Source: a virus. From it: 64,000 nt of DNA. The position numbers and the translations under genes are program-made. This document shows positions 1 through 64,000 of the stretch, one piece after another (positions within the stretch are counted from its first letter, which is position 1; the number at the start of each line of letters is the position of its first letter). A model generated the notes under the pieces. It saw only the letters and a list, made by a program, of their open reading frames with translations. It was not told the DNA's origin and did no database searches. The stretch covers positions 224,001 to 288,000 of IMG/VR virus record IMGVR_UViG_3300045988_174371; one strand, 5' to 3'.

Positions 1-1807
1 TCACCACACCCAAAACGGTCTGGATAGGCGACTCAAAAGTCACCGCCCCATACCCATGAGACTTCACCTCACGAGCACGCTTCCACCACAGCCACAACCC
101 ACTCAGAAACCTCACCAGCAAAGCAGAACAAGGAATCCCCCAAATGATACCCCTAAAACCAACAACAACAGCAGTCATATGCTCAGGCACCCCTTCAGGG
201 AACAACGAAGTTACAGCCCAGGCGGTGATGCTAGGCGCGGCAAACCACCACCCCAAAGCAACAATCAAAGAAGCTAAGAGCGAGACCCACCAGATAGGCA
301 CAGCCCTATAACTAGAAACCCACGGCATCGAACGAGGATTCTCAGCAGACAGAGCATCAAACGCAATACTGTACGAGCCGCCCTTCAAAAGCTCCATGAT
401 AGGCGGGCGAGGTATCGAAGCGCCATCGTTATCAACAACCGCCAACCTACCCGAAATCTTCTCCAACTCAGGCGGCTCACCAGGCAACCTGCCGCCATTA
501 GCAGACGCACCCTGCCCTGCCGCCGTATTACCCTGCTGAGGCGTAGCACCCTGATAAGCCTGACCCTGCGTGCCCTGACCAACGATTACCGGCGGAGCAA
601 CTGTCTTCTTCATCGTCAGGGCAGACATTAGACTAGGCGGCTGTACACCAGGAGTCGCCTTCTTCGCCTTAGACTCACGCTTAGCCTGCTTCTTCTCAGC
701 CTTCGCCAAAATAGCAGACATATCCTCAGCAGACTTATCCTCACCCCAAATGTCAGCATCCGGCTTGCGCGAAGCAAAACGGCACATAGGGCAAGAGGAA
801 CCGTCACGCACATCCCACCAATGCAGAGGCGACACAGAGCACTGCTTTAAATTCACGTACCCGTCCGCGTCACGCGCGAACAGCCCATCGAAAACCTCGA
901 TAACAGCATCAAACGTGGGGCGCTTCGCAGGGTCACCCGAAAGCCCCGCCCCAATCAAAGCATGAACCCTACTAGGGATAGCCTCATACTCCAAGTCATC
1001 AAGCTTTGAAAAGCCACGCGGCAACTTCGGAACAAAAGTCGGATACACACCCAAGTCGATAAGCTCGGTCACATCCTTATGCTCGCCTTTGTAATTACAA
1101 GCCGTGGGGTGCGCACGCCCCATCAACGCATTAAAGAGCATCACAACGAACGCATACATATCCGTAGCGACAGTGCGACGGTTACGCTCCTCCGCATAAC
1201 TGCCTTTACTAATCTCCGGCGCTGTAAACTCAGGCTTGCCAACTACACAAGGGTAGACAGTATTCCCTTCGCTAATCTGAACACTATCAGCGTCCACAAT
1301 GCGGACAGTAGCGTCCTTCGCAACCAGCACATTAGACTCATTCACATCGCCAACCATATGCCCGGCGGTGTGCACAGCGTCAATAGCCACAGCAAGGTTT
1401 CTAGCCATTAGCAAGGCGTGCATGACAGACCATTCAGGGAAACGCTTACGCCTATGGCGAGTATGGGCAACCTCCATAAAGCTACGGTAAACATCCATCT
1501 GAAGCTTCTTCATCAAGAAGCCCGCAAATTTACCCTCAGAATCATAAAGGTTCCCCAAATTCCACACAATCGAATCTGTCTGCGGAACACTACTGACCAT
1601 CGCCAAACACTTAGCTTCACGTGCCGCACGTTTACTCTCGTCCTGATGGTAAACCTTGCCCACCAAATCGCCAGCAGAACCCAACACAGACGAACCTACC
1701 GAAGCCACCCCATAAACAGAGCCTTCGCCGCCACGCCCAAGCGGTGAATCCTCCAGACGGACAGGGAAAGAACTCCCATCCGCCAAACGGACCGTATAGT
1801 TAGCCAC
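1..1807 (-). CDS. Ser/Thr protein kinase-like protein, membrane-anchored; 3' end runs off the left edge of the window
   Basis: Absent from the ORF track because it has no stop inside the window. My own minus-strand translation from GTG at 1807 (GGAG 6 nt upstream) stays open to position 1. Kinase motifs occur in order: GRGGEGSVY (Gly loop), LVGKVYH (Lys), GDVNESNVLV (catalytic loop), IVDADS (DFG equivalent), FTAPE. These are followed by a CPMCRF zinc-ribbon-like segment, a Q/G-rich linker and the hydrophobic stretch WWVSLLASLIVALGWWF. Confidence 0.8.
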   Translation of the reverse strand, partial: MANYTVRLADGSSFPVRLEDSPLGRGGEGSVYGVASVGSSVLGSAGDLVGKVYHQDESKRAAREAKCLAMVSSVPQTDSIVWNLGNLYDSEGKFAGFLMKKLQMDVYRSFMEVAHTRHRRKRFPEWSVMHALLMARNLAVAIDAVHTAGHMVGDVNESNVLVAKDATVRIVDADSVQISEGNTVYPCVVGKPEFTAPEISKGSYAEERNRRTVATDMYAFVVMLFNALMGRAHPTACNYKGEHKDVTELIDLGVYPTFVPKLPRGFSKLDDLEYEAIPSRVHALIGAGLSGDPAKRPTFDAVIEVFDGLFARDADGYVNLKQCSVSPLHWWDVRDGSSCPMCRFASRKPDADIWGEDKSAEDMSAILAKAEKKQAKRESKAKKATPGVQPPSLMSALTMKKTVAPPVIVGQGTQGQAYQGATPQQGNTAAGQGASANGGRLPGEPPELEKISGRLAVVDNDGASIPRPPIMELLKGGSYSIAFDALSAENPRSMPWVSSYRAVPIWWVSLLASLIVALGWWFAAPSITAWAVTSLFPEGVPEHMTAVVVGFRGIIWGIPCSALLVRFLSGLWLWWKRAREVKSHGYGAVTFESPIQTVLGVV

Positions 1808-1825
1808 AAATCACTCCAAAATACG

Positions 1826-1885
1826 AGAAACAAAACAAAGGGTGCCCACCCCGCCTACCAGATAGGCAGACCAGGCAGGCACCCT
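1826..1885 (-). terminator. Intrinsic terminator-like hairpin between the PP2C and kinase genes
   Basis: Arms agggtgcc (1839-1846) and ggcaccct (1878-1885) enclose an inner gccta/taggc stem. On the minus strand the stem is followed by TTTGTTTTGTTT. Confidence 0.55.
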
Positions 1886-1894
1886 CCCAAAACA

Positions 1895-2779
1895 CTAATC
1901 GTCCAACTTCAACCTGAAGCCGTCAATGAACCCATAGTCACCAGGGACAATGACGAACTCATTAGACTCAGCTACCATACTCAAGCCACCCGCAGGCGGC
2001 TTATTCAAGCAACCAGCCATAACGAACGTCGTATCATCGTCCAAATACTTCTCACGCTCAAGATGCGCCAAGAAATCATCCGTATGAGTAGGCGAAAAAA
2101 GCACCAAATACAGAGGCGGCTCACCCGCCGCCCCCTCACGGAACAACGAATCCTCAAGCACCTCATCAGACTCAGCCGTAGCCGCCTTCACCAAAGGATT
2201 CTTCATCCCATCCGAAGCAACCATGCACCACGTAGCATTAGTACCACAAGAAGCAATCACACGCGGGTCATCCGACGTAGTAAACGTAGTAATGTTCGGG
2301 GCATCCCACATCTCAACATACGACTGATACTTAGGGGTGGAGCCCGCATAATCACCCGAGAGGACGAACGCATCACCAAGTGTCACATAAGCGAAGACCC
2401 CCTCGCAAAGAAGCGCCGCCGCAACGGTACAACCCATCTTGGCAGAATCCTTCGCCGCCCACACGGTATTCATCGCAACCGACAATACCGACAAAAGCTC
2501 ATCACGTAGCTTCAGCGCGTCAGCCTCACTCTCATCCGAAAGAGTGAAACGCTCCAGCACCGAACGCCCCTCAGAAACAATCGTGTCAGCAACTAGCCGA
2601 GCCCCTTCGCGGGACTTCGGCAAAGACCCCGCGCCGTCACAAGTAACAATAACGGCTCGACCAGCCTCATCATGCCAAGAACCATAAGCGTCCTGGTTGG
2701 TATCGTTGTCATGGTATACAGGCTTAGGGACAGACCTGCCCGAAATTAAACACCAGTCGTACAGAAAAGAATCAGTCAC
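1895..2779 (-). CDS. PP2C/SpoIIE-family protein phosphatase-like
   Basis: Motifs VIVTCDGAGS, MGCTVAAALL, VTLGDAFVL, CMVASDGM and DDDTTFVMAG occur in the order expected for PP2C metal-binding blocks. The gene sits between a vWA gene and a kinase gene. Confidence 0.7.
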   Translation of the reverse strand: MTDSFLYDWCLISGRSVPKPVYHDNDTNQDAYGSWHDEAGRAVIVTCDGAGSLPKSREGARLVADTIVSEGRSVLERFTLSDESEADALKLRDELLSVLSVAMNTVWAAKDSAKMGCTVAAALLCEGVFAYVTLGDAFVLSGDYAGSTPKYQSYVEMWDAPNITTFTTSDDPRVIASCGTNATWCMVASDGMKNPLVKAATAESDEVLEDSLFREGAAGEPPLYLVLFSPTHTDDFLAHLEREKYLDDDTTFVMAGCLNKPPAGGLSMVAESNEFVIVPGDYGFIDGFRLKLDD

Positions 2780-2831
2780 AGACCGCGCCTTCCAAAATCA
2801 ATCTCCAAAAACAGTTTAAGATGAGGATACC

Positions 2832-3626
2832 TTATGCCCCTGGCATAACCCAACCAGAAGCATCCGGGAAGGTCACCGATTCCGTAGTGCGAGACGCAGA
2901 GCGCTTCTGCATAGACTCAGAAACCCACTTAAAGAACTCAATCATATTCCCAGGGTTCAAAGCCACAGGCGGGACAGGTGCGGTGGGGTAGATAGATAGC
3001 GACTCTCGAATCTCAGCATCATACTTCTCCGAACCAGTCGAAATATAGATAGGAATGAACGTCCACTTACCATTAGGCGCAACCCTATCCCTCAACGCAG
3101 AGATAGCCGCCTGACGCATCGTAACATCCGTATCATAAACATCGTTATCGTCGTTACTCTGACCATCAGTGATAAGGAAAATCATAGGGGCATAATGGGG
3201 GACGCTATTGCCGTAATGCTTCAGCCTCTCCTCGATAGCATCAACAGCCGCGAGAATTGCCTTATTGGTCGAGGTGTACCCCATGTCCTTGAAGTCAAGC
3301 TTATTAAACTTAGCCTCCTCCTGAGTAGCACTATCGCACTCGCCAGGGGTAGCAAACATTGTGGCAGGCGCTACATCAGTACCATACATGATGTACGACA
3401 TATCGGCACGCTCTGAAGCAACTACATCCTCCAAAAGTTCCATCTGCAACAGCTCATGACCGCGCTTCAACTCGTCAATCATCGGGTAATCACCCATGAA
3501 CATAGAACGAGAGCAATCGTAAATCATCACCACAGGGCAACGCGGGTCGCGGTTCTTCACGAACTGCTTCCGGGCAATCTCCACCTTATCATTCGCATCA
3601 AGCAGAGCAATCTGTTCGTGTGCCAT
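2832..3626 (-). CDS. von Willebrand factor A (TerY-like) domain protein
   Basis: MIDAS motif VVMIYDCSRSM (DxSxS), TSTN, and IFLITDGQSNDD. The track ORF starts at GTG 3638. ATG 3626 is preferred because AGGTGG lies 8 nt upstream. Confidence 0.8.
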   Translation of the reverse strand: MAHEQIALLDANDKVEIARKQFVKNRDPRCPVVMIYDCSRSMFMGDYPMIDELKRGHELLQMELLEDVVASERADMSYIMYGTDVAPATMFATPGECDSATQEEAKFNKLDFKDMGYTSTNKAILAAVDAIEERLKHYGNSVPHYAPMIFLITDGQSNDDNDVYDTDVTMRQAAISALRDRVAPNGKWTFIPIYISTGSEKYDAEIRESLSIYPTAPVPPVALNPGNMIEFFKWVSESMQKRSASRTTESVTFPDASGWVMPGA

Positions 3627-3686
3627 AAAGAAAACCACCTAACGGTCTAAAGAAGATACTCTCTAAAGACATAGCGTTAGGTGGTT
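3627..3686 (-). terminator. Hairpin after the sortase-like gene, overlapping the vWA ribosome-binding site
   Basis: 12-bp arms aaccacctaacg (3633-3644) and cgttaggtggtt (3675-3686). On the minus strand the 3' arm contains the AGGTGG RBS and is followed by TTTTCTTT and then the ATG. Confidence 0.5.
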
Positions 3687-3702
3687 CTTATCCGCCTGGA
3701 AA

Positions 3703-5079
3703 CTACCGGCTAGAGCTCCTACTAGAGGTGGGCTTCGCCGTAGCGGTAGCGCTGGCAGAAGGTTTATTGTTCGGTGTAGCTGTAGACGTTGAGCGAGTAG
3801 CGGCAGGCGCAGGAGTCGCCGTCGCCCTACTAATAGGCGTAACAGCAGAGTTATTAGAACTGACGCTCTTCTCCGAGTTATTATTAGCCGCAACAGCCGG
3901 TGTAGCCTCCACAGGCGGCACAACAGCCGGATTAGTAGTAACCGCAGGGGCAGGAGTTGAGACAATCTCAGGGGGCGCTACAGGCTCAGCAGAAGGAGCA
4001 GGCTCCGGGGCAGTAGATACTGTAGGTTGAGGAGTCGGGGTAGCCGTCTCCGTCGCCGTAGCAGGAATTTCCGTAACAACCGGCTTCCGAACACCGTCAG
4101 ACGGGGATGGAGTAGGCTTCGGGTAACTTCCCTCAACCGGCGTACCCTCAACCACAAGGTTAAACTCATAATTGAAAAGGAACGTTGAGGAAGCCTCCTG
4201 AGTACCATCCGTGCCTACCGAACTTCCCGAGCAGGTAATGAAATAAGCCTTCTTGTCCCCATCCTTGCGCCACAGCTCAGAATGAGATGCCAAGTCTTCC
4301 TGCTTCACAAGATACATGCCAGTTACCACGAACTCGTGGCGGTCGCCATGCTCATCATTCATGTAAATGTGCGCACACTTATCAAGACGATGCAGATACC
4401 CCCACGGCGACAATGAGCCATCGTTAAGGTTGATATGCCCAGCAAGAATTGAAGCGCCAGAATTAGAGCTTAGCGGGGAACCAGACGCATACCAAATGCC
4501 GTTCGGGGCGGCAGGCAACGTGACATTATTGTTACTGAAACCAGATGGTGTAACTTGAGCGCCCTGAACAATCTGCGTGCGTGTCCTCAACGAAGGAGCC
4601 CACCAGCCAGCCGCCCTATTACCGACACTCTTGGGAGCATCAGCAGACGAGCCGTTCACTGCCGCCGGATACAGCGGGCAAGCCTCATTCTTAAACTCTG
4701 TAGCAGGCTTAGGGGCGTACAGCAGACCATTATCAGTGACACCCATACTGTCAGCACCAGCATATGTGACAACACCACCATGACCGTCATCACCCTTAAT
4801 CTGCGCCTTAATCCCAAAGAAATCATCCAAGCCGCTGTACATCCCGTCAGCCGCCGACCCGACCGCACCATACGTGCGCGTCAAATAGGTAGCATCGCCC
4901 AAATGAACACCCCACCCTGTGAAGAAGAGTGCAGACCCTACACAGCCAGCAATAGCCGAAGAAACGACCGACTTACGCTTCCACCACACCGGCTTCTGCT
5001 CGTCAGTCTCCTTATCGGCGGAAACCTCTCCCCCGGCAGGTTTTACTCGCCATGTACGAAAATCTTTCACTCTCATCAC
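3703..5079 (-). CDS. Class F sortase-like protein with N-terminal TM anchor and C-terminal Pro/Thr/Ala-rich tail
   Basis: N-terminal TM segment VVSSAIAGCVGSALFFTGWGV. His block ILAGHINLNDG, Cys block AYFITCSGS, then FNLVVEG. The same layout is seen in the second sortase-like protein at 31708-32535. About 140 aa of low-complexity P/T/A/S tail. Confidence 0.6.
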   Translation of the reverse strand: MMRVKDFRTWRVKPAGGEVSADKETDEQKPVWWKRKSVVSSAIAGCVGSALFFTGWGVHLGDATYLTRTYGAVGSAADGMYSGLDDFFGIKAQIKGDDGHGGVVTYAGADSMGVTDNGLLYAPKPATEFKNEACPLYPAAVNGSSADAPKSVGNRAAGWWAPSLRTRTQIVQGAQVTPSGFSNNNVTLPAAPNGIWYASGSPLSSNSGASILAGHINLNDGSLSPWGYLHRLDKCAHIYMNDEHGDRHEFVVTGMYLVKQEDLASHSELWRKDGDKKAYFITCSGSSVGTDGTQEASSTFLFNYEFNLVVEGTPVEGSYPKPTPSPSDGVRKPVVTEIPATATETATPTPQPTVSTAPEPAPSAEPVAPPEIVSTPAPAVTTNPAVVPPVEATPAVAANNNSEKSVSSNNSAVTPISRATATPAPAATRSTSTATPNNKPSASATATAKPTSSRSSSR

Positions 5080-5098
5080 CTCACAAAACAGCGTACTA

Positions 5099-5155
5099 CC
5101 AACAAAGAAAGCACCTGCCTCCTGTCACTAAACTCAGCGAAGGAAGCAGGTGCTT
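5099..5155 (-). terminator. Intrinsic terminator after the LPVTG protein gene
   Basis: Arms aagcacctgc (5109-5118) and gcaggtgctt (5146-5155). The minus strand continues TCTTTGTTGG. Confidence 0.6.
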
Positions 5156-5165
5156 CACAAAACAA

Positions 5166-6461
5166 CTAGTCACGCTTACGGTTCTTTAGCTTAGAAACAC
5201 CCATAAGAGTACCAGCTAGAACCAGCGAACCGCCAGCCAAACCCAGCGGAATAGCCGCAGGAGTAATACCCGTCACAGGCAGATTAGCGACACCAGCGGC
5301 ACCAGTACGCAAAGTCTGACCCTTCACAGTATTCACCCCCGAAGTGGAAGACTTAGCGGTAGGAGAAGTTACGCTCGCATTAGACACTGCAACCTTAGGT
5401 GCCGCAGAAACCACCGGCTCACCAGTAGTTGTCACCGTAGAACCCAAAGTGCTCTCAACAACCTCACCCGAGGAGGTAGTAGTCACAGCGCCACCATCCT
5501 CAAAAGTGGTGACGGTGTTACCAGTCTGAGCGTCAGTCTTAATGTCCTTCACCTGCGCAGTACTCACCACACGACCAGCGGCATCATGGCGAGTAGCGTT
5601 ATCGTCAGGAACAGCCAGCGGCGCGGGAGCCTTATAGACAGCATTCGCCTTAGCGGACACTTCCTCAGCACTCACCACAGGAGCCGTGTTCTCAGGCTTC
5701 TTCTCCTCTACAGGGGTGGGGGTAGAGTCAGGAGCAGGGGTAGTAGCATCATCCGACGGCTGAGGGGTCTCAGGCGAAGGAGTAGGAGTAGGTTCCTCAG
5801 TCTTCTCAGGGGTAGGTTCAGGGGTTGGCTCCGGGGTGGGCTCGGGGGTAGGAGCGGGAGCAGGGGCAACATCCTGCACAACGCTCAGACGCGCCTCACC
5901 ACCAGAAATCAAATTCGGAACATACCAGTAATCCTTATCCGCCTCTACCAGCTCAGCAGGAGCAATATTGCTCTCAACCAAAGCAGAACCCTTAGCAATC
6001 TCGCCAGAGTTAGCACCTGAAGTCGAACCAAACGTTGCACCCTCAGGCAGATTAGCGCGCAAGCTATCCAGAGAGACCCACGTGTGATTACTTACCGTGT
6101 CCGACGTATTCACTAGGACAATATCCGTATACGCGCTACCTGAGGAAGCCTGCGCCCTCTCTATACGGAAACGAGCATCCAGCGCCGAAGAATAAACCAC
6201 GCCACCGTCAGTCTCAGCGGCATACGGGGCGAGCGCCCCACCAGCAACAGCGCCAGCAGTCTCAGACTCAGCCGCCGGAGCAACAGCCGCCGGTGGGGTA
6301 GCATCAAGCTCATCAGCAATCAACGGAGCCAGCGGGGAACCAGCAATAACAGCCAAAGCAACCGTAGCGCCAGCCTTCTTAGAAATACCCAAAACAAAAC
6401 CTCCATTTAGTCGGGTAAGCATTAGCAAAAACGAAACCCCACCCAAAGATGCATCGAGCAC
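5166..6461 (-). CDS. LPXTG-anchored surface protein with (PEPT)n linker
   Basis: C-terminus LPVTGITPAAIPLGLAGGSLVLAGTLMGVSKLKNRKRD (sorting motif, hydrophobic segment, basic tail). Signal-peptide-like N-terminus. The start is uncertain: track GTG at 6461, or TTG at 6392 preceded by GGAGG. Confidence 0.8.
   Translation of the reverse strand: MLDASLGGVSFLLMLTRLNGGFVLGISKKAGATVALAVIAGSPLAPLIADELDATPPAAVAPAAESETAGAVAGGALAPYAAETDGGVVYSSALDARFRIERAQASSGSAYTDIVLVNTSDTVSNHTWVSLDSLRANLPEGATFGSTSGANSGEIAKGSALVESNIAPAELVEADKDYWYVPNLISGGEARLSVVQDVAPAPAPTPEPTPEPTPEPTPEKTEEPTPTPSPETPQPSDDATTPAPDSTPTPVEEKKPENTAPVVSAEEVSAKANAVYKAPAPLAVPDDNATRHDAAGRVVSTAQVKDIKTDAQTGNTVTTFEDGGAVTTTSSGEVVESTLGSTVTTTGEPVVSAAPKVAVSNASVTSPTAKSSTSGVNTVKGQTLRTGAAGVANLPVTGITPAAIPLGLAGGSLVLAGTLMGVSKLKNRKRD
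5809..5856 (-). repeat. Four tandem 12-nt units encoding the (TPEP)n linker
   Basis: Plus-strand units are ggggtaggttca / ggggttggctcc / ggggtgggctcg / ggggtaggagcg. They lie in frame within the 5166-6461 CDS (PTPEPTPEPTPEPTPE). Confidence 0.7.
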
Positions 6462-6502
6462 CTACAGGTAAAGGTTATAGAACCTATATAGCGGGCGGCG
6501 GC

Positions 6503-6661
6503 TTACGCGGCGACAGTAGCAGGGTAGTCACTATCACCAAGCCATCTATCGATAAACTCCGGCGAAGCAAAGAAGCCCGCAGTATCATAAAGCTTGCCGT
6601 TAATGTAGATAAACCCCGCAGAGCTAGAAGATTCTGCGGTAACGTCGTCAATATGGCACAT
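6503..6661 (-). CDS. 52-aa mini-protein homologous to the C-terminal segment of the FtsK-like protein at 10990-11976
   Basis: Below the ORF-track size cutoff. ATG at 6661 with GGAGG 8 nt upstream, TAA at 6503-6505. Own translation: MCHIDDVTAESSSSAGFIYINGKLYDTAGFFASPEFIDRWLGDSDYPATVAA. Compare GMVYLNGKLYDFQGFFAAPEFIDNWLS in the 328-aa protein. The DNA is also about 80% identical over about 70 nt (by eye). Confidence 0.6.
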   Translation of the reverse strand: MCHIDDVTAESSSSAGFIYINGKLYDTAGFFASPEFIDRWLGDSDYPATVAA

Positions 6662-6704
6662 ATTAAAACCTCCTATGATGCTTATAGCTAAGTAAAGTCG
6701 CCAT

Positions 6705-8042
6705 TTAGTCGGCAGTCAAAGGCGCAATATGAGGAACAAAGTCCGGCTGACCAGCGGCAACCTCCGCACCCTTACCGCTATGCGGCTGGAACTGAGGGCA
6801 CATCTTCGCCAAAGGACACCACGAGCAGAGGAACGACGGCGCAAACGGGAATACCCCCGAAGAAGCCAGCTCATCCACCTTCTCATCAGCCGTAGAATAT
6901 GCCTCCTTAACCCACGCATCAAAAGCAACAGCCTCATCTGAAGGGTTTTCCACCGAAGAGAGCAACGGGGGAACCGGGGCTACATTCAACGCATCATCCA
7001 CAGCGGGGAACAGCAACTCAGCCTGAGTAGCGCCCAGCCCGTTCTGCTCAGCGAGAACCAGATAGCTGTACTGCTGGAATGCCTCACGGAAACCATCAGG
7101 GATACTCCAAGACTCCAAACCCTCACGCGACACAGTGACCTCAGGAAGACGAGGGATAGTCTTACCCGCATTCTTACCAGAACGCTTAGTGATAGACAGG
7201 TTATAGGGCTTCATCTTCGAGCCTGTCTTATAATCCTGCACGACAACAGACCCATCCGGGGCAACCGCAATACGGTCAATGATACCGAAAGTCTCTCGCT
7301 TAGCACCGCCAATCGAGCCAGAAATGGGCACCTCCAACGGAAGCTTCCCATCAGGCATCTCAAAAAGAACCGTATCAGCCGGAGACTCAGGAGACTGCCC
7401 AGGACGGCGGAAACTAAACGCCTTCTCCACCGTCTCAGAAAGCCACTTAATCTGCTCAGGGTCACCTGAGATAAGCTCATACTTCCGACTCGAAAGCACT
7501 TCCTCAGTAAACTTCTTAGCCCGCTCAGTAGTGCGCTCTTCAGCAGGAAGCGCCATCAACTTCTCAAACACCTCATGGAAAGCACTGCCACGCTTCATCT
7601 CAGCAGAATCAGTATCCAGACCAAAAGCCCATGAGAAGCGCTTCACCGCGAAGCTACCCAAACACCCATACAGTGACATGACAAGCGACGGAGACAGCTT
7701 CGCATTAGCCAAACGCCTCAACAAGTCAGCATCCTCAATCACCAAAGCGTCACGAGTCATCACAGCCTTAACCTCCCCCACCTCAGGTGAAACAGCAGGG
7801 GCAGGGTTACCGGAACCTGACGCGCGCGCAAGCACCTCCAGGCGGCGCAACAAATTAGACCTCAAAACATCACGCGGCGATGAGCAACCGCCCACCCCCG
7901 GCGCAAACAGCGACGGCAAAGGTGCAGAAAGCTCAGCCTGAGACAATGCCCGCCCACTCAACAGCGAATCACCCAACTGAGTAGCCAACGGCGGGCGGTC
8001 AGCCACGAACTTCAAAACCCTACCTTGAGAATCAGATAGCAT
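6705..8042 (-). CDS. PD-(D/E)XK nuclease with Cas4/AddB-type Cys cluster
   Basis: GSAFHEVFEKL, then GIIDRIAVAPDGSVVVQDYKTGSK (D...D/ExK core), then QQYSYLVL. Cys ligands are LYGCLGS plus C-terminal CSWCPLAKMC (C-x2-C-x5-C). Start moved to ATG 8042 (GGAG 9 nt upstream); the track start is 8114. Confidence 0.75.
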   Translation of the reverse strand: MLSDSQGRVLKFVADRPPLATQLGDSLLSGRALSQAELSAPLPSLFAPGVGGCSSPRDVLRSNLLRRLEVLARASGSGNPAPAVSPEVGEVKAVMTRDALVIEDADLLRRLANAKLSPSLVMSLYGCLGSFAVKRFSWAFGLDTDSAEMKRGSAFHEVFEKLMALPAEERTTERAKKFTEEVLSSRKYELISGDPEQIKWLSETVEKAFSFRRPGQSPESPADTVLFEMPDGKLPLEVPISGSIGGAKRETFGIIDRIAVAPDGSVVVQDYKTGSKMKPYNLSITKRSGKNAGKTIPRLPEVTVSREGLESWSIPDGFREAFQQYSYLVLAEQNGLGATQAELLFPAVDDALNVAPVPPLLSSVENPSDEAVAFDAWVKEAYSTADEKVDELASSGVFPFAPSFLCSWCPLAKMCPQFQPHSGKGAEVAAGQPDFVPHIAPLTAD

Positions 8043-8121
8043 ACAGTAAACTCCAAATAAAGATAATGGGCTCAGCACCCATAAAGTACTGAACCCATTA
8101 TACCAACAAACCAATTTAAGG

Positions 8122-8901
8122 TCACGCAGTCAATATCACCAAAGCACTAGCAAGGTTATACAACATATGCGCCACCAGACTAGGAACTAGCGAGCCAGAG
8201 AACCAGCGAGCAACGCCAAAAAGAACGCCGATGAATGCAAGCACCCAGAACTTCGCCAAATCCACTAGCGTCAAACTGGAAGCCAAATCGAAATGCATTG
8301 CGGCAAACAGCAACCCCTGCGTAAGAACCGCGAACACTGTTGAAGCTCCCACCGAGACGAGCCCCTTCAATATGTACCCGCGCCATATTATCTCCTCAAG
8401 GAGTGGGCCAACCACTACGAGTATGAGTACCCGAACTGGAATCGCCAACGCCAGCAGAGAAGCCGTATTAGGAGAAGGCACCCCTGCAAGCTCAGGATGA
8501 ACCCAATAAAACAAACTCATCCCAAGCCATGCCACGCCCAAAGCTACAGCCCCAACAAGAACACCCAGCGCAACATTGCGGACACTGAAATCGAACCACC
8601 GGAAATCATGGTCATCCCTCAACGCATACTTCCTAATAAACGTGGAATTATGCGCCAAGACATGCACAACACCCACTAGCGCGAAACATGCGGCATACAC
8701 CACAAGCGCAATACCGTCAGACCCGCCAGGGTAAGCCACGGTGAAACAGCCCGCCAAAACACCCAACGTTGCCGCCACATGCAACGACAACACTAGCATC
8801 CAAGAAGCACCCCAATACGACTGATGCATCCACGGAAACAAAATCTCTCGCCACGTAACCCTGCCAACAGGAAGGGCATCTTTACTATCAGTTACACTCA
8901 T
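8122..8901 (-). CDS. CPBP (CAAX/Abi) family intramembrane glutamic endopeptidase
   Basis: Multi-TM protein with LLEEIIWRGY, FAAMHF and AHMLYN motifs. ATG 8901 is preferred over the track start at 8973. It ends 79 nt upstream of the nuclease start on the same strand. Confidence 0.8.
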   Translation of the reverse strand: MSVTDSKDALPVGRVTWREILFPWMHQSYWGASWMLVLSLHVAATLGVLAGCFTVAYPGGSDGIALVVYAACFALVGVVHVLAHNSTFIRKYALRDDHDFRWFDFSVRNVALGVLVGAVALGVAWLGMSLFYWVHPELAGVPSPNTASLLALAIPVRVLILVVVGPLLEEIIWRGYILKGLVSVGASTVFAVLTQGLLFAAMHFDLASSLTLVDLAKFWVLAFIGVLFGVARWFSGSLVPSLVAHMLYNLASALVILTA

Positions 8902-8965
8902 GCAAGAAGTATAGCTAGAACACCCGGAAAGAGCCCCTGAAAAGGTGTACTCAGTGGTGCCACGG

Positions 8966-8974
8966 TGGTACAAT
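8966..8974 (+). promoter_or_regulatory. Extended -10 promoter candidate for recA (TGGTACAAT)
   Basis: cgGTGGTACAAT lies about 100 nt upstream of the recA ATG. It matches the motif that recurs in other intergenic regions of this window. Confidence 0.45.
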
Positions 8975-9072
8975 TGATATGTGCGTTAAACCCGCTAATG
9001 CCTCACGGCATCGCCCGAGGAGTTAGCGGCAGAAAGCACGACAAAGCAACCTCACGAAAGGAACCCCGCCAT

Positions 9073-10269
9073 ATGGCAAAGGCACCCAAGCACACCACCG
9101 CCCCCACCAAGCAGGAGCCCGGCGAAGGTAGAAATAAAGCCCTTGAAGCTGTCATGGGGCAGATTGAGAAGAGCTACGGCAAGGGCGCTATTATGCGTCT
9201 CGACCAGAACGTAAACCGTGTCGAAGCTATTAGTACCGGCGCACCCTCACTTGACGCGGCGCTAGGTATTGGTGGCATCCCCAAGGGGCGAGTTATCGAG
9301 ATTTACGGTCCTGAATCCTCCGGTAAGACCACCGTTGCACTCCAAGCAATCGCCAACGTCCAGAAAGCAGGCGGCGTGGCGGCGTTCATCGACGCAGAGC
9401 ACGCACTTGACCCCATCTACGCCGCAAAGCTAGGTGTAGACATTGACAACCTCCTCGTATCTCAGCCTGACACTGGCGAGCAGGCTTTGGAAATCATGGA
9501 CATGCTCGTCGGCTCCGGCGCAGTGGAAATTGTTGTCCTCGACTCCGTAGCCGCCCTCGTCCCCCGCGCCGAAATCGAAGGTGATATGGGCGACTCCCAC
9601 GTCGGTCTACAGGCACGTCTCATGAGCCAGGCACTACGCAAGATTACTGGTCGCCTCAACGCAACCGGCACCACCGCAATCTTCATCAACCAGCTACGCG
9701 AGAAAATTGGCGTGTTCTTCGGCTCCCCCGAAACCACCACCGGCGGTAAGGCACTTAAGTTCTACGCATCTGTCCGAATCGACATCCGCCGCATTGAAAC
9801 CCTCAAGGACGGCGCGAACCCCATCGGTAACCGTACCCGCGCCAAGATTGTGAAGAACAAGATGGCTCCGCCGTTCAAGCAGGCAGAGTTTGACATCATG
9901 TATGGTGAAGGCGTATCAGCCATCTCCAGCATCGCTGACCTTGCCGTTGAATACAACATCGTGAAGAAGGGTGGTGCATGGTTTAGGTACCCGCCCAACT
10001 CAGATGAGCCCATCTTGAACATTAACGCAAGGTCTAACTTCATCAAGGAGCTCTCTAAGCCCGAGAACTACGAGACTCTGTTGGAGATTGGCAATCAGGT
10101 CGCCGCTAAAATTCTCCCAGACCAAGACTATGTGCTATACGCCCGCCAGTTCGAAGAGCCAGTCATCGACTACCACCCGGACACCTACACTCCTCCCACC
10201 CACACAACCTCCGCTGTAGCAGATACGGCGGAAGAAGGATTTGCTGAGGGCTTCCTCGACATCGACTAG
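9073..10269 (+). CDS. recA: Recombinase RecA
   Basis: Walker [10 protein letters not shown], Walker [21 protein letters not shown], and full-length colinearity with bacterial RecA as I know it. Start set at ATG 9073 (MAKAPKH, AAAGGA upstream); the track extension from 8965 is rejected. Long acidic C-terminal tail. Confidence 0.95.
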
Positions 10270-10288
10270 CGTATCCTCGCAACAGCTT

Positions 10289-10350
10289 AAGCGCGCTACA
10301 GGCAAAGATAGATATACCAATTAAGGTCATTCTTTACCTGTAGCGCGCTT
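10289..10350 (+). promoter_or_regulatory. 14-bp perfect inverted repeat in the recA-recX spacer
   Basis: aagcgcgctacagg (10289-10302) and cctgtagcgcgctt (10337-10350) with a 34-nt spacer. No T-tract follows. Confidence 0.4.
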
Positions 10351-10388
10351 CGCTACAGCCTCCACCACGAAAGAGAGAAGGGGAACCT

Positions 10389-10874
10389 GTGACACTGCAA
10401 ACAATTGACATCGACCGCATCCGAAAGAAGCTCTCCAAGAAGGACGCACCCACACAGAGCATCATCGAACAGCTGGACGCGCTAGGCGCAGACCCCGAAA
10501 CCATTATCAGTGTCGTGGAAGACCTCACCTCTGAAGGATACCTAGACGATAGGCGCTACGCTGAGGAAGCTTTCTACAGCGACCAGAGGAAAGGCAAATC
10601 ATCTCTGCACACCTCAATGAGACTTGCCTCCGAAGGTATCCCTCCAACTATCATCGAGGGGGTCTCTAAAGCGCTGAACACCCAAGAGGTAGACGCTGAG
10701 AACGTCGTAAACCTCGCCGCGAAGTTCCTCAATCAGGAGCTAAACAAGAGCGAAGGTCAGGCAGAATGGCAACCCGATAAAGCTATCCAGCGGATACTAG
10801 GGAAGCTTGCCCGCCGTGGATACGACGAAGCAACAGCTGTTGAAGCTATTCGACAAGCACAACAGTCACTCTAG
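10389..10874 (+). CDS. recX: RecX family RecA regulator
   Basis: Lies immediately downstream of recA. Helical-repeat protein with EGYLDDRRYAEEAF, typical of RecX. GTG start with AGAAGGGG upstream. Confidence 0.8.
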   Translation: MTLQTIDIDRIRKKLSKKDAPTQSIIEQLDALGADPETIISVVEDLTSEGYLDDRRYAEEAFYSDQRKGKSSLHTSMRLASEGIPPTIIEGVSKALNTQEVDAENVVNLAAKFLNQELNKSEGQAEWQPDKAIQRILGKLARRGYDEATAVEAIRQAQQSL

Positions 10875-10896
10875 CCCAGCGAATAAGCCATAAAGC

Positions 10897-10950
10897 AATT
10901 GGTGAGGCACCCCATCAAGAAACTATTCTTGACAGGGTGCCTCACCAATT
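10897..10950. terminator. Bidirectional hairpin between convergent recX and the FtsK-like gene
   Basis: 16-bp perfect arms aattggtgaggcaccc (10897-10912) and gggtgcctcaccaatt (10935-10950). Confidence 0.6.
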
Positions 10951-10989
10951 CTGCATCTTACCGTGGCAGTCGCAACACCTCAGCGGCTA

Positions 10990-11976
10990 CTACTCCATAC
11001 CGCGAGAACCATGCTCACTAATGTACTCCATGTCCTCGCCCCATTCAGACATGACAACCTCATCTTCATCAATCTTCTCACCGAAGACAAGGGTCTGAGC
11101 GTTACCCTCAGCGTCAGTTTCGCCAGTGTGAACAATCGTCTGTCCGTCCACGACTTCCTGCGTAACATTGTGAGCATCTGCGTCCTGGGCGTTCTGGCTC
11201 AGCCAGTTATCGATAAACTCCGGCGCGGCAAAGAAGCCCTGGAAGTCATACAGCTTACCGTTAAGGTAAACCATACCTCTACCCTTAACGTTCGGGTCAA
11301 TCATCGTACCAGCACCAGACTCCAACGTCATAGCACTAGCCGCTGAAGTCAAGACACCCGCCGCAATACGACACATGAAGTTCGAACGAATTTCACCAGA
11401 GATAATCTTCGCATCCGGTCTCTGCATAGCCAGAACCAGGTGAACACCAGCCGCACGACCAAGACGCGCAATAGAGCCGATAAGAGTAAGCGCTTCACCC
11501 TTAAGAAGGTCATCTGCCTTACCCTCATCGGTCTTAACGCCAGTAGGTGAAAGAAGCTCAGCTGCCTCATCGACCATCACCATCACACGCTGACGGGAAC
11601 CGCCATCCTCAAGCTCTGGCAAGTCAATGTAGTTCTGGACACCATGACGCTCCATCAACTCATAACGTTGCATCATGGTCTGTTGCGCAAACCTAAGAAC
11701 CGTCAGCGCATCTTCCAGCGTGGTAGCGATACCCAACACCACGGGGACGTAAGGGCGGTAGACCGAAAGCTCAACCTTCTTGAGGTCAATACCCAAGAAG
11801 CGCCATGCATCCGGGCGCATAATACACTGGAAAACGAAGTTCCTCTGAAGGACGCTGTTGTGCGTAACAATAGACACACCATCGTCGCCACCAGAGCGAT
11901 ACAGCTTCTTCTTAGAACCTACGACAAAGCATCTTGACGGTACTGGCTCAACTTCTTCAATACTGGCTATCTGCAT
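10990..11976 (-). CDS. FtsK/SpoIIIE motor-domain homologue lacking a Walker A P-loop
   Basis: Colinear with the FtsK alpha/beta motor: IDLKKVELSVY, VMVMVDEAAELL (Walker B), GVHLVLAMQRPDAKIISGEIRSNFMCRIA. Where GxTGSGKS is expected the sequence reads IVTHNSVLQRN. No TM or gamma domain. Confidence 0.7.
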   Translation of the reverse strand: MQIASIEEVEPVPSRCFVVGSKKKLYRSGGDDGVSIVTHNSVLQRNFVFQCIMRPDAWRFLGIDLKKVELSVYRPYVPVVLGIATTLEDALTVLRFAQQTMMQRYELMERHGVQNYIDLPELEDGGSRQRVMVMVDEAAELLSPTGVKTDEGKADDLLKGEALTLIGSIARLGRAAGVHLVLAMQRPDAKIISGEIRSNFMCRIAAGVLTSAASAMTLESGAGTMIDPNVKGRGMVYLNGKLYDFQGFFAAPEFIDNWLSQNAQDADAHNVTQEVVDGQTIVHTGETDAEGNAQTLVFGEKIDEDEVVMSEWGEDMEYISEHGSRGME

Positions 11977-12096
11977 AAAACCTCCGCCAAGCTCAGGCGC
12001 GCAATAATCGTTTAATCAATCCATCCCACACCCCGAAACTCCCAAACGTTTCACGACGCAAAAGCCAGCAATATAGCCAAGCCAGAGGAAGAAAAG

Positions 12097-12144
12097 GTAA
12101 ACAAAATGGGTGTGGCGACGGTAAAACACCGCCACCACACCCAT
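12097..12144 (-). terminator. Intrinsic terminator after the 12192-12713 gene
   Basis: Arms atgggtgtgg (12106-12115) and ccacacccat (12135-12144). The minus strand continues TTTTGTTTACC. Confidence 0.6.
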
Positions 12145-12191
12145 AGCAAAGGTGCATAGCTAAACAGCTAGATTACCTAACGGTAAACCCG

Positions 12192-12713
12192 CTAGGAGTC
12201 AAAGATAAGTTCCACTCCCGCCGCTGTGCCAAGACGGGTGATAGTGCCAATAATGTGAACAGCTTCCGCCTCTGGTGAACCTTCTTCAAAGTCGGACTCC
12301 ACAACAGGGGCTACATCCCAAAGAGCTCGCGGCAACACTACCCTAAGTCGAGTGTGTTTGCCATTCGGAATAGCTGACGCTGGGAGGTCGCTGTACCTAG
12401 CTACAGCGTTAGATTCCATTAGCGTGTAGCGCTGGCAGATTGTCTCTTCTACGAAGCGAAGCAAGTCAAGCTCACTCTCAAGCACGCGGAACTTGCGTTC
12501 AGATGCAGGCATGTAAGGAAAGTCCTGCTCTGAAGGCAGGAGATGAGTATACCCCCAGCCGTTGTCAAGGTCATTCCCTAGAAAACGTCGCCACGCTTCC
12601 CTATTAACTAGCAAATAGAAATTGAGCGGCGGTTGCCCGCCAGTAGGATACGGGCGCGCTTCAAGGTGAATGTTGCGACTCGCGCAATTATCTTCCATAT
12701 AAGATGAAGTCAT
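12192..12713 (-). CDS. Truncated, degenerate FtsK-like paralogue (copy 3)
   Basis: Shares WRRFLGNDL, LDLLRFVEETICQRYTLMES and EAEAVHIIGTITRLGTAAGVELI with copies 1 and 2. No Walker A or Walker B. ATG 12713 has AAGGAG 6 nt upstream. Confidence 0.55.
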   Translation of the reverse strand: MTSSYMEDNCASRNIHLEARPYPTGGQPPLNFYLLVNREAWRRFLGNDLDNGWGYTHLLPSEQDFPYMPASERKFRVLESELDLLRFVEETICQRYTLMESNAVARYSDLPASAIPNGKHTRLRVVLPRALWDVAPVVESDFEEGSPEAEAVHIIGTITRLGTAAGVELIFDS

Positions 12714-12723
12714 ACCGTACTCC

Positions 12724-13275
12724 TTAAAAAGTATCTTCGTCAGATTGGGCATCACAAAACCTACAGCGCGAAGGCACCACCGGCAGGATGAGCTCTATTT
12801 CCGCCGGTGCACCGAGGCGCGCAATGGAGCCAATGATGCGGATAGCTTCTGCCTCATTCGAGCCTTCCTCAACCTCTTCGACGTTAGTATTATTTATCGC
12901 CTGCGCGGTCGAAGGCGACAGCTCCAACCTAAACCGAGTGTTCTTGCCATCTGGAAGAGCCGACACCGGAATGTCCTTGTATTCGTGGACGGAGAACTCC
13001 TCCATCATCTTGTAACGCTCCATCATCGTCTGTAGCGCAAACCTAAGCACCTTAAGGTCATCCTCAGACACCTCAAAACGTTCACGCTTAGATGCAGGCG
13101 CATAAGAAGCCATCTCAACCTTTTTAAGGTCAATGCCCAAGAACTCCCAGTCTGCCGGGCTCATGATGTGCTGGTAGACGAAGTTCTTATCCAGGATATT
13201 GTTGCCCGTTACCGTAGGCACAGATTCACTGGTAGTGCAGTCGCCACAGTTAGAAGGGCTGGAAGATGAAGTCAT
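12724..13275 (-). CDS. Truncated, degenerate FtsK-like paralogue (copy 2)
   Basis: VTGNNILDKNFVYQHIMSPADWEFLGIDLKKVEMASY, VLRFALQTMMERYKMMEE and EAEAIRIIGSIARLGAPAEIELI parallel the 328-aa protein. The P-loop and DE residues are absent. The 5' end (GGAGTACGTTATGACTTCATC) is nearly identical to that of copy 3. Confidence 0.55.
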   Translation of the reverse strand: MTSSSSPSNCGDCTTSESVPTVTGNNILDKNFVYQHIMSPADWEFLGIDLKKVEMASYAPASKRERFEVSEDDLKVLRFALQTMMERYKMMEEFSVHEYKDIPVSALPDGKNTRFRLELSPSTAQAINNTNVEEVEEGSNEAEAIRIIGSIARLGAPAEIELILPVVPSRCRFCDAQSDEDTF

Positions 13276-13306
13276 AACGTACTCCTCAAAGTTATTGTGT
13301 GTATTG

Positions 13307-13354
13307 TGCGAAAAGGTGTGTGACAGCAGTACCTATTACTGCCGTCACACACCT
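13307..13354 (-). terminator. Intrinsic terminator after the 13365-14063 gene
   Basis: 18-nt arms (one mismatch) aggtgtgtgacagcagta (13314-13331) and tactgccgtcacacacct (13337-13354). The minus strand continues TTTTCGC. Confidence 0.6.
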
Positions 13355-13364
13355 CAAGTCTAGG

Positions 13365-14063
13365 TTAGTCAAGCAGGGAGCTGACGAGGCTCACCTTCTC
13401 ATTCAAAGCGGGGAAAGTAATCGCAAGAATCTGCGGAACATCCAAATAGCGCCCCACCAGACCCGTAAAACGAGTATCCTCCTGAACAAGCTGAGGGTTA
13501 TACGCCTCCAGCGCATCAATATAAGCCTTAACAGGCTTACTCAGCGAAGCCAACTGCTTAGGCGGAACGTTCGTCACATCAGTTTCACCCTCAGGCAAAT
13601 CACCAGCAGTGTACAGGCGGTACTGTGCGCTCGAAGTGCTCTGACCGAAACCCTGAGCCTTCGCCTCATCAACCTCAGTGATGAACCACGCAGAGCTAGG
13701 CTCATGCTCACGCAAGATGTCCTGAAGCTCAAGGATAAGACGAACCTGACGAGCCTGCTCCTCAACAAGAGCCAAAGCCTCAAGCATGGATTCCACATGC
13801 ACCATGTCAGAAGACTTCACGATGAAAGACGAAGTGCTCTTCGACCATTCAACGTTAATGAACGCGCTAGGAACCTTACGGACAGCCTGCGAAATGAGGG
13901 TATCCTTCTTCTTCAGGTCAGGATTGCCGCGCAGACCCATCCACTCGGAAGCCTGCAAGAACCCCTCAGGGGAGCCTTCAGCAATGAAGCTGAAGTTCTT
14001 CTGCAACCAGCCGCGCACCTTCTCGTAGTTAGCCTCATTGCGGATAGGTGAGTAAAGACTCAT
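13365..14063 (-). CDS. Hypothetical protein (232 aa)
   Basis: Long ORF with AAGGAGAA upstream of the ATG. No motif recognised. Confidence 0.5.
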   Translation of the reverse strand: MSLYSPIRNEANYEKVRGWLQKNFSFIAEGSPEGFLQASEWMGLRGNPDLKKKDTLISQAVRKVPSAFINVEWSKSTSSFIVKSSDMVHVESMLEALALVEEQARQVRLILELQDILREHEPSSAWFITEVDEAKAQGFGQSTSSAQYRLYTAGDLPEGETDVTNVPPKQLASLSKPVKAYIDALEAYNPQLVQEDTRFTGLVGRYLDVPQILAITFPALNEKVSLVSSLLD

Positions 14064-14122
14064 TAGGTTTTCTCCTTAAAAATAGTGAACACAGTCCATA
14101 GTTTCTATAGCGGGAAACAGGG

Positions 14123-15259
14123 TTATTGGAAGCCTGCCAGCTTATCCCCAAAGAACTCACTAGCGCGGGTTCGCTTCTTCACAGGCGTGCGGGCAACCAG
14201 CGTGACTAGCCCAACATCAATATACCCCTTCTCGCTTTCAGGAAGCTCACTATAGAACTTGTCCAGAATCTTAGTGAAGCGCGGCGCGTCGATAGGCTTA
14301 AAGTCGGACTCATGCCACTCATCAACCATCAAGAACCTCACCGCCCCAGGGATGTACTCTGGCTCATCCGGGTTCATCCCATTATGCTCAGGGTTCTTCA
14401 CATCCTTAGGATGTATGTTCACAATGCCGCGAACATACCCACGCTTCTTGCCGCCAATGTAGTTCTGCCAGAGATACATTGCCTGCTTCATGCGCACATA
14501 CCTAGGGTACTTCTGCCCCGGCACGACGATAGAGTAGTTACTCTTATTCGTCTTAGGATTCTTCTTCTTAAATGAGTATACGGCACGAGGGTCATTCAAA
14601 TCCACCCCCGCTTTCCACATTTTCGAGTCGATAATCCACACCTGCGAACCAACCACGAGCACATGGTCAGTATCCGGCGAATCCACGACACCCAACTCCT
14701 CATCCGGGGAGCTGATGCTCTTCTGCTCCTCCGCCAATTCCTCAGGTGACTCCTCATTCAGGGGGACAATTTCAATCTCAGTCTTGACATCATCACCCTC
14801 TTTGCGGGGAATCGACACAGAATGACAAATCACCACATCCGGCTTATCATCAGCCCACTGCGCTAAAGCCTTGGCGGTCAGCTCTTCACCTTCGATACCG
14901 GCTTTAATCTTGCCGGTATTCGACGGTGAGTTCTTCCAATTCTTAGGCGGAAACTCTAGCGTGTTGTACAAGCTAGTTGCAGGTACGCCGAAGGTTCTAA
15001 TCGCCGCCTTCGCGCCAGGCTTCGACAAGTCGGCATCCTCCGGTATGTTCTTAAGATGCTCAACCACCGCTTCTACGCGCGCCTCCGCTTTACGTGCTCG
15101 CGTCGCGCCAATGTGGTCAAAGTATCCCTCCGGCGGCATCAATAGAGGCGCATAAATCTCAGGGTTCTCACTAGGCACTAGACCAGGGTCTACTTCCTGA
15201 GGCTCCTCGTGGCTCTTCTCGAACTGGGCAAATGCCTCTTCAAAGCTAATGGGTGACAT
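14123..15259 (-). CDS. NERD (nuclease-related domain) protein
   Basis: GIEGEELTAKALAQW ... VICHSVSIP ... DTDHVLVVGSQVWIIDSKMWKAG matches the NERD pattern (GxxGE, then a DxDH-hydrophobic-strand-xK block). Stop and start abut the 15260-16714 gene. Confidence 0.65.
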   Translation of the reverse strand: MSPISFEEAFAQFEKSHEEPQEVDPGLVPSENPEIYAPLLMPPEGYFDHIGATRARKAEARVEAVVEHLKNIPEDADLSKPGAKAAIRTFGVPATSLYNTLEFPPKNWKNSPSNTGKIKAGIEGEELTAKALAQWADDKPDVVICHSVSIPRKEGDDVKTEIEIVPLNEESPEELAEEQKSISSPDEELGVVDSPDTDHVLVVGSQVWIIDSKMWKAGVDLNDPRAVYSFKKKNPKTNKSNYSIVVPGQKYPRYVRMKQAMYLWQNYIGGKKRGYVRGIVNIHPKDVKNPEHNGMNPDEPEYIPGAVRFLMVDEWHESDFKPIDAPRFTKILDKFYSELPESEKGYIDVGLVTLVARTPVKKRTRASEFFGDKLAGFQ

Positions 15260-16714
15260 CTACACCTCCTCACTCTCAATAGTCAGCTCAGTAAAGGACA
15301 TTGTGCCCTTACCAGACATGTCAGCGTCACAACTCAGGGGTATCTGAACCTCTGCCCCCGCCTTCACTGTGTCAGCACGGAAAGTGCAAGTACCCAAGTC
15401 TGCCTTATTGAACCAGCTCAAAGGGTTGTACGCCTCGGAACCTGAAGCATGTACAGACCCATAAACACGGTGAGCATTCGTACTACCTTCGTTCTTGAGC
15501 ACAGCATAGTAGCCGCCGTCCTTACGCGCCACCCCCGTAACGGTAACCTTACCATTATCTGCAAGCTCAACACTAGAAGAACCAGACGGACTGAAGACCC
15601 TATCGCCAGTAATCTGACCGTTAATGAAACCACCTAGCAGGAAAACGAGTATCGCCAACGCAACCCCTGCCATACCGCGACCAGTTGGGGTGCCGGGGAC
15701 TGACTTCTTAAAAAGCCTGCCTAGGAGCGGTATTTTCCCGCCCTTCTGTAGGGCACCTGCAACCGTATCCAGGGCACGCAAGAAGAACGCCTTCACGCCA
15801 CCACTAGACCCCTTGGAAGACCCCTTCACGGCATCATCTGCCCCGATTTGTGCAGGTGGCGCAGGGGTTGCAGGTTTTTCATCCGGCTCATCCGCTAGAG
15901 GTTCGGCAATGTCATCATCAGCTAAAATTCCTTCGTTTAGCTCTTCCCATCGGATGAAGTCGTCCGGCTGAAGACTCTCCATTGCCTCGCTCTCGTTGAG
16001 GTCTTGCAGGAAAGTGTCAGCCCAACCAAAATATTCCCCATCTGCGTCCTTGAGCACGTATGCACCATCTGCATCTCGTGCAATGTCATCAGGGGGTGTT
16101 TCGCTTAGGTCGTTATCGGGTGCATCTTCAAAGTCGTCATCGAAGATGTCTTCCCAGCCTTCTTCTCCCTCTTCATCATCCGTATCAGCCTCAGAATGAG
16201 AGGTTTCTTCCGCTTCAGAGGATAGTTCACGGTAGATTTGCGATAAGTAGTCATCATCATCTTCTCCCTCTGCATCATCGTCATTAGTGATAGCTGGAGA
16301 GTAGTCGTCGTCCGGGCTGAAGCTTTCCTCTACAACGGAAGCCGCACGCTCGCTAGGGGACATTGCGTAATAGTCATCGTCTTCGTCCCAGTCGTCATCG
16401 TCATCCCAGGCTTCTTCTAAATCATCTGGCTCTTCTTCCTCAGTAGTGTAATCCTCAACTTGCTCATCATCAAAGACACCGAATTGAGCTGAATCACCTT
16501 GCAGGCTCGCCAATATAGCATTACCTGCTTCAGCCTCAGGGGTAGCATCCGACGTTTCTAGCGTGGCATCTTGCTCCGTTTCAGGGGCAGGGGCATCTTC
16601 CAGCAGAGGGAAGTCATCGGGGTTAATTCCCTCTGCTTCATCGCCTGCTACAGCTGTAGGTGGCGGCACAGGGACGACGGTAGAAGCCCTAAGTTTAGAA
16701 AGACGTATAGCCAT
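15260..16714 (-). CDS. Extremely acidic protein with one TM segment and a C-terminal beta-rich domain
   Basis: About 300 aa of D/E-rich sequence (DDDDWDEDDDYY, DTDDEEGEEGWEDIFDDDFED), then the TM segment GVALAILVFLLGGFI, then a roughly 110-aa beta-type domain. Confidence 0.5.
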   Translation of the reverse strand: MAIRLSKLRASTVVPVPPPTAVAGDEAEGINPDDFPLLEDAPAPETEQDATLETSDATPEAEAGNAILASLQGDSAQFGVFDDEQVEDYTTEEEEPDDLEEAWDDDDDWDEDDDYYAMSPSERAASVVEESFSPDDDYSPAITNDDDAEGEDDDDYLSQIYRELSSEAEETSHSEADTDDEEGEEGWEDIFDDDFEDAPDNDLSETPPDDIARDADGAYVLKDADGEYFGWADTFLQDLNESEAMESLQPDDFIRWEELNEGILADDDIAEPLADEPDEKPATPAPPAQIGADDAVKGSSKGSSGGVKAFFLRALDTVAGALQKGGKIPLLGRLFKKSVPGTPTGRGMAGVALAILVFLLGGFINGQITGDRVFSPSGSSSVELADNGKVTVTGVARKDGGYYAVLKNEGSTNAHRVYGSVHASGSEAYNPLSWFNKADLGTCTFRADTVKAGAEVQIPLSCDADMSGKGTMSFTELTIESEEV

Positions 16715-16744
16715 TAAAACCAGCTTTCATCAGGTGTAAATAGT

Positions 16745-16812
16745 AAGAGAAAATGTCGGGGTAATGAAGTGTTACAAAGAATATATCTGCAACATTCCAA
16801 TACCCCGACATT
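16745..16812 (-). terminator. Terminator-like hairpin after the dnaE C-fragment
   Basis: 12-bp arms aatgtcggggta (16752-16763) and taccccgacatt (16801-16812) with a 37-nt loop. The minus strand continues TTCTCTTAC. Confidence 0.4.
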
Positions 16813-16823
16813 AAAGGCAAGGT

Positions 16824-19535
16824 TTAAGCGACTCGGGTATGACCCCAATCGAAAGAACCCTCACCAAACATTCTCACCAAAGCGCTCTTAGTAGCGTTCA
16901 CAAAAGGAACATGGATAGGAACCTCCACATAGCCCATCATGTCCGCCAAATCGTCCATAGAAGCGCTAGAAGCTTCTAGCGGGGCAACTGGAACGTCAGC
17001 CCATGAACGCCCCTCAGAAGGGGCTTCAGTCGCCGCATAAGCGAACTTACTCGGCAAATCGACACCATACCCCAGTTTGGACGAGTCATACACCGCCACT
17101 TTAAGCGGCACCCTCCGCGTCGTGTCAGCCACAGCCAACCCGCCAACAGCAGACTGAACCATGCCCACAGCTTCCTCCAAGGAGCCACCGCGTGAGATGT
17201 CTACTCGAAGCCTAGCGCACATCTCACCTGATGCGGAAAGCGGAACCTGCCGAGTGTTCAAGATGTTCAGGTATGGTGGACGGTAGCTAACCTCCCCCTC
17301 ATCATTAACAATCTTCCGGGCGGGCGTGTAATTCACATGCAGGGAATACACCTGATAAGGCTCTAGTTTAGGGCTAGACCTAACCGACGCAGAGGTTACC
17401 CTGGCAACATCTGCCGCATCAGCATGAACACCTTGCAGAAAGGCGTTCTTCACATTCTGCTCAGAGACCCACAAATCCTCGCGCGTAAGCAAACTGTTAG
17501 ACACATACCCAGCGATAGTACCAGTACCGTCATCTAGCGTTGCCAGAACCTTGCGTCCAAACTTCTTATGCGTCTTATCTTCTAGTGCTACAATCGCCGC
17601 CATAACAACAGCACCCTTTACAGGGTGCTCAGAGGACAATAGCTCACCAACAGTACAAGCACGCATCACCGGAACACGCGGAGGAATTGAAGCCATCGGG
17701 TGACCAGTCATATACTGACCAGCTACCTCAGCCTCATACCTCAGCCTCTCAACCAAGGGATAATCCTCCACAGAGAGAGAAACGTCATCCGGTAGCGACT
17801 CCCCCGTAACCAGCTCAGCATCAGCCGACAGCGCGACCCCCGAATCTTTAGCCGCCTTCAATGCCTGACGTTTAAGCTTAGCCCGCTCTTTACGTAGCAA
17901 ATCCAAGTAGCCAGGGATAGCTTCAAGAACCGCCTTGCGGGAGACACCAAACACATCAAATGCGCCCGCCTTCGCCAAGCCTTCATAGGTAGTCTTAGTG
18001 ACCTTACCGGCATTAAACGTGCGAACAACAAAGTCCTTCACGCCGCGATAAAGTCCGCCACGCTCACGCTCAGACACGATAACCTCAGCATCCTTCGACC
18101 CTACACCCTTGAGCATAGAGAACCCGAAAGCGAGATTACCCTCACCGTTCAACCCAATGTCAGCACTGGAGAAATTCACGTCAGGAACATCCAAACGCAC
18201 CCCGCGCCGCCGAGCGTCCTCAATAAGCTCCTGAACCTTGTCTCGACCTGCTGACCCCATCGTAACCTTACGGGCAATAGCCGCCGCATAGAACTCCGCA
18301 GGATAATGCGCCTTCATATACAAGGCAAGATAAGCCATCGCCGCATACGCATCCGAGTGCGATTTATTGAAGCCATACTCTGCAAAGCCAACAATCCTAT
18401 CCCACAACGTCTGCATCGCCTCACGGCTGAAGCCATTAGATGCGCCGCCTGAGATGAAACGCTCAGCATATGCCAGCATCAAGTCGTGCTTCTTCTTGCC
18501 AATCGCTCGACGCAAATCATCGCCCTCTTGGGGAGTCATCCCAGCAATCAGAGAAGCAATAGACATCACCTGCTCCTGATAGACCAGAAGACCGCTCGTA
18601 TCTGCAAGAATGTCATCAAGAGCCGAACCTACGAAGTCAGGGTGAATTGGCTTCACTTCCTCACGACCAGCTCGACGCTCCACATACTGAATATGACTAC
18701 CAGCACTCATAGGCCCTGGACGATACAGCGCCGTAATAGCCGAAATGTCACCCAGCGTGCTAGGGGCGAACTTCGTGAAAAGGTCAGCAACAGCAGAATT
18801 ACCTAGCTGGAAGATACCAACCGTATCACCCTTACCCAGCAGACGGAACGTCTCAGCATCATCAAAGCGGCTTTCTCGAACCATCTTCCTGAAGTCAGGG
18901 ACATCTTTCCCCGCCTGGACTGCTAGACGTGCCGCATCACACAGAATATCAACAGTATCCAGCCCCAAAAAGTCGAACTTAATAAGCCCCATGCTTTCGC
19001 ACGCACCATACTCAAACCCCGCAACAACAGACCCATCCTTCGCCGTATCAACGGGAACATGATGATGCAGAGGGCTTGACGAGATAAGCAATCCGCAAGC
19101 ATGAACACCACGACCACGGATGCGACCTTCAAGGGCTTTCGCGCAAGCGATTGGCTTCTCCCAGAACGGCGTGTCTACAGCCTCACGGAAACGTGCAGAG
19201 CCAGCATACTCTTCACTATCAGGGTCATAGACCTTAGCGAAAGTAATTCCGAGGCTATCCGGCAAGAGACTTGTCACGTAGTTCGCCTGAGCGGGAGGCA
19301 CCCCGTAGACACGCGCACCGTCTTTAATCGACGCGCGCGTCTTGAGCATCTGATTAGTTGGCAACCTTGCAGAATGGTCAGCCCCATATAGCTGAGCAAC
19401 ATGCTCAAACGCGGCATCTCTATGCGCAGTATGAAAGTCAGTGTCAATATCCGGTGGAGAACCAGGGTGTACAACCTTATTGCTCGTGACGCGAACGTAC
19501 ACCTTGCCCTCAACAACTCTTTTCTCTACACCCAC
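16824..19535 (-). CDS. dnaE: DNA polymerase III alpha subunit, C-terminal fragment (catalytic palm Asp pair, thumb, fingers, C-terminal domains)
   Basis: After a 27-aa non-DnaE head (MGVEKRVVEGKVYVRVTSNKVVHPGS) come PPDIDTDFH, GLIKFDFLGL, ALYRPGPM and FNKSHSDAYAAMAYLALYMKAHYP. GTG start 2 nt after the dnaX-like stop, with GGGAGG upstream. Confidence 0.9.
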   Translation of the reverse strand: MGVEKRVVEGKVYVRVTSNKVVHPGSPPDIDTDFHTAHRDAAFEHVAQLYGADHSARLPTNQMLKTRASIKDGARVYGVPPAQANYVTSLLPDSLGITFAKVYDPDSEEYAGSARFREAVDTPFWEKPIACAKALEGRIRGRGVHACGLLISSSPLHHHVPVDTAKDGSVVAGFEYGACESMGLIKFDFLGLDTVDILCDAARLAVQAGKDVPDFRKMVRESRFDDAETFRLLGKGDTVGIFQLGNSAVADLFTKFAPSTLGDISAITALYRPGPMSAGSHIQYVERRAGREEVKPIHPDFVGSALDDILADTSGLLVYQEQVMSIASLIAGMTPQEGDDLRRAIGKKKHDLMLAYAERFISGGASNGFSREAMQTLWDRIVGFAEYGFNKSHSDAYAAMAYLALYMKAHYPAEFYAAAIARKVTMGSAGRDKVQELIEDARRRGVRLDVPDVNFSSADIGLNGEGNLAFGFSMLKGVGSKDAEVIVSERERGGLYRGVKDFVVRTFNAGKVTKTTYEGLAKAGAFDVFGVSRKAVLEAIPGYLDLLRKERAKLKRQALKAAKDSGVALSADAELVTGESLPDDVSLSVEDYPLVERLRYEAEVAGQYMTGHPMASIPPRVPVMRACTVGELLSSEHPVKGAVVMAAIVALEDKTHKKFGRKVLATLDDGTGTIAGYVSNSLLTREDLWVSEQNVKNAFLQGVHADAADVARVTSASVRSSPKLEPYQVYSLHVNYTPARKIVNDEGEVSYRPPYLNILNTRQVPLSASGEMCARLRVDISRGGSLEEAVGMVQSAVGGLAVADTTRRVPLKVAVYDSSKLGYGVDLPSKFAYAATEAPSEGRSWADVPVAPLEASSASMDDLADMMGYVEVPIHVPFVNATKSALVRMFGEGSFDWGHTRVA

Positions 19536-19537
19536 AA

Positions 19538-20827
19538 TTAGCCTCCCTGAGGTGCCTTAGTCTGACTCTGCTTAGCCGTAATGACCGAGCGCATACGCAT
19601 AGTCACATCAATCCACAGAATCTCAAAGATAATGTTCTCGTCACTGGTATTCCAGAATCCCTGGAAAGACCTCTCCAGAGTCTTTAGGAGCTTCATCGCC
19701 ATATCTGGCGGCAAATGACGGCGCATCTCCTGCAATCCAATGTCCTGTTTAGGCAAGTCAGCAAACGGCAAATCCGCGTTGCTGACCGTTGCCCCGTAAA
19801 CCCAGGTGATGTAATGGCGAAGCTGACCCATAACCTCCTCCGTGCCATCACGCAAGGATGCCTCATGCTCCTTCGCGTCCTCCAGAGCCTCGTGGATACG
19901 AATAATATCGCCGTAAATTAGGCACCTCAACAGGCTAGTAGCCGTCGATTCGGTACCACTGTACATGTCTGGGTTGCGCAGGTACTCTTCAAGCTTCTTG
20001 AGCGCGCCACGTGCAGAGCCCTTTGCCGCCCTAGCGCACCATGCCGCGCCCGAGTCAGAGATTTCTTTATGCTCGCGCGCCGCAATGTCACGAACATACT
20101 TCTCCAAAGTAGCTACAGGGATATTCTTAAGCTTATACTCCTGAACTCGCGTAAGAATCTCATCCTTGATGCCGTTCATCTTCGTAGTGCAGAAAAAGAT
20201 GGGCACATAGTCGGCGCTATCCTTATTCTCCAGGTACGGCAAGAAAGCGTTCCATGCAGGCTCAGACAGCGCATGACACTCATCAATGATGATGAACGGA
20301 GCTTTCTGCATCTGCTTAACTGAACCGTTACTGACGATACGTCTAGTATCTTCCACACCACTCTTAAGTGCGGCAACGAAATGGTTCATACCACCATTGG
20401 CGGAGGCATCGAAAGCAAGGCACGCATCACAGGTCAAGCAAGGGTCTGCCGAGTCAGCAGGGCGACCCGTGCAGTTCATAGCCTTAGTGAAGACCTTCAC
20501 AATACTAGACTTACCCACGCCAGGCTTACCGCGAAGCAAACGCCCCTGAACGCGGCGATTCTTAATGATGTCCTCCTTCAGCTGGGCAATAATCTCTTCC
20601 TGCCCAACAAAGTCACCCCATACTCGCGGCTGGTACTTACGGTGGAACTCAACGTATTCCTCATCGCCCTCCTGAGGCTCTTCTGCCTCATCGGTAGGTT
20701 CTAGTACCTCAGCATCAGAAACCGTCTCGTCGCTAAAGGGCTCAATCGCGCCACCAGGGTCGCCCACAGACTCCAAAGGCAACGTCTCTTCCCCTAGGGG
20801 CAAAGTGTCATGCATCTCTTCAGTCAT
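19538..20827 (-). CDS. dnaX: Clamp-loader AAA+ ATPase (DnaX tau/gamma-like) with an acidic N-terminal extension
   Basis: Walker A GKPGVGKSS, Zn module CLTCDAC, Walker B FIIIDECHAL, sensor-1/SRC region FFCTTKMNGIKDEILTRVQEY. Confidence 0.8.
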   Translation of the reverse strand: MTEEMHDTLPLGEETLPLESVGDPGGAIEPFSDETVSDAEVLEPTDEAEEPQEGDEEYVEFHRKYQPRVWGDFVGQEEIIAQLKEDIIKNRRVQGRLLRGKPGVGKSSIVKVFTKAMNCTGRPADSADPCLTCDACLAFDASANGGMNHFVAALKSGVEDTRRIVSNGSVKQMQKAPFIIIDECHALSEPAWNAFLPYLENKDSADYVPIFFCTTKMNGIKDEILTRVQEYKLKNIPVATLEKYVRDIAAREHKEISDSGAAWCARAAKGSARGALKKLEEYLRNPDMYSGTESTATSLLRCLIYGDIIRIHEALEDAKEHEASLRDGTEEVMGQLRHYITWVYGATVSNADLPFADLPKQDIGLQEMRRHLPPDMAMKLLKTLERSFQGFWNTSDENIIFEILWIDVTMRMRSVITAKQSQTKAPQGG

Positions 20828-20842
20828 AACCTATCTTCCTCA

Positions 20843-22345
20843 CTAATCCAAAGTCTCACTAATAACGTCACCTAGTGTCGTACCGGGCTCTAGGAGAACC
20901 CAATCGCCGGGAAGTACCTGGTGAACATACTTCTCCAACTCTGCGCCGCCATCCGTCAGTACTTTAACTTTCTCGGAGACAGGCAAAACGGCAGAGCTTT
21001 CATCTCCAAACCTCAGCTCTGCCTGGTCTACACGACCTGCTGAGATGAAACGTTCAAAGAACAAGCCGAACTCGATAGGGTCAATGTCAGTAATGCCCAG
21101 CAGATAAGCGACGATAGAGCCTCCAGCAGAGCCACGAGCGATACCTACCGCACTCATCACAATCTCATCAGCCGCATTACGGACACTGAACGATTCACGG
21201 AACCAATTCACGTATTCAGCCACGATAACCATGTAGCCACAATAGTTTGCTGAGGCTAGGGCATCAAGCTCTTTCTTTGCACGCTCCAACACCAGAGAGT
21301 ACTTATCCTTGTCATGGTGAAACTGCTCATAAGCGAGCGACGTAACCGTCCTACGCAAGTAGCTTTCCTCAGTCTCGTCCGCCGGAATGAGTGGCACAGG
21401 ACGCAAATCAGACCTGTACTCAAACAGCGAGAATCCTTGCACCTTGCCCGCAAGCTCAGCTGTATTAGTTACTGCACCTGGGTACTCCGTATCCGGGAAA
21501 AGACGCATCATCTCGTCTGCGCTCTTGAGGTAGTACTGGTCGCCGTCAAAGCAAAACCTGCGACCACCCTGTTCCTTCGGCAAGTCATTCATTGTTGAGC
21601 CTGTACCGATAGCAAGCATCTCCTCATGGTGGGGTGCATCCTGAGGCAATGCATAATGGCAATCGTTAGTTGCCAGTAGGCGCAACCCCAAATCCTTAGC
21701 GAGTGCGACCTGCTTCACCAGCAGGGACCGCTCCAAATCTGAAGACATCGAATGGTTCATAACCTCTACGAAGACGTTCTCGACACCGTAAATGTCGATA
21801 AGAGTCTGCGCATAGGAATAAGCCTCAGCATCCTGCCCCAAACGGAAACGGGTAGAAATCTCACCAGAGGGACATCCAGTAGATACCACAATGCCCGACG
21901 AATATTCCCTCATCATCTCCAAATCGATACGGGGGTACCCGCCGCGCTTATGCTCAGGGGAAGCCGCCAACATCTGCAACGTAAACATATTACGCAGACC
22001 CTCATCATTGACAGCCCACATCGTCAAATGCAGATAGTTACCCCTGCCAGACACATCCCCAACAGCCCCAGGCGCACCGTAAAAAACGGGAGTCTTCACT
22101 TTAGCACCCTCAGGGTTAATCGGTGCGACGTAGAACTCACAACCTGGTACGGGGGTGACACCAGCCTTTTGGCAACCCGTCACAAGTTCATAGATGCCGT
22201 GCATGTTGCCGTGGTCAGTGATACCCAGAGCAGTCTGACCTGCATCAACTGCACGCTGAATGTACTCGCTGACACTAGAGAAGCCGTCTAGCGTGGAGTA
22301 TGTTGAGTGCGTATGAAGGTTTACGAAAGATTCAGGGGAAACCAA
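20843..22345 (-). CDS. dnaE: DNA polymerase III alpha subunit, N-terminal fragment (PHP domain and start of palm)
   Basis: VNLHTHSTYSTLDGF, LGITDHGNMHG and GSAGGSIVAYLLGITDIDPIEFGLFFERFISAGR, followed by a 62-aa non-DnaE tail ending ISETLD. TTG start with GAGGAA upstream. Confidence 0.9.
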   Translation of the reverse strand: MVSPESFVNLHTHSTYSTLDGFSSVSEYIQRAVDAGQTALGITDHGNMHGIYELVTGCQKAGVTPVPGCEFYVAPINPEGAKVKTPVFYGAPGAVGDVSGRGNYLHLTMWAVNDEGLRNMFTLQMLAASPEHKRGGYPRIDLEMMREYSSGIVVSTGCPSGEISTRFRLGQDAEAYSYAQTLIDIYGVENVFVEVMNHSMSSDLERSLLVKQVALAKDLGLRLLATNDCHYALPQDAPHHEEMLAIGTGSTMNDLPKEQGGRRFCFDGDQYYLKSADEMMRLFPDTEYPGAVTNTAELAGKVQGFSLFEYRSDLRPVPLIPADETEESYLRRTVTSLAYEQFHHDKDKYSLVLERAKKELDALASANYCGYMVIVAEYVNWFRESFSVRNAADEIVMSAVGIARGSAGGSIVAYLLGITDIDPIEFGLFFERFISAGRVDQAELRFGDESSAVLPVSEKVKVLTDGGAELEKYVHQVLPGDWVLLEPGTTLGDVISETLD

Positions 22346-22375
22346 TGGTTCTTATTCCTCAATTAGTCAGGTAGC

Positions 22376-22421
22376 AACGTGAGGGCACGCTCCAAAAGAT
22401 GATGGAACGTGCCCTCACGTT
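22376..22421 (-). promoter_or_regulatory. 5'-UTR stem-loop upstream of the dnaE N-fragment
   Basis: 14-bp perfect arms aacgtgagggcacg (22376-22389) and cgtgccctcacgtt (22408-22421). No U-tract follows on the minus strand. It lies between the -10 candidate at 22483-22493 and the start codon. Confidence 0.45.
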
Positions 22422-22482
22422 ATTCACTACTTAATCACTTAACACTAGAAGCAAGGAGGTACCGTGTCTTCCAACATTAGCC

Positions 22483-22493
22483 ATAATAGCACA
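22483..22493 (-). promoter_or_regulatory. Extended -10 promoter candidate (TGTGCTATTAT)
   Basis: The minus strand reads caTGTGCTATTATgg, 34 nt downstream of the preceding stop codon. Same motif class as the pspA, recA and hup candidates. Confidence 0.4.
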
Positions 22494-22526
22494 TGCCTGT
22501 GGTGCGGCACCAAGGCAATAGGGGTA

Positions 22527-23756
22527 TTAAATTTTGGTTCGACGCAACCGAGTCTGAGTCTTCTCATCAAGCTTCGGCTTCACCTGGTAGATTCTCTCTG
22601 CCATTTGAACAAGGGGAAGAGCCTTTGCAGACTTACCCACTGCGCTACCATTAACGATACCAACATCAAGATAGCGAGTAGGATTACCTTGAGCATCGAG
22701 AGGGGAATCTGGCATCGCCAGCGTAATGTTACGCTTGTCTGCGGGGCATGTGTTACCTACATCCATTAGGATAGGGATAACGCCAGGCGGTGTGCGGGAG
22801 ATGACCTTATCGAAGAGCCACGGCTCAACAGGTTTCCCTGCATAGGTAAGTCGTCGAGACTTTACCTTATCCCCAAAAAGACCGACCTTTTCTTCCAATA
22901 CGAAGGATGTTTCCATCTTTACGGGGAAGAATAGGTATGCCCTCTGCCCTACCACGAAGACCGGCGCCGGAGCGCCATTGCGAGGCGCAGTATAGGGGTA
23001 GTAGTACCATTCAGAGTCGTACTTATTCTTATGCTCCTCATTTAGGAGCGCGGCTTCTTCCTTGACTTTCTTCTCCAAATGCTTAGGCTGTACGAACACT
23101 GGCATCTTCGCGCGCCAGTAGAACATCTTAACGCCGTAGCGATACCACAAAGAAGAAATGCCCACAGAGAGAAGCATTAGAACGCCGCCACCAAGAGCTG
23201 GGTTTAGCGTAGAAGCCGTCGTGATAACGCCAGCAGTAGTAGCGAGAACGGTCACCCACGGCTGATGCGTCCAACGGGACACCCCATAAACTCCGAACAA
23301 GGAGATGGTGTATGAAATTCCTAGAGCCAGCAGTGGGGAGAAACCTGCGAAGAACTCCCAGCCGCTATACGGCGAAGCGAAAACCGCCACATCATGCATC
23401 GTCACCATACAATAACCAACAATGGTTAATGTCACAAGAACTTTAATGATGACGACGGAACGGCTCAGCACGAACAGGAACCCGGCAGACACCACGAGCC
23501 AGACCCACGGAGCCCACCAAGACAACCCCTGAATACGGGATGAGACAATAGAGAGGAAGAGCGTAATCGAAACAGCGGGAAGTGCGAATCGCCCATACGA
23601 GCCTTCCAGGAACTCTACAAGCCACTTACTGAGCCTGCGGAACGCTGAAATGCACCTGTCTCTAAATGTCTTCTTCACCCCATCGCTGGAACTTTCAACC
23701 GTATCACCTGTAGAAATGTCCACAAGGGATTCCTCAGCATTAGCTTTCTTCTTCAT
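22527..23756 (-). CDS. Multi-pass membrane protein with a soluble C-terminal domain
   Basis: About 6 hydrophobic segments in the first 200 aa, then a roughly 190-aa soluble domain. Its start overlaps the MazG-like stop by 17 nt. Confidence 0.5.
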   Translation of the reverse strand: MKKKANAEESLVDISTGDTVESSSDGVKKTFRDRCISAFRRLSKWLVEFLEGSYGRFALPAVSITLFLSIVSSRIQGLSWWAPWVWLVVSAGFLFVLSRSVVIIKVLVTLTIVGYCMVTMHDVAVFASPYSGWEFFAGFSPLLALGISYTISLFGVYGVSRWTHQPWVTVLATTAGVITTASTLNPALGGGVLMLLSVGISSLWYRYGVKMFYWRAKMPVFVQPKHLEKKVKEEAALLNEEHKNKYDSEWYYYPYTAPRNGAPAPVFVVGQRAYLFFPVKMETSFVLEEKVGLFGDKVKSRRLTYAGKPVEPWLFDKVISRTPPGVIPILMDVGNTCPADKRNITLAMPDSPLDAQGNPTRYLDVGIVNGSAVGKSAKALPLVQMAERIYQVKPKLDEKTQTRLRRTKI

Positions 23757-24498
23757 TCGTCACCCAGCTTCCCATATGCTTAGTCTTGCCACCTTCAAGT
23801 ACCGGAGCAAGATTCGGAGGGACGAAGTTCTCGCCTTTAAGAATTTTTCCATCCTCACGGTAGATAGGCTTGCCGTCAGCCCCCAACTTCGTCATATTAG
23901 ACGCATGGATTTCCTGGTTCACATGCTCCAACGGTACACCCATAGCAACAAACGTGCCGGTGTTAATGTACCGGATGTCACCCAGCGCATCAAGGATAGC
24001 CAGCTTATCTACAGGAAGCTCATCAAGGGGCTTCGCGCCAACGATAGCGTTCAACGCCGCCTTGAAAATCATAAACGCTGGCATCAAAGCAGACTTAACA
24101 GCCTCCTTATTCTGCACATCACTGGACTCAGCCGCAACATCCAGCACCACGTCGAGAAGAGGGACGACAGACTTCAATGCGCTTTCAAGAGACTCTCTGT
24201 TGATGGAAAGCTCCTCAAGAGACTTCGCCTGAACAATAAAATCAAGGCAAGCCTCAAAAAGCAGAGCCATCGGATTGCCGAAAATACCTTCAGTTAGTTC
24301 CCCAGACTCCTCACCATGCAAGGTGTAGCGGCGAACTAGTTCACGCTTGCCCTCGACGCTTTCCAAATCGATAGGGTTAGTGAACCCATTCTGATGCCCG
24401 AACGTATCATGAAACTGGCGCAATGCGCGAGACTCATACTCTTCACTAGGGTGAATCTTCGGGGGAAGCGCGGGAATTTCGAACTTAGACATATTCAT
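23740..24498 (-). CDS. All-alpha NTP pyrophosphohydrolase (MazG/DR2231-like)
   Basis: HGEESGELTEG, ALGDIRYINTGTFVAMGVPLEHVNQEIHASNMTK and GKILKGENFVPPNL match the E..E / D...Y / H.SNM.K / GK..K....PP pattern of the DR2231-type MazG family, as recalled. Confidence 0.55.
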   Translation of the reverse strand: MNMSKFEIPALPPKIHPSEEYESRALRQFHDTFGHQNGFTNPIDLESVEGKRELVRRYTLHGEESGELTEGIFGNPMALLFEACLDFIVQAKSLEELSINRESLESALKSVVPLLDVVLDVAAESSDVQNKEAVKSALMPAFMIFKAALNAIVGAKPLDELPVDKLAILDALGDIRYINTGTFVAMGVPLEHVNQEIHASNMTKLGADGKPIYREDGKILKGENFVPPNLAPVLEGGKTKHMGSWVTNEEES

Positions 24499-24649
24499 GT
24501 CTCCTTCTAGTAACGTGATAGATGTTTTGCGCCGCGCACAAAGAAGAATGTAGCGTCTTCCCTGTGCGCGGCAAAAAGAAGCTAATGAGGGATGCGAGTC
24601 CCCTGTTAGCCATATCTCAATTATGAGCTAGTACCAGCTTACCACTACT

Positions 24650-25537
24650 CTAGCTAAACTGCTCAGTGGAGAAGAACTCCACATTCTTAGCCTGGCTAAA
24701 CTCGTCAGGCAATGAAAGCACACGCGGAACAACGAAGGTCTCAGAGCCGTCAGTTGCGCTTACCGCAACGTCCTTAGAGTCATTGCGTACATGCCAGTGA
24801 CCATGAACAAGTACGCGCGGCTTCGCGGCAACAACCGCATCTGCAATATTAGCGCGGCTCCGCTCCGCTCGGGCAAGCACTCTAGCCGGAACATTACTCA
24901 GGGAGCTCTGTACGCGGCTCTGGGGCACTGGCGCAGTCGGCGGCGCATCATGTGTCAGCATCATATCAACGACCCCTCCAAGGCGCTCTACGCCGCCCTT
25001 AACTCGCTGAACATCTTCAGTGGTGACCTGCTCGTTGATAGACCAATAACGGCGCATCTGCTCAAACTCAATATTGATACTTCCAGCGCCACCACAAGCC
25101 AAGAAGCTCATGCCTCGCTTACCGCCAGCGGTACCTAGGCGGGCAGTAGCGCCTCGCGTCGCCCAAACCACACGGGGAGTGATGAAGACAAAGCCGTCCT
25201 CATTCGCGGTATCGCGCAAATCATTTAGACCTGCGCGAGTCAAGACAGCATCGCTAGAATATGCTGGGGTTCCAGAGGAAGCATACTGCTCATGATTACC
25301 ATCAATGAAGAGCACAAAATAATCATGTAACTTAGCACGATTCGTAATCATAGAAACATACTCTTCATACCCAGGCAATGACGGGTAGTAGCCAAAATCA
25401 CCCACATGCAGAATGACATCCACGCCCTTACTCTCCACGTAGGTAAGCACCTTATTCACGCGCTCCGTATTCATATGCCAGTCTCCGGCAACAGCAACGG
25501 TCTTAGCATTAGCTAGATGCTCATAGAAATTCTCCAT
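24650..25537 (-). CDS. Calcineurin-like metallophosphoesterase
   Basis: VAVAGDWHMN, ILHVGDFGY, FIDGNHE and VLVHGHWH. ATG 25537 (GGAGAA 5 nt upstream) is preferred over the track start at 25549. Confidence 0.8.
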   Translation of the reverse strand: MENFYEHLANAKTVAVAGDWHMNTERVNKVLTYVESKGVDVILHVGDFGYYPSLPGYEEYVSMITNRAKLHDYFVLFIDGNHEQYASSGTPAYSSDAVLTRAGLNDLRDTANEDGFVFITPRVVWATRGATARLGTAGGKRGMSFLACGGAGSINIEFEQMRRYWSINEQVTTEDVQRVKGGVERLGGVVDMMLTHDAPPTAPVPQSRVQSSLSNVPARVLARAERSRANIADAVVAAKPRVLVHGHWHVRNDSKDVAVSATDGSETFVVPRVLSLPDEFSQAKNVEFFSTEQFS

Positions 25538-25574
25538 ACATTTCTCCATTCAAATAGTAGGTTCACGCATCCCC

Positions 25575-26840
25575 TTATAGTGATGCGTTCTTCTCGAAAA
25601 CTCGTTCTTCGCCGCGCTTCAGATAAGCCTCTGCAAGGTCAGTAGCTCTCTTACGCGCTTCCGGGTCAGCAATGCTATTCAGAGTCTCTGAGCGTTCCGT
25701 CCAGGCGTGGTAAGCCGCGCCCAGACCACCACCCTGAATGAGCGGGATGTCTACAGCATCATCTTTCACCTCGGCTTCGGAAGGTAGCTTCTCTTCTTTT
25801 GCCGCGCGTGGCGCAAGGTTATAAGAGAGTGCAAACTTCGACGCATCATCGATAAGAGTCTGGTCGCGCGCGGCAAACACGGAAGGGGTAGCCCCAAATA
25901 CGCGCTGACGCAAGATAGGCGCATTAGCAGGGTCGTACTCAAGACCCTCACTAGCAGGCGGCAAATTCGCCAAAATAGCCTCAGTGAGCGCCACAGAATC
26001 AAGACCCTCAGCATAGATGGGCGGCAAATCCTCCTGAGGGCGCTGACGGACGTTCTTCATCTCACGAGTAACGGAGCCGTCCGGCGCAATATGCCACAGC
26101 GTATAGCCGCGCCCAAGAGCGCCCTTCGCATCAGCGAAGCCGCGCCTAATTAGTGAGCCGTTATAGAAGATGCCGCTATGTTCATCGCCAACAAAGCCGC
26201 GCTCATGAATATGCCCAAGCATCATCGCATCCCAACCCGCATAAAGGAACGAGTCAGGAATAACTACCTCGCGCACAGTATCATTTACGCGGATACGCTC
26301 TTTCAACAAAGGGTCAATGAGTGAGCCGTGCGTCGTAAGGATATTGATAGCCCCCTTAACCGGCTCGACCTTCTTCATCACATCTACACTCTCTGTGTAC
26401 ATGTGATGACTCACCATATGTAGGGCAATATCATCGTTAATGTGATACAGCTGGTAGGGGTTAGCGTGAGAGTAGATGCCCATCTGCGGTAGATGCAAGT
26501 TCCTTGTAAACGCAACATCACTCTTTACGTCGTTCACGTCATGATTTCCCGTAATGTTGTAGACAGGGATTCCTGCCTCAGCAAGCCGCATCAGTCCAAG
26601 ACGCATATGCAGGCGAGCACGGTCGGACGGGTTCGGCTCATGCCCAATATCGCCAGCAATGACTACGGCATCCACTTCATCAGCGATAATGCCATCGATA
26701 GCTTCTTCCCATGCCAGGTAGCCGTCAAGCTCACGTAGCGGGATAAGCATCCCATCGTCGGGGTCTTCGCCTAGGCGGTTCAAAGACGAGTTATCGCGGT
26801 ACCCTAGATGCAGGTCTGATAGATGAGCAATCGTAAACAA
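25575..26840 (-). CDS. Mre11/SbcD-family nuclease
   Basis: IAHLSDLHLGY, VVIAGDIGHEP, YNITGNHD, LTTHGS and MLGHIHERG occur in canonical order. TTG start. No SbcC/Rad50 partner is seen in the window. Confidence 0.8.
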   Translation of the reverse strand: MFTIAHLSDLHLGYRDNSSLNRLGEDPDDGMLIPLRELDGYLAWEEAIDGIIADEVDAVVIAGDIGHEPNPSDRARLHMRLGLMRLAEAGIPVYNITGNHDVNDVKSDVAFTRNLHLPQMGIYSHANPYQLYHINDDIALHMVSHHMYTESVDVMKKVEPVKGAINILTTHGSLIDPLLKERIRVNDTVREVVIPDSFLYAGWDAMMLGHIHERGFVGDEHSGIFYNGSLIRRGFADAKGALGRGYTLWHIAPDGSVTREMKNVRQRPQEDLPPIYAEGLDSVALTEAILANLPPASEGLEYDPANAPILRQRVFGATPSVFAARDQTLIDDASKFALSYNLAPRAAKEEKLPSEAEVKDDAVDIPLIQGGGLGAAYHAWTERSETLNSIADPEARKRATDLAEAYLKRGEERVFEKNASL

Positions 26841-26848
26841 TTCTTAAG

Positions 26849-26917
26849 TCTTTCAGTGGTATAGGAAGAACGGGCACCCATTCATCTGGTGCCCGTTCAA
26901 ATTATACCACTGAAAGA
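26849..26917. promoter_or_regulatory. Nested palindrome carrying back-to-back CTTTCAGTGGTATA motifs
   Basis: Outer 15-bp arms tctttcagtggtata (26849-26863) and tataccactgaaaga (26903-26917). Inner 11-bp arms gaacgggcacc (26868-26878) and ggtgcccgttc (26888-26898). The minus strand reads CAGTGGTATAAT, a near-consensus extended -10, upstream of the SbcD-like gene. Confidence 0.45.
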
Positions 26918-26922
26918 ATAAG

Positions 26923-27165
26923 TTACACACCCTGAACTCGGGCGATAACCTCCTGAACCCTCTCCTGAACTTCGGGAGATAGCTTACTCATGTCGCCCTG
27001 AATCTTCTGGAACAGGTCTGCGTAGGTGGTAGCCGCCTTAATGAACTTGGCGACGTTACTTTTCAGCGTGTACTGGGCGTTAGTCTCAGTGAGCTTAGTG
27101 ATGGCGGCAAGCTGGCTGGGGCCCGAAAGAGTCTCAATGTCGTGGTAAGTTGCGTTAGGTGTCAT
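26923..27165 (-). CDS. Small helical hypothetical protein (80 aa)
   Basis: ORF with GAAAGG 9 nt upstream of the ATG, bracketed by strong hairpins on both sides. Confidence 0.5.
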   Translation of the reverse strand: MTPNATYHDIETLSGPSQLAAITKLTETNAQYTLKSNVAKFIKAATTYADLFQKIQGDMSKLSPEVQERVQEVIARVQGV

Positions 27166-27183
27166 AGGTATATGCCTTTCTCG

Positions 27184-27236
27184 TCAAAAAAATAGTTACT
27201 GTGTTCTCGCTATCTCAACGAGAACACAGTAACTAT
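27184..27236 (-). terminator. Intrinsic terminator after the helicase gene, overlapped by a -10 candidate
   Basis: 18-bp perfect arms (27192-27209 and 27219-27236) followed on the minus strand by TTTTTTT. The 5' arm overlaps aTGTGGTATAGT (27232-27242). Confidence 0.75.
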
Positions 27237-27268
27237 ACCACATGTTTCGGCAGGCGTGCAAGTTCTGG

Positions 27269-29308
27269 TTAGAGACCAGCCATCAACGCATACTCTTCCA
27301 TCATATCCACCATAAGAGCAACCATAGCGTCAGCATCACCAGTAGCTCGAATATGAGCCATACGCGCATTGAACGCCTCGACAGATGAGCGAGCATCTGG
27401 AACCTCAGCGTTATGCAGTGGCTCTAAGCGCTGGCACACCAGCCAGCCTCGCTTCAACGACTCACGAGACACGGGCGTACCTGAAAGCCCACCTCCATTA
27501 GAGTTACCCTCAGCCGAAGCCACAGACTGACCATTAGAGTCAGTGGAAGCATCGCTGGAATCAGATACAAAGGTGCGCTCAGGCACCTCAGTAATCACAA
27601 GGTTATTCTTCTTACCCAAGAAAGCAAACGCCTTATACGCATCGTCATAGTCCGTAATGTTATCACGGAAAGACTTCGCATCCTCAGCCGCCCAAGCAGT
27701 AATAGAAGCCATAATCCTAACCGACTCCTCATCCACCTGCCAAGACTTCGGGTTAGAACCCAAAATGTAAGCAGTATCAAGACGGCGCACACGTGAAAGT
27801 GCCACATAGCCCAGCCCCTCAGTAAACGAAGAACTCAGGTCTAGAACAGCTCCATCATAGGTCTGCCCCTGAGACTTGTGAACCGTAATCGCGTAACCAG
27901 GCTTCAGAGGGAACATTGAACTATGCGCATAGGAAGAGCTAACCCACTTACCGTCATCTTTCTGGATTGGGCGTTCAAGGGTGCTCTCCTCATTTACAAC
28001 AAGGAACAGCCCATCACCGAACTGGACAACAGGCGAAACATCCGCAGACTTAGGAATGTCGGCAACAGACTCGTAATAGTCTTCACCATCAACTGTCGCG
28101 AAAGCCCTCACGTACCCCATAGAGCCATTGGTGATTTTAGTGGTGGAATCCGTAATCCAGAAATTGCGGGCAATATTCTCGTCGTCAGCCCTGCCTCCGT
28201 AGAACGCCGCGATAGGCATGTCAGCAACAACTTTAGTGCCAATCTTCAGCTCAATCTCATGCTCAGCTCTATTCTTTAGGGACTTCCACTGAGCCTTCTG
28301 CGTGGGAGTGAGCGTATCCTCAACGGTCATCAACGCGGCATCTGACTTGAAGATAAGAGATTCGCCCTCTAGTTCAGCAATGCGCTTCGCATTATGCTGA
28401 GCAACCTCAATATTGCGGGTGTAGATGCGGATAGTAGGCTCCGCATCCTTACCATGCTCCTTGTCAAGCCTATCAGCTTCCTCGGGAGTGATGGAGCGCT
28501 TGGCTAGGCTATTAAAATCTTCCGTGGTCAAGGAGTTAGAAGACATATGCTTGATGATGCGCGCCAGCTCAGGGTCAGTGGCACGGTGAGCCTCGGTAAG
28601 GAAGCAGTAGCGGAAGCCAGCATCTTCCCAAGCGGGGGTGCTAAATGGGAAGCCTGAATAATGTTTGCCCTGAAAGTCCCTATCAGGAACAGCCTTGAGC
28701 TGATTAAAGTCGCCTACCGCAACAATCTGAAGTCCGCCGAAAGCCTTGTCGCTCTTGCGGATACGACGCAAATATGCGTCCATCTCCTGCCATAGCTGAC
28801 CGTAAATCATAGAGACCTCATCAATAATGAGGACATCAATCTCACGCAGTCGCTCTGACTTGTGGAAGACATACGAAGGGTTGCCGTCTGCATCCCAATG
28901 CTTGCTCTTACCTACACCAAAGAGGCTATGAATAGTCGCTCCCTTGATGTTTTCTGCCGCCGCGCCAGTAGATGCAGTAACCTCATACTTGACGTTATGC
29001 ATATCGAACACTCGGCAAGCCAGGTGCACGATAGAGCTTTTGCCGGTTCCAGGCCCACCGGCAATAAATACGTTCTCGCCTACAAGGATTCGGGTAAGCG
29101 CCTCAAACTGACTGGTTCCCTTAGCGCTATTAGCCGCTTCCAGAGCGTTAGCAAACCCAAGATAAAGCTCGTTGTCGCCGCCGTCAGAGCCTACAAGCCG
29201 GGCGTATGCCTCCTGGAAGTTAAGCTCTTCAACCTCAGCGAGAAGAGGAAGTCGAGACTTATTCGCCTCGGCTGAAGGAATCTGCTTGTCCTTCTTGCTT
29301 TTAGTCAT
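27269..29308 (-). CDS. SF1B Pif1/RecD-like DNA helicase
   Basis: FIAGGPGTGKSS (Walker A), VLIIDEVSMI (Walker B), VAVGDFNQLKAV, AITVHKSQGQTYD and GLGYVALSRVRRLD. Confidence 0.85.
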   Translation of the reverse strand: MTKSKKDKQIPSAEANKSRLPLLAEVEELNFQEAYARLVGSDGGDNELYLGFANALEAANSAKGTSQFEALTRILVGENVFIAGGPGTGKSSIVHLACRVFDMHNVKYEVTASTGAAAENIKGATIHSLFGVGKSKHWDADGNPSYVFHKSERLREIDVLIIDEVSMIYGQLWQEMDAYLRRIRKSDKAFGGLQIVAVGDFNQLKAVPDRDFQGKHYSGFPFSTPAWEDAGFRYCFLTEAHRATDPELARIIKHMSSNSLTTEDFNSLAKRSITPEEADRLDKEHGKDAEPTIRIYTRNIEVAQHNAKRIAELEGESLIFKSDAALMTVEDTLTPTQKAQWKSLKNRAEHEIELKIGTKVVADMPIAAFYGGRADDENIARNFWITDSTTKITNGSMGYVRAFATVDGEDYYESVADIPKSADVSPVVQFGDGLFLVVNEESTLERPIQKDDGKWVSSSYAHSSMFPLKPGYAITVHKSQGQTYDGAVLDLSSSFTEGLGYVALSRVRRLDTAYILGSNPKSWQVDEESVRIMASITAWAAEDAKSFRDNITDYDDAYKAFAFLGKKNNLVITEVPERTFVSDSSDASTDSNGQSVASAEGNSNGGGLSGTPVSRESLKRGWLVCQRLEPLHNAEVPDARSSVEAFNARMAHIRATGDADAMVALMVDMMEEYALMAGL

Positions 29309-29355
29309 ATGTGTTAGTGTCCTTCAAGTAGTGGTGATGTGGAATATGGTGGGCG

Positions 29356-30273
29356 TTACATGCACAAAGCGAGGCAGAAACGCTTAAATTCTTCCACCGT
29401 ATACGACCTGTACGGGTTGCGAAGAAAGCTCTGTAGGTCGTTCGCAATAGCTAGTATACCTTGAAGTTTCACTCTTCGCGACAGATTGTAGGGCTCTTTA
29501 AGTGACCAGGTACTTCCACCTAGAGCTGTAACTACGTCACTGAGCTTAGCTTCAGGATGAACTTCAAGATAAGAGGCAACCCTCAAAGTGTCTGAAATCT
29601 TACTTTTCAGGACAGCTACAGGGAATGTTGCCCCGCTACCTGCCCTGTCAATAATGCTGTTCACTCGCGCAATGTCCTTCTTCACGAGAGCATCTAGAAT
29701 GTCCCAAGGGGCGCGAGTCCCAGGCTCCATCGGAATGTAACGGTCTACATCGTGAATCGTCAGTTGCTTCTTCTCTTCATCAGAAATAGTCGCAACAAAG
29801 TCGAGGAGCCTGACAATGAGCCTCAGCTCCTCCCCTGCATGTTCAGCCATGAAGTTAATAACTGGACGAGGAAGACCTGCTTTCTCAAGCTCATGACGCA
29901 CACGGTTCTTGGAAGCGGTGGGCTTGATGACCGTGACCCCCATCTTCTCCGAGCTCTTCAGGATACCTCTCAGTGAGTTTAGTGGGGCACCTGTAGAAAT
30001 GATAAGACCACCCCAAGGTTCAGTCCTGCAATTCTGCAAGGTCTTCACCGCAACCTCAGCATCCTGCTTCAACGGACAAGACACAGAATAGACGTGAACG
30101 CCACCAAAAAGGTCTACAGCGGTAGCTTCTCGAACTGCCGAGACAAGCACCGAATCGCCACCCGTCTTGGCGCGCATCTCACGCCTAACCTTACGGACAA
30201 GATAATCACGGAAAGCGTCGTTAGGCTCAGCGATAAAGACTACCCGCTCAAATTTACGAGCCAACAGAATCAC
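29356..30273 (-). CDS. DNA polymerase III delta (HolA)-like clamp-loader subunit
   Basis: About 300 aa, P-loop-less, with AAA+-lid/helical layout (VVFIAEPNDAF ... GEELRLIVRLLDFV ... PWDILDALVKKD ... FPVAVLKSKISD), similar to HolA in length and order. Its GTG start overlaps the lepB stop (GTGA). Confidence 0.5.
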   Translation of the reverse strand: MILLARKFERVVFIAEPNDAFRDYLVRKVRREMRAKTGGDSVLVSAVREATAVDLFGGVHVYSVSCPLKQDAEVAVKTLQNCRTEPWGGLIISTGAPLNSLRGILKSSEKMGVTVIKPTASKNRVRHELEKAGLPRPVINFMAEHAGEELRLIVRLLDFVATISDEEKKQLTIHDVDRYIPMEPGTRAPWDILDALVKKDIARVNSIIDRAGSGATFPVAVLKSKISDTLRVASYLEVHPEAKLSDVVTALGGSTWSLKEPYNLSRRVKLQGILAIANDLQSFLRNPYRSYTVEEFKRFCLALCM

Positions 30274-30947
30274 CTATCCTTCACTGTAGGGGACGCGCCA
30301 TGCGCCTTAACCGAACTGACCTGAACTAGGACAGCTGAGCTATCATCAGTTTTTCCACTACATAGAACACTTAAAGAGTCCAGGGAATTACTCCGGTTGT
30401 CACCTAGTAGGAACAGTTCACCAGCGGCAAGAGTATGTTCGTATGCCTCCGTTTTACAGGTGGGTAGAACATCAGTAACCTGCACACCGTTTACATGGAC
30501 AGCCCCGGCAACAACCGACACCGTATCACCTTCAGTGGCGGCTACACGCTTCACTACAGCGCCTTGCGTGGCAGAGGCATACTGCCACGCTGTAGGCATC
30601 TCAGCTACCACTATGTCGCCCCTGCGGATAGGGGAGCTCTGGTCGTTCTCAAACAATAGAACTTGACCATCCGCATAAGTGGGGAGCATTGAATCGCCAG
30701 CAACTCGATACTGAGTAACAGTCGGCGCTACCTTGCTAACGATGGCATCAGGGGTTACTCCACTCTGGTACGCCATATACCCCACGCCTGAGACAGTAGC
30801 CGCGCCAGTCAGAAAATAAGCCAAGAAACGCGGGAAACGGCGACACCTACGCACCTTCACATATTCCGTATCAGGTGGTGGCGGCGCTGACACGGCAGAA
30901 GCTCTAATTGAGCTCATCATATCTGACGATGAGAGGCGGTTAGGCAT
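30270..30947 (-). CDS. lepB: Signal peptidase I (S26)
   Basis: TM anchor, VAGDSMLPTY (Ser box), VVKRVAATEGDTV (Lys box) and LLGDNRSNSLDS. Confidence 0.85.
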   Translation of the reverse strand: MPNRLSSSDMMSSIRASAVSAPPPPDTEYVKVRRCRRFPRFLAYFLTGAATVSGVGYMAYQSGVTPDAIVSKVAPTVTQYRVAGDSMLPTYADGQVLLFENDQSSPIRRGDIVVAEMPTAWQYASATQGAVVKRVAATEGDTVSVVAGAVHVNGVQVTDVLPTCKTEAYEHTLAAGELFLLGDNRSNSLDSLSVLCSGKTDDSSAVLVQVSSVKAHGASPTVKDR

Positions 30948-30967
30948 ATGGAGAAAATCCCTTCAAG

Positions 30968-31594
30968 TTACTTACGCGATTTGCTTCGCGCATCTGCATT
31001 AAGCGCTGAACGCGCATTCTTATAGACTGCATCAGTAGTATTCAGCAGAGTTCGTTCATTATTAGTGAGTGAATTGATAGCGCTAACCTCACCACGGATG
31101 ATGTTCACCTCAGTAGAAGCAGTGCGCAATGCGTCGGAAGCCATAACCTTATCCACGGCATAACCTTTACAGCGTAGCGTTGCCAGCTCTTTAACCTCGG
31201 TCTCAGTCAGGCGGCGACCCCTGCCACCACCTTCAGCGGCTTCGTCGGTGGCGTGGACTCCAGTCCTCACCTCATGACAGGCGATATTGAACGCATTGTC
31301 GTAGGCGTATGCCGCCGCCGCATATTTACGCTTAGCGTGCATCTCTCGAAGTAGCGCCTCACGTAGCTTCTTCATATACTCAATAATCATTGACGAAAGC
31401 ACAGCTAGACTCTCCAAGTCACGCTCTTCAAGCTCTGCCTCAAGCTCCTCTACAGAGAACGTCGTATTGTTCTCCTCCTGCGCTTCAAGCGAGGACACAA
31501 TTTCATCGGCAGTAGATGCCGCGCCGTTAGCTGTACCGTATCCAGGGCGCGGCATATTGTAATGGGTTGCGCGCTTATCGTCGTTCTTCGACAA
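30968..31594 (-). CDS. Hypothetical coiled-coil protein (208 aa)
   Basis: TTG start with AGGAG 6 nt upstream. Heptad-like charged sequence. No enzyme motif seen. Confidence 0.5.
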   Translation of the reverse strand: MSKNDDKRATHYNMPRPGYGTANGAASTADEIVSSLEAQEENNTTFSVEELEAELEERDLESLAVLSSMIIEYMKKLREALLREMHAKRKYAAAAYAYDNAFNIACHEVRTGVHATDEAAEGGGRGRRLTETEVKELATLRCKGYAVDKVMASDALRTASTEVNIIRGEVSAINSLTNNERTLLNTTDAVYKNARSALNADARSKSRK

Positions 31595-31638
31595 ATCTTA
31601 CTCCTCTAACCTAAGCGTAGGGGCGTAGTGCCTCTACG

Positions 31639-31667
31639 TGAGATATAATGTACTAACTATTGTAACA
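31639..31667. promoter_or_regulatory. Back-to-back divergent -10 candidates
   Basis: Plus strand TGAGATATAAT (31639-31649) faces the sortase gene. Minus strand TGTTACAAT (31659-31667) faces the 30968-31594 gene. Confidence 0.45.
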
Positions 31668-31707
31668 CCTGAGCAGGTGGTACACGACTGAAAGAAAGCA
31701 GGTAGGC

Positions 31708-32535
31708 ATGACTGAAAAGCAGACCAAAGCATCCCGTCGAGACATCCTCAAATTCCTTGGCGTAACTGCCGCCGCAGGCGCACTAGGTGGCGGCGCGGGA
31801 TATTTATTCGAACAGGTGAACCAAACTGAAACAAACGCACAAGCACGGAAAATTAGTGCCCCTAGCGAGTCTCAGGTAGCAGAGATTCGCCAGCAAAATA
31901 GTGAAAGTGCCAACATTACCCCGACACCCGCCCAACCATCACCTGTCGAAGCCACCGAAACCCCTAAGGCATACTTCGCGGAAACAAGCGGCGACATCGA
32001 CAGCATCGACCACCTCCCCGAAGATACTACTCCGGGGCTTGGGCAACAGCCAAAGAATCTCGACAAGAACACTATTGCCCCTATGACAATCAGAATCCCC
32101 GAAGTAGGATTCAATGCCGGGCTTCAATACACGGGCGGAACCGACAACCCTACCACCGGAAGAACGGAAATCAACATCCCCGTAACGTACCGCATCGGCG
32201 TTTACACCGACTCTGCACCCCTCACAAGCACCGAAGGAACCACTCTCCTTGTAGGGCACGTAAACTGGGCAAACGGAGTGCCTGCACCCATGAGCGCTAT
32301 CGTCGCCTGCAAGCTAGGTGATACTGTCTACACCACCGACCTAGCCGGAACCATGACTACATGGAAAGTTACCCGAATTGAACCTCAAGTACCTCAGGTA
32401 GACCTCAGCAAATGGTGGAACGTCACAGCGAAGACTGGTAAACGTCAGCTCATTATGGCAACCTGCCACGGAACCTACAAGAATGGCGTATGGACGTACA
32501 CTGATAACCATGTGGTAGTAGCGGAACCCGCATAG
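31708..32535 (+). CDS. Class F sortase-like protein with Tat-type signal/anchor
   Basis: SRRDILKFLGVTAAAGALGG, then the His block TTLLVGHVNW, then the Cys block QLIMATCHGTYKNGVWTYTDNHVVVAEP (the TC ... Y.DN.VV.A ending typical of class F, as recalled). Confidence 0.65.
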   Translation: MTEKQTKASRRDILKFLGVTAAAGALGGGAGYLFEQVNQTETNAQARKISAPSESQVAEIRQQNSESANITPTPAQPSPVEATETPKAYFAETSGDIDSIDHLPEDTTPGLGQQPKNLDKNTIAPMTIRIPEVGFNAGLQYTGGTDNPTTGRTEINIPVTYRIGVYTDSAPLTSTEGTTLLVGHVNWANGVPAPMSAIVACKLGDTVYTTDLAGTMTTWKVTRIEPQVPQVDLSKWWNVTAKTGKRQLIMATCHGTYKNGVWTYTDNHVVVAEPA

Positions 32536-32559
32536 CCAAATACTTCTTAGAACAACCGG

Positions 32560-32607
32560 AAGCGGGCGTTCAGACCATATACCTAACAATGGTCTGAACG
32601 CCCGCTT
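32560..32607. terminator. Bidirectional terminator between convergent genes
   Basis: 19-bp perfect arms aagcgggcgttcagaccat (32560-32578) and atggtctgaacgcccgctt (32589-32607). Confidence 0.7.
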
Positions 32608-32708
32608 TAGGCAATTCACAATACACACATATGCGCTAAACTCGGTTTGTACGCCCAGCAGATTAGCTAGACGCTTGCGTTTTTCGCACTATGTATATAG
32701 CAGACAGT

Positions 32709-34289
32709 TTAGAGAATCGTCATCCCATCAGCACTAACCAGCGTCGGAACGTTCGGTGCGTAGACAGCCTGAGCGTGCTTCTTATGAGTACTTTGCACGT
32801 AAGCGCCGAAGCCCCTCTGGTAGTCGTCAAGCTTCAGTAGCGACTTGCGGGGGCCATCCACGGCATAGAACGGGGTGCCATGCAATGTGATACTTGTCCC
32901 CCAACGGTGGTAATTCATCTTCTCTGCGTAGTACAGAGGGTGCATATACGTACTAAGCGCTTCATGCCCTGTAGCATCCCGCAGGGATAAAGAGCCATGC
33001 AACTGCGGGAAAGGGCAACGCTCAGAAGTAGCCATCCAAGAGCTGTAAACCTCAGCTATAGGATGCCCCATAATGGGGTTCGCCGCAAAATTAACACCAT
33101 TCCCCATGCGCAGGCACTCCCCCTGGTATAGCGTCCCCAAGTACTTCATGTTCAGCGCATAAGCCGCCTGCCTAGCCGTCTGAGGACGACCCAAATTAAC
33201 CCACTCACCATGTGAAAGACCTGCATGAGTGATAAGCCGACCGTCTGCTTCAACAGCCACGTAATAACGGAACGCCGCAGGGTTACGTTTCTCGTCCGTC
33301 AGCCACCCCTCACGAACAAAATTGATGCCGGTCTTGGTGTCTCGAAGATAATTGTCCGCCTGGCTCTTAGGCAGGTTCAGGTAGATAACCTCATTCGCCC
33401 CGATGACGTTCACAAACGGAACAGCAGACAGGTTCGCTCGACCCCAAATCTGCTTCATCAGGTTAGCATTCTCAACTACCGGAGAGACATTCCTATATTC
33501 GTCATCAGCGCTAGTACCCATCTCTAGGAAAGGCGCTAGACGCAACATATTACCCAAGGTAATCGTGGAATCGACACTATCAATCAGCGGCTCGTAACGC
33601 TTCTCCATAACCTTCACCTGCCCATGCAAGCCAGGAATGAAAAGCTTACTATCAAATGAGGAAGTATCCCACGGAAGAAGCTCCTCAGCAGGACGTTCCT
33701 CAGGGATGCCGAAGTAAGCTTCCTCGGGTGTTAGAGGCTTAACTCCCTCATTAGACTCGTCCGGCGAGACTGTAGGTAATGGTAGCGTTGCAGAAGCGAA
33801 CTTACGTTTCTTGCCTGAAGGGTAATAGAAACGAGGCTTAGCCCACTCAGGGATACGCTCGCTATCCACTATGTCCCAGCGTATCTCCTGAGGCTTCCCA
33901 CTAGGAGTTGTAGTGAAGCAATCTATCTCGTCCTCTGTGTAGAGACCCTGCGTGTATGTCGAGAGGACAATCTTGTAAAGCCTGTCACTCAGTACGTCAA
34001 TGCCAAGCTCCGCGCCACGCAGGAAGATAGGGTGGTCAGGCGGTAGCGGGTATGCACGTTTCGGTAGCGCGGTGTAGAAGAACTCATCGATAGTGTCAGG
34101 AGACTTACGTGTCTTCGCTTTACGCTGTTCCTCACTAAGGCGTAGCTTCTCACTATATGAGGCGCGAATATGCTTATGCATCTCGGCAACGTCTGCCGGG
34201 TTATTGATGTCTCCGATAGATGGGGTTGGTGCACGTTTAACCCCGTCATCAGGCGCACTGTCTTCCGCATGGTTAGTCCTGATAGCCAT
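32709..34289 (-). CDS. Hypothetical protein with a degenerate PPP-type metallophosphatase-like C-terminal half
   Basis: Ordered blocks IPGLHGQ, LGNMLRLAP, IGANEV, LITHAGLSHGEW and IMGHP resemble GDxHG / GDxxDRG / GNHE / HAG / GH, but with the metal-ligand Asp/His/Asn residues replaced. Confidence 0.4.
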   Translation of the reverse strand: MAIRTNHAEDSAPDDGVKRAPTPSIGDINNPADVAEMHKHIRASYSEKLRLSEEQRKAKTRKSPDTIDEFFYTALPKRAYPLPPDHPIFLRGAELGIDVLSDRLYKIVLSTYTQGLYTEDEIDCFTTTPSGKPQEIRWDIVDSERIPEWAKPRFYYPSGKKRKFASATLPLPTVSPDESNEGVKPLTPEEAYFGIPEERPAEELLPWDTSSFDSKLFIPGLHGQVKVMEKRYEPLIDSVDSTITLGNMLRLAPFLEMGTSADDEYRNVSPVVENANLMKQIWGRANLSAVPFVNVIGANEVIYLNLPKSQADNYLRDTKTGINFVREGWLTDEKRNPAAFRYYVAVEADGRLITHAGLSHGEWVNLGRPQTARQAAYALNMKYLGTLYQGECLRMGNGVNFAANPIMGHPIAEVYSSWMATSERCPFPQLHGSLSLRDATGHEALSTYMHPLYYAEKMNYHRWGTSITLHGTPFYAVDGPRKSLLKLDDYQRGFGAYVQSTHKKHAQAVYAPNVPTLVSADGMTIL

Positions 34290-34423
34290 TCAAACTCTCC
34301 TTAAAGTAGCAGGCAACCAGGTCTAGCTTCGCGAATAAGTATTCACTAAAACCAGACCTGGTTACAAATAATGCGGGGTTTCACTCAAATATTACGCATA
34401 AATATGCGTGGCGTTAAATAATG

Positions 34424-35539
34424 CTACTGCGACCGGGGGCTGGTGAGCATATCCGCAATCTGTGCCGCAGTCCCCCTCAAGTCTTCAATCGTCCCAGTGT
34501 TATAGACCGCAAAATCAAAGTCAGCCTCAGTGAGTGACACCTCGGAAGTGTGCGTATCAGTATTTCTGCCACTGGCACCCTGAACCCATGCGGTACTTCC
34601 ACCCATCTCCTTGATAGCATTCAATTCATTTGGAAAACGAATGCCCGTGACTGCCACATTCTTACCCTGCGCATGGAGCTGGCGAACACGTACACGCATC
34701 ATCTCAACCCAGGCATCCTCATCAATCATCTCACGCACCACATCAGTACCCAAGGACTGCAACAAAGAGCGTACCTCCTGCAAACGCTTAGCCTTAGCCC
34801 AGTCACCCTTACACACAACCTTCAGGTAGGTTGAAAGCTTCATCACCTCAACATTATCACCTTCACCAATAGGGCATACGATGGACGGATTGACCTTCAG
34901 CAAAGCTTCATAGAGCGGTTCAGACATGCCAATTACAGCCCAATCATCACCCAAGAAGCCTGCAAAGGTGTCCTTCCCTGAGGCTTTCCAGCCACCAATT
35001 CCCAGCAAAGCAGGATGAGCAACCTCAATAGCGCCGCCATCACTACTGGCACTTGCAGACTCGCCGCTACGGATGGACTCGTAAGCAACACTTAGGTGGT
35101 TGATGTTATTGCGGTACAGCTCATACACATCCATCACTGCGTCACTGAGAGCAAGCCCCTCATCCGGTCGAACAAAACGGTAAGGGGAATTTGTCGGCAG
35201 GTCAGCAAAAGCTAGAGCCAAAGAATGCATATCCACAACCTTACCGCCAATCAGAGCTGACAGTGCAGGAATTGCGTGCTTAGTCTCATTCAAGAGACGC
35301 TGAGCATCCCAAGCAACAAGCACAAAGCCAGCGTCCGCGTAAGAAGACTGACGCAACGAATCAATCGTAGAGATAATGTCCATCTGACCCTCAGGGATGG
35401 TCTTACCCGTAAACAAGGACTGTACAACAGGCACCCCTAGAAGGTCATGCGAGCCGCCAGTAATCGGCAGAAAAGCCACCCTCCGCCTATCCGCATCCAT
35501 GTGCGCAACAATATGTACAACAGGGTTCTGAGTATTCAA
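34424..35539 (-). CDS. Fusion protein: unknown N-terminal domain plus dNMP kinase-like C-terminal domain
   Basis: C-terminal half has the P-loop GIGGWKASGKDT and VTGIRFPNELNAIKEMGG (phage-type dNMP kinase pattern). The N-terminal roughly 190 aa loosely resemble a DEDD exonuclease (VAWDAQRLL, LALSDAVMDVYELY) but lack the acidic ligands. TTG 35539 with AAGGAG is preferred over the track start at 35575. Confidence 0.6.
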   Translation of the reverse strand: MNTQNPVVHIVAHMDADRRRVAFLPITGGSHDLLGVPVVQSLFTGKTIPEGQMDIISTIDSLRQSSYADAGFVLVAWDAQRLLNETKHAIPALSALIGGKVVDMHSLALAFADLPTNSPYRFVRPDEGLALSDAVMDVYELYRNNINHLSVAYESIRSGESASASSDGGAIEVAHPALLGIGGWKASGKDTFAGFLGDDWAVIGMSEPLYEALLKVNPSIVCPIGEGDNVEVMKLSTYLKVVCKGDWAKAKRLQEVRSLLQSLGTDVVREMIDEDAWVEMMRVRVRQLHAQGKNVAVTGIRFPNELNAIKEMGGSTAWVQGASGRNTDTHTSEVSLTEADFDFAVYNTGTIEDLRGTAAQIADMLTSPRSQ

Positions 35540-35593
35540 GAAAAAGCTCCTTAACAGCAAAGTTCGTACCAACAATTTTAACGCATCGCCAAC

Positions 35594-35646
35594 CTAAAAG
35601 GAAGGTGATGCGAGGGCTCCAATGCAGGAAACTCTTCGCATCACCT
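35594..35646 (-). terminator. Intrinsic terminator after the GH16 gene
   Basis: 11-bp arms aggtgatgcga (35603-35613) and tcgcatcacct (35636-35646). The minus strand continues TCCTTTTAGG. A competing partner gcatcgcc lies at 35583-35590. Confidence 0.6.
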
Positions 35647-35665
35647 TCAATCTTACAATATGAGA

Positions 35666-37462
35666 TTAGGACTTGTCGCCGCTACTGCGACCAGCCCACC
35701 ATAGCCAACCAATAACGGCAACTACGCCAGCAACAATCGCAGAAACACCTACCGCGAACCAGTTAGTCCCTGAGTCGTGACCAGTAGCCGCAACAATAGG
35801 CTTCTCAGGTTTGCTAGACTCGAAAGAGTTGGAGGAATCACTTGGTGCTTTAGTGCTAGAGGGGTTAGATGAATCGACAACCCTATCTCCGCTCTTGTTC
35901 ACCGAAGCATCCTCACCTGTAGGCATAGAAGCCTCACTCACAGGCTGTTCCGCAGGAGTAGGTGAAGCAGTGGGAGAGGCGCTATCACTTACTACCGGGA
36001 CGCTACTAGGCTCAGCAGTGACCACAGGCGCAGACGAAGCATCCGCCGTAGGCGCTACAGACGGGGAAGGTTCCGTAGGCGACTCCACGGGCTTAGTAGG
36101 TTCCACCGTAGGCGCTACTGGAGCCAAGCTTGCCGTAGAAGTCGGAGATGGTGAGGATGAAGTAGTCGAGATGGCACTGGGCTTTACAGGTGCAGGGGCT
36201 TCCGTGGGCTCATGTGTCGCCACCGGCGGCTTAGTAGGCTCCACTGTAGGCTCAACACTAACGGTTGGCTCTGCTGGAGCTGGGGTTACTGTAGGCTTAG
36301 GTGTACCTACTGTGGGAGCGGGTATCGGTGTTGCGGTCGAAGTAGGCTCTACCGGCTTAGAAGCTTCAACAGTAGGGGTGGGGCTAGGGGTGCTCGCCGG
36401 GAGTGACGGAACAGGGCTTGCCGTAGGCTCTACCTTAGGGGTTTCCGTAGGCTGAGGGGCATCTGCCGTTGGCTTAGCCTCTACCGGCGTAGGAGCGGCA
36501 GTAGAATGCGCAGGGGTGGGCTTCGCGCTAGGGGTGCTCTCCGCAGGCTTGGGGGTTTCGGCGGTCACTAGAGGGTAGTGTCGAACATAGTCGAATGAGA
36601 TGCCGCCGGTCGGGTTGGATTGGAGACCCCAATATACGTTTGAGACACGCGCAGTCAAAGTCGTATTTAGAGGCTGACCCGCTGGGAAACTCTTCGCGTA
36701 ATTCGGGTCGGAAGACTTCATCTCCTGAACCAACTCACCATCACGGAAAACCTTGATACCATCAGCAGTCTTCAAGATACCAACTACTACAGGCTCACCA
36801 ACTGGCTTATTCTGGAACCAGGAAGGCTTACCGTGAGTAACCTTCTTCCCAGTCTGTGCGTTGATAGCGTCCTGGCTGTAGTGGATGATGGTCTGGTTCT
36901 TGTTGGACTGGTCGAACTTTTCCTTCTTACCGGACTCGTTACGGGTCTCCTTCACGGTACTGCCAAACGCTTCGTACCCATCAACTTCCCCAAGCTGAGG
37001 ACCGGCAACATTGCCGTTACCGTAGAGATAGCCACCGACATGCCCAAAACCGCTGTAGCTGGAAACCTTAAACTCCCAGTAGCCGTCCTCAAATGCCGCC
37101 TTGTTATTGGTGCTCATCTCAGCAGACTCACCCTTCTGCCCATTCGCGCCAACCTTTGTGGTGAGGTGTAGCTGACCATCCTTAACGGTTACAGCATCCT
37201 TGGTGTACTTCCCGTAAGGGTCTTGATTTACCTCGGAGTAGCCGTTGTAGACGCTCCAGAAGTCCTTATTTACTTCTGTACCGTCAAACTCATCCGCCCA
37301 GTCTGGGCACCCTAAACCTGGCTGGTACTGGCTCTTGAGGCATGACCCGGCAGGAACCGGGTTCTTCGGGGCAATATTTGCCGCGTTAGCTACAGCGGTT
37401 CCGGTCAGCATTGACACAGCCAAAGCAGTAGCCCCTGCGCGGCGCTTAGAAATACTCGTCAT
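35666..37462 (-). CDS. Secreted GH16-type glycoside hydrolase with PT-rich stalk and VAATG sorting signal
   Basis: Signal peptide, DEFDGTEVNKDFWSV, catalytic-type GEVDGYE (ExDxxE), about 250 aa of P/T/A-rich sequence, and the C-terminus IVAATGHDSG plus TM plus GRSSGDKS. ATG 37462 (GGGAGA upstream) is preferred. Confidence 0.7.
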   Translation of the reverse strand: MTSISKRRAGATALAVSMLTGTAVANAANIAPKNPVPAGSCLKSQYQPGLGCPDWADEFDGTEVNKDFWSVYNGYSEVNQDPYGKYTKDAVTVKDGQLHLTTKVGANGQKGESAEMSTNNKAAFEDGYWEFKVSSYSGFGHVGGYLYGNGNVAGPQLGEVDGYEAFGSTVKETRNESGKKEKFDQSNKNQTIIHYSQDAINAQTGKKVTHGKPSWFQNKPVGEPVVVGILKTADGIKVFRDGELVQEMKSSDPNYAKSFPAGQPLNTTLTARVSNVYWGLQSNPTGGISFDYVRHYPLVTAETPKPAESTPSAKPTPAHSTAAPTPVEAKPTADAPQPTETPKVEPTASPVPSLPASTPSPTPTVEASKPVEPTSTATPIPAPTVGTPKPTVTPAPAEPTVSVEPTVEPTKPPVATHEPTEAPAPVKPSAISTTSSSPSPTSTASLAPVAPTVEPTKPVESPTEPSPSVAPTADASSAPVVTAEPSSVPVVSDSASPTASPTPAEQPVSEASMPTGEDASVNKSGDRVVDSSNPSSTKAPSDSSNSFESSKPEKPIVAATGHDSGTNWFAVGVSAIVAGVVAVIGWLWWAGRSSGDKS

Positions 37463-37527
37463 AAAGCAACTCTCCCGCACCTGAGGTATAGGCACGCAAT
37501 ATAGTGAGAAAAATTACAAAGACTGTA

Positions 37528-37574
37528 TAGCAAAAGCCCCTTACTTTCAAGTAATACCTGAGAGTAAGGGGCTT
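37528..37574 (-). terminator. Intrinsic terminator after the HTH gene
   Basis: 12-bp arms aagccccttact (37534-37545) and agtaaggggctt (37563-37574). The minus strand continues TTTGCTATAC. Confidence 0.6.
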
Positions 37575-37581
37575 GGTTGCG

Positions 37582-38034
37582 CTAGGGGTTAAGAACTTCG
37601 TTGAGATTATTCTCTTCTTCAAAGCCCCAGAGCTTGAGGAGATTATTCTTCTTCTCCTCTAGAACCTTATTGCGTGCGGCGAGAGCGTCACCCATAAGGA
37701 TACGGTGACCATGCTCGGTCTCCAGTAGAGGGACTTCGTTAGCGCGAATCATCTTCCAGAGCGTGCCAGGACCCACCAGGGCAACATCTGCCGCTTCAGT
37801 GACAAGAAGCTTTGCATTCGAATTGCTGATGGTGACGCTGTTGTCATTGAGTAGAGATTCAAGTGCTTCACTCAGTAAAGCGACCGCATGTTCGTGGTTC
37901 TCCCGCGAGTCTTCATGGTCTGGAATTGAGTTCTCAATAGCGGATACCGTGGCGTTGATGAGCTTCAGCATCTCCGGCGTTACGTGCGCCTGAAAATGTT
38001 TCATTGACAGCATGTGGTAACACACACCTTTCAT
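37582..38034 (-). CDS. Small DNA-binding protein with C-terminal excisionase/MerR-type HTH
   Basis: LVGPGTLWKMIRANEVPLLETEHGHRILMGD resembles HTH_17/excisionase-type helix-turn-helix. The N-terminal 80 aa are helical. The start among M1/M8/M11 is unresolved. Confidence 0.5.
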   Translation of the reverse strand: MKGVCYHMLSMKHFQAHVTPEMLKLINATVSAIENSIPDHEDSRENHEHAVALLSEALESLLNDNSVTISNSNAKLLVTEAADVALVGPGTLWKMIRANEVPLLETEHGHRILMGDALAARNKVLEEKKNNLLKLWGFEEENNLNEVLNP

Positions 38035-38060
38035 GTAGTGATTGAAAATAACTTACTGCA

Positions 38061-38071
38061 AGTGTACCACA
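38061..38071 (-). promoter_or_regulatory. Extended -10 promoter candidate (TGTGGTACACT)
   Basis: The minus strand reads aaaaaTGTGGTACACTtgc, about 27 nt upstream of the 38034 start. An identical 11-mer occurs at 46670-46680. Confidence 0.45.
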
Positions 38072-38103
38072 TTTTTGCGCCCTACGCAGGTTGTTGCATG
38101 AGG

Positions 38104-38161
38104 CATAAAAAGAGGGGGTGTCCTCAGAAAGGGGGAAACCCCCCAACCCAAAGACACCCCT
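38104..38161 (-). terminator. Intrinsic terminator after the 1019-aa surface protein gene
   Basis: Outer arms ggggtgtc (38115-38122) and gacacccc (38153-38160) enclose an inner gggggaaaccccc hairpin. The minus strand continues CTTTTTATG. Confidence 0.6.
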
Positions 38162-38202
38162 AAGCTAAGCCACCCAATCGGGGCTCAGCCTAAAGAAGCA
38201 TT

Positions 38203-41200
38203 TTACTTCTCGTCAGCCTCAGTAGCCTTACGGCGCTTACCCAGGAGCAAAGCCCCAAGACCAGCACCAACAGCGGCAAACAACCCAGCCTGACCAGCAA
38301 CACCATTACCAGTGTCACGACCAGTCTTAGCCTCCACCTGCTTCACAGGCTCAGCAGGCTTCTCAACTTTCGGCTCCTCAGGCTTAGGAGCCTCAGGAGT
38401 TACTGGCTCAATCTTGTGCTCAAGACGAATCACAGCCTGAGTAGTAAGACCCGAAACCGTGGACACCTGATAGGTCACCTCAGGAAGCTCGCCAGTGTAA
38501 CCTGCCACACGCAGGAACTTCACGACACCATTCTCATCAACGGTGTAAGTGCCCTTACCCTCGAAGGTTCGAGAAGTAACCCAAGAACCATCCTCAGCCT
38601 GGAAGCGAATAGTCTTCGCATCCAGCGGGTCATCAACACCGTTAATGGAACCGCCCTTGTCGTTGCTCAGAACGCCCTCTAGGACAGTCTCATCAGTGGT
38701 GATGGTGTAGCTGTCGTCAGATGCCTTCGGCTCAGTGTAGGTAGCTTCCGGGTTATCTGCGACAACCGGAGGGTTGCCCGGAACCTCAGAGACAACCTCA
38801 GCAGTCGCCTTAGCGGGGTCGGTCACAGTCTGAGCAGTACCAACAGTACCGTTTACCTTAGTACCGTCCCAACGCTTGAAGATATTAGCCGTCTGAGTCG
38901 CCTTGTAGGTAACCTCAGCAGTCTTACCCGAAGCCACGGAAACGGTGCCAACCTCAAGGGTCTTCGTCTCACCAGGGGCAAGGGTGAATCCAGCAGGCAA
39001 GGTTACCTTAGCGCCCGCCGCATTAGCGACAGTCAAAGTGTCAGCGTTCAAAGTGACAGCAGAGCCAGAGGTGTTAGTCACATCAACCGTGACCTTGCCA
39101 GTAGCACTACCATTCTCGTCAAGCTTCAACTTCACCGGGTTAATGTTCGCATCGTCACCGTTAATCTTAGTAACGATTCCGATAGCCGTGTTGATGGGCT
39201 GAATGTGCAAGGTGACAGTAGACTCTGCTTCCTTACCATCAGCAGTGGACACGATGTAACGGACAGTGAAATCGCCAATAATGTTCTGCGGGTGGTCGAA
39301 AACAACCTTGCCATTGACAACCTTGGCGGTCACGCCGGAATCACCGAAGCTGTAAGACGTGGAGCCCTTACCATCGCCAAGCTTCAAAGTAGAAGCATCG
39401 ACGGTGCTACCCTCAACCTTGGCAGTAGCCAGCGGGTCAAGAGTATGGGACTTCTCGCTATTCACCAGAACAGTCTTCTCCGCCGGAGCAACAGTCAGGT
39501 TCGACTGCTTAGCCCAAGTGAACGTTGCAGTGGACGGAACCTTAGTGGTTGCCTTACCGCTATCGTAAATATTGTAGTTCACGGTCACGGTGCCGCTGAA
39601 ACCCTTCTCGGGGACGGCAGTTGCGACACCATTAGCGTCGATAGTGATGGTCGCCTTACCCGGAACAACAATCTTCTTACCACCCTCAGAAATGGTCGCA
39701 CCATCCGTAGTGGAGAAGATAGTCTTAGTCTTATCCAGGGTGTACGGCTTAACCGTAGAGGAGTTCTCCATCAGGTCAGCAGTCAAAGTGACACCGTAAG
39801 CGCCCTGCTTCTGCTCGTTACCATCCTTGGGCAAAGCGTAAGACTCAGCGGAACTGTCCTCGTAGCTGTAGCCACCCCATGCGGTAATAAAACCAGTCTG
39901 CGGGCGACCGGCAACGTCAGTGCGGTAGGTGCGACCCTCAAAGGTGAAAGTCGTTTCCTTGTTTCGGATTGCCTCAGCGGTCAGCTGTACGTCACCGCAA
40001 CGCTTCCCCTCGGAGTCGATACCGGGGCCGTAATCCTTAACCTTCCAGTGAGGCTCCTGCTCAACAACCTTAGTGACATCAGGCGAGGTGGTGGAGAACC
40101 AGAACGACATACCATCCCACAAAGCGGTGTACTTGAGAACCAGCTTACCAGGGGTGGACTTCTCAAAGTCGATAGTTACCAGAGGCTCAGTGACACCACG
40201 TTCCTTCAACTCGCCACGGACAGTGTTAGCGAAGTTGCCTGTTGCGGAACGCGCCCAGAACTTGTCGGATACCGTATTAACATCATAAGTGCCGTCAAGC
40301 CACTCATTCTGCTTCATACCATCATTAACAGTAATGTACTTACGCAGGTCGGGGTTATCCTTACCCCACTGTGCCAGCTCCTTACCCTGAAGCGGGTACC
40401 AGCGCCCACCAATCTCCTTAGCAGGCATAGAAGCAATTAGCGCGAAGTTAGGGTTCTTCTTGAGGTAGTCATCTGCTTCACCCTGACCGATACGGAATTG
40501 CTGTTTCGCAGGGTCGATAATCAGCTCAATTTCGTAGGTGCCACCCTTGACAACGCCATTCGGGACAGTCTGACCCTTCAAGAATGCGTCAGGAACGCCA
40601 CACTTTGCGACACCCTGACCGCCGTACCAGACACCACCAGGTGAAATGAAGTTCGGCGTAGTGGCGGCGGGGTTCAGCTTAATCTGACCGCCATTGATGG
40701 TGCCAATACCTGTTGCCTTATACTTCAGGTCATAGGTCTTGAGAACCTTCTCATCATTTAGCGGGTCAATATTTGCTGTGAAGTTCGCGCTAATGTCACG
40801 CGGGTTCTCAGTAATCGCATCATTCCAGGTAATGCGGATAATGCGGCTATTCGTCGGGTGGTTAGACAGGGTACCAATCTTCTTGCCGCTTGCGTCAAGA
40901 ACATCTACCATCTTAGTGGTAAACAGAAGGTTGTTGGCATTTTCCTTACCTTCGGAGCCAGCCGCCAAAGTGGGGATAAGCTCAATCTCGGTAGTCTGCC
41001 CCGCCTTGAGCGCACCGTCCAGGTTCGGGATGGTGAGGGTTACCTGTCGGGTGACGCCACCACGACCATTGGTGAGAGTCTGCACTTCCTCGCCGCCAGC
41101 CACCTTGAGTGAAGCGCCTGCAAGGTTGCCGTTCAAGGTGGTAGCAGTAGTAGCGTTTGCATCAGCCGCAAACGCCGGAGCGATACCACTCACAGTCGGG

Positions 41201-41262
41201 ACAGCGGCAAGTGCGAGCATGGGAAGTGCGGTTAGTACCTTCTTTGAGGTAGTCTTAGCCAT
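38203..41262 (-). CDS. Large Ig-like-repeat surface adhesin with VEAKTG sorting signal
   Basis: Signal peptide MAKTTSKKVLTALPMLALAAVPTVSGIAPAFA (ATG 41262, GGAGA upstream). Beta-rich T/V/G repeat domains. C-terminus VEAKTGRDTG plus hydrophobic segment plus GKRRK. Confidence 0.75.
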   Translation of the reverse strand: MAKTTSKKVLTALPMLALAAVPTVSGIAPAFAADANATTATTLNGNLAGASLKVAGGEEVQTLTNGRGGVTRQVTLTIPNLDGALKAGQTTEIELIPTLAAGSEGKENANNLLFTTKMVDVLDASGKKIGTLSNHPTNSRIIRITWNDAITENPRDISANFTANIDPLNDEKVLKTYDLKYKATGIGTINGGQIKLNPAATTPNFISPGGVWYGGQGVAKCGVPDAFLKGQTVPNGVVKGGTYEIELIIDPAKQQFRIGQGEADDYLKKNPNFALIASMPAKEIGGRWYPLQGKELAQWGKDNPDLRKYITVNDGMKQNEWLDGTYDVNTVSDKFWARSATGNFANTVRGELKERGVTEPLVTIDFEKSTPGKLVLKYTALWDGMSFWFSTTSPDVTKVVEQEPHWKVKDYGPGIDSEGKRCGDVQLTAEAIRNKETTFTFEGRTYRTDVAGRPQTGFITAWGGYSYEDSSAESYALPKDGNEQKQGAYGVTLTADLMENSSTVKPYTLDKTKTIFSTTDGATISEGGKKIVVPGKATITIDANGVATAVPEKGFSGTVTVNYNIYDSGKATTKVPSTATFTWAKQSNLTVAPAEKTVLVNSEKSHTLDPLATAKVEGSTVDASTLKLGDGKGSTSYSFGDSGVTAKVVNGKVVFDHPQNIIGDFTVRYIVSTADGKEAESTVTLHIQPINTAIGIVTKINGDDANINPVKLKLDENGSATGKVTVDVTNTSGSAVTLNADTLTVANAAGAKVTLPAGFTLAPGETKTLEVGTVSVASGKTAEVTYKATQTANIFKRWDGTKVNGTVGTAQTVTDPAKATAEVVSEVPGNPPVVADNPEATYTEPKASDDSYTITTDETVLEGVLSNDKGGSINGVDDPLDAKTIRFQAEDGSWVTSRTFEGKGTYTVDENGVVKFLRVAGYTGELPEVTYQVSTVSGLTTQAVIRLEHKIEPVTPEAPKPEEPKVEKPAEPVKQVEAKTGRDTGNGVAGQAGLFAAVGAGLGALLLGKRRKATEADEK

Positions 41263-41392
41263 TAGGTTTGTCTCCAATAATAGGTTACAGAACAATTGCC
41301 GGGACACTGAGCACTCTATGCGGCATCAGTTCCCCGGCAGGTTAGCGTCTTACTCAGACGTGCTGGAGAGAAGCTAACCTTTACACAAGATA

Positions 41393-41457
41393 CATAGCAG
41401 AAAGGTTGCAACATGTGTTGCATATAGCCCCGTGCTGTATGCAACACTTCTGCTATG
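41393..41457. promoter_or_regulatory. Operator-like palindrome cluster upstream of the adhesin gene
   Basis: 18-nt arms catagcagaaaggttgca (41393-41410) and tgcaacacttctgctatg (41440-41457), 16/18 complementary. They flank the central palindrome tgcaaca-tg-tgttgca (41407-41422). The TGCAACA half-site occurs three times. Confidence 0.45.
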
Positions 41458-41500
41458 TGGAATCCACAATAGCTCATCTGAACTAAAATGGAAAGCGAAT

Positions 41501-42175
41501 TTAGGCAGAAGTTTCCTTCAGCTTATCGTCAAGGTAGCGCGCCGCATAGTCATACTTCAACAGCTCCCAAGCCGCCTTGTCAGTAACTTCACGCAGGCGA
41601 GTCACATCGCGATTATCTTCAACCTCAGCGCGCTTCACAAGAGCCGCCAGATGGTTCTTAGTGACGCGAGATAGGTAGAGCCTGTAAGAATCCTCATGCT
41701 CTCCGTGGGTTAGGGCAACGACCGCCTCCATGACCTCAGCGGGCATGACCTTCTCCAGCTCATGAGCCGTGACCTTCGTGTGCTCCAACACGTCATGCAG
41801 GTATGCTACAGCTACAGCAAAATCATCACCGTGGGTAGCCTCACTGACCTGCATCGCAACATTGATAATATGCCCACCATAGTAGTCATTACCGCCCTCA
41901 TCGACCATACCCGCATGGGCAACCTTGGCGATATACTCAGCGGCATCCAGCACCCACGTCTTATAGTCAGTTTCGCGCTGGAATACACCCTTAGAAATGT
42001 CGGTACCAGACATCGCGCCAGAGCCAATGTCTACCAGGCTAATCATCCCGCTCTCAACCTTGAGAACCCATACGGTAGAGCCATCAACGAGAGCCGGTAC
42101 GGTTTCCCCGGCGGGAGTAGCTACAAGACCATACTCGTAGGCGGAAGAATCGGTGACAGGGTATACGAAACCCAT
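41501..42175 (-). CDS. HD-domain phosphohydrolase (small alarmone hydrolase-like) with N-terminal extension
   Basis: AHAGMVDEGGNDYYGGHI ... AVAYLHDVLEHT ... ALTH fit the H...HD...D pattern of SpoT/Mesh1-type HD domains. A roughly 95-aa beta-rich N-terminal extension precedes the domain. Confidence 0.6.
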   Translation of the reverse strand: MGFVYPVTDSSAYEYGLVATPAGETVPALVDGSTVWVLKVESGMISLVDIGSGAMSGTDISKGVFQRETDYKTWVLDAAEYIAKVAHAGMVDEGGNDYYGGHIINVAMQVSEATHGDDFAVAVAYLHDVLEHTKVTAHELEKVMPAEVMEAVVALTHGEHEDSYRLYLSRVTKNHLAALVKRAEVEDNRDVTRLREVTDKAAWELLKYDYAARYLDDKLKETSA

Positions 42176-42283
42176 AAGAGCACCACATGCCTTTCAAATA
42201 GATAACGAATGTGACACTAACAACATATCGCATGGTGCTGGTTGGTGTCCAACGCAACACGATAGTTTCTTTCACAGGACGCA

Positions 42284-42324
42284 ATTATGCCCCTGTAAGC
42301 TGTTGGAGCTTACAGGGGCATAAT
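42284..42324 (-). promoter_or_regulatory. 17-bp perfect stem-loop in the leader of the HD hydrolase gene
   Basis: attatgcccctgtaagc (42284-42300) and gcttacaggggcataat (42308-42324) with a 7-nt loop. No U-tract. It lies downstream of the -10 candidate cGTGGTATCAT (42433-42443). Confidence 0.45.
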
Positions 42325-42478
42325 CAATATCGAACCTCGAAAATGTAAATACAGCCGAGCGAGTCACTGCTAGTTGTAATTACAGTTCGGTTTAGCTGAA
42401 GGCGTAACGACCCGAACGCCCCCATGTATTACATGATACCACGTAGGCATATGCCTTGCAACCCATGTGCGGAAGCAC

Positions 42479-43591
42479 TTATAGGGCGGTGTAGTAGCCA
42501 TCCACAGACATGATAGAAGTGGAGTGAATAAGGGTACCCTCAGATGGGTTGAGAGCAGAAATCATCTTGCCGTCGCCCAGGTAGATACCGACATGGCTGT
42601 AACCGTTCTGGAATACAATGTCGCCCGGCTTCGGGTTGTTAGTAACCTTGAGTTCACTAGCCATAGCGTAGGTGTACGCGGTTAGCTTAATGCCCTGCTG
42701 GGCATAAACCCATGACACAAAACCAGAGCAGTCCCAAGCACGGAACGTCTTGCCGCCCCAAATGTATGCGCCACCCAGACCAGTCTTTGCAGTCTCAACA
42801 ATTGCCGCGCGGGTAGCATCCAGGTTGGAAGTGTCTACTGCCGTGGAAGCCGCCTTACTGGAAGTCTTATCTACACGCACATCAAAGTTGGACGTGTAAT
42901 TCCCGTTAGTAGTGGTAGTGGAGGCAGGAGCACCATTATTGGTTGCTACGGAAGTGGAAGGCGTATATACGCGCTGAGAGTTCGACTGCGCAGATACGAC
43001 GGTAGCTGAACCGGCGGCATTCAGACCAGCGGGAGAGGTATCCCCACTAGTGTGAGAAGCAGGAGGGGTAAGCTCATTCGCCTTAGCGTCTGCGCGTGCC
43101 TTAGCCGCAAGTTCCTCTGCCTTCTTCTTCTCAGCCTCAGCAGTTGCCTTAGCTTCATCCTCAGCCTTCTTCTCGGCATCCGCCTTAGCCGCAAGCTCAT
43201 TGCGGGTAGCGTCAATGCCGGTCAAGAACTTATCCATAGCATTTGCGCGCGCCTGAGCCTTGCGAGCCGCATCATTCTGAAGGTTATTGAGCGTCACCAT
43301 ATCGATAGTAACGTCGCCATTCTCCATGTACACAGTCTTAAACTGCGCACGCTCTTCAGGAGTAAACTCAACAACCTTAGTATTATTAACATCCACAAGG
43401 TCATTAACGCTTGAGGTGGTTGCCGGGGCAGTAAAAGACGCAGGCACATCCGCAACATGATTAGCGGCAGACGTATCTGCATACGCTACCGACGGGGCAA
43501 CCAGAGCGGCAATAATAGGAGTGGTCAGAGTCAGCTTAGTGTAAATGTTTTTCTTGCCCATAAGGGTAAGTAACTTTCTTGTAGGGGTCAT
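42479..43591 (-). CDS. Secreted NlpC/P60 peptidoglycan endopeptidase with coiled-coil region
   Basis: Signal peptide, an A/E/K-rich coiled coil, and the C-terminal YIWGGKTFRAWDCSGFVSWVY ... GDIVFQNGYSHVGIYLGDGKMISA (Cys-His catalytic blocks). The start is M1 (43591) or M11 (43561). Confidence 0.9.
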   Translation of the reverse strand: MTPTRKLLTLMGKKNIYTKLTLTTPIIAALVAPSVAYADTSAANHVADVPASFTAPATTSSVNDLVDVNNTKVVEFTPEERAQFKTVYMENGDVTIDMVTLNNLQNDAARKAQARANAMDKFLTGIDATRNELAAKADAEKKAEDEAKATAEAEKKKAEELAAKARADAKANELTPPASHTSGDTSPAGLNAAGSATVVSAQSNSQRVYTPSTSVATNNGAPASTTTTNGNYTSNFDVRVDKTSSKAASTAVDTSNLDATRAAIVETAKTGLGGAYIWGGKTFRAWDCSGFVSWVYAQQGIKLTAYTYAMASELKVTNNPKPGDIVFQNGYSHVGIYLGDGKMISALNPSEGTLIHSTSIMSVDGYYTAL

Positions 43592-43596
43592 CTGTC

Positions 43597-43820
43597 AGTG
43601 GCTTACGAAATTAGCTGTCAGGCTCGGCATGTCAGATTCTTGCCTAACTTCAGGTGAAGTCTTCGCCTCTAGAGAGATGCCTGTGATGCGCAAGACAATG
43701 CTTGTCGTACCCGCGCCGCAGGTACACATCTCAGATGTGGTTCTTCCGCCTCTCGGAAGGTAAATTGTTAGCCCCAAGGCTTGAGCTGAACCCCGAGAGC
43801 TCAACCAGCTCAGCTCGTCA
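43597..43820 (-). promoter_or_regulatory. ydaO: ydaO-yuaA-type (cyclic-di-AMP) riboswitch candidate
   Basis: The minus-strand RNA contains CCGAGCCUGACAGCUAAUUUCGUAAGCC (43600-43627). This closely parallels the conserved 3' core I recall from B. subtilis ydaO (CCGAACCCGUCAGCUAACCUCGUAAGCG). Upstream G-rich blocks CUCGGGGUUCAGC and CUUGGGGCUAAC are present. It sits directly 5' of an NlpC/P60 gene, a known context for this riboswitch in Actinobacteria. Confidence 0.65.
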
Positions 43821-43825
43821 CATTT

Positions 43826-43882
43826 CCAGAAAAGATGAAGCCGACTTCCGTAGGCGAAACTGCCAAACGGAAGTCGGCTTCA
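43826..43882 (-). terminator. Intrinsic terminator-like hairpin downstream of the CPBP gene
   Basis: 15-bp perfect arms (43836-43850 and 43868-43882). The minus strand continues TCTTTTCTGG. Confidence 0.6.
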
Positions 43883-43910
43883 CAAGGTCTTTCACCTTGG
43901 AACCTTAAAA

Positions 43911-43921
43911 ATTGTACCACT
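43911..43921 (-). promoter_or_regulatory. CTTTCAGTGGTACAAT motif (extended -10 candidate)
   Basis: The minus strand reads ctttcAGTGGTACAAT. The same 13-nt core occurs at 26849-26863 and 26903-26917. It lies upstream of the hairpin and riboswitch. Confidence 0.4.
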
Positions 43922-43951
43922 GAAAGTATAGCGGCGCAACAGCCACCTGCC

Positions 43952-44854
43952 TTACGAAATGAGCAGAGACGCAATCATGCCATTCACCCCGTAGAGCAAA
44001 GCAAGGTTATAAACGGCATGTGCAATCCATGAGGCGTAGATGTTCTGAGTCTTCAGCGCCAGGAAGCACAAAGCAATACCCGAAAGCACATACATGAGCA
44101 CCTGCGGAGCGATAGAGAACAAAGTGCCAGTGAAGATGTCCATAGAGCCAAGCGAAACCGCGAGATTAAACGAAGTGAGCAGAGTGCCTGCAACATGGTA
44201 TGCCATGAACCCCAAGGAAGACAGCAGAACCATAAGAACCTTCGCGCCAGGAATGACACTGTTGCGCACGGCAGACATAAGAACACCACGGAACAGCATT
44301 TCCTCAGCAATGGGCGCGAGAGCTACCGTAAACCCAAGGTAAGCCAAGAGCGTAGGGAGATTCATCACCTGGTAGGGCGCTACAGCCTCCACAGGCGGCT
44401 TTCCACCCGCCAACATCGTAGAACCCACACTGATGACCATAAGCGCCACAGCGCCCAGCAGACCGCTCCACAGGTACCTATAAGACAGCATAGGGTTGAA
44501 GACACCAAACAAGACGGAGCGGATGGAGCCGCCAATTCGAGGTGCCACCAGCTTAGCAACAATCACCGTAACCCCAATGATGGTGGCGCTGTACACCATT
44601 GAGACAATGTGATGATTCGCAACAGGGAGGTTAAGGCTCGCAATTGGGTTGCTAAGAAGCCAGGTAATGCCGTTGCTGACGACAAACACGGCGACAATTG
44701 CCGCCAACCCATAGAAAGCAAGCTTCAGTAGACTTCCAGCGCTACTGGAGGTAGGGGAACTAACCTTTTCAGGGATGACATCGGCGGAGTGTTCTTCCTG
44801 CTCCTGTGCAGGCAAAGTGGAAGGCTCAGCGGCGGCAGTCGTATTTTCAGACAC
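43952..44854 (-). CDS. CPBP (CAAX/Abi) family intramembrane protease
   Basis: Multi-TM protein with IAEEMLFRGV, FMAYHV and AHAVYN. GTG start. Confidence 0.8.
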   Translation of the reverse strand: MSENTTAAAEPSTLPAQEQEEHSADVIPEKVSSPTSSSAGSLLKLAFYGLAAIVAVFVVSNGITWLLSNPIASLNLPVANHHIVSMVYSATIIGVTVIVAKLVAPRIGGSIRSVLFGVFNPMLSYRYLWSGLLGAVALMVISVGSTMLAGGKPPVEAVAPYQVMNLPTLLAYLGFTVALAPIAEEMLFRGVLMSAVRNSVIPGAKVLMVLLSSLGFMAYHVAGTLLTSFNLAVSLGSMDIFTGTLFSIAPQVLMYVLSGIALCFLALKTQNIYASWIAHAVYNLALLYGVNGMIASLLIS

Positions 44855-44973
44855 GAATATCTATTCCTTTCAGTAGTAAAGTTTCAAGCAGGGGTGGTAT
44901 AAGTATAACGCATTGGCGGGCTAACTAAAGAGAAGACCTCAATAGTTAGCCCGCCAATCTCGCTAACTATACA

Positions 44974-46581
44974 CTAGTCAGCGATGCGCTTGTAATAGGT
45001 TCGAGGACGCAAGCCCTGAGCCTTATTCAGACGGCGCGCCTCAGCAATATCTGCCATGTCGCGCTTACGGTACTCAGCGAAAGTCATACCGTACTTGTAG
45101 GTTTCGTATTCGTAATCGTCAGCAAAACGCTTATCGGTACCTGCACGGCGCTTCATATCCTTCGCCTCGGCGTAAGGAAGAAGACCTTCAATGTAGAGCA
45201 AGTAGCCGTCTTCGGTGCCGAAAACAAACTTCGGGTTGCCAGAGTTGCCGGTAAGGATTACGCCAAAGCTATTACCAGATACCTTGAACAGCTCATTGCG
45301 GAGCTTGTCGGAAGTGTCAGCAGACTTGTAGCGCTTGAAGTCACCCTTATTGACCTGCCACACCAGCTGGCTCTGGGTGTTAATGATGGTCAGGTCGCCA
45401 AACTGGGAGCGAATGGCGTGCCACACCTCAGAGTTTGAGGACATGTAGGTGTGAAGGATGCCCATGTCCTTCTCGGGGTTACTTTCGTTCGGGATGGCAA
45501 GGTCGAAACCCTTAGCCTTGTTGCGGTGACGAATGTAACCCTGGATGCCGCGAACGTTGCGGTCAGACTTCATATCGCCGGGCTCGAAACGCCAACCATC
45601 CGCAAACTCGTAAACGTCAGACGGCAGGACAGTGGCAGGGGAAGTAAATACATCGCTCACAGTCCAGTTATGGTCGTAACCATGCTCATCGGAGTAAACG
45701 TTGGGGTTGGTTACGTTCGAACGGGAGAAGCCGTCATCGCGAACAGCCTGAAGCTTAGTACCGTCACCATCCGTCAAGATGATGAGAACATCTTCCTTGC
45801 CCTTACCACGAACGTTACGGGTAGCACGAACCGTAATGTTACCACCCTGAGCATTCTGCTTAGCGGTCGGAAGCAGTCGCACAGACTGGTTCGGCGCAGA
45901 GGAAATGTATGCCGGAACAAAGCCGCCCTCAAAGTCGCCCATAAGAACGACGCCCTCTTCGTATGCCAGACCGTGAATGGGGTCATTATGGGAGCTGATG
46001 CTAATAAACAGGGTTTCATTAGTGCCCGGCGCGGAGCAGATGTCCCAGACATGTTCCGCCTTATACGGGCGACCCTGCGGGTCACGAATATCACGCAGAA
46101 CCCAATCCTTACCAGTGGTGTCCGACTCCCAAACAGCGGTGCGGTTCCACAGGTCACGGAAGTTTGCAGGCTGAGACGGGTCAGTAAGCGGGACGTAGAT
46201 GCGACCTGCCGCATACTGAGCAGTAACAGCCTCAGAGCCAGCAGGCTTGAACTGCATCAGAGAGTTGCCACTCGCATCAAAGCTGGAGAGGTAGACTCGA
46301 CTAGTGCCGTAAGTGTCGCCATTTGCGTTATAGTCGCCGTAGCCGGGGGTTACAACATTGTTCCACGGGGAAACGGTGACGGAGTTAATTGCGGAAAGCG
46401 ACGTGGTGCTGTTGCCTCGCTTGATTGCGTGACCAACAGCGGGGGTTGCTACCTTCTTGACCACGGGGTCCTTTGCGGCGGCAACGAAACGACTGCGCGC
46501 ATTGGCGGCAGGCGCATTGATAGCCATCAGTGCGCCACCAGCGGCGACACCAGCAATCAGAGAACGGCGGGAAATAGACAT
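44974..46581 (-). CDS. Tat-signal secreted hypothetical protein (535 aa)
   Basis: MSISRRSLIAGVAAGGALMAINAPAANA (twin-Arg-type signal), a beta-rich body and a basic, helical C-terminus. Confidence 0.55.
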   Translation of the reverse strand: MSISRRSLIAGVAAGGALMAINAPAANARSRFVAAAKDPVVKKVATPAVGHAIKRGNSTTSLSAINSVTVSPWNNVVTPGYGDYNANGDTYGTSRVYLSSFDASGNSLMQFKPAGSEAVTAQYAAGRIYVPLTDPSQPANFRDLWNRTAVWESDTTGKDWVLRDIRDPQGRPYKAEHVWDICSAPGTNETLFISISSHNDPIHGLAYEEGVVLMGDFEGGFVPAYISSAPNQSVRLLPTAKQNAQGGNITVRATRNVRGKGKEDVLIILTDGDGTKLQAVRDDGFSRSNVTNPNVYSDEHGYDHNWTVSDVFTSPATVLPSDVYEFADGWRFEPGDMKSDRNVRGIQGYIRHRNKAKGFDLAIPNESNPEKDMGILHTYMSSNSEVWHAIRSQFGDLTIINTQSQLVWQVNKGDFKRYKSADTSDKLRNELFKVSGNSFGVILTGNSGNPKFVFGTEDGYLLYIEGLLPYAEAKDMKRRAGTDKRFADDYEYETYKYGMTFAEYRKRDMADIAEARRLNKAQGLRPRTYYKRIAD

Positions 46582-46669
46582 AGTGTGTACTCCTAAATAG
46601 TTGAAGTTGAAGTGAATAAAAGAAGTGAATAATGCCGACCCGACTACCAGAGGCGAGCCAACGAAATTT

Positions 46670-46680
46670 AGTGTACCACA
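46670..46680 (-). promoter_or_regulatory. Extended -10 promoter candidate (TGTGGTACACT)
   Basis: The minus strand reads acaTGTGGTACACTaaa, about 90 nt upstream of the 46581 start and downstream of a 12-bp hairpin at about 46728-46785. Confidence 0.45.
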
Positions 46681-46808
46681 TGTAAAACGAGTTGCGCAAA
46701 TCGAGTGTTTTAGGCGTAAATATAGAGGGGTTCCTCCGTCCCACTCCCTTATTTAGGAAGCAAGACAGAGGAACCCCTCCGAAAACAGTCACCTTCCAGC
46801 AGGTAGCC

Positions 46809-49052
46809 CTACCACAGCTTCAAATCATACTTTGAAGTCGTTGAGCTGTCGTCATTTACCACAATATTCTCCAAATCTCCAGGCTTGAAAGCGGCTCCAC
46901 CAAAGAAGTACTCGGCACGCGCCGCCTTTAGAAAATACGGGTCAGGATACTCTAGACCGTCAGCATCCTTAAACGTCGCCTCCTTAGGCAGGTGGACAAC
47001 ATCGAGGGTTCCTTCACGATTACCCTGAGGCGCATACGCAAACCTAGTGTCACCGGATTCATCCTTATACGTCATCACAAAATCATATGAGCGTGAAGCA
47101 TCATCACTCTCCCACCAATACTCTTCAAAGCCATTAGCACTGTTTGACAGAGACGAGTCCTGCATATTGCTACGCTTATAGGTCAGAGACTCCTGCCTAG
47201 CTGTAGCACGACCAGCGAAAGCCGCCGCCAAAGTCTCCGCCTGCGAAACATCCGCAGGGTTCACAGTGGTACTAACATTAGGCAGGTAAGAGCGGCGCGA
47301 AACAGCTTGCGCCATATCCGTATAAGAGCCACCCCTAGCGCTCCTACCGCGCAACACTCGCAAGCGAGGAGTTATACCATCCTCTTCAGGGTTGCCGGGC
47401 ACAATGTCATCCAGGGTGGGCTCAAAAGTATCTGAAGCCATCTTATACTTGCCACTCTTCAGCCCCTCAACGATTACGTCAGAGAAGTACGGGTCTGTAG
47501 GGTCACCTTCAATACCTAGGCGGCTCTGCAATGCGACAAGGGCATTGTACTTGTCGTCTTCCTGCTCATTCCGAATGTAGTAATCCATTACACCTGAGAC
47601 GGCGACCGACTGGTACTGCAACTTGCGCAAACTGTTGAGCGCATCCTTCTGAGGGGCGGTGAGCTCCAAATGGGCGTTCTCCGGGTCTTGCGACAAGTCC
47701 TCGTATACATCCCTCAACTGTTCGCGCTCCTGTGCGTCCCACCTGTACGCCCGATACATGACAGCATCCTCTTGAGAGCCATACCTGCGGATAGCCGCCC
47801 TCTGCGTTACGGTATCTGAATAAGGGCTAATGTTTATTGCCACATACCCACCATCATCAATGTACTTCGTGATGGATTTATCTTTTTCGCGAACAACTGA
47901 CCCGGCAAATTGAGAGTCATTCTCTCGTAGAGGGTAATTCATATCCCCGTCTGGAGTCTGAGGGAGGCTGTGCAACAGCTCGCCATCTTCAGGGATGTAA
48001 GGGCTGGCAATACCAAACTCCATGACGTAGCCACTATCCGTCTCATCCCTATCCTGCCCCAACGGGTCAATAGTCTCAAACATTCTAACTCGACCACGCC
48101 CCTGAGGGGTCTCAGCCCAAACCTTCTGAGCGCGCTCAGCTTCCTCCTCATCAAGAGGCTTATCGAAGTTTCGCGTAATCCACGTAAGAGGCGAATACTC
48201 TACAGCCTTCAACTCCTCCGAAACATCATTACCCTCCGCCTCAAGGTCTTCCAGCATATTCCTACGCCACTCCAGAACCTCATCCAAGTCCTTCTCATCC
48301 CACCCAGCATACGCAAGAGCTTCCTTTATTCGCTCCGCATCAGTCTCAGGCTCCCAGTAGCGGTCATCGTCAAGCTCATATACAGGGCGGGCAATGCGCA
48401 TTGAAGAAACATCGAAGTCCAACGCGAACTGACCTGTATCAGGGTCAAGCCAACCCGCACTGTCCCTACCATGCTCGACAGGCTTACCCTGTACGGGCTG
48501 TTCAGTCTCTACCGGCGGCGTGGGCGGCGGGGCAATATCAATATCTACAATATGGAAGTTGTCGATAGCTTCCTCAAGAGTAGCCATTGGAATAGGCTGA
48601 GCAGGCTCTTCTGCCGCGCCAGCGTTATCGGCAGGCGGTGACGGGACATTGAGGTCAATGTCAATAAAGCTTACGTTCCCAATAGTGCCAGCGAGAGTTG
48701 CAGTGGACTCAACCTTCGGAGTTTCCTGTGGGGCTTCAGTGGGCTTATCGGGTTCAACTTCCAATAGGTCTGCTGGGTCACCTGGATAGGGATAATTCTC
48801 AGGGTCGCGGCTGTATAGCGTCCAAGGGGTTATGCCCAATGTCTCAAAAATTTCAGGGCTCAGACCATCCTCACCAAACGTATCTAGCGCCATATCGTAG
48901 TTATGTCGGCTCAAAGCTTCCAGCTCTAGCCAGCTATCTGCTTCAGCAGGAGTATTGAAGTGTGGAGCGTTGGAGGCGAACTTGCACTGATGCTCGGCAC
49001 TGCAAGGAAGCCGCCGGTTATCGTCGTTAATATGGTACTGTCCCTTAGCCAT
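46809..49052 (-). CDS. Large hypothetical protein (747 aa) with N-terminal H-C-C-H module
   Basis: The N-terminus QYHINDDNRRLPCSAEHQCKFASNAPHFNTPAEA is shared with the 504-aa protein at 53664-55178. The remainder is acidic with no recognised domain. Confidence 0.55.
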   Translation of the reverse strand: MAKGQYHINDDNRRLPCSAEHQCKFASNAPHFNTPAEADSWLELEALSRHNYDMALDTFGEDGLSPEIFETLGITPWTLYSRDPENYPYPGDPADLLEVEPDKPTEAPQETPKVESTATLAGTIGNVSFIDIDLNVPSPPADNAGAAEEPAQPIPMATLEEAIDNFHIVDIDIAPPPTPPVETEQPVQGKPVEHGRDSAGWLDPDTGQFALDFDVSSMRIARPVYELDDDRYWEPETDAERIKEALAYAGWDEKDLDEVLEWRRNMLEDLEAEGNDVSEELKAVEYSPLTWITRNFDKPLDEEEAERAQKVWAETPQGRGRVRMFETIDPLGQDRDETDSGYVMEFGIASPYIPEDGELLHSLPQTPDGDMNYPLRENDSQFAGSVVREKDKSITKYIDDGGYVAINISPYSDTVTQRAAIRRYGSQEDAVMYRAYRWDAQEREQLRDVYEDLSQDPENAHLELTAPQKDALNSLRKLQYQSVAVSGVMDYYIRNEQEDDKYNALVALQSRLGIEGDPTDPYFSDVIVEGLKSGKYKMASDTFEPTLDDIVPGNPEEDGITPRLRVLRGRSARGGSYTDMAQAVSRRSYLPNVSTTVNPADVSQAETLAAAFAGRATARQESLTYKRSNMQDSSLSNSANGFEEYWWESDDASRSYDFVMTYKDESGDTRFAYAPQGNREGTLDVVHLPKEATFKDADGLEYPDPYFLKAARAEYFFGGAAFKPGDLENIVVNDDSSTTSKYDLKLW

Positions 49053-49077
49053 AATCCAACTACTTTCATAACGTGTA

Positions 49078-49134
49078 ATATATAGGTGGTACCAAAACGC
49101 CTACATAGCAAGCCTTCTGGTACCACCTATATAT
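49078..49134. promoter_or_regulatory. 17-bp inverted repeat in a divergent intergenic region
   Basis: Arms 49078-49094 (aatatataggtggtacca) and 49118-49134 (tggtaccacctatatat) with a 23-nt spacer. Each arm contains the GGTACC palindrome. Confidence 0.4.
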
Positions 49135-49184
49135 CAATAAGAGCCGAAACACACAGGAAACCCACAGGAGTTATTCGCCCAGCC

Positions 49185-49215
49185 TTGACAGACAGCTCTA
49201 AAAATGTGCTATAGT
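49185..49215 (+). promoter_or_regulatory. pspA promoter candidate
   Basis: -35 TTGACA (49185-49190), 19-nt spacer, extended -10 TGCTATAGT (49207-49215). GAAAGG RBS before ATG 49281. Confidence 0.55.
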
Positions 49216-49280
49216 GTAACTGTAGTGGTCGCAATCTCGCGGGCACACACCAATAACCCAACCTCGAAAGGTAAAACACT

Positions 49281-50000
49281 ATGGCTAAGAAGATTGGCAT
49301 CTTTGACCGCATCTCCCAGCTGGTGAAGGCAAACATCAACGACCTCCTGGACAAGGCAGAAGACCCTCAGAAGATGCTGGCTCAGCTCATCCTTGACTAC
49401 ACCAACAACATCCGCGAAGCAGAAGGCTCTGTTGCTCAGCTCATCGGCACCCTCCGCCTACTGGAGAAGGACTACGCCGAAGACGAGAAGACTGCGAAGG
49501 AGTGGGGCACTAAGGCTCTAGCCGCCTCCAATAAGGCAGACGAGTACCGCGCCGCCGGTGACACCGCCAACGCTGACAAGTTCGACAGGCTCGCCAAGAC
49601 CGCCATCTCCAACCAGCTCGCCGCTGAGAAGAAGATGCAGATTGCTGAGCCTCAGATTACTGCACAGGCCGAGACTGTCAATAAGCTCAAGGCAAGCCTT
49701 GACGTTATGCGCAACAAGCTTGAGCAGGTGAAGCAGAAGAAGGCTGAGCTGGAGGCGCGCCAGAAGACCGCTGAAGCTACCCTGCTCATGGCAGAAACTT
49801 CCAAGAACTTCAACACTATTGACCCCACCTCTGCACTGGCAGGTGTGGAAGAGAAGGTTCGCCGCCTGGAAGCCAAGTCCCTGGGTGAGCAGGAGCTTGC
49901 TGAAAGCCGCCTAGATGACGACTTCGAGGCACTTGCAGACCTTGAGCGTGACCAGGAGCTAGAGGCTCGCCTTGCGGCTCTGAAGGGTAACAAGGCATAG
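49281..50000 (+). CDS. pspA: PspA/IM30 family membrane-stress protein
   Basis: MAKKIGIFDRISQLVKANINDLLDKAEDPQKMLAQLILDY is the typical PspA N-terminus. Long coiled coil throughout. Confidence 0.9.
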   Translation: MAKKIGIFDRISQLVKANINDLLDKAEDPQKMLAQLILDYTNNIREAEGSVAQLIGTLRLLEKDYAEDEKTAKEWGTKALAASNKADEYRAAGDTANADKFDRLAKTAISNQLAAEKKMQIAEPQITAQAETVNKLKASLDVMRNKLEQVKQKKAELEARQKTAEATLLMAETSKNFNTIDPTSALAGVEEKVRRLEAKSLGEQELAESRLDDDFEALADLERDQELEARLAALKGNKA

Positions 50001-50074
50001 CCCTAAGGCAATAACGTCACCCAGCGATGCATTACATGTAGGTGATTTGGCTGTTACCCCGCAGGAGTGACGCA

Positions 50075-50114
50075 GTGAAACCCCCAACCAGTCAAGGTTG
50101 GGGGTTTCACTTTT
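50075..50114 (+). terminator. Intrinsic terminator of pspA
   Basis: 15-bp perfect arms gtgaaacccccaacc (50075-50089) and ggttgggggtttcac (50097-50110) followed by TTTT. It abuts the 3' end of the minus-strand tRNA. Confidence 0.8.
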
Positions 50115-50122
50115 ATACGCAG

Positions 50123-50210
50123 AGACGGTGACGGGATTTGAACCCGCATACCCGCGAACGGGTGTAACAGTTTTGCAGACTGCCGCCTAAACCAATTCAG
50201 CCACACCGTC
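50123..50210 (-). tRNA. 88-nt class II-shaped tRNA with anticodon GCA (Cys) and discriminator U73; no encoded CCA
   Basis: Hand-folded. Acceptor stem GACGGTG/CACCGTC, U8, 3-bp D stem with GG in the loop, anticodon stem GCAGT/ACTGT, loop CTGCAAA. Long variable arm ACCCG-TTCG-CGGGT. T arm GCGGG-TTCAAAT-CCCGT. Confidence 0.85.
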
Positions 50211-50450
50211 GTAAGCCCCTCAGGGGCTATGTAAGCGGCTAATGCCAACTTATATGTAAAACTCTATCAGATGGAGGTTGAAATGCGCAAGCGGGGCATA
50301 TAGCCCCTTTGCAGGTGGCGGTATGCCCCGCTTGCGCGAGTGAAAATGCGTGTAAGTGTGCCCATCTATAAGCTCCGTCCAACGACCCTTACAATATGTC
50401 GCCGGTGCATATGGATGGATAATTACAACACTTACAGTATAGCGTATCTC

Positions 50451-53400
50451 CTACTTGGCTGTAAAGTACCCATCAACAGGCATCCATGAAGTCGGGTGGA
50501 TAAGGGTGCCATTTGACGGGTTGAGAGCAGAAATCATCTTCCCATCGCCCAAGTAGATACCAACATGGTTGTACCCGTTCTGGAACACAATGTCGCCAGG
50601 CTGAGGGGTGGCAGTAGGCTTCAGCTCATTCTTCATTGCAAAAGTGTACGGGGTGAGCTTAATGCCGTGCTGAGCGTAAACCCAGGAGACGAAGCCGGAG
50701 CAGTCCCACAACTTAAAGGTCTTGCCACCCCAAACATAGGTACCGCCTAGACCGCTCTTAGCCGTCGCCACAATCTTATCCTTAACGTTAGCGGACTGAT
50801 TAACTAGTGGCTCAGCGGATAGGCTTGCAGGCACTACAACTGACCCACGTGCGACATTATGCAGAGTACTGAGCTTGCCAGTGCGCGAGAACCACTGAGT
50901 AGTAGCGTTACGGTTACCAACAACGTCGCTCACCGGGAAGCCATGCTTGTCCCAGTGACCTTCACGAGCCCACTTCTTACCTACCTCGCTGTTGAACTGG
51001 ATGACGTGCGTGCGGTTAGCGGAAGCATCCCAGCCAACGATGTAGTAGTCGTCACCATTCTTGAAGTCCTGAGCACGCCCACCATGCACGTAATACTCTT
51101 CACTTACAGGAACGCCGAGTTTATTCTTGCCCACCTCGCCGTAGCTCAGCCACTTGCGCGCAATAGCACTATTGATGTCAATACTATGCACGCCGGTCTG
51201 CTCCGTCCATACCAGCTTAACGGTACGACCATCCTTAGTCAGGAAGTCCTGCGTCACAACACCGTTACCCTGGCTGGTTTCCTCAGAGATAGGTACACCA
51301 ATCTCGTTCTGGTGTTGCTCCCAATAGTGACCGATAGCGCCCGGCATCCAAATGTTATAAACACCAGTCTTCTCAGTCCACACCATCTTATGTCCAGAGC
51401 CGAAGTCCTGATAAGTGTAGCCGTTCTTAGTGACCTCTTCAGTCGTTGGGTACTTGTAGGTGCCTGCTGAGCCACCTGCCTGAACCCAACGGTTACCAAT
51501 CGCGCCGCGAGTCCAGATAGTCTTACCCCGAGCCTGATGAGAATAAACTACCGTATGCCCAGACTCGAAACGCTGTTCCCAGGAGGTAGCACTGGTCTTA
51601 CGCTCATTCTCAACAGGCGCACCATAGTTGCGCCTAGTGTCAGTCAGATACTTCTTAATACCATTGACAGCCTGGAACTTGGAGGTCGGGTCAGAAACAG
51701 AGACCTTGCCGGTAGCCTTATCCAAGGTAAGGCGAGTCACAACACCATTCTCAGTACGGAAGTCCTGGTAAACCGTGTTACCCTGAGCCACCTCATCGGT
51801 GATAGGCGTACCAATCGTGCGCACATCACCCATCTCAAGCCACTTATTCGTAATAGGCTCGAAGTTAGTCATGACGTGGACACCATTCTTGGCTGACCAA
51901 ATCAGTTTCTTGCCGCTATCGAAGTCTTGCTGTGCAGACTCACGGAAGCTGTACTCGTCAGTCAAGGGGTACCCAAAGCGCCCATATTCGTTACCGTTCT
52001 TTACCCAGAGGTCACCGATTGCTCCACGCAGGTAGATAGCACCACCCTTACCATCCTTACGGTGCAGGATACGGTAACTATTCGTGAAGTCCTGAGCCCA
52101 ACCTCCCGGCAACGCAAGCTCACGCCCAATAGGGGTGCCGTAACGCGCCTCATCCTTATGCCAGTAGCTACCGATACCAGAGTAAATGTTGATGTAGCCG
52201 CCGTTATTGAAGTGACGGTCACCATTATCCTTGACGGGAGCGGGGGCATCCTTCGGCTTCTCGGGGGCGGCAGAACGGTCAGTTACCGGCGAAGGGGACA
52301 CCTTGCCATTACTGCCCCACTTAGAAACATAATCGCGGTTGCGCACAAAGTTATCCAGCTCAGCGGCAGTACCGTTGAATACGTTGGAGTCACCGGCGAA
52401 CGGCGCAACAGATGAGAACTGCCAAATGTCGAAGCTGGTAGAGCCGCCAGGCATGAAGCCAGGACCCGTGGAATAGTTTGCAATATGCAACGGCAAACCA
52501 TTGAACTCATTGGTGCCACCCATACAAGTATTCCACCAGTCAGTAGTGGAGTAGATGGTGGGGTAGCGTCCGGTCTTATCCTTATAGGTATTCACAAAGT
52601 CCCACGTCCAAGTCTTCAACTGAGACTGAGACATGCCGAAGCAAGTGTTGCCTAGCGACGGGTAGGGGTTGTATTCCAAGTCAAGCATACCCGGCAAAGT
52701 CTTGCCGTCTGCCGTCCAGCCGCCACCGTTCTTAATGAAAATTTCAGCCTGAGTACGCCCAGAGGACTGCGGCGGCAAGGCGAAGTGGTAGCCGCCAGTG
52801 ACAAGACCTGCGTCACGTGCTCCCGCATAGTGCTTGGAGAACGTAGGGTCTACATAGGTGGTGCCTTCACTGCTCTTCATCCAGGAGAAGCGGCTACCAG
52901 CGGCATACTGCGCTCCCCAGTTGATGTTCGGCTGATGGTTCGAGACATCCTGACCTAGGACACCCCAGGAGGGCTTCCAGCCGTTCCTGGTGGTTAGCGG
53001 GACTACAGCCAGGGTAGGTGCGGTCGCGTTAGAGATAGTTGAGTCCTGTGCGCCAGTAAGGTTCTGCTTGTCAATAGCCTGCGCCTTAGCACCCCAGCCG
53101 ACAGTAGCGCCCCCCTTCTTCGCGCCCTCTTCAGGAGTCTCAGCGAGAGCAACCTGAATGTTCTGGACGGATACAGAGCCCTGCAAGGTAGGCGCGGCTT
53201 CAGTAGTAGCAGTATCACCCTCTAGATGGGTTTCCGCGTCATTCTTAATGGTTTCCGTCTCGGAGACCGTAATAGTTGAACCGGCGGTAAGAGGCTTCTT
53301 CTTCTCATCCGGCTCAGCATTAGCCACAGCCGGAGCTACTGTGCCTGCAATAGTAGCAGTCAGCAGGGCAGAAGCGAGAACGGTCTTCTTAACGTTGGTA

Positions 53401-53519
53401 TTGGTCTTCGTAGTCAAAAGTTTGTTTCCTTCAAATGTGTTACTCGGGTCGCATAGCTCTATGAACGTACAACCGGCGGTCAAGTCTAGCGGCTCATTGA
53501 ACCTCACCTGTTTAGGCAT
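50451..53519 (-). CDS. Secreted mosaic cell-wall hydrolase: GH25 muramidase + eight LGFP-type repeats + NlpC/P60
   Basis: GH25 blocks DVSNHQPNINWG, MKSSEGTTYVDP and GGYHFALP. Repeated ...G.P.(S/T).E......Q.F units (e.g. GYPLTDEY...QQDF, LGVPVSEEY...AQDF). C-terminal YVWGGKTFKLWDCSGFVSWVY ... GYNHVGIYLGDGKMISA. The true start is probably downstream of the track start. Confidence 0.85.
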   Translation of the reverse strand: MPKQVRFNEPLDLTAGCTFIELCDPSNTFEGNKLLTTKTNTNVKKTVLASALLTATIAGTVAPAVANAEPDEKKKPLTAGSTITVSETETIKNDAETHLEGDTATTEAAPTLQGSVSVQNIQVALAETPEEGAKKGGATVGWGAKAQAIDKQNLTGAQDSTISNATAPTLAVVPLTTRNGWKPSWGVLGQDVSNHQPNINWGAQYAAGSRFSWMKSSEGTTYVDPTFSKHYAGARDAGLVTGGYHFALPPQSSGRTQAEIFIKNGGGWTADGKTLPGMLDLEYNPYPSLGNTCFGMSQSQLKTWTWDFVNTYKDKTGRYPTIYSTTDWWNTCMGGTNEFNGLPLHIANYSTGPGFMPGGSTSFDIWQFSSVAPFAGDSNVFNGTAAELDNFVRNRDYVSKWGSNGKVSPSPVTDRSAAPEKPKDAPAPVKDNGDRHFNNGGYINIYSGIGSYWHKDEARYGTPIGRELALPGGWAQDFTNSYRILHRKDGKGGAIYLRGAIGDLWVKNGNEYGRFGYPLTDEYSFRESAQQDFDSGKKLIWSAKNGVHVMTNFEPITNKWLEMGDVRTIGTPITDEVAQGNTVYQDFRTENGVVTRLTLDKATGKVSVSDPTSKFQAVNGIKKYLTDTRRNYGAPVENERKTSATSWEQRFESGHTVVYSHQARGKTIWTRGAIGNRWVQAGGSAGTYKYPTTEEVTKNGYTYQDFGSGHKMVWTEKTGVYNIWMPGAIGHYWEQHQNEIGVPISEETSQGNGVVTQDFLTKDGRTVKLVWTEQTGVHSIDINSAIARKWLSYGEVGKNKLGVPVSEEYYVHGGRAQDFKNGDDYYIVGWDASANRTHVIQFNSEVGKKWAREGHWDKHGFPVSDVVGNRNATTQWFSRTGKLSTLHNVARGSVVVPASLSAEPLVNQSANVKDKIVATAKSGLGGTYVWGGKTFKLWDCSGFVSWVYAQHGIKLTPYTFAMKNELKPTATPQPGDIVFQNGYNHVGIYLGDGKMISALNPSNGTLIHPTSWMPVDGYFTAK

Positions 53520-53602
53520 ACTCGAATAATATAGCGGAACACCCGCCGCATAAGTATACTCAGGTGGCAGATACTCACTTAAGGAAACATTAGGCTTTAG
53601 TG

Positions 53603-53647
53603 CATAAAAATGCTGCTACCCGGCTAATTAAAGCCGGGTAGCAGCAT
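53603..53647 (-). terminator. Intrinsic terminator after the 504-aa gene
   Basis: 16-bp perfect arms (53610-53625 and 53632-53647). The minus strand continues TTTTTATGC. Confidence 0.75.
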
Positions 53648-53663
53648 CACAAAGAAGGTCACT

Positions 53664-55178
53664 CTACCAGACCGTCCACCCCTCATAATCTTCTACAGCC
53701 ACCCTATCAGGGTATGCGGTGAAACCAATCGGAGTTTCCGTCTTGCTCGCGCCTGCACGATACAGACCTAGCGCCCTATCTGCGTTAGTGAGAACAGGTG
53801 AGTTGTCTCCCTCGTAAGCCCCCACAGTCTGATAGAGAACCCCATCAGCATTGGTCTCCAAAACTACAGCATACTGCTGGGAACTACCCCCACCGCTGGG
53901 TCTACAAACAATATCACCTGGGGCGACATGAGACATCGCCTCTCTCTCCCCCAAATCCCTGAACATCTCGTCGCGGTAATGGGCGTAACTACTAGTCGCA
54001 AACTTGCGGCGACGCTCCTGCTCAGCTGAAGTCATGTAGCTATGGGAGATAATGTCATTCCACTCCAAAGCCTTAATATCTTCTTTCAAAGACTCGCCGC
54101 GCGTAGGAGACTGAGCAATAACCGCCTGACGGGGAGTTTGCGGCGGCACCTCACCATCAGCCACAATAAGAAGCTGTTCAAGCTCATCTGCCGACTTCCC
54201 TACACCCATAAGGTTAGGGTTGATGACCAGATAACCGTGTTCGGTTGGTTGGGATGAACATGCTTCCAAGAGCTGACGCATCTGCCGTGCATCTCGCGGG
54301 TAGTGCAACCCATTCTCATCAACATCAGTCTCAGCGGTCTGAAGCCACACTTGATACTCTGGGTGGTTCTGAAGCGCATCAGCAACCGCCTGCCGGATAG
54401 CTTCTTGAGTCCCTTCATCTAACTGGTGTGATGCACGAAGCGACTCTGGCAAATGTGAAGCAGTCATAAGTCTCTCAAGGAGTATGCCGGTATGCTTCGC
54501 TAATGCTCTGTTGTGGTTATTTAGGTAATGCGCGTATGCCGCGTTCGCATACCCCAAATACCTCTTCTCACCAATACCTTCAATGCGTTTAAGGTATTGC
54601 GATTTATTTTTTGAAAGCTGTTCATATGAGGGATACTTCTTGTCGGCGGCAATGACCATCGCAGTAGTCTGACTATTCGTCTTTTCCCGCTTATGCGCCT
54701 CAAACATAGCCTTAGCCGTAGCAATATTCGCAGGACTCGAAGACGACAACCCGGCAGGAGTTACCTTAGCCAACCTTGAAATGGATGTCGTCTCCACAAT
54801 CTCCCATAACGAAAGCGGAGTGGTTGAAACATAATTCGGGGCAGAAACAGAGGTAGCGTCAGTATCAGCATACATCTTGTCGGCAGGCTGTTTCTTCGCG
54901 ACCGCATAGTCAATACGCGCGCGGCTGTCAGCGGCATAAGCGGCGGCATCAGTGTCAGGGATAAGGGATACCTGCTCCTTCGTGAGCGTAGAACGCTCAG
55001 CTGGAGCCTTGCCTTCCAGGACAGCCTTAGCAGAAATCTGCTCAGCGGCTTCAATTGCCTCAATCAGAGTGTCGAAGTGCAGAACACCCTCACCATTATT
55101 CAGGTGCCTGTACGCGCAAACATCCCTGCCTCGGCACTCATTAGGCTTATTATTGGGGGAGATGTGGTAGCATTGCAT
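53664..55178 (-). CDS. Hypothetical protein (504 aa) with N-terminal H-C-C-H module
   Basis: The N-terminus QCYHISPNNKPNECRGRDVCAYRHLNNGEGVLHFDTLIEAIEA is paralogous to the N-terminus of the 747-aa protein. The remainder is unassigned. Confidence 0.55.
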   Translation of the reverse strand: MQCYHISPNNKPNECRGRDVCAYRHLNNGEGVLHFDTLIEAIEAAEQISAKAVLEGKAPAERSTLTKEQVSLIPDTDAAAYAADSRARIDYAVAKKQPADKMYADTDATSVSAPNYVSTTPLSLWEIVETTSISRLAKVTPAGLSSSSPANIATAKAMFEAHKREKTNSQTTAMVIAADKKYPSYEQLSKNKSQYLKRIEGIGEKRYLGYANAAYAHYLNNHNRALAKHTGILLERLMTASHLPESLRASHQLDEGTQEAIRQAVADALQNHPEYQVWLQTAETDVDENGLHYPRDARQMRQLLEACSSQPTEHGYLVINPNLMGVGKSADELEQLLIVADGEVPPQTPRQAVIAQSPTRGESLKEDIKALEWNDIISHSYMTSAEQERRRKFATSSYAHYRDEMFRDLGEREAMSHVAPGDIVCRPSGGGSSQQYAVVLETNADGVLYQTVGAYEGDNSPVLTNADRALGLYRAGASKTETPIGFTAYPDRVAVEDYEGWTVW

Positions 55179-55232
55179 TCTTCATTTTCCTGCTGTCTTT
55201 TTACGAGATTTAGGGGTCTAGCATTTATCGTG

Positions 55233-55293
55233 CGTAAAAGCCGCCCAGCACCCCAAGCGCCCCATCGTAGGGGCGGAAGGTAACTGGGCGGCT
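55233..55293 (-). terminator. Intrinsic terminator after the 181-aa membrane protein gene
   Basis: Arms agccgcccag (55239-55248) and ctgggcggct (55284-55293) with an inner gcccc/ggggc stem. The minus strand continues TTTTACGC. Confidence 0.6.
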
Positions 55294-55353
55294 CCACTAT
55301 GAGGAGGTCAGCCGATGAAGGCTAGAGTATTCACACATACAATATATCAGTGG

Positions 55354-55899
55354 CTATTTCCGCTTCGTGGCAGTAATAGACGGTGCAGGCTTCGGGGTGC
55401 TCATGGGCACAAGCTCACCGTCAGTGGTCATATTCGTGCACCGGGGCGTAATCTTCACCTTCAGCTCACGGTTATCAAAGATAATACCCTGCTCACGCTG
55501 TTCATCAGTGAAAATAAGAGGACACTGACGGTACACCTGCTTAGCCGGGTTGCTGAAGTCCTTGAAAACAGGGACACCTTCAGCATTGATGTGTGAATAC
55601 ACCAAGTTCATTCCTACCTCATCGCCACGCCACTGCCGAAGCTGGTCTTCATCTACGGTCAGGCGATTAGTGATATTGGAGGATAGCTCCACAGTCCTGC
55701 TGGTATGGTCGTTCCACCACAGCCACCCAGCGCCGGAAAGACATGCAAATGCTAAAACTCCGAATGTGGCAATAGTGCGTTCGTGAGCGTCCGTGAAGAG
55801 CTCAAACAGCGTAAAGATGAGGCAGATGCCGCCAATGACGACTAGGGGGATAATCCAGAATAGCGGGTTGATGCTGTCGTGGGCTGTAATGTACATCAT
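55354..55899 (-). CDS. Two-TM membrane protein (181 aa)
   Basis: Hydrophobic segments LFWIIPLVVIGGICLIFTLF and FGVLAFACLSGAGWLWW, then a soluble roughly 110-aa domain. Confidence 0.5.
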   Translation of the reverse strand: MMYITAHDSINPLFWIIPLVVIGGICLIFTLFELFTDAHERTIATFGVLAFACLSGAGWLWWNDHTSRTVELSSNITNRLTVDEDQLRQWRGDEVGMNLVYSHINAEGVPVFKDFSNPAKQVYRQCPLIFTDEQREQGIIFDNRELKVKITPRCTNMTTDGELVPMSTPKPAPSITATKRK

Positions 55900-55946
55900 G
55901 GTATGTAAGTGTGATTTCCTAATAGTTGTTTAGTTTGTTGTGCGGT

Positions 55947-56084
55947 CTACATTACACCAAATAGTCGTAGAGCAATGAGGGTTGCAGAGCTCCAGAAAGC
56001 GGTAGAAATAGCGCCCGCAATGAGGAAGCCTCGCATAAACTCAGTGCCATACTCGGCATCAACGAAAGTGTCAGTCATTTCCAT
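55947..56084 (-). CDS. 45-aa single-TM protein
   Basis: ATG 56084 with AAGGAG 8 nt upstream. MEMTDTFVDAEYGTEFMRGFLIAGAISTAFWSSATLIALRLFGVM. The track ORF extension to 56177 is rejected. Confidence 0.5.
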   Translation of the reverse strand: MEMTDTFVDAEYGTEFMRGFLIAGAISTAFWSSATLIALRLFGVM

Positions 56085-56107
56085 TATTGGTTTCTCCTTA
56101 TTGGGGT

Positions 56108-56296
56108 TTAGTAGTTGTTCCACGGGCGGTTGTCTACCACCTTCACAGGCAAAGGTCGCTTGTTGCGACTGCCCCATCCAGAGTTGCGAGCCAATGCTCG
56201 GATAGGGTCGGGGCGGTTCAGTGCATTAGCGGTGTTGCGGTCGTATCGTGCGGCAAGAGCGCGTAGGGAATAGAAGACTTCACGAATATACTTCAT
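56108..56296 (-). CDS. 62-aa basic hypothetical protein
   Basis: ATG 56296 (MKYIREVFY) with AAGGAA 5 nt upstream. Arg-rich. Confidence 0.45.
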   Translation of the reverse strand: MKYIREVFYSLRALAARYDRNTANALNRPDPIRALARNSGWGSRNKRPLPVKVVDNRPWNNY

Positions 56297-56367
56297 GGTA
56301 GTTCCTTTCAAGTAAGTAATAAATGAAAAATAAATCTGCCAATAAGTGTATCACATACTTAGAAGGT

Positions 56368-56409
56368 GTGCAAAAGCGCCGCGCATGTGCTAAGACATAC
56401 GCGGCGCTT
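56368..56409 (-). terminator. Intrinsic terminator after the 1108-aa surface protein gene
   Basis: Arms aagcgccgcg (56374-56383) and cgcggcgctt (56400-56409). The minus strand continues TTGCACACC (no clear U-tract). Confidence 0.6.
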
Positions 56410-56429
56410 CACAGCATAGCAATTAGATG

Positions 56430-59400
56430 CTACTGCTCACCATCATCCTTCTTCTTGGAACGGACACGGCGGATAAGCACTACCACAGCGGCAATCAGCC
56501 CGCCAACAAGAGCACCCTTGAAAGCTGAAACTAGGACAGAATCACCATTGTGACCAGTCTTAGCCTCAACAGGCTTGGAAGGCTTCTCTGAAGGCTGTTC
56601 AGGCTTCTCAACAATCCCAGTAGAGCTTCCATCGTTCTGCGTCGGAACTACCTTGGAAGCAGGAGCCTCTGACGGAGTGCCAGCGGGAACAGTGGCTTCA
56701 CCCCTCGGCTCAGCAGTAGCAGAACCACCATTCACAGAACCCTCATATTCAGGGCCATTCTCACGAACAGCGGGCTCAGTACCGTTCACGCCACCGGTAA
56801 AGTCGTCCTTCTTGTTAGAGTCAGCCTCTACCGCGTTCGCACCACCCGTATACTCAGGGTCATCTTCACGGATAGCAGGCTCGGAGCCGTTCACGCCGCC
56901 GTTAAACTCGGGATTCTCAGTAGCAACCTCGGGTTCACCCTTCTCAGTGACAACCTGGTCGGGGTTTGCAGGCTGGGTAGCAGGTTCGCCCTTCTCGCTA
57001 GAAGTATTCGCTAGAGCCAATGCCTTGCCGGTAGTAGAACCAATCAGCAAGGTAACAGCGCCCTTAGAAGATACGGTGCCGTCGGAACGTACAGCCGCGT
57101 AGGATACGGTCGGCGCGAAACCCTCCTTAGTCTTGGTGGTAATCTCGATACCCTTACGGTTCTTGCCGGGCACGTCCACAACACGGTAGGTAGCCATACC
57201 ATCATCATACTGGGTGACTTCCTCGCCGTTGGTGTTGTACAGCTTAACGCCCGTAAGGGTCATTCCGTTATTATCGCCGAAATTCGTAGAATCATTAGCC
57301 AGTACGTCCACAATCTGAGTGGTACCAGTCTTGAGGCGCGGGTAATCAGAAGCCGCTAGAGGGTTAGCTTCCTGAACGCCACCGAGTGTGTAGCTAATGC
57401 CACGGTAAGCATAGTTGGGGTCATTCGCGTATGCCTGGAAATACCACTTTTTAGTCTTCGCGTTCACCACAGGGACATCTTCACGTCCAGCCTGACGGAT
57501 AACCTGCTTCGTCTCATCGGTAATCGGGACGGTGGTACCCGTCCACTGGGACTTGTCTTCCAATTTTTCGTAGGCGAGGTAGTCCTTGGACTTGCGCAAG
57601 TTCTCGGTGACCAGATGTACGGGGGTTGATACACCCTCGCGGGTCGGGGTGATGGTCATGCCCAGCTCTTCGCCCTGCACCACACCGTTATCAGTCTCGG
57701 TAGTGGACTTGTAGCCCGGAGTCTCGTGGAAATCGGTATGTAGGTTCATAACCCAGAAAGGGTCGGTCACGGTGTAGGTACGTGAATCACGACCAGTGTG
57801 TGTGGTGTGACCGATGTACCCGTTCTCATGTACACGGTCAGGCAAGAAGGTGCGGACAGTAGTATCAGCCGGGATAGCATCAGCCGACCAGTTCACAAGC
57901 GTGTTCTGCTGACCTTTAGAACCCGCAGGAAGCTCGGCGTAGTTCACGGGCATCCATTGGACAGCCTGCCACGGGAACGCGGCGTTGCCGCCGGTGTGCT
58001 TGTCGAACATTTTCTTCAACCAGCCATTTTCGACAGTCTCATCGGTATAGATATTCTTGCCTTCACGTGCGGCAGGCGCGTATGACCAGCCCGACTCGAA
58101 GTTGAAAGCAATCGTTGCGAGGTTGCGGTCAGTGACAATGCCGCCGTATTCCTTAGCGGCTTCAATCTGCATACGCAGAATAGCGTCGTCGGTCTTGTCA
58201 ATGGAGCGCAGATAACCATCAGTATCAAAGTCCTTCGGCAAACGCCAACGCTGACCGGCGTGCGGAGCTTCCGGGTACTTGGTGGTGTCGATATTGCCGT
58301 CTGCCATTTTCGCTGGGAAAGACGCGCCGCGCTGGTAGTTCGGGAAAGTCACCGACAGGGCATGGTTAATCTTGCCGCTACGAAGCTCATCGATGCCAAT
58401 CTGCGTATTCTCATTAGCCATACCCACAACAGATGAAGTGCCAGAAATAAGGTTCAGCCAGTAGTTGTTTTCACCCATGCCGCCAAAGTTGGGCTTAGCG
58501 GGAATGTAGCCACCCGAAGAGTACTTAATGACGGGTGTCCAGTCTGCTTCAATCTGAACATTCAGAGTGCCACCTGCCTTCTCTACAGCCGCACGGGTAG
58601 CGGTGATAGCGCCGGTATGTGCGTCAATAGTTACACCTTCAACCGGGTTTACGATGCGGAAGGTCTGACCACGACCAATAGGGTATCGCATATCGCGACC
58701 AGATTCCATGTCACGAGAGTAAGCCTGCACCGTGATAGTATCACCCGCAGAATACGGCGACACGTGGTTCCTGGGGGTGTCCACAGGAGTCAAACCATCC
58801 TTAGCGGTGGTCTTCTCACCAGGAACAGCCTGTAGCCGTGCGCTCTCAGCGTCAATGGTCTGGGTCTTACCCTCAACGGGTGCGGAGGTGAAGTACGCCG
58901 TATCGTAGTTCACCTTCTGGCGCTGGGTCTTATCCTTAGCCCCACCCCATGCGGTGACGTTGGGGACAGTGCCGTCTTCGGACATCTTGATAGTCGCCGT
59001 AGTGCTGTAGGTCTGCGCGGGCGCATCCTGCATGACGTGGAACATGGAAGTCCACAGACCAGTAGCCACGTCATAAGTCGCCAAGGACTTATCACCGGAA
59101 GGATTCGGATGCTTCAGGTGCCAAGTCGGAATAGGGCGAGAACCCATAGTGAGGCGGCGGGTCGCCTCACTGGTGAGGGCGCGGTTATCGCGGGACACGA
59201 CCTCCACATATTCCTGGTTAGGGTTAGAGGAATCGACAGTGAGGGTGGGAATAAGTTCCTGACCAGCACCGCCCCGGTTCACATTCTCAGCGGTCAGCCA
59301 CTTATTGATAGTGCGTGAGTACACGAGGTGCTGGGAATTGATGTTCTGGCTGTTATCCAGCACGGGCGTATTATCGGGTAGCTTCTGGTAGGCGAAAGTA

Positions 59401-59756
59401 TCGCGTGCTACCTGCTGACCAGCACCCCAAATGCCAGTATCCTCAACCTTATGCAGGTCTTCGGTGGTCTTATTGCTGTCCACTGGGGCGTAAGGTGCAA
59501 GCACTTCGTGGGTGGGGTCAGCATTGTTGAAACAGAAACCGTTTACAGTGTTGCCGTTTTCATCCAGGGGCACGAGTCGGTACCCGGTGACGAGGCACGG
59601 CTTACCGTTACTGGTGCTAACGGTCTTGGTGGGGGCGGTTTCGCCGTGGTGGTTATCCCACGGGTTAGACCCAGTAGCCGTTGATGCTGATGCGAAGGTG
59701 CTAGGCATTAGGGAAGCGGTGGCAAGCGCCACAGCTAGGAACTTCTTATTTGACAT
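56430..59756 (-). CDS. Very large surface protein with PE(F/Y)xGGVNG repeats and VEAKTG sorting signal
   Basis: Signal peptide MSNKKFLAVALATASLMPSTFASA (ATG 59756, GGAGAAAGG upstream). C-terminal repeats PEFNGGVNGSEPAIREDD / PEYTGGANAVE / FTGGVNGTEPAVRENG / PEYEGSVNGG. The protein ends PVEAKTGHNGD plus TM plus RRVRSKKK. Confidence 0.75.
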   Translation of the reverse strand: MSNKKFLAVALATASLMPSTFASASTATGSNPWDNHHGETAPTKTVSTSNGKPCLVTGYRLVPLDENGNTVNGFCFNNADPTHEVLAPYAPVDSNKTTEDLHKVEDTGIWGAGQQVARDTFAYQKLPDNTPVLDNSQNINSQHLVYSRTINKWLTAENVNRGGAGQELIPTLTVDSSNPNQEYVEVVSRDNRALTSEATRRLTMGSRPIPTWHLKHPNPSGDKSLATYDVATGLWTSMFHVMQDAPAQTYSTTATIKMSEDGTVPNVTAWGGAKDKTQRQKVNYDTAYFTSAPVEGKTQTIDAESARLQAVPGEKTTAKDGLTPVDTPRNHVSPYSAGDTITVQAYSRDMESGRDMRYPIGRGQTFRIVNPVEGVTIDAHTGAITATRAAVEKAGGTLNVQIEADWTPVIKYSSGGYIPAKPNFGGMGENNYWLNLISGTSSVVGMANENTQIGIDELRSGKINHALSVTFPNYQRGASFPAKMADGNIDTTKYPEAPHAGQRWRLPKDFDTDGYLRSIDKTDDAILRMQIEAAKEYGGIVTDRNLATIAFNFESGWSYAPAAREGKNIYTDETVENGWLKKMFDKHTGGNAAFPWQAVQWMPVNYAELPAGSKGQQNTLVNWSADAIPADTTVRTFLPDRVHENGYIGHTTHTGRDSRTYTVTDPFWVMNLHTDFHETPGYKSTTETDNGVVQGEELGMTITPTREGVSTPVHLVTENLRKSKDYLAYEKLEDKSQWTGTTVPITDETKQVIRQAGREDVPVVNAKTKKWYFQAYANDPNYAYRGISYTLGGVQEANPLAASDYPRLKTGTTQIVDVLANDSTNFGDNNGMTLTGVKLYNTNGEEVTQYDDGMATYRVVDVPGKNRKGIEITTKTKEGFAPTVSYAAVRSDGTVSSKGAVTLLIGSTTGKALALANTSSEKGEPATQPANPDQVVTEKGEPEVATENPEFNGGVNGSEPAIREDDPEYTGGANAVEADSNKKDDFTGGVNGTEPAVRENGPEYEGSVNGGSATAEPRGEATVPAGTPSEAPASKVVPTQNDGSSTGIVEKPEQPSEKPSKPVEAKTGHNGDSVLVSAFKGALVGGLIAAVVVLIRRVRSKKKDDGEQ

Positions 59757-59959
59757 ATAGCCTTTCTCCAATGTGGATGCGTGGTAGTTCTATTAACGCT
59801 AATGTATAACTTTAAGTATCCCTGCCAGATGCTTCACCTGACAGGAAGTGGCTACATAAAGCTGGGACTAGCGATGTAACCTAATATTTATAGCACGACT
59901 ATGCACGATTTGGGAAATCGGGCAGGTTGCATACGAATAACAAGCGTATAAACATACAC

Positions 59960-59988
59960 TTGTTGCCGCTTTGAATATGTGGTATGAT
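59960..59988 (+). promoter_or_regulatory. Promoter candidate for the nucleotidyltransferase gene
   Basis: -35 TTGTTG (59960-59965), 17-nt spacer, TGTGGTATGAT (59978-59988). Confidence 0.5.
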
Positions 59989-60036
59989 TGAGCTATTGAT
60001 AAGGAGTTGGCAACGCAATCATATAAGGAGTACGCC

Positions 60037-60636
60037 ATGCAAACCCCTGACTGGGAAGATATTGTTAATGCCGCAGAAAACGTCGGCATTAACCGCCTAT
60101 CTATCATCGCCTACGGCTACTACGGCTCCCGCGCTACTGGGCTTGCCACCCCTGAAAGCGACGAGGACATCTTCGTAGTCATTGACACTACTGTCCAGAA
60201 AGATGAGAAGATGAACATTAGCGACGCTTGCGACATTAAGTTCATCTCTGCCAAAGAATGGCCCACCAATGCAGACTTCCTCTTCGACATTATTGCCATC
60301 GGCAACATTATCTTCCCGAAGCAAATTCGCGATGCAGGGGCAAAGGAGGAACGTAACCCGTGGGCGGCATACATTCAGAACTACCGCACCCCCGTATATT
60401 CTGCAATGCAGGGTTCTATCTCAGCATCTCGCGCCGCTGATAAGCGACTGGAAAACATTAAGCGTCGCGAAACTTTCGACCCTATCAGCAAGCGCAAGCG
60501 CGCAAAGAACGCCCGCAAGGAGAAGGTTCGCAAGCGCAAGCTAGAGGAATACGCATACAGTATGTTCAGTAGCGACCGACCCGTGTATAAGCCGTACTTC
60601 AATGCGGCAGAACGTGAATACGTACTGAACGGCTAG
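60037..60636 (+). CDS. Pol-beta-superfamily nucleotidyltransferase with basic C-terminal tail
   Basis: AYGYYGSRATGLATPESDEDIFVV (GS-x9-10-DxD minimal NTase motif). KRKRAKNARKEKVRKRK tail. ATG 60037 with AAGGAG 6 nt upstream. Confidence 0.7.
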   Translation: MQTPDWEDIVNAAENVGINRLSIIAYGYYGSRATGLATPESDEDIFVVIDTTVQKDEKMNISDACDIKFISAKEWPTNADFLFDIIAIGNIIFPKQIRDAGAKEERNPWAAYIQNYRTPVYSAMQGSISASRAADKRLENIKRRETFDPISKRKRAKNARKEKVRKRKLEEYAYSMFSSDRPVYKPYFNAAEREYVLNG

Positions 60637-60649
60637 GAGCCCAAGCTGT

Positions 60650-60706
60650 AAAGGGATGAAACCCTCTCGCATTACCAGGCGGCGAGAGGGTTTCATCCCT
60701 TTTTGT
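60650..60706 (+). terminator. Intrinsic terminator of the nucleotidyltransferase gene
   Basis: 21-bp perfect arms (60650-60670 and 60682-60702) running into TTTTT. Confidence 0.85.
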
Positions 60707-60715
60707 GCGCCGCAT

Positions 60716-60745
60716 TTGAAATAATGGGGCACCCTGTGGTAGAGT
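60716..60745 (+). promoter_or_regulatory. Promoter candidate upstream of hup
   Basis: -35 TTGAAA (60716-60721), 18-nt spacer, cTGTGGTAGAGT (-10 at 60740-60745). A second candidate is TTGCAA-18 nt-TGCTATGAT at about 60844-60873. Confidence 0.5.
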
Positions 60746-60953
60746 GAGTTACATCTTCACCCGATAACCTCTAAAGTGGGGGAATCGAATACGTGAAGCA
60801 GACACTTTCAGGCAACTTTCACCCCGTACTGATAGGGCGAAAGTTGCAAGGTCTCCGTTCTATGTGCTATGATAAAGTCACTTGGAACTTCGAGGCTCCG
60901 CCTGGAATGCGTCTGAGCACCCCCATTGTTTACTTAGTAGAACGGATACGGAA

Positions 60954-61238
60954 ATGTCCACCATCTCCACCAAGGAAATTTACGCACAGGTCGCTGAGAA
61001 GGCTGGTAAGAGCCAGGCAACCGTAAAGGCTACCATCGACGCACTACTTGAGACCATCGCTGAGAACGTTTCTCAGGGCAACAAGGTTCAGCTCGTCGGC
61101 TGGCTGGCTGTAGAGCGCACTGAGCGTGCGGCGCGTCCTGGTCGCAACCCGCAGACTGGTGAGGCTATTCAGATTCCTGCTGGTTACGGTGTGAAGGTTG
61201 CCGCAGGCGCTAAGCTGAAGGATGCAGTCAAGAAGTAG
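60954..61238 (+). CDS. hup: HU/IHF-family nucleoid protein
   Basis: 94 aa. KATIDALLETIAENVSQGNKVQLVGW ... RPGRNPQTGEAIQIPAG (the DNA-binding arm with RNPQTGE). ATG 60954; the track extension is rejected. Confidence 0.9.
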   Translation: MSTISTKEIYAQVAEKAGKSQATVKATIDALLETIAENVSQGNKVQLVGWLAVERTERAARPGRNPQTGEAIQIPAGYGVKVAAGAKLKDAVKK

Positions 61239-61255
61239 TCTCCGACTACTTTTAT

Positions 61256-61307
61256 GGCGGTGATACACTCCAATCTATTTGGAGACGCATCACCGCCCTG
61301 CTTTTTG
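61256..61307 (+). terminator. Intrinsic terminator of hup
   Basis: Arms ggcggtgat (61256-61264) and atcaccgcc (61289-61297), then CTGCTTTTTG. A shorter agtagtc/gactact hairpin plus TTTT overlaps the stop codon (61234-61254). Confidence 0.65.
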
Positions 61308-61320
61308 TCTTAAAGGTGAC

Positions 61321-61376
61321 ACAACAAAGAATAATGAAAGCCCCTACCTGGATGATAGGTAGGGGCTTTCATTATT
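61321..61376. terminator. Bidirectional terminator between hup and the convergent 61387-62607 gene
   Basis: 19-bp perfect arms (61330-61348 and 61358-61376). The minus strand continues CTTTGTTGT. Confidence 0.7.
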
Positions 61377-61386
61377 GCTTCTCTTT

Positions 61387-62607
61387 CTACAGGTCACGAA
61401 CCATGCGCATTACGCTATGTGCGTCGCTCAGTAGCCCTGCAAGGCGTTCATGGGCGCTGGGTGGTACATTCTTGCCGGTGGCGGTGATGCACGCCTGAGA
61501 GATGCCATCAATCGCCGCCGCAAGGCTGACAGCTACAGGCTCCACAATCTCAGGGTCACATTTCACCACCTGTGACATAGGCGGGCTAGGCTTTTCAGCA
61601 GTAGAAGCATCGTCGCCTGCCTCACTCACGGGAGCGCTTACAGGGGGCGCGGTTTCAACGGGCGTAGCATCCTCCTCCGAAGCAGAATCGTCGTCAGTGT
61701 GCTCAACAGAATACTCGGGCAGTCGCCCAGCAATGTCTTCCGGTAGGCTCGCCCTAAACGTCTCATACGCATCAATAACCCACTGACACGTTTCCGTATA
61801 CTGCTCACGCTGAGTCTTATTGGACTGCTCGATAAGGAACGTAAGAAACGCAGTCAGCTCAACGCCATCCTCATGGACAGTCTCAGTATTACCGACACTA
61901 TAGGGAGGCAACGTGAGGCGACGCATTGAAGTAGCCGTCTCAGGCGAGTTCCGAAGCTCAGACGTGAGAGCACCCATAGCGACACCAAGGAGCCTATTCA
62001 CGCCCTTGATGCGCGCATAAACCTCACCGTCGCAATACTGTAGGTGAATGAACTTGAAGCTCTTAACGTGGCTCCCCGCATGAGCGACCATCGTGTGCGG
62101 GTTATCGAGAAGGAACGTTGCGTGGTGAACCTTGCCGGAAGCCTCAGACTCAGAGAATAGCGGCTCAGGCGCGGGAAAATGATTTGTGGCTTCTTTCAAC
62201 CCGTCAATGCGGGGCGGCATCTTCGGCAGGTGGGAAGCCACCTCTTCTTGAAGTTCCTGAAGCCAAGACACCATTTCCTGAACAGACTTCTTGTGCTTGA
62301 AGATGCGGATAACGTGCTCTACAGTAACGAAGGACTCCATGTGGTTGTGGAACTCCGTTCTCTGCTCTTCAGGAGGGATAGCATAGAAGCTCTTCCCCCA
62401 CTTGTAGGATGACCTTTTGACATAGTTGTAAGGAATGATGCGAGTGCCGAAAAGCTCACTCGGGAAAGACCTGTTTACATACAAGGTGTCGCCAGCGATA
62501 GCGAAGTAGATGGGGAGAGACTTGTATGGTGAGGGGCACTTCTCGTGAATTTCCAGGGTGTCATTACTTGTGTTGAAAGAGAAGATGTACGGGTTTTCGA
62601 AGGTCAA
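61387..62607 (-). CDS. Hypothetical protein, tandem paralogue A (406 aa)
   Basis: Shares PIYFAIAGDTLYVNRSFPSELFG, PPEEQRTEFHN, an acidic linker and the C-terminal ISQACITATGKNVPPSAHERLAGLLSDAH with the next gene. TTG start with GAAAGGA upstream. Confidence 0.55.
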   Translation of the reverse strand: MTFENPYIFSFNTSNDTLEIHEKCPSPYKSLPIYFAIAGDTLYVNRSFPSELFGTRIIPYNYVKRSSYKWGKSFYAIPPEEQRTEFHNHMESFVTVEHVIRIFKHKKSVQEMVSWLQELQEEVASHLPKMPPRIDGLKEATNHFPAPEPLFSESEASGKVHHATFLLDNPHTMVAHAGSHVKSFKFIHLQYCDGEVYARIKGVNRLLGVAMGALTSELRNSPETATSMRRLTLPPYSVGNTETVHEDGVELTAFLTFLIEQSNKTQREQYTETCQWVIDAYETFRASLPEDIAGRLPEYSVEHTDDDSASEEDATPVETAPPVSAPVSEAGDDASTAEKPSPPMSQVVKCDPEIVEPVAVSLAAAIDGISQACITATGKNVPPSAHERLAGLLSDAHSVMRMVRDL

Positions 62608-62663
62608 GGTGTTTCCTTTCGTTAGATGTCTTTAGGTGGGCAGTTCATGATTTGCGAGAGTGG

Positions 62664-62723
62664 TAAAGGCGAGCAGGAACCAAAATGAGTTTTAGTGCTC
62701 TTAGGGGTTCCTGCTCGCCTTTA
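62664..62723 (-). terminator. Terminator-like hairpin between the tandem paralogues
   Basis: 18-bp perfect arms taaaggcgagcaggaacc (62664-62681) and ggttcctgctcgccttta (62706-62723). Weak U-tract. Confidence 0.5.
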
Positions 62724-62737
62724 CGTCAGGGGCGGGC

Positions 62738-64000
62738 TTAGATGGAGTTTACGTCCTTCAATGCCAGGTGTGCATTGGTCAGCAGTTTAGTGAGCTTGCT
62801 GTGAACGTCAGCGGGAATTTCCTGTGCGGTAGCGGCAAAGCACGCGCTGGAAATGTGGTCGATGACCTCAAGAAGTTCCTGCCGCAAAGCCTCAACCGGC
62901 GACTGAGACTCAGTGTCGGCAGGAGCGTGCAACTTACGGGAAGCTTCAATGATGCGCTCAAAAGCCTCAGCAGTTTTCTGCTGAACCTTATCTACAGCGG
63001 GTAGGAGCTTGTCTGCGGGGGTCTCAGGGGCATCCTCGGCAGTAGCCTCATCTACCTTCTCCTCAGGGGCATCTTCCTTCACTACCGCTACGGGCTCAGG
63101 CTCTTCCACAGTATCCTCAGCCACAACCTCAGTGGTAGCTTCTTCGGAGGCATCTACGTCAGAGGGGAAGTCAGCCCTCAGGTCGGGGAGCTTGGCGGCA
63201 TCTTCATCAGAAAGACCCGCCTTCAGGGTTTCATACGCAGTAAGAAGCCATTCACGAGCGTGTTCATGTTCGCCGCGCAGACGGCGGACGCGGCTACGCT
63301 CAATGATGCGGTCAAGGGTCTCCAGCATGGAGCGAATATCCACGGAATTGAGGGTGTCGTAGCTGGTGGCGGTCTTTACTCGGATGCTCGACTTCGGGGC
63401 ATCAACAGCGTACTTATTGTACTGCGCCCAGAAGTTCTGGTGGGTAACCTTCCACACCTCGTTCATGTAGTGCAGGGTGACCTGTACACCACCATTTCCG
63501 TCATGCTGGAGGTGGACAAGCTTGCGTCCACGGCGGATGCTAGACAGGTCAGTGATAGGGGTCTTCGGGTCAGTCGGCATGAAGGTCATAACAACTCGCT
63601 TACCGTGACGCATCTCGCGCGCCTTCTCGGTGTCGCCCTTGGTTACGGTTACGGGCGGAGTGCCAGGGAGGTAAGGGACTACTTCAAGGAGGCAGTTATT
63701 CAGCCAGTCATGCATCTTTCGTGCCTCGGGGCGTTCCTTGAGTGCCATAATTGCGAAGCGGATAGGAACAAAGTCCTCTACGTAATTATGTTCGCCTACG
63801 CGCTGTTCTTCGGGGATTTCACACGAGATGGCGCGGGCATTATTGTCGGCAAGAATCTGGTAAATGCGGTCGAAGGGGAATACGTCGTCACCAAATGCTT
63901 CATTCGGGAGCGATGCGTTCACGTAGACGTTGCCGTTGTGGATGGCGAAATAGACGGGAGTCGATTCGTCAGGGCAGGGCACGAGGGGGTGGAGCGAGGT
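62738..64000 (-). CDS. Hypothetical protein, tandem paralogue B; 5' end probably beyond the right edge
   Basis: PVYFAIHNGNVYVNASLPNEAFG, IPEEQRVGEHN and ISSACFAATAQEIPADVHSKLTKLLTNAH. The reading frame stays open from 63982 to 64000 (TSLHPL), aligning with LEIHEK of paralogue A, so the track GTG start is probably internal. Confidence 0.55.
   Translation of the reverse strand, partial: TSLHPLVPCPDESTPVYFAIHNGNVYVNASLPNEAFGDDVFPFDRIYQILADNNARAISCEIPEEQRVGEHNYVEDFVPIRFAIMALKERPEARKMHDWLNNCLLEVVPYLPGTPPVTVTKGDTEKAREMRHGKRVVMTFMPTDPKTPITDLSSIRRGRKLVHLQHDGNGGVQVTLHYMNEVWKVTHQNFWAQYNKYAVDAPKSSIRVKTATSYDTLNSVDIRSMLETLDRIIERSRVRRLRGEHEHAREWLLTAYETLKAGLSDEDAAKLPDLRADFPSDVDASEEATTEVVAEDTVEEPEPVAVVKEDAPEEKVDEATAEDAPETPADKLLPAVDKVQQKTAEAFERIIEASRKLHAPADTESQSPVEALRQELLEVIDHISSACFAATAQEIPADVHSKLTKLLTNAHLALKDVNSI

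Follow-up and report, generated by a model that had tools for sequence, protein, structure and literature searches.

A phage DNA polymerase III alpha subunit split at the catalytic palm, with a predicted Hint-like module divided between its two halves

The split intein of cyanobacterial DnaE is complete: its halves of about 100–123 and 36 aa carry Cys1, TxxH, HN and a +1 Cys, and they trans-splice the polymerase to one chain. The split-intein site of Synechocystis DnaE is at residue ~774. The cyanobacterial site differs from the dnaE sites among the 'fractured genes' of marine metagenomes, phage-type replication genes, three dnaE loci among them, that are interrupted at an intein and have a further gene between the halves (Dassa et al. 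2009, PMC2677866). The split inteins of fractured genes retain the full set of six Hint motifs together with five catalytic residues, and the gene in between encodes a free-standing homing endonuclease (PMC2677866). In group 2.2 jumbo phages, separate genes encode the two parts of a minimal Pol III alpha, an NTP-binding N-terminal protein and a C-terminal protein that binds Mg and DNA (Iyer et al. 2021, PMC7824862). This minimal form is devoid of PHP and other domains and occurs alongside a family B polymerase; a connecting module is not described (PMC7824862).

We analysed a 64,000-nt stretch of the IMG/VR virus record IMGVR_UViG_3300045988_174371 (the window), for which an original prediction had claimed a dnaE split at the catalytic palm, with a clamp-loader gene nested between the halves. 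Both points held. Three ORFs follow each other on the minus strand. The DnaE-N gene (20843–22345, TTG start) encodes 500 aa, with a PHP domain at aa 10–198 (21752–22318; Pfam PF02811, 118.8 bits, E 4e-34) and the first part of the palm (PF07733, DNA_pol3_alpha) at aa 329–440 (21026–21361). The middle gene (19538–20827, ATG start) encodes a 429-aa AAA+ ATPase of the DnaX (gamma/tau) clamp-loader type with an acidic N-terminal extension; it matches PF13177 above the Pfam cut-off (E 4.8e-14) and residues 5–260 of E. coli gamma/tau (phmmer, E 1e-25). The DnaE-C gene (16824–19535, GTG start) encodes 903 aa that comprise a short head, the catalytic DxD strand, the remaining palm, the fingers, (HhH)2 and the C-terminal region (Pfam finger domain, E 8e-44; HHH_6, E 1.9e-19).

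Pfam and tblastn agree on the place of the break. The DNA_pol3_alpha model (260 positions) is matched from 2 to 100 in DnaE-N and from 100 to 260 in DnaE-C, and a contiguous bacterial DnaE query matched 21688–21029 with its residues 21–241 and 19460–18075 with residues 242–697. This confirms that the break at palm-model position 100 is exact and that no DnaE sequence is lost; with contiguous bacterial DnaEs as tblastn queries, no third dnaE piece was found within the window. Palm part 1 includes the GRGSAGGS motif (aa ~401–410) and the FERF helix (aa 430–433), and G401, R404, G405, S406, G409, F430–F433 and R438 are invariant columns in alignment A1. The remaining residues of DnaE-N form a tail (aa 439–500, VDQAELRF...KYVHQVLPGDWVLL...ETLD; 20846–21031), which we assign to the N-terminal half of a putative truncated Hint-like module; the corresponding C-terminal half is the head of DnaE-C (aa 1–26, MGVEKRVVEGKVYVRVTSNKVVHPG plus the +1 Ser; 19458–19535). 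Directly after the head follows the catalytic aspartate strand PPDIDTDF (19434–19457), which aligns with PF07733 position ~100 and which we take to be the equivalent of E. coli PDFDVDF. An unrelated stretch had been noted here before, but its length is 26 residues, or 25 when the Ser is assigned to DnaE, and not 27. When the module is excised, the canonical 7-residue spacing from FERFx to PD is regained.

The three genes are tightly packed. A 15-nt spacer (20828–20842) with a GAGGAAG ribosome-binding site (20835–20841) lies upstream of dnaX. The dnaX stop is separated by 2 nt from the GTG of DnaE-C, whose ribosome-binding site (GGGAGG, 19542–19547) is located within the end of dnaX, 6 nt upstream of this start codon (19535). 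These distances had been read correctly from the start. Terminators or promoters are not in excess in the region of the three genes. In the phage clade of the window, dnaE-N, the dnaX-like gene and dnaE-C are most likely co-transcribed, and the polymerase halves and the clamp loader would therefore be synthesized in matched amounts. A survey of related genomes, as the original prediction had suggested, found the same gene order in relatives with 82% and 74% identity, and the position of dnaX between the halves is kept in at least 12 related loci. In some related phages, the C gene directly follows the N gene without dnaX between them; in others, N and dnaX are adjacent and C is 174–212 kb off. 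In six IMG/VR contigs, a distance of ~174 kb or ~210 kb (range 174–212 kb) separates the N gene from the C gene, and both tail and head are kept, so the halves must work in trans. Our family B phages, L052-type loci and cultured Cellulophaga phages also combine the split and the module, without an intervening dnaX. The dnaX gene is thus a secondary, lineage-specific operon feature that is not required for the split. The original prediction was supported in all its elements, with the refinement that neither tight translational coupling nor the position of dnaX is essential to the system, as N and C can be adjacent or far apart in relatives.

Split essential genes are often artefacts, but nothing else speaks for an assembly artefact, a sequencing frameshift or a decaying pseudogene, and we give this explanation almost no probability. 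Five contigs (up to 360,715 bp), each assembled independently from human oral metagenome data, carry the identical DnaE-N protein; together with the gene order in the relatives, this excludes chance and assembly error and settles the earlier doubt about the assembly. A whole gene of 1.3 kb separates the halves, all Pfam domains are intact, and hundreds of homologous split pairs exist. In huge phages, more than 100 protein clusters of the N-fragment and more than 100 of the C-fragment show the split, and the arrangement extends over hundreds of phage lineages. Among the N-fragment relatives (n=375 at E<=1e-30), the best 120 are almost all 470–520 aa long, on contigs of up to 681 kb; the C-fragments (n=120) measure 870–930 aa, or ~1190 aa where they contain an intein, and a PHP domain was found in 0 of these 120. 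Beyond its TAG stop, the DnaE-N frame runs into TGA and then another TAG, and across lineages each of the three stop codons is in use, with additional in-frame stops present. Tail and head are under purifying selection: dN/dS is 0.17 for both together (window versus L002), with omega values of 0.10 for the tail and 0.33 for the head, well below 1. The clusters for each half and this ratio bear out the earlier view of a true split and not a frameshift.

Tail and head correspond to a single domain that in other DnaEs is not split. Conservation of the tail extends over more than 110 clusters, and the head is conserved as well; together they measure 62 + 26 aa in the window and about 45 + 17 aa in most relatives. 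At the same site, about 20 contiguous DnaEs of 1134–1788 aa have the module in one piece, with a length of 54–65 aa (95 aa in P0410); for this reason we regard tail and head as one domain. In one of them, P0385, it reads GRG-ATYQITYEDD...GDVV-KDDSES-KKIIKIKIIDAGS-PPDVDTDF, in a syntenic phage context with the same upstream synteny as the split loci. Structure prediction also suggests that tail and head co-fold into one beta-rich domain, as the original prediction had proposed for the two extra peptides, and does so with high confidence. A 115-aa tail-plus-head construct reached pLDDT 86.2 and pTM 0.70 with AF2, with blocks of 92–97 across the module. In the domain model, the tail forms five strands and one helix and the head two strands (pLDDT 92–97), and a 621-aa context model has the same module strands at pLDDT 75–93. 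Both structure models treat tail and head as one covalently fused chain, and the alignment of the first was faulty in the tail.

It is conceivable that tail and head do not dock on each other, but each on a third, bridging protein, such as the DnaX-like clamp loader or the sliding clamp. A dnaX-like gene follows dnaE-N in most huge-phage loci, including those with a distant dnaE-C, the binding of tau to alpha in E. coli would be a precedent, and such a bridge is invisible to modelling of a fused chain. We nevertheless consider it very unlikely. The two peptides correspond to a single contiguous segment in the unsplit DnaEs and are predicted as a single compact domain. Moreover, the split and the module occur without an intervening dnaX in the three groups named above, and no dnaX adjoins the contiguous dnaE of the relative L163.

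The suggested comparison of tail and head with Hint and intein models gave a mixed answer: the module went undetected with the Hint models of Pfam and in sequence searches of the PDB, but its predicted fold was recognised. With Foldseek, the top 24 PDB matches of the domain model were all inteins or Hedgehog Hint domains (probability 0.75–1.0; for 4e2u, E 0.012, probability 1.0, 87 columns, rmsd 2.7 Å). The E-values were 0.01–0.6, none below 1e-3, and the matches covered about half a mini-intein (target-normalised TM ~0.33). For the context model, most matches ranked just below DnaE/PolC were again inteins or Hedgehog Hint domains, and the named BFVD matches were mostly intein-bearing terminases, ribonucleotide reductases and polymerases, plus a 'Hint module'. 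Profile comparisons by hhalign aligned the tail with the block-B segment of inteins in the same register (P 9e-5 to 3.5e-3, probabilities 9–59%). The best match was to Hint domains near the same dnaE site (P 9e-5, probability 59%, tail 3–45 = intein 47–88); P was 2e-3 against 15 inteins of the same family and 5e-4 for the family B tail against these inteins, and reversed-tail controls gave 0.73 and 0.074. By eye, the head resembles blocks F/G of inteins in the same family (GKVYDLQVE...VTVHN|S). Finally, the DnaE N-fragments P0453 and P0490 end in real Hint domains with Cys1 and TWGH/TPNH (Pfam PT-HINT 8.9e-8, Hom_end_hint 2.9e-11); these lie ~13 residues downstream of the module site, and their reading frames end ahead of block G. 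The NJ tree was computed without support values.

Alternatively, the module might be a small palm insertion domain that is not of intein descent, a short beta-hairpin domain whose Hint-like fold is convergent; the gene would then have broken in an exposed loop, and the halves would still assemble non-covalently through the domain. The silence of the Pfam and PDB sequence searches and the modest Foldseek E-values and coverage fit this explanation. The first hairpin of the tail also matches unrelated repeat proteins, and other DnaEs have unrelated helical insertions of ~110 aa at the same site, so the site tolerates inserts in general. We regard this explanation as rather unlikely, however, since the 24 best structural matches are without exception Hint domains, three independent profile comparisons point to the same intein segment and their reversed controls fail, and recognisable Hint domains sit at a near-identical position in related DnaE N-fragments. 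In addition, the module directly precedes a conserved Ser, and it is broken where split inteins break. We infer that the module descends from a once-active intein.

None of the splicing residues is left in the module: there is no N-terminal nucleophile and no TxxH, and PG stands in place of HN. Position 1 is occupied by A (41), S (16), D (15), N (13), P (10), H (7) or E (1), and viral contigs yielded no allele in which R[GV] is immediately followed by Cys. The C-terminal end is PG (34), AG (8), GG (1) or VG (1), and Ser occupies the +1 position in 42 of 44. An active, atypical split intein whose halves trans-splice to a single-chain polymerase would agree with the intein-like fold, the +1 Ser and the canonical spacing after excision, and Ala at position 1 has a precedent in the class 2 KlbA-type inteins. 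It is extremely unlikely all the same. Position 1 is not a conserved nucleophile, the block-B His is missing, and succinimide formation is impossible because the module ends in Pro-Gly or Ala-Gly and never in Asn, Gln or Asp. With 60–88 aa in all, the module also lacks the block A segment, and the same dead module is retained in contiguous DnaEs.

On the likeliest reading, then, a shortened intein remnant without catalytic activity serves as a permanent non-covalent clasp and rebuilds the palm from two polypeptides. The giant phage would make a replicative polymerase of the Pol III alpha type as two chains, cut within a small beta-rich module that is inserted after the FERF...GR(V/G) helix and ahead of the S-x-PDxDxDF catalytic strand. 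The 62-aa tail would represent the N-intein block-B segment and the 26-aa head the C-intein block F/G strands, and the two would fold onto each other as the halves of split inteins do. This would unite the dNTP-binding palm half (GS motif) with the Mg-binding aspartates. Because the nucleophile, TxxH and the terminal HN are missing, splicing would not take place and the clasp would remain permanently beside the active site. DnaE-N and DnaE-C thus should associate physically, with the module unspliced in vivo, and the heterodimer should have polymerase activity.

The same arrangement appears to be present in cultured phages. In the Cellulophaga phages phi19:2, phiST and phi13:1, gp044 and gp045 are both annotated 'DNA polymerase III alpha subunit', with the same break site and a homologous tail. 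The tail (GRMGEYQDRP...EGDDLIKY*) is followed after 1 nt by the head (MKIINIEQNTAPKLVNGT|LPDIDTDF), and the family B tail matches that of the window's family with a probability of 96.6% (hhalign, E 5e-10). These phages differ in having no dnaX between the halves, genomes of ~78 kb and a shorter C-fragment (673 aa); the records just annotate two DnaE CDSs, and our literature search found no paper on the split. Contiguous DnaEs of the 1134–1788 aa class (P0385, Bacteroides phage DAC22 gp252) have the module unsplit at the same site, likewise without splicing residues, in a single polypeptide. The palm can therefore carry the module permanently, and the split either represents an additional step or was undone by a fusion.

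With the cyanobacterial split DnaE (Ssp/Npu), the locus shares two genes for the catalytic subunit of a C-family polymerase and, if our reading is right, a Hint-type element that joins the halves. However, the phage element is only 62 + 26 aa long, has no splicing residue and is located at a different site, directly before the catalytic aspartates. Compared with the fractured genes, the putative Hint remnant is inactive, a gene for a DnaX-type clamp loader takes the place of the endonuclease gene, and relatives have nothing or 174–212 kb between the halves. The split of the group 2.2 jumbo phages, as far as can be judged from its description, is apparently in the same general palm region; by the same comparison, the enzyme described here is full-size (PHP, palm, fingers, HhH) and has a conserved, probably Hint-like clasp.

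The phage DnaE is encoded in the window by two separate genes. DnaE-N (20843-22345, minus strand; ORF of 500 aa, TTG start, TAG stop) and DnaE-C (16824-19535, minus strand; ORF of 903 aa, GTG start) enclose a DnaX-type gene (19538-20827, minus strand; ORF of 429 aa, ATG start, TAA stop), and the three ORFs are arranged head to tail on one strand. The TAG of DnaE-N and the ATG of dnaX are separated by 15 nt that include a GAGGAAG; between the dnaX TAA and the GTG of DnaE-C there are 2 nt, with GGGAGG located 6 nt upstream of the GTG. This is the spacing that the original prediction had described. Between the three genes, no promoter-like or terminator-like sites exceeded shuffled expectation.

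According to Pfam, DnaE-N carries the PHP domain (PF02811, aa 10-198, E 4e-34), and DnaE-C the finger domain (PF17657, E 8e-44) and HHH_6 (PF14579, E 1.9e-19). The 260 positions of DNA_pol3_alpha (PF07733) are divided between them, 2-100 in DnaE-N and 100-260 in DnaE-C. In alignments with a contiguous bacterial DnaE, residues 21-241 match one window gene and residues 242-697 the other. Since these ranges adjoin, the break is exact and no DnaE sequence has been lost; the same kind of alignment did not reveal a further dnaE piece in the 64-kb window. A Foldseek comparison of the context model described below with Pol III alpha of M. tuberculosis, Taq and E. coli gave E-values of 1e-21 to 1e-31. 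The catalytic core, a single polypeptide by the definition of C-family polymerases, is here distributed over two ORFs with a 1.3-kb gene between them, and in relatives the halves are up to 212 kb apart. A dnaE split at the palm with a clamp-loader gene nested in it, as originally predicted, is thus what the window contains.

The middle protein matches DNA_pol3_delta2 (PF13177) with 53.1 bits against a curated cut-off of 27, and aligns with residues 5-260 of E. coli gamma/tau (E 1e-25). It has the Walker A and B motifs, Zn module and Arg finger of a DnaX/delta'-type AAA+ module; GKPGVGKSS, C-x11-C-x2-C-x2-C, IIDECH and TRV can be recognized by eye. No member of the beta-clamp family was detected among the 20 window proteins scanned, the window representing about one fifth of the genome.

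An assembly artefact was a concern from the outset, but the identical N-fragment is present on five independently assembled contigs, the longest of which (360,715 bp) comes from a human oral metagenome, and a 306,861-bp IMG/VR contig is 99% identical. The source of the window is a jumbo phage. All three genes recur in relatives that are 82% and 74% identical, and so do the tail and the head, i.e. the extra residues that end DnaE-N and start DnaE-C. For the window compared with the locus L002, tail dN/dS was 0.10, head dN/dS 0.33 and the combined value 0.17, calculated from this gap-free pair after exclusion of L003 for a one-codon indel. A frameshift had been argued against in the original prediction, rightly so: TAG, TAA and TGA all occur as the stop of N-fragments, with additional in-frame stops behind them, and the C gene may be 200 kb distant. 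The same observations rule out stop read-through or recoding.

The tail starts after FERF(L/I)SAGR(G/V) and has the consensus aTYrITYDDGTtEEiiVSdeKkV...G....KY(I/V)HQL..GD.V, followed by the stop codon; tails of the window clade align to it without gaps. In most lineages the head reads M..KKI..I.VV.PGS (15-19 aa). Heads of the window clade contain an additional hairpin, GKvYVRV, which brings them to 25-28 aa; that of the window has 26 residues, not the 27 first counted. Without tail and head, SAGR(V/G)-S-x remains between FERFx and PD, and these 7 residues are also found in most contiguous phage DnaEs.

A search of 1.84 billion representative proteins with the tail profile returned 162 matches at E<=1e-3. 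Among them are about 20 contiguous DnaEs, 1134-1788 aa long, in which the module (tail plus head) lies unsplit between GRG and GS-x-PDxDxDF, with a length of 54-65 aa (95 aa in one protein). In P0385, for example, the junction is ...GRG-ATYQITYEDDSVETINIANQKDVNGTKKYIHELQVGDVV-KDDSES-KKIIKIKIIDAGS-PPDVDTDF; P0383, P0392 and P0400 are further cases. P0385 has the full set of DnaE Pfam domains, and its contig carries Peptidase_S26 and Metallophos upstream as in the window, with no dnaX downstream. Tail and head are therefore two halves of one domain. A contiguous protein of Bacteroides phage DAC22, gp252 (MT074141.1, 161353-165177; 1274 aa), annotated as 'hypothetical protein', is 31% identical over 126 aa to the junction region of DnaEs that carry the module unsplit, and is probably an unannotated DnaE. 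Proteins of this type were also noted for the sister phages DAC16/19/20/23 and SJC03.

We could also observe a different insert, of about 110 aa, at exactly the same FERF-to-PDxDxD site in the contiguous DnaEs P0446, P0447, P0449, P0478 and P0505 (GRGTQY..F....ELWVLENQ....ATLPDIDTDI), which looks helical from its sequence. Because this second insert occupies it too, the site seems to be a general insertion hotspot. Several large proteins (P0361 with 2087 aa, P0362 with 2515 aa, P0367, P0470 with 7637 aa, and others) match the tail profile in 6-28 repeated stretches, all at profile positions ~16-45, the TYxITYDDGT..E hairpin. They probably represent an unrelated family of beta-hairpin repeats.

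What kind of domain the module is became visible only through structure prediction, after sequence searches had failed. Tail, head and their fusion did not match a Hint family in Pfam even at E<=10, and comparison with PDB sequences gave nothing meaningful. A context model, a 621-aa fusion of DnaE-N aa 265-500 and DnaE-C aa 1-385, had a mean pLDDT of 81.4 and showed the tail as five strands plus a helix and the head as three strands (blocks at pLDDT 75-93). Its alignment was faulty in the tail: MAFFT had placed N-only tails on columns of the C part, so for the tail the model had in effect one sequence to work from. For the domain model, a 115-aa construct, the alignment was checked beforehand; pLDDT was 86.2, pTM 0.70, and blocks across the module reached 92-97. 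The suggestion that the beta-strand-like extra peptides form an assembly module agrees with this prediction, in which tail and head were modelled as one fused chain.

With the domain model as query, the first 24 ranks of a Foldseek search against the PDB were all inteins or Hedgehog Hint domains (prob 0.75-1.0, E 0.012-0.6), over about 87 columns or roughly half of a mini-intein. The best match was the P. horikoshii RadA mini-intein 4e2u (E 0.012, prob 1.0, 87 columns, rmsd 2.7 Å); others were the PolII, TFIIB, VMA, CDC21, GyrA and DnaB inteins, the Aes123 PolB1 split intein and Hedgehog 1at0. For the context model, most of the hits ranking next below DnaE/PolC structures were again inteins or Hedgehog Hint domains. 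In the BFVD, named matches of the domain model were mostly terminases, ribonucleotide reductases and polymerases that contain inteins, plus one 'Hint module'. The Hint/intein comparison that the original prediction had suggested thus found its match in the predicted fold and not in Pfam. All E-values stay above 1e-3 and the matches span only about half of a mini-intein; we therefore regard a Hint fold of the module as supported by modelling, yet unproven.

Profile comparisons point in the same direction. The tail profile of family A, the window-type tails, was aligned by local hhalign with 15 inteins that occupy other sites in this DnaE family (P 2e-3 to 3.5e-3, prob 9-14%; tail 4-46 on intein 50-88). 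The tail profile of family B, a second split family, hit the same region of these inteins (47-87; P 5e-4, prob 31.6%). The best values were obtained for family A against the Hint domains that end P0453 and P0490 (P 9e-5, prob 59%; tail 3-45 on intein 47-88); reversed tails gave P 0.73 and 0.074 with the same targets. All forward alignments share one register, which runs from the strand preceding block B through block B into the GD.L hairpin.

P0453 (locus L166, 5001-7184) and P0490 (locus L164, 1423-3591) are DnaE N-fragments with a Hint domain after FERFLDxxRL..GGKVSG. This domain is recognized by Pfam (PT-HINT 8.9e-8, Hom_end_hint 2.9e-11) and has Cys1, TWGH or TPNH, and block F. Both ORFs end (...VYDLEIENKHYYRVCGRRKI, then stop) just a few residues short of block G, and the gene after P0453 is unrelated. 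The two could be natural split inteins whose C-piece is very short, products of further decay, or frameshifts. Under table 11, L164 could not be translated, and it may use an alternative genetic code. By eye, IRIVYEDKYYFDCTPNHEILTLRNNQQKYVHAHELQVGDLL of P0490 aligns with the tail consensus YRITYDDGTTEEIIVSDEKKVL....KYIHQL..GD.V, and the window head GKVYVRVTSNKVVHPG/S is similar to blocks F/G (GKVYDLQVENTHNYTVEGVTVHN/S) of inteins in the family. Since the tail registers with the block B segment and the head resembles blocks F/G, the module looks, at the sequence level, like an intein reduced by block A and all catalytic side chains.

The residues required for splicing are indeed missing. Among non-redundant family members the first module residue is A (41), S (16), D (15), N (13), P (10), H (7) or E (1), with Asp in the window, so no Cys/Ser/Thr nucleophile is conserved at this position; the block A segment seems to have been deleted, because the tail aligns to intein 47-88. 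At the Thr of the block B motif TxxH there is the Ser of VSxxxxV (at least 90% conserved), and the His is absent. The module ends in PG (34), AG (8), GG (1) or VG (1), never in Asn, and of the block G signature, His-Asn (or Gln/Asp) before the +1 residue, the +1 Ser alone is present, in 42 of 44 cases. This same Ser is the S/T of the canonical ..(V)S-x-PD. True inteins elsewhere in these proteins, in the GS motif and at FNK/C, retain C...HN/S, so the loss is specific to the module. A DNA pattern scan of viral contigs did not find an allele with Cys directly after FERFxxxxR[GV].

These other inteins, at the GS-motif site (GRG/C...HN/SVGGS) and the fingers site (FNK/C...HN/S), are complete and apparently active, some with homing-endonuclease inserts. 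They occur in the N-fragments P0025, P0038, P0078, P0085, P0118 and P0120, and in the C-fragments of L021 (9603-13277) and about 35 of P0255-P0351.

Split DnaEs of this type are widespread. The N-fragment search yielded 375 proteins at E<=1e-30 among scored candidates, on contigs of up to 681 kb; nearly all of the best 120 have lengths of 470-520 aa and align over 95-97% of the query including the tail. With full-length DnaE-C as query (its first 420 aa alone gave only partial bacterial DnaEs) we found 120 proteins of 870-930 aa, or about 1190 aa with an intein elsewhere, none of which has a PHP domain. The order N-dnaX-C is present in at least 12 distinct lineages, among them phages 45-52% identical on 307-kb and 670-kb contigs. 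In other lineages N and dnaX are followed by unrelated genes and the C gene is remote, about 174 kb off in three contigs and about 210 kb off in three, as judged from contig coordinates in a pattern scan for head and catalytic motif; all remote C genes begin with a short head. In the L052 type, N and C overlap by 10 nt without dnaX. In family B, whose tail is homologous (hhalign prob 96.6%, E 5e-10), N is directly followed by a C-fragment of about 675 aa. Among its cultured members are the Cellulophaga phages phi19:2, phiST and phi13:1, in which gp044 and gp045 lie 1 nt apart and are both annotated as 'DNA polymerase III alpha subunit'.

The variable gene order, including remote C genes, implies that the halves function in trans. 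The originally proposed dnaE(N)-dnaX-dnaE(C) arrangement thus recurs, but lineages lacking dnaX between the halves or having C at a distance depart from it, and the position of dnaX is not the essence of the split. Likewise, three translationally coupled cistrons fit the tight spacing in the window, but do not apply to relatives with overlapping or distant halves; coupling is a local arrangement.

Upstream of dnaE, a conserved gene order (window 22527-27000; also L018, L021, L022 and L163) extends from the window to distant relatives and a contiguous-DnaE phage: Peptidase_S26, an unknown protein of ~310 aa, (PIF1 helicase), two Metallophos proteins, a MazG-like PRA-PH protein, an unknown membrane-like protein of ~400 aa, and dnaE. 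Directly downstream of dnaE-C, in the window (15260-16714, minus strand) as in L002, L003 and L021, is the gene of an extremely acidic protein (484 aa in the window) with long D/E runs, a C-terminal hydrophobic segment, a beta-rich end and no Pfam match on record. Elsewhere on the minus strand the window encodes cell-wall-related proteins: a 1022-aa protein with GH25, 4 LGFP repeats and NlpC/P60 (50451-53519), a second NlpC/P60 protein (42479-43591), a sortase-domain protein (3703-5079) and a 1034-aa adhesin-like protein with CshA repeat and Big_9 (38203-41307). These hint at a Gram-positive, possibly actinobacterial, oral host.

A rough evolutionary picture comes from a neighbor-joining tree of the 240 residues upstream of FERF, drawn without support values. 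In it, the split DnaEs of huge phages, that of the window among them, form a monophyletic clade whose sister is the contiguous group P0384, P0386 and P0398. In a second clade, contiguous and adjacent-split proteins are nearest neighbours (P0385/P0377, P0389/P0378, P0405/P0397), a mixture suggesting that fission or fusion has occurred repeatedly within the module. The Hint-bearing P0453 and P0490 group with family B.

We propose that the halves are made as separate polypeptides, in the window from one probable operon with the clamp loader. Tail and head would fold onto each other like the parts of a split intein and bring ...FERFISAGRV beside SPPDIDTDF, thereby completing the palm. No peptide bond would be made, and the Hint remnant would remain next to the active site. 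Association, lack of splicing in vivo, activity and intein ancestry are what we infer from sequence and models. That this is a genuine two-polypeptide polymerase joined through the module appears very likely; the fuller statement, a dead, truncated intein remnant serving as non-covalent clasp of a two-polypeptide palm, is probable to a lesser degree. We offer a broader idea tentatively, with slightly more doubt than belief: a domesticated intein became a miniature non-splicing clasp that made the active site divisible, allowing repeated independent dnaE fissions (with adjacent halves, dnaX between them, or halves 200 kb apart as outcomes), and was fixed in huge phages, possibly as an assembly checkpoint that ties polymerase activity to joint expression of two separately located genes and the clamp loader. 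The tail-head pairs would then also make up a natural library of small, orthogonal heterodimerization tags that do not splice.

If the two-chain reading is true, the dNTP-binding GS motif would be on one chain and the Mg-binding aspartates on the other, which is unusual for any replicase, and this in huge phages that form a very large and mostly uncultivated group, phages of the human mouth included. It would also be a clear natural case of an intein without chemistry but with fragment association, linking the decay of a selfish element to gene fission. Existing annotations call the halves two 'DNA polymerase III alpha' genes or hypothetical proteins, and they might be mistaken for pseudogenes. 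With ~45-60 plus 15-25 residues, the tail-head pairs might find use as compact tags for non-covalent assembly. As cultured Cellulophaga phages carry the homologous split, the question is testable now.

Literature on B. thuringiensis phage 0305phi8-36, a survey of bacterial Pol III alpha and the remnants of the Methanothermobacter split PolB intein had no bearing on the split. In the literature searched, whose coverage is incomplete, we found no prior account of the window-type split family or of the Cellulophaga split. Cyanobacterial split DnaE inteins are active and complete and lie at another site of DnaE (for the difference in site, see PMC2677866), whereas the element in the window appears dead and truncated and lies at the catalytic aspartates. 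Fractured dnaE genes from marine metagenomes contain active, complete split inteins with a free-standing homing endonuclease between the halves (Dassa 2009, PMC2677866); in the window, the intervening gene instead encodes a DnaX-type AAA+ ATPase and the intein residues are absent. A minimal split Pol III alpha has been described for group 2.2 T4-like jumbo phages, which have a family B polymerase as well; it consists of the core palm only and lacks PHP and the accessory domains (Iyer et al. 2021, PMC7824862). By its description, this domain-poor version without a described clasp is set apart from the window proteins, in which PHP, fingers and HhH are present. Split replicative polymerases with a Hint junction are already known; in the window the proposed Hint-type junction appears dead and truncated and is located at the catalytic aspartates.

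What the first reader, a model, noticed from the sequence alone, without database searches (positions are those of the whole stretch)
50123..50210. Class II-shaped tRNA (long variable arm) carrying a Cys anticodon GCA and U73
The only tRNA in the window folds into a clean cloverleaf of 88 nt. It has a 5-bp variable-arm stem with a TTCG loop and a 3-bp D stem. The D arm (GGCTGAATTGGTTTAGGC) resembles Leu/Ser tRNAs. In bacteria, long variable arms are the hallmark of Leu, Ser, Tyr and Sec tRNAs, not Cys. However, the anticodon loop is CT-GCA-AA and the discriminator is U. Those are the two main CysRS identity elements known from E. coli. It is therefore either an architecturally unprecedented tRNA-Cys, or a Ser/Leu-type body that reads UGC/UGU, which would mean deliberate mistranslation or recoding. 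It has no encoded CCA and sits wedged against the pspA terminator.
Basis: partly seen in the sequence, partly recalled or inferred. Interest (0 to 1): 0.7.

Follow-up and report, generated by a model that had tools for sequence, protein, structure and literature searches.

The report
Long-armed cysteine tRNA on giant element
This is a real, conserved cysteine tRNA that carries an extra hairpin arm; it sits on a ~360-kb circular element of an oral bacterium (probably Rothia) and is one example of a common but apparently undescribed habit of phage-borne tRNAs, not a device for rewriting the genetic code.

Summary
An 88-nt, 7/5 cloverleaf tRNA lies on the minus strand at 50123-50210, with anticodon GCA, U73, a 5-bp UUCG-capped variable arm and no encoded CCA. 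It is a functional gene: seven alleles at the same locus in related ~200-390-kb oral elements keep every helix, and two sub-lineages about 10% diverged differ only by two compensatory pair swaps. A conserved extended -10-like motif precedes it.

It is most likely a genuine tRNA-Cys charged by CysRS, not a Ser/Leu body reading Cys codons. It lacks the SerRS determinants (A2:U71, C3:G70 and U73, against G2:C71 and G73 in the element's own tRNA-Ser). U73 excludes LeuRS and TyrRS. With the arm removed, its nearest neighbours are class I tRNA-Cys.

It is not unprecedented. About 8% of tRNA-Cys genes in IMG/VR viral contigs are long-armed, about 98% of those have U73, and their acceptor stems look like ordinary tRNA-Cys. 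Long arms also occur on Asn, Pro, Lys and other phage tRNAs. I found no paper describing 7/5 long-arm tRNA-Cys. Charging was not tested.

The parts
50123..50210 (-). tRNA-Cys(GCA): 88 nt, 7/5 acceptor/T, 3-bp D stem, 19-nt variable region (5-bp stem, UUCG loop), U73, no encoded CCA
   Evidence: ARAGORN; Rfam tRNA at 54.9 bits; seven alleles with 99.4% of pair cells paired and compensatory changes
50147..50165 (-). Variable region UAC[ACCCG-UUCG-CGGGU]AU. Removing the hairpin leaves UACAU, a normal 5-nt class I variable loop
   Evidence: Sequence. Hairpin dG -7.0 kcal/mol, with 3 and 2 unpaired bases flanking the stem. The four core stem pairs stay paired across alleles (one A-U to G-U change) while the loop sequence and length vary
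50261..50269 (-). Extended -10-like promoter motif TG-A-TAGAGT (consensus TGnTAnnnT), about 50 nt upstream of the tRNA 5' end
   Evidence: Conserved block in the upstream alignment of seven lineages whose flanks are otherwise diverged; it reads TGATATAAT in L489/L497. Promoter function is inferred, not shown
50214..50228 (-). Leader hairpin AGCCCC-UGA-GGGGCU, 3 nt upstream of the mature 5' end. Present only in the window-type lineages
   Evidence: Sequence. Identical in the window, L243, L476 and L477. Present in L496 and absent from L489, L490, L493 and L497
50078..50107 (.). Hairpin AAACCCCCAACC-AGUCAA-GGUUGGGGGUUU between pspA and the tRNA. It is the pspA terminator and a likely shared stop for the converging tRNA transcript
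   Evidence: Sequence. Conserved with covariation in relatives with and without the tRNA. The consensus terminator scan did not call it, because only 4 U follow the stem
50285..50337 (-). Long hairpin downstream of the GH25-LGFP-NlpC/P60 gene. Likely that gene's terminator, separating it from the tRNA promoter
   Evidence: Sequence. The relatives have a different sequence at this position that can form an equivalent hairpin
49281..50000 (+). pspA (PspA/IM30), converging on the tRNA. Used as the anchor to find related elements
   Evidence: Pfam PF04012, E=4.6e-34; homologues
50451..53519 (-). GH25 muramidase - LGFP repeats - NlpC/P60 wall hydrolase, upstream neighbour on the same strand as the tRNA
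   Evidence: Pfam; syntenic in all relatives

Best explanation
This is a functional tRNA-Cys gene. It is carried as an accessory gene by a ~360.6-kb circular extrachromosomal element (jumbo phage or giant plasmid) of an oral actinobacterium, probably Rothia.

Proposed mechanism:
- It is transcribed from its own extended -10 promoter.
- It is processed by host RNase P and given CCA by the host CCA-adding enzyme.
- It is charged with cysteine by the host CysRS, through U73 and the GCA anticodon.
- It decodes UGC/UGU as cysteine, supplementing what is usually the scarcest cellular tRNA.

[quoted passage not shown] It is most simply a hairpin inserted into a 5-nt variable loop. CysRS is expected to tolerate it because class I synthetases bind the opposite, minor-groove face of the tRNA.

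Shown here: the gene, its fold, its conservation and covariation, its lack of Ser/Leu/Tyr identity elements, and the wide occurrence of such tRNAs.

Inferred: the promoter, the processing, charging by CysRS, and use in translation.
For: Fold and anticodon.

Purifying selection:
- L001 and L476 are 89.6% identical over 20 kb. About 9 substitutions would be expected in 88 nt.
- The tRNA differs at only 4 positions: A29-U41 to G29-C41 and G30-C40 to C30-G40.
- Simulated probability of that pattern is 2.6e-5.
- Seven alleles at the syntenic locus keep 99.4% of pair cells paired.
- A conserved TGnTAnnnT motif lies upstream.

Cys identity rather than Ser, Leu or Tyr:
- The tRNA has U73 and GCA.
- It has A2:U71 and C3:G70, whereas 145 long-arm tRNA-Ser from the same kinds of loci have G2:C71 in 95% and A3:U70 in 78%.
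- The element's own tRNA-Ser(GCU) has G2:C71, G73 and a 6-bp arm with (1,1) geometry.
- G1-C72 and G2-C71 are reported as conserved in bacterial tRNA-Ser, A73 as essential for LeuRS, and A73 plus U35 for TyrRS (PMC9976931).

Body type: with the arm deleted and the anticodon loop and discriminator masked, 7 of the 12 nearest neighbours are class I tRNA-Cys. One of them has an identical acceptor stem.

Class-level support:
- 87 long-arm GCA tRNAs turned up in 120 rows when U73 was required, against 2 in 120 rows when non-U was required.
- Their 2:71 and 3:70 pairs match those of class I tRNA-Cys.

Precedent: CysRS cysteinylates the long-armed selC* tRNA-Cys in vitro (PMC5389517). Class I synthetases bind the minor-groove side of the acceptor stem (PMC7373986).
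Against: - No aminoacylation, expression or proteomic data exist for this tRNA.
- SerRS recognises mainly the long arm and does not read the anticodon. U73 is tolerated in some tRNA-Ser: 26% of the long-arm tRNA-Ser in my sample have U73. Some serylation therefore cannot be excluded, and this tRNA's 5-bp arm is within the tRNA-Ser length range.
- Cys codons are only 0.65% of the window's codons, so there is no obvious special demand.
- Eight sampled relatives of the element lack the gene, so it is dispensable.
- In the seven-allele alignment, U73, the T loop and the acceptor 3' strand were fixed by my search pattern. Their invariance there is not evidence.
- Only about 80 of 360 kb could be inspected for other tRNAs or aaRS genes.
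Confidence: 0.77

Rival explanations
1. A missense or dual-identity tRNA. SerRS seizes the long arm and charges it with serine, wholly or partly, so UGC/UGU is sometimes read as Ser. This is deliberate or tolerated mistranslation.
For: Serine identity relies mainly on the variable arm and ignores the anticodon, and G73 is only of moderate importance in E. coli (PMC9976931). Mukai et al. regard a long arm plus G73 or U73 as compatible with SerRS. 26% of the long-arm tRNA-Ser in my sample have U73. The window tRNA has a 5-bp arm and C11:G24.
Against: A2:U71 and C3:G70 replace the G2:C71 and A3:U70 kept by 95% and 78% of tRNA-Ser. The arm geometry is (3,2), not (1,1). Three of the seven alleles have only a 4-bp arm. 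Across the class, U73 is about 98%, although G73 would serve SerRS at least as well, and C2:G71, reported as an antideterminant against E. coli SerRS, is the commonest 2:71 pair. The element carries a fully canonical tRNA-Ser of its own.
Confidence: 0.07
2. A tRNA with a non-translational or defensive role. Examples: a donor for a tRNA-dependent transferase; a decoy or nuclease-resistant replacement that counters host or competitor toxins targeting tRNA-Cys; or a handle recognised by a factor of the element. In these readings the extra arm is the functional feature.
For: The arm helix is conserved while its loop drifts. Long arms recur on many class I isotypes in phage arrays, which hints at a general selective reason. 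13 viral loci carry both a long and a canonical short tRNA-Cys. The gene sits among cell-wall enzymes.
Against: No transferase, toxin or aaRS gene was found within about 10 kb. All translational features are intact: U8, A14, G18G19, U33, A37, the GUUCAAAU T loop and a possible A15:U48 pair. Duplicate isoacceptors are common in phage arrays, so co-occurrence is weak evidence.
Confidence: 0.1
3. A decaying pseudogene, an integration-site remnant, or a chance cloverleaf.
For: It is a lone gene in an intergenic gap. It is absent from eight syntenic relatives. It has no encoded CCA.
Against: 54.9 bits to Rfam tRNA. All 25 pairs are standard. Only compensatory changes separate lineages that are 10% diverged. 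Seven alleles are maintained, with a conserved upstream motif. It is a complete tRNA rather than a 3' fragment.
Confidence: 0.02

Closest known systems
Canonical bacterial and phage class I tRNA-Cys(GCA)
   Same: GCA anticodon, U73, 7/5 acceptor/T arms, C32-U33...A37-A38 loop, and a 3-bp D stem with a 13/22 mismatch. The acceptor-stem composition of the long-arm class is close to that of class I tRNA-Cys. The arm-deleted window tRNA is nearest to class I tRNA-Cys.
   Different: A 19-nt variable region with a 5-bp hairpin instead of a 4-5-nt loop, and a longer D loop.
selC* tRNA-Cys (Mukai et al. 2017, PMC5389517)
   Same: Long variable arm combined with U73 and a GCA anticodon. It was shown to be cysteinylated by CysRS and to work in translation. 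It is the only described long-armed tRNA-Cys I could find.
   Different: selC* is Sec-like: an 8/4 acceptor/T arrangement with an A51a bulge, longer anticodon and acceptor stems, often a UCA anticodon, linkage to selB*/cysS*, and a home in anaerobic Firmicutes and Deltaproteobacteria. The present tRNA is a plain 7/5 form, with no such neighbours, on a mobile element.
Bacterial class II tRNAs (Ser, Leu, Tyr)
   Same: Long variable arm, 3-bp D stem and an enlarged D loop. Most long-arm tRNA-Cys in phages share the tRNA-Tyr arm geometry (1,3) with 3-4 bp, and some have a Tyr-type D arm (L244, L307).
   Different: Discriminator (U, not G or A), anticodon and acceptor pairs 2:71 and 3:70. The window tRNA's arm geometry (3,2) matches none of the three.
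allo-tRNAs and nematode nev-tRNAs (long-armed tRNAs with non-Ser/Leu anticodons)
   Same: A class II shape combined with an anticodon of another amino acid.
   Different: Those are charged according to their Ser/Leu-type body (or are inactive) and have 8/4 or 9/3 structures (allo) or Leu/Ser identity elements (nev). Here the identity elements follow the anticodon.
Type I (short-armed) tRNA-Leu of Streptomyces coelicolor (PMC6614811)
   Same: An example of a tRNA crossing the class I/II boundary while keeping its amino-acid identity, in an actinobacterium.
   Different: The opposite direction: the arm is lost rather than gained.

Membership tests
tRNA (Rfam RF00005) | Cloverleaf scoring above the gathering threshold, with conserved tertiary nucleotides | tested here: met
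   54.9 bits against 29, full length. U8, A14, G18G19, U33 and G53-UUCAAAU-C61 are present.
tRNA-Cys | Anticodon GCA | tested here: met
   ARAGORN and the Rfam alignment both place GCA at positions 34-36.
tRNA-Cys | Discriminator U73, the major CysRS determinant | tested here: met
   U follows the 7-bp acceptor stem. U73 is about 98% in the long-arm class in an unbiased pair of scans.
tRNA-Cys | Short (4-5 nt) variable loop, i.e. class I architecture | tested here: not met
   19-nt variable region with a 5-bp stem.
tRNA-Cys | Aminoacylation with cysteine by CysRS | not testable with these tools
   Needs in vitro charging or acylated tRNA sequencing.
tRNA-Ser (bacterial) | G1:C72 and G2:C71 acceptor pairs, with G73 | tested here: not met
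   The window tRNA has G1:C72 but A2:U71, C3:G70 and U73. The tRNA-Ser set has G2:C71 in 95% and G73 in 70%.
tRNA-Ser (bacterial) | Long variable arm of Ser type: 5-7 bp, with one unpaired base on each side | tested here: inconclusive
   The arm length (5 bp) is within the Ser range, but the geometry is (3,2) rather than (1,1). Three alleles have 4 bp.
tRNA-Leu | A73 and a Leu anticodon | tested here: not met
   U73 and GCA. 99% of the long-arm tRNA-Leu in my set have A73.
tRNA-Tyr (bacterial) | A73, GUA anticodon, arm geometry (1,3) | tested here: not met
   U73, C35 and geometry (3,2).
selC* tRNA-Cys | 8/4 acceptor/T arrangement (with the A51a bulge) and a Sec-like extended anticodon stem | tested here: not met
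   7-bp acceptor and 5-bp T stem. U8 faces U65, so no eighth pair can form.
selC* tRNA-Cys | Linkage to selB*/cysS* | tested here: not met
   No such genes within 10 kb on either side.
allo-tRNA | 12-bp acceptor branch arranged 8/4 or 9/3, with a Sec-like D arm | tested here: not met
   7/5 arrangement, 3-bp D stem with an 11-nt loop.

The most novel reading that the evidence does not exclude
The extra arm is the point, not a passenger. On this reading, phages and giant elements repeatedly graft variable arms onto class I tRNAs (Cys, Asn, Pro, Lys and others). The arm would mark them for a function that host tRNAs lack. Possible functions include resistance to tRNA-targeting nucleases, recognition by an element-encoded factor, or controlled dual Cys/Ser charging. 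The Rothia-element tRNA-Cys would be one conserved instance.
Probability: 0.12. Interest if true: 0.75.

Novelty: new variant of a known kind. Interest (0 to 1): 0.45.

Why it matters
Textbooks and identity reviews state that bacterial long-arm (class II) tRNAs are Leu, Ser, Tyr and Sec. This locus and the survey around it show that rule to be leaky for mobile-element tRNAs. Roughly one in twelve viral tRNA-Cys genes has a long arm, and their discriminator and acceptor stems still follow cysteine rules.

This matters in three ways:
- **Annotation.** Such genes invite false 'recoding' calls.
- **Synthetase specificity.** CysRS appears to tolerate a long arm, and SerRS appears to be kept off by acceptor-stem features.
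- **Engineering.** These are natural long-armed Cys tRNAs that might serve as orthogonal scaffolds.

For this window in particular, the practical message is that the gene is an ordinary-function tRNA with an unusual shape.

Tried and rejected
- **Near and distant DNA searches** of the locus against plasmids and phages found nothing useful.
- **PHROGs** on ten large ORFs gave no hits, so the phage-versus-plasmid question stays open.
- **Walking along the 360-kb contig** to inventory all tRNAs and aaRS genes failed. Look-ups are limited to window-encoded proteins and one ORF start was not on record. Only about 80 kb was inspected.
- **Nearest-neighbour classification with the arm included** was uninformative for the window tRNA, with scores of about 0.3 to His, Ser, Leu and Cys alike. 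It became informative only with the arm removed.
- **A single tRNA-Tyr origin (GUA to GCA, A73 to U73) for the whole class.** The arm geometry supports it, but body similarity supports it for only about 10%. The class looks polyphyletic.
- **The element is an 'Inocle'.** Rejected: Inocles have 24-32% GC and a Streptococcus host.
- **The tRNA is an attachment-site remnant.** Rejected: it is a complete, covarying gene.
- **The sigma-70 consensus scan** gave only one site, overlapping the GH25 stop codon, no better than shuffles. The comparative alignment was more informative.
- **Literature searches** with several wordings found no description of 7/5 long-arm tRNA-Cys. The library lacks most subscription journals.

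Full report
**1. The observation**

The window holds one tRNA. ARAGORN reports tRNA-Cys (gca) at 50122-50210 on the minus strand. Rfam's tRNA model matches 50123-50210 (-) at 54.9 bits, against a gathering score of 29. The match is full length, with CUGCAAA on the anticodon loop and the extra arm treated as an insertion.

The sequence reads as follows:
- Acceptor stem GACGGUG/CACCGUC, 7 bp.
- U8, G9.
- D stem G10-C25, C11-G24, U12-G23, with G13 opposite A22.
- D loop AAUUGGUUUA.
- Anticodon stem GCAGU/ACUGU.
- Variable region UAC-ACCCG-UUCG-CGGGU-AU.
- T arm GCGGG-UUCAAAU-CCCGU.
- Discriminator U73, then CUG, so no encoded CCA.

All 25 cloverleaf pairs are standard. An 8/4 or 9/3 fold is not available, because U8 faces U65. 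The free-energy z-score alone is modest (-2.4). The case for the fold rests on the covariance model and on comparative data.

**2. The replicon**

The same locus occurs on contigs of 360,715 bp (ENA, human oral metagenome, k127 assembly) and 360,588 bp (JGI).
- The two lengths differ by exactly 127, the assembler's k-mer.
- The window maps to different, oppositely oriented positions in the two contigs.
- This indicates a complete circular genome of about 360.6 kb.
- The window is positions 224,001-288,000 of the JGI contig.

IMG/VR lists the element as a viral genome (UViG_3300045988_174689, 306,861 bp).

The window and its flanks encode the following:
- Replication and repair: a split DnaE, a clamp-loader-like ATPase, RecA, a PIF1-type helicase, a dNMP kinase, LigA, HU, a DNA methylase and an FtsK-like protein.
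- Secretion and signalling: SecA, a signal peptidase, two sortases, a Ser/Thr kinase with a PP2C phosphatase, PspA and glutaredoxin.
- Cell wall: an Rpf-like transglycosylase and wall hydrolases.

Ten large ORFs match no PHROG family. The DnaE is about 35% identical to Streptomyces phage DnaE.

Named PspA homologues at 61-64% identity are all from Rothia. Together with LGFP repeats and a c-di-AMP riboswitch ahead of an NlpC/P60 gene, this points to an oral Rothia as host. That assignment is an inference. The element is not an 'Inocle', because Inocles have 24-32% GC and a Streptococcus host.

**3. Is the gene functional?**

PspA homologues led to a family of syntenic elements on contigs of 200-390 kb.

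Close relatives (PspA 96% identical; L476, L477, L483) carry the tRNA.
- Over 20 kb these relatives are only 89.6% identical to the window type, so about 9 substitutions would be expected in 88 nt.
- The tRNA differs at exactly four positions. These form two fully compensatory swaps in the anticodon stem: A29-U41 to G29-C41, and G30-C40 to C30-G40.
- The 20 nt just downstream carry four unpaired substitutions.
- In a simulation, four random substitutions form two compensatory pairs with probability 2.6e-5.

A metagenome scan found ten further loci with the homologous tRNA.
- The scan fixed only the anticodon loop, the T loop and the 3' acceptor strand with U73.
- All ten tRNAs lie between pspA and the GH25 gene, on contigs of up to 358 kb.
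- Some are in elements whose PspA is only 57-63% identical.

There are seven distinct alleles in all.
- 99.4% of pair cells are paired. The one exception is an alignment artefact.
- The anticodon stem covaries.
- The four core pairs of the variable-arm stem stay paired (one A-U to G-U change), while its loop varies: UUCG, UUAUC, CUAGC, CUAUC or CUAAGU.
- The D loop varies in length.

Upstream, an extended -10-like motif TGnTAnnnT is conserved in all seven lineages. It reads TGATAGAGT here (50269-50261, minus strand) and TGATATAAT in L489/L497. The surrounding flanks are otherwise diverged.

Eight other relatives lack the tRNA. Their pspA-GH25 gap is 230-290 nt, against 451 nt here. The gene is therefore an accessory gene that has been gained, lost or exchanged by recombination. 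GH25 is 90-93% identical where PspA is about 60% identical, which suggests a recombination breakpoint at this locus. The pseudogene reading can be set aside.

**4. Which amino acid?**

Published identity rules (PMC9976931):
- CysRS uses U73 and GCA.
- LeuRS needs A73.
- TyrRS needs A73 and U35.
- SerRS uses the long arm, with G1-C72 and G2-C71 conserved in bacterial tRNA-Ser and G73 of moderate weight. C2-G71 acts against SerRS.

The window tRNA has U73, GCA, G1:C72, A2:U71 and C3:G70.

The element's own tRNA-Ser(GCU), about 5 kb beyond the window, is textbook: G1:C72, G2:C71, G73, a 6-bp arm with one unpaired base on each side, and an encoded CCA.

I assembled 2,227 unique tRNAs from the loci fetched:
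- Long-arm tRNA-Ser has G2:C71 in 95% and A3:U70 in 78%.
- Long-arm tRNA-Leu has A73 in 99%.
- Long-arm tRNA-Tyr has A73 in 92%.

Variable-arm geometry, given as unpaired bases 5' and 3' of the stem, separates the classes:
- Ser: (1,1), 5-7 bp.
- Leu: (1,2).
- Tyr: (1,3), about 3 bp.
- The window tRNA: (3,2), 5 bp, unlike any of the three.

Deleting its hairpin leaves UACAU, a normal 5-nt class I loop. With the hairpin deleted and the anticodon loop and discriminator masked, 7 of its 12 nearest neighbours are class I tRNA-Cys. About 0.7 would be expected by frequency. The best neighbour has the identical acceptor stem.

CysRS is a class I enzyme. Class I enzymes bind the minor-groove side of the acceptor stem (PMC7373986). 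That the arm points away from the enzyme is my inference from this. CysRS has been shown to charge the long-armed selC* tRNA-Cys (PMC5389517).

I conclude that this is a tRNA-Cys. Charging itself is untested, and some serylation cannot be excluded.

**5. Is it unprecedented?**

No. Four lines of evidence show this.

Viral contigs:
- ARAGORN found 87 long-arm (80 nt or more) GCA tRNAs in those loci, usually inside tRNA arrays.
- The same scan requiring a non-U discriminator gave 120 rows with only 2 such tRNAs, and 80 loci with no tRNA at all.
- Allowing for the threefold higher chance rate of that pattern, U73 is about 98% in this class.

Base rate. Opening the gap to include class I lengths gave about 103 short and about 9 long tRNA-Cys genes in the same stretch of database, which is roughly 8% long.

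Acceptor stems:
- Long-arm Cys, pair 2:71: C:G 36%, U:A 24%, G:C 23%, A:U 15%.
- Class I Cys, pair 2:71: G:C 36%, U:A 26%, C:G 22%, A:U 13%.
- The two are similar, and both are unlike tRNA-Ser.

Body type:
- The typical arm geometry of the long-arm class is that of tRNA-Tyr, (1,3).
- Their bodies are nearest to class I Cys in 44 of 101 cases, to Ser in 26 and to Tyr in 10. Controls classified correctly 67-90% of the time.
- The class is therefore heterogeneous and probably polyphyletic.

Cellular genome and MAG contigs also hold these tRNAs, in 25 of 120 rows, mostly in dense arrays.

Long arms are not peculiar to Cys. Among tRNAs flanking viral tRNA-Cys genes:
- Long arms occur on Asn (13%), Pro (11%), Lys (10%), Met, Val and His (about 6% each), and Glu and Ile (about 5% each).
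- Only 59% of tRNA-Leu are long.

In those unselected neighbours the discriminator follows the anticodon's synthetase.

**6. Comparison with what is known**

The only described long-armed tRNA-Cys I found is selC* (8/4, Sec-like, linked to selB*/cysS*). This tRNA fails those defining features.

Allo-tRNAs (8/4 or 9/3) and nev-tRNAs are charged according to their Ser/Leu-type body. Here the identity elements follow the anticodon.

Seven literature searches found no description of a 7/5 long-arm tRNA-Cys. The library lacks most subscription journals. An annotated-phage search found only an unannotated record.

**7. Verdict**

- The 'unprecedented architecture' claim is overtaken by the finding that such tRNAs are common on phage and mobile-element contigs, and conserved in this element family.
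- The 'mistranslation or recoding' claim is not supported.
- What remains of interest is the general and apparently undescribed leakiness of the class I/II boundary in mobile-element tRNAs, and the unanswered question of what the extra arm is for.
- I rate the finding as a new variant of a known kind, of moderate interest.

Noticed in passing
whole window 1-64000; L001, L002, L243, L474, L475: The window is part of a complete circular element of about 360.6 kb from human oral metagenomes. The JGI contig is 360,588 bp and the ENA k127 contig is 127 bp longer. GC is 52% and the host is probably Rothia. IMG/VR calls it viral, yet 0 of 10 large ORFs match PHROGs. It carries many cell-like genes: SecA, a signal peptidase, sortases, PspA, HU, RecA, LigA, a Ser/Thr kinase with PP2C, an Rpf-like transglycosylase and glutaredoxin. 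A family of syntenic 200-390-kb relatives exists; one PspA variant alone is indexed in 130 blocks. It is not an Inocle. I found no description of it.
   Followed up: partly
window 16824-22345 (-): The DnaE-type polymerase is split into a PHP-domain ORF (20843-22345) and a core/finger/HhH ORF (16824-19535). A clamp-loader-like AAA+ gene (19538-20827) lies between the two.
   Followed up: no
window 43585-43783 (-): A c-di-AMP (ydaO-type) riboswitch at 52.6 bits lies directly upstream of an NlpC/P60 wall-hydrolase gene (42479-43591) on this extrachromosomal element.
   Followed up: no
L475:18540-18631 (-) and L475:19650-19721 (-), about 5-6 kb beyond the right end of the window: The element carries two further dispersed tRNAs: a canonical class II tRNA-Ser(GCU) with encoded CCA, and a tRNA-Gly(CCC) without CCA.
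   Followed up: partly
L477:10803-12413 and L483:14367-15977: A 536-aa Cas12f1-like TnpB gene is inserted just beyond the GH25 hydrolase gene in some close relatives. It is absent from the window.
   Followed up: no
L489, L490, L497, L498 compared with window 49281-53519: Mosaic relatedness around the tRNA. The GH25 hydrolase is 90-93% identical to the window's, while the adjacent PspA is only 57-63% identical. This suggests a recombination breakpoint at the tRNA locus.
   Followed up: partly
window 46809-49052 (-) and 53664-55178 (-); 61387-62607 (-) and 62738-63982 (-): The 747-aa and 504-aa proteins of unknown function flanking the locus share an N-terminal Cys-containing motif (..YHI..N...C.....C....HF.T..EA). 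The two ORFs at 61-64 kb are tandem paralogues, with further copies in L475.
   Followed up: no
viral loci L003-L122 and L364-L472: In phage tRNA arrays the class I/II rule is generally leaky. 41% of tRNA-Leu are short-armed, and several percent of Asn, Pro, Lys, Met, Val, His, Glu and Ile tRNAs are long-armed. Their discriminators still match the anticodon's synthetase. 13 loci hold both a long and a short tRNA-Cys.
   Followed up: partly
window 50214-50228 (-): A stable hairpin (AGCCCC-UGA-GGGGCU) sits 3 nt upstream of the mature tRNA 5' end. It lies within a ~38-nt leader segment present only in the window-type lineages. Its effect on RNase P processing is unknown.
   Followed up: partly
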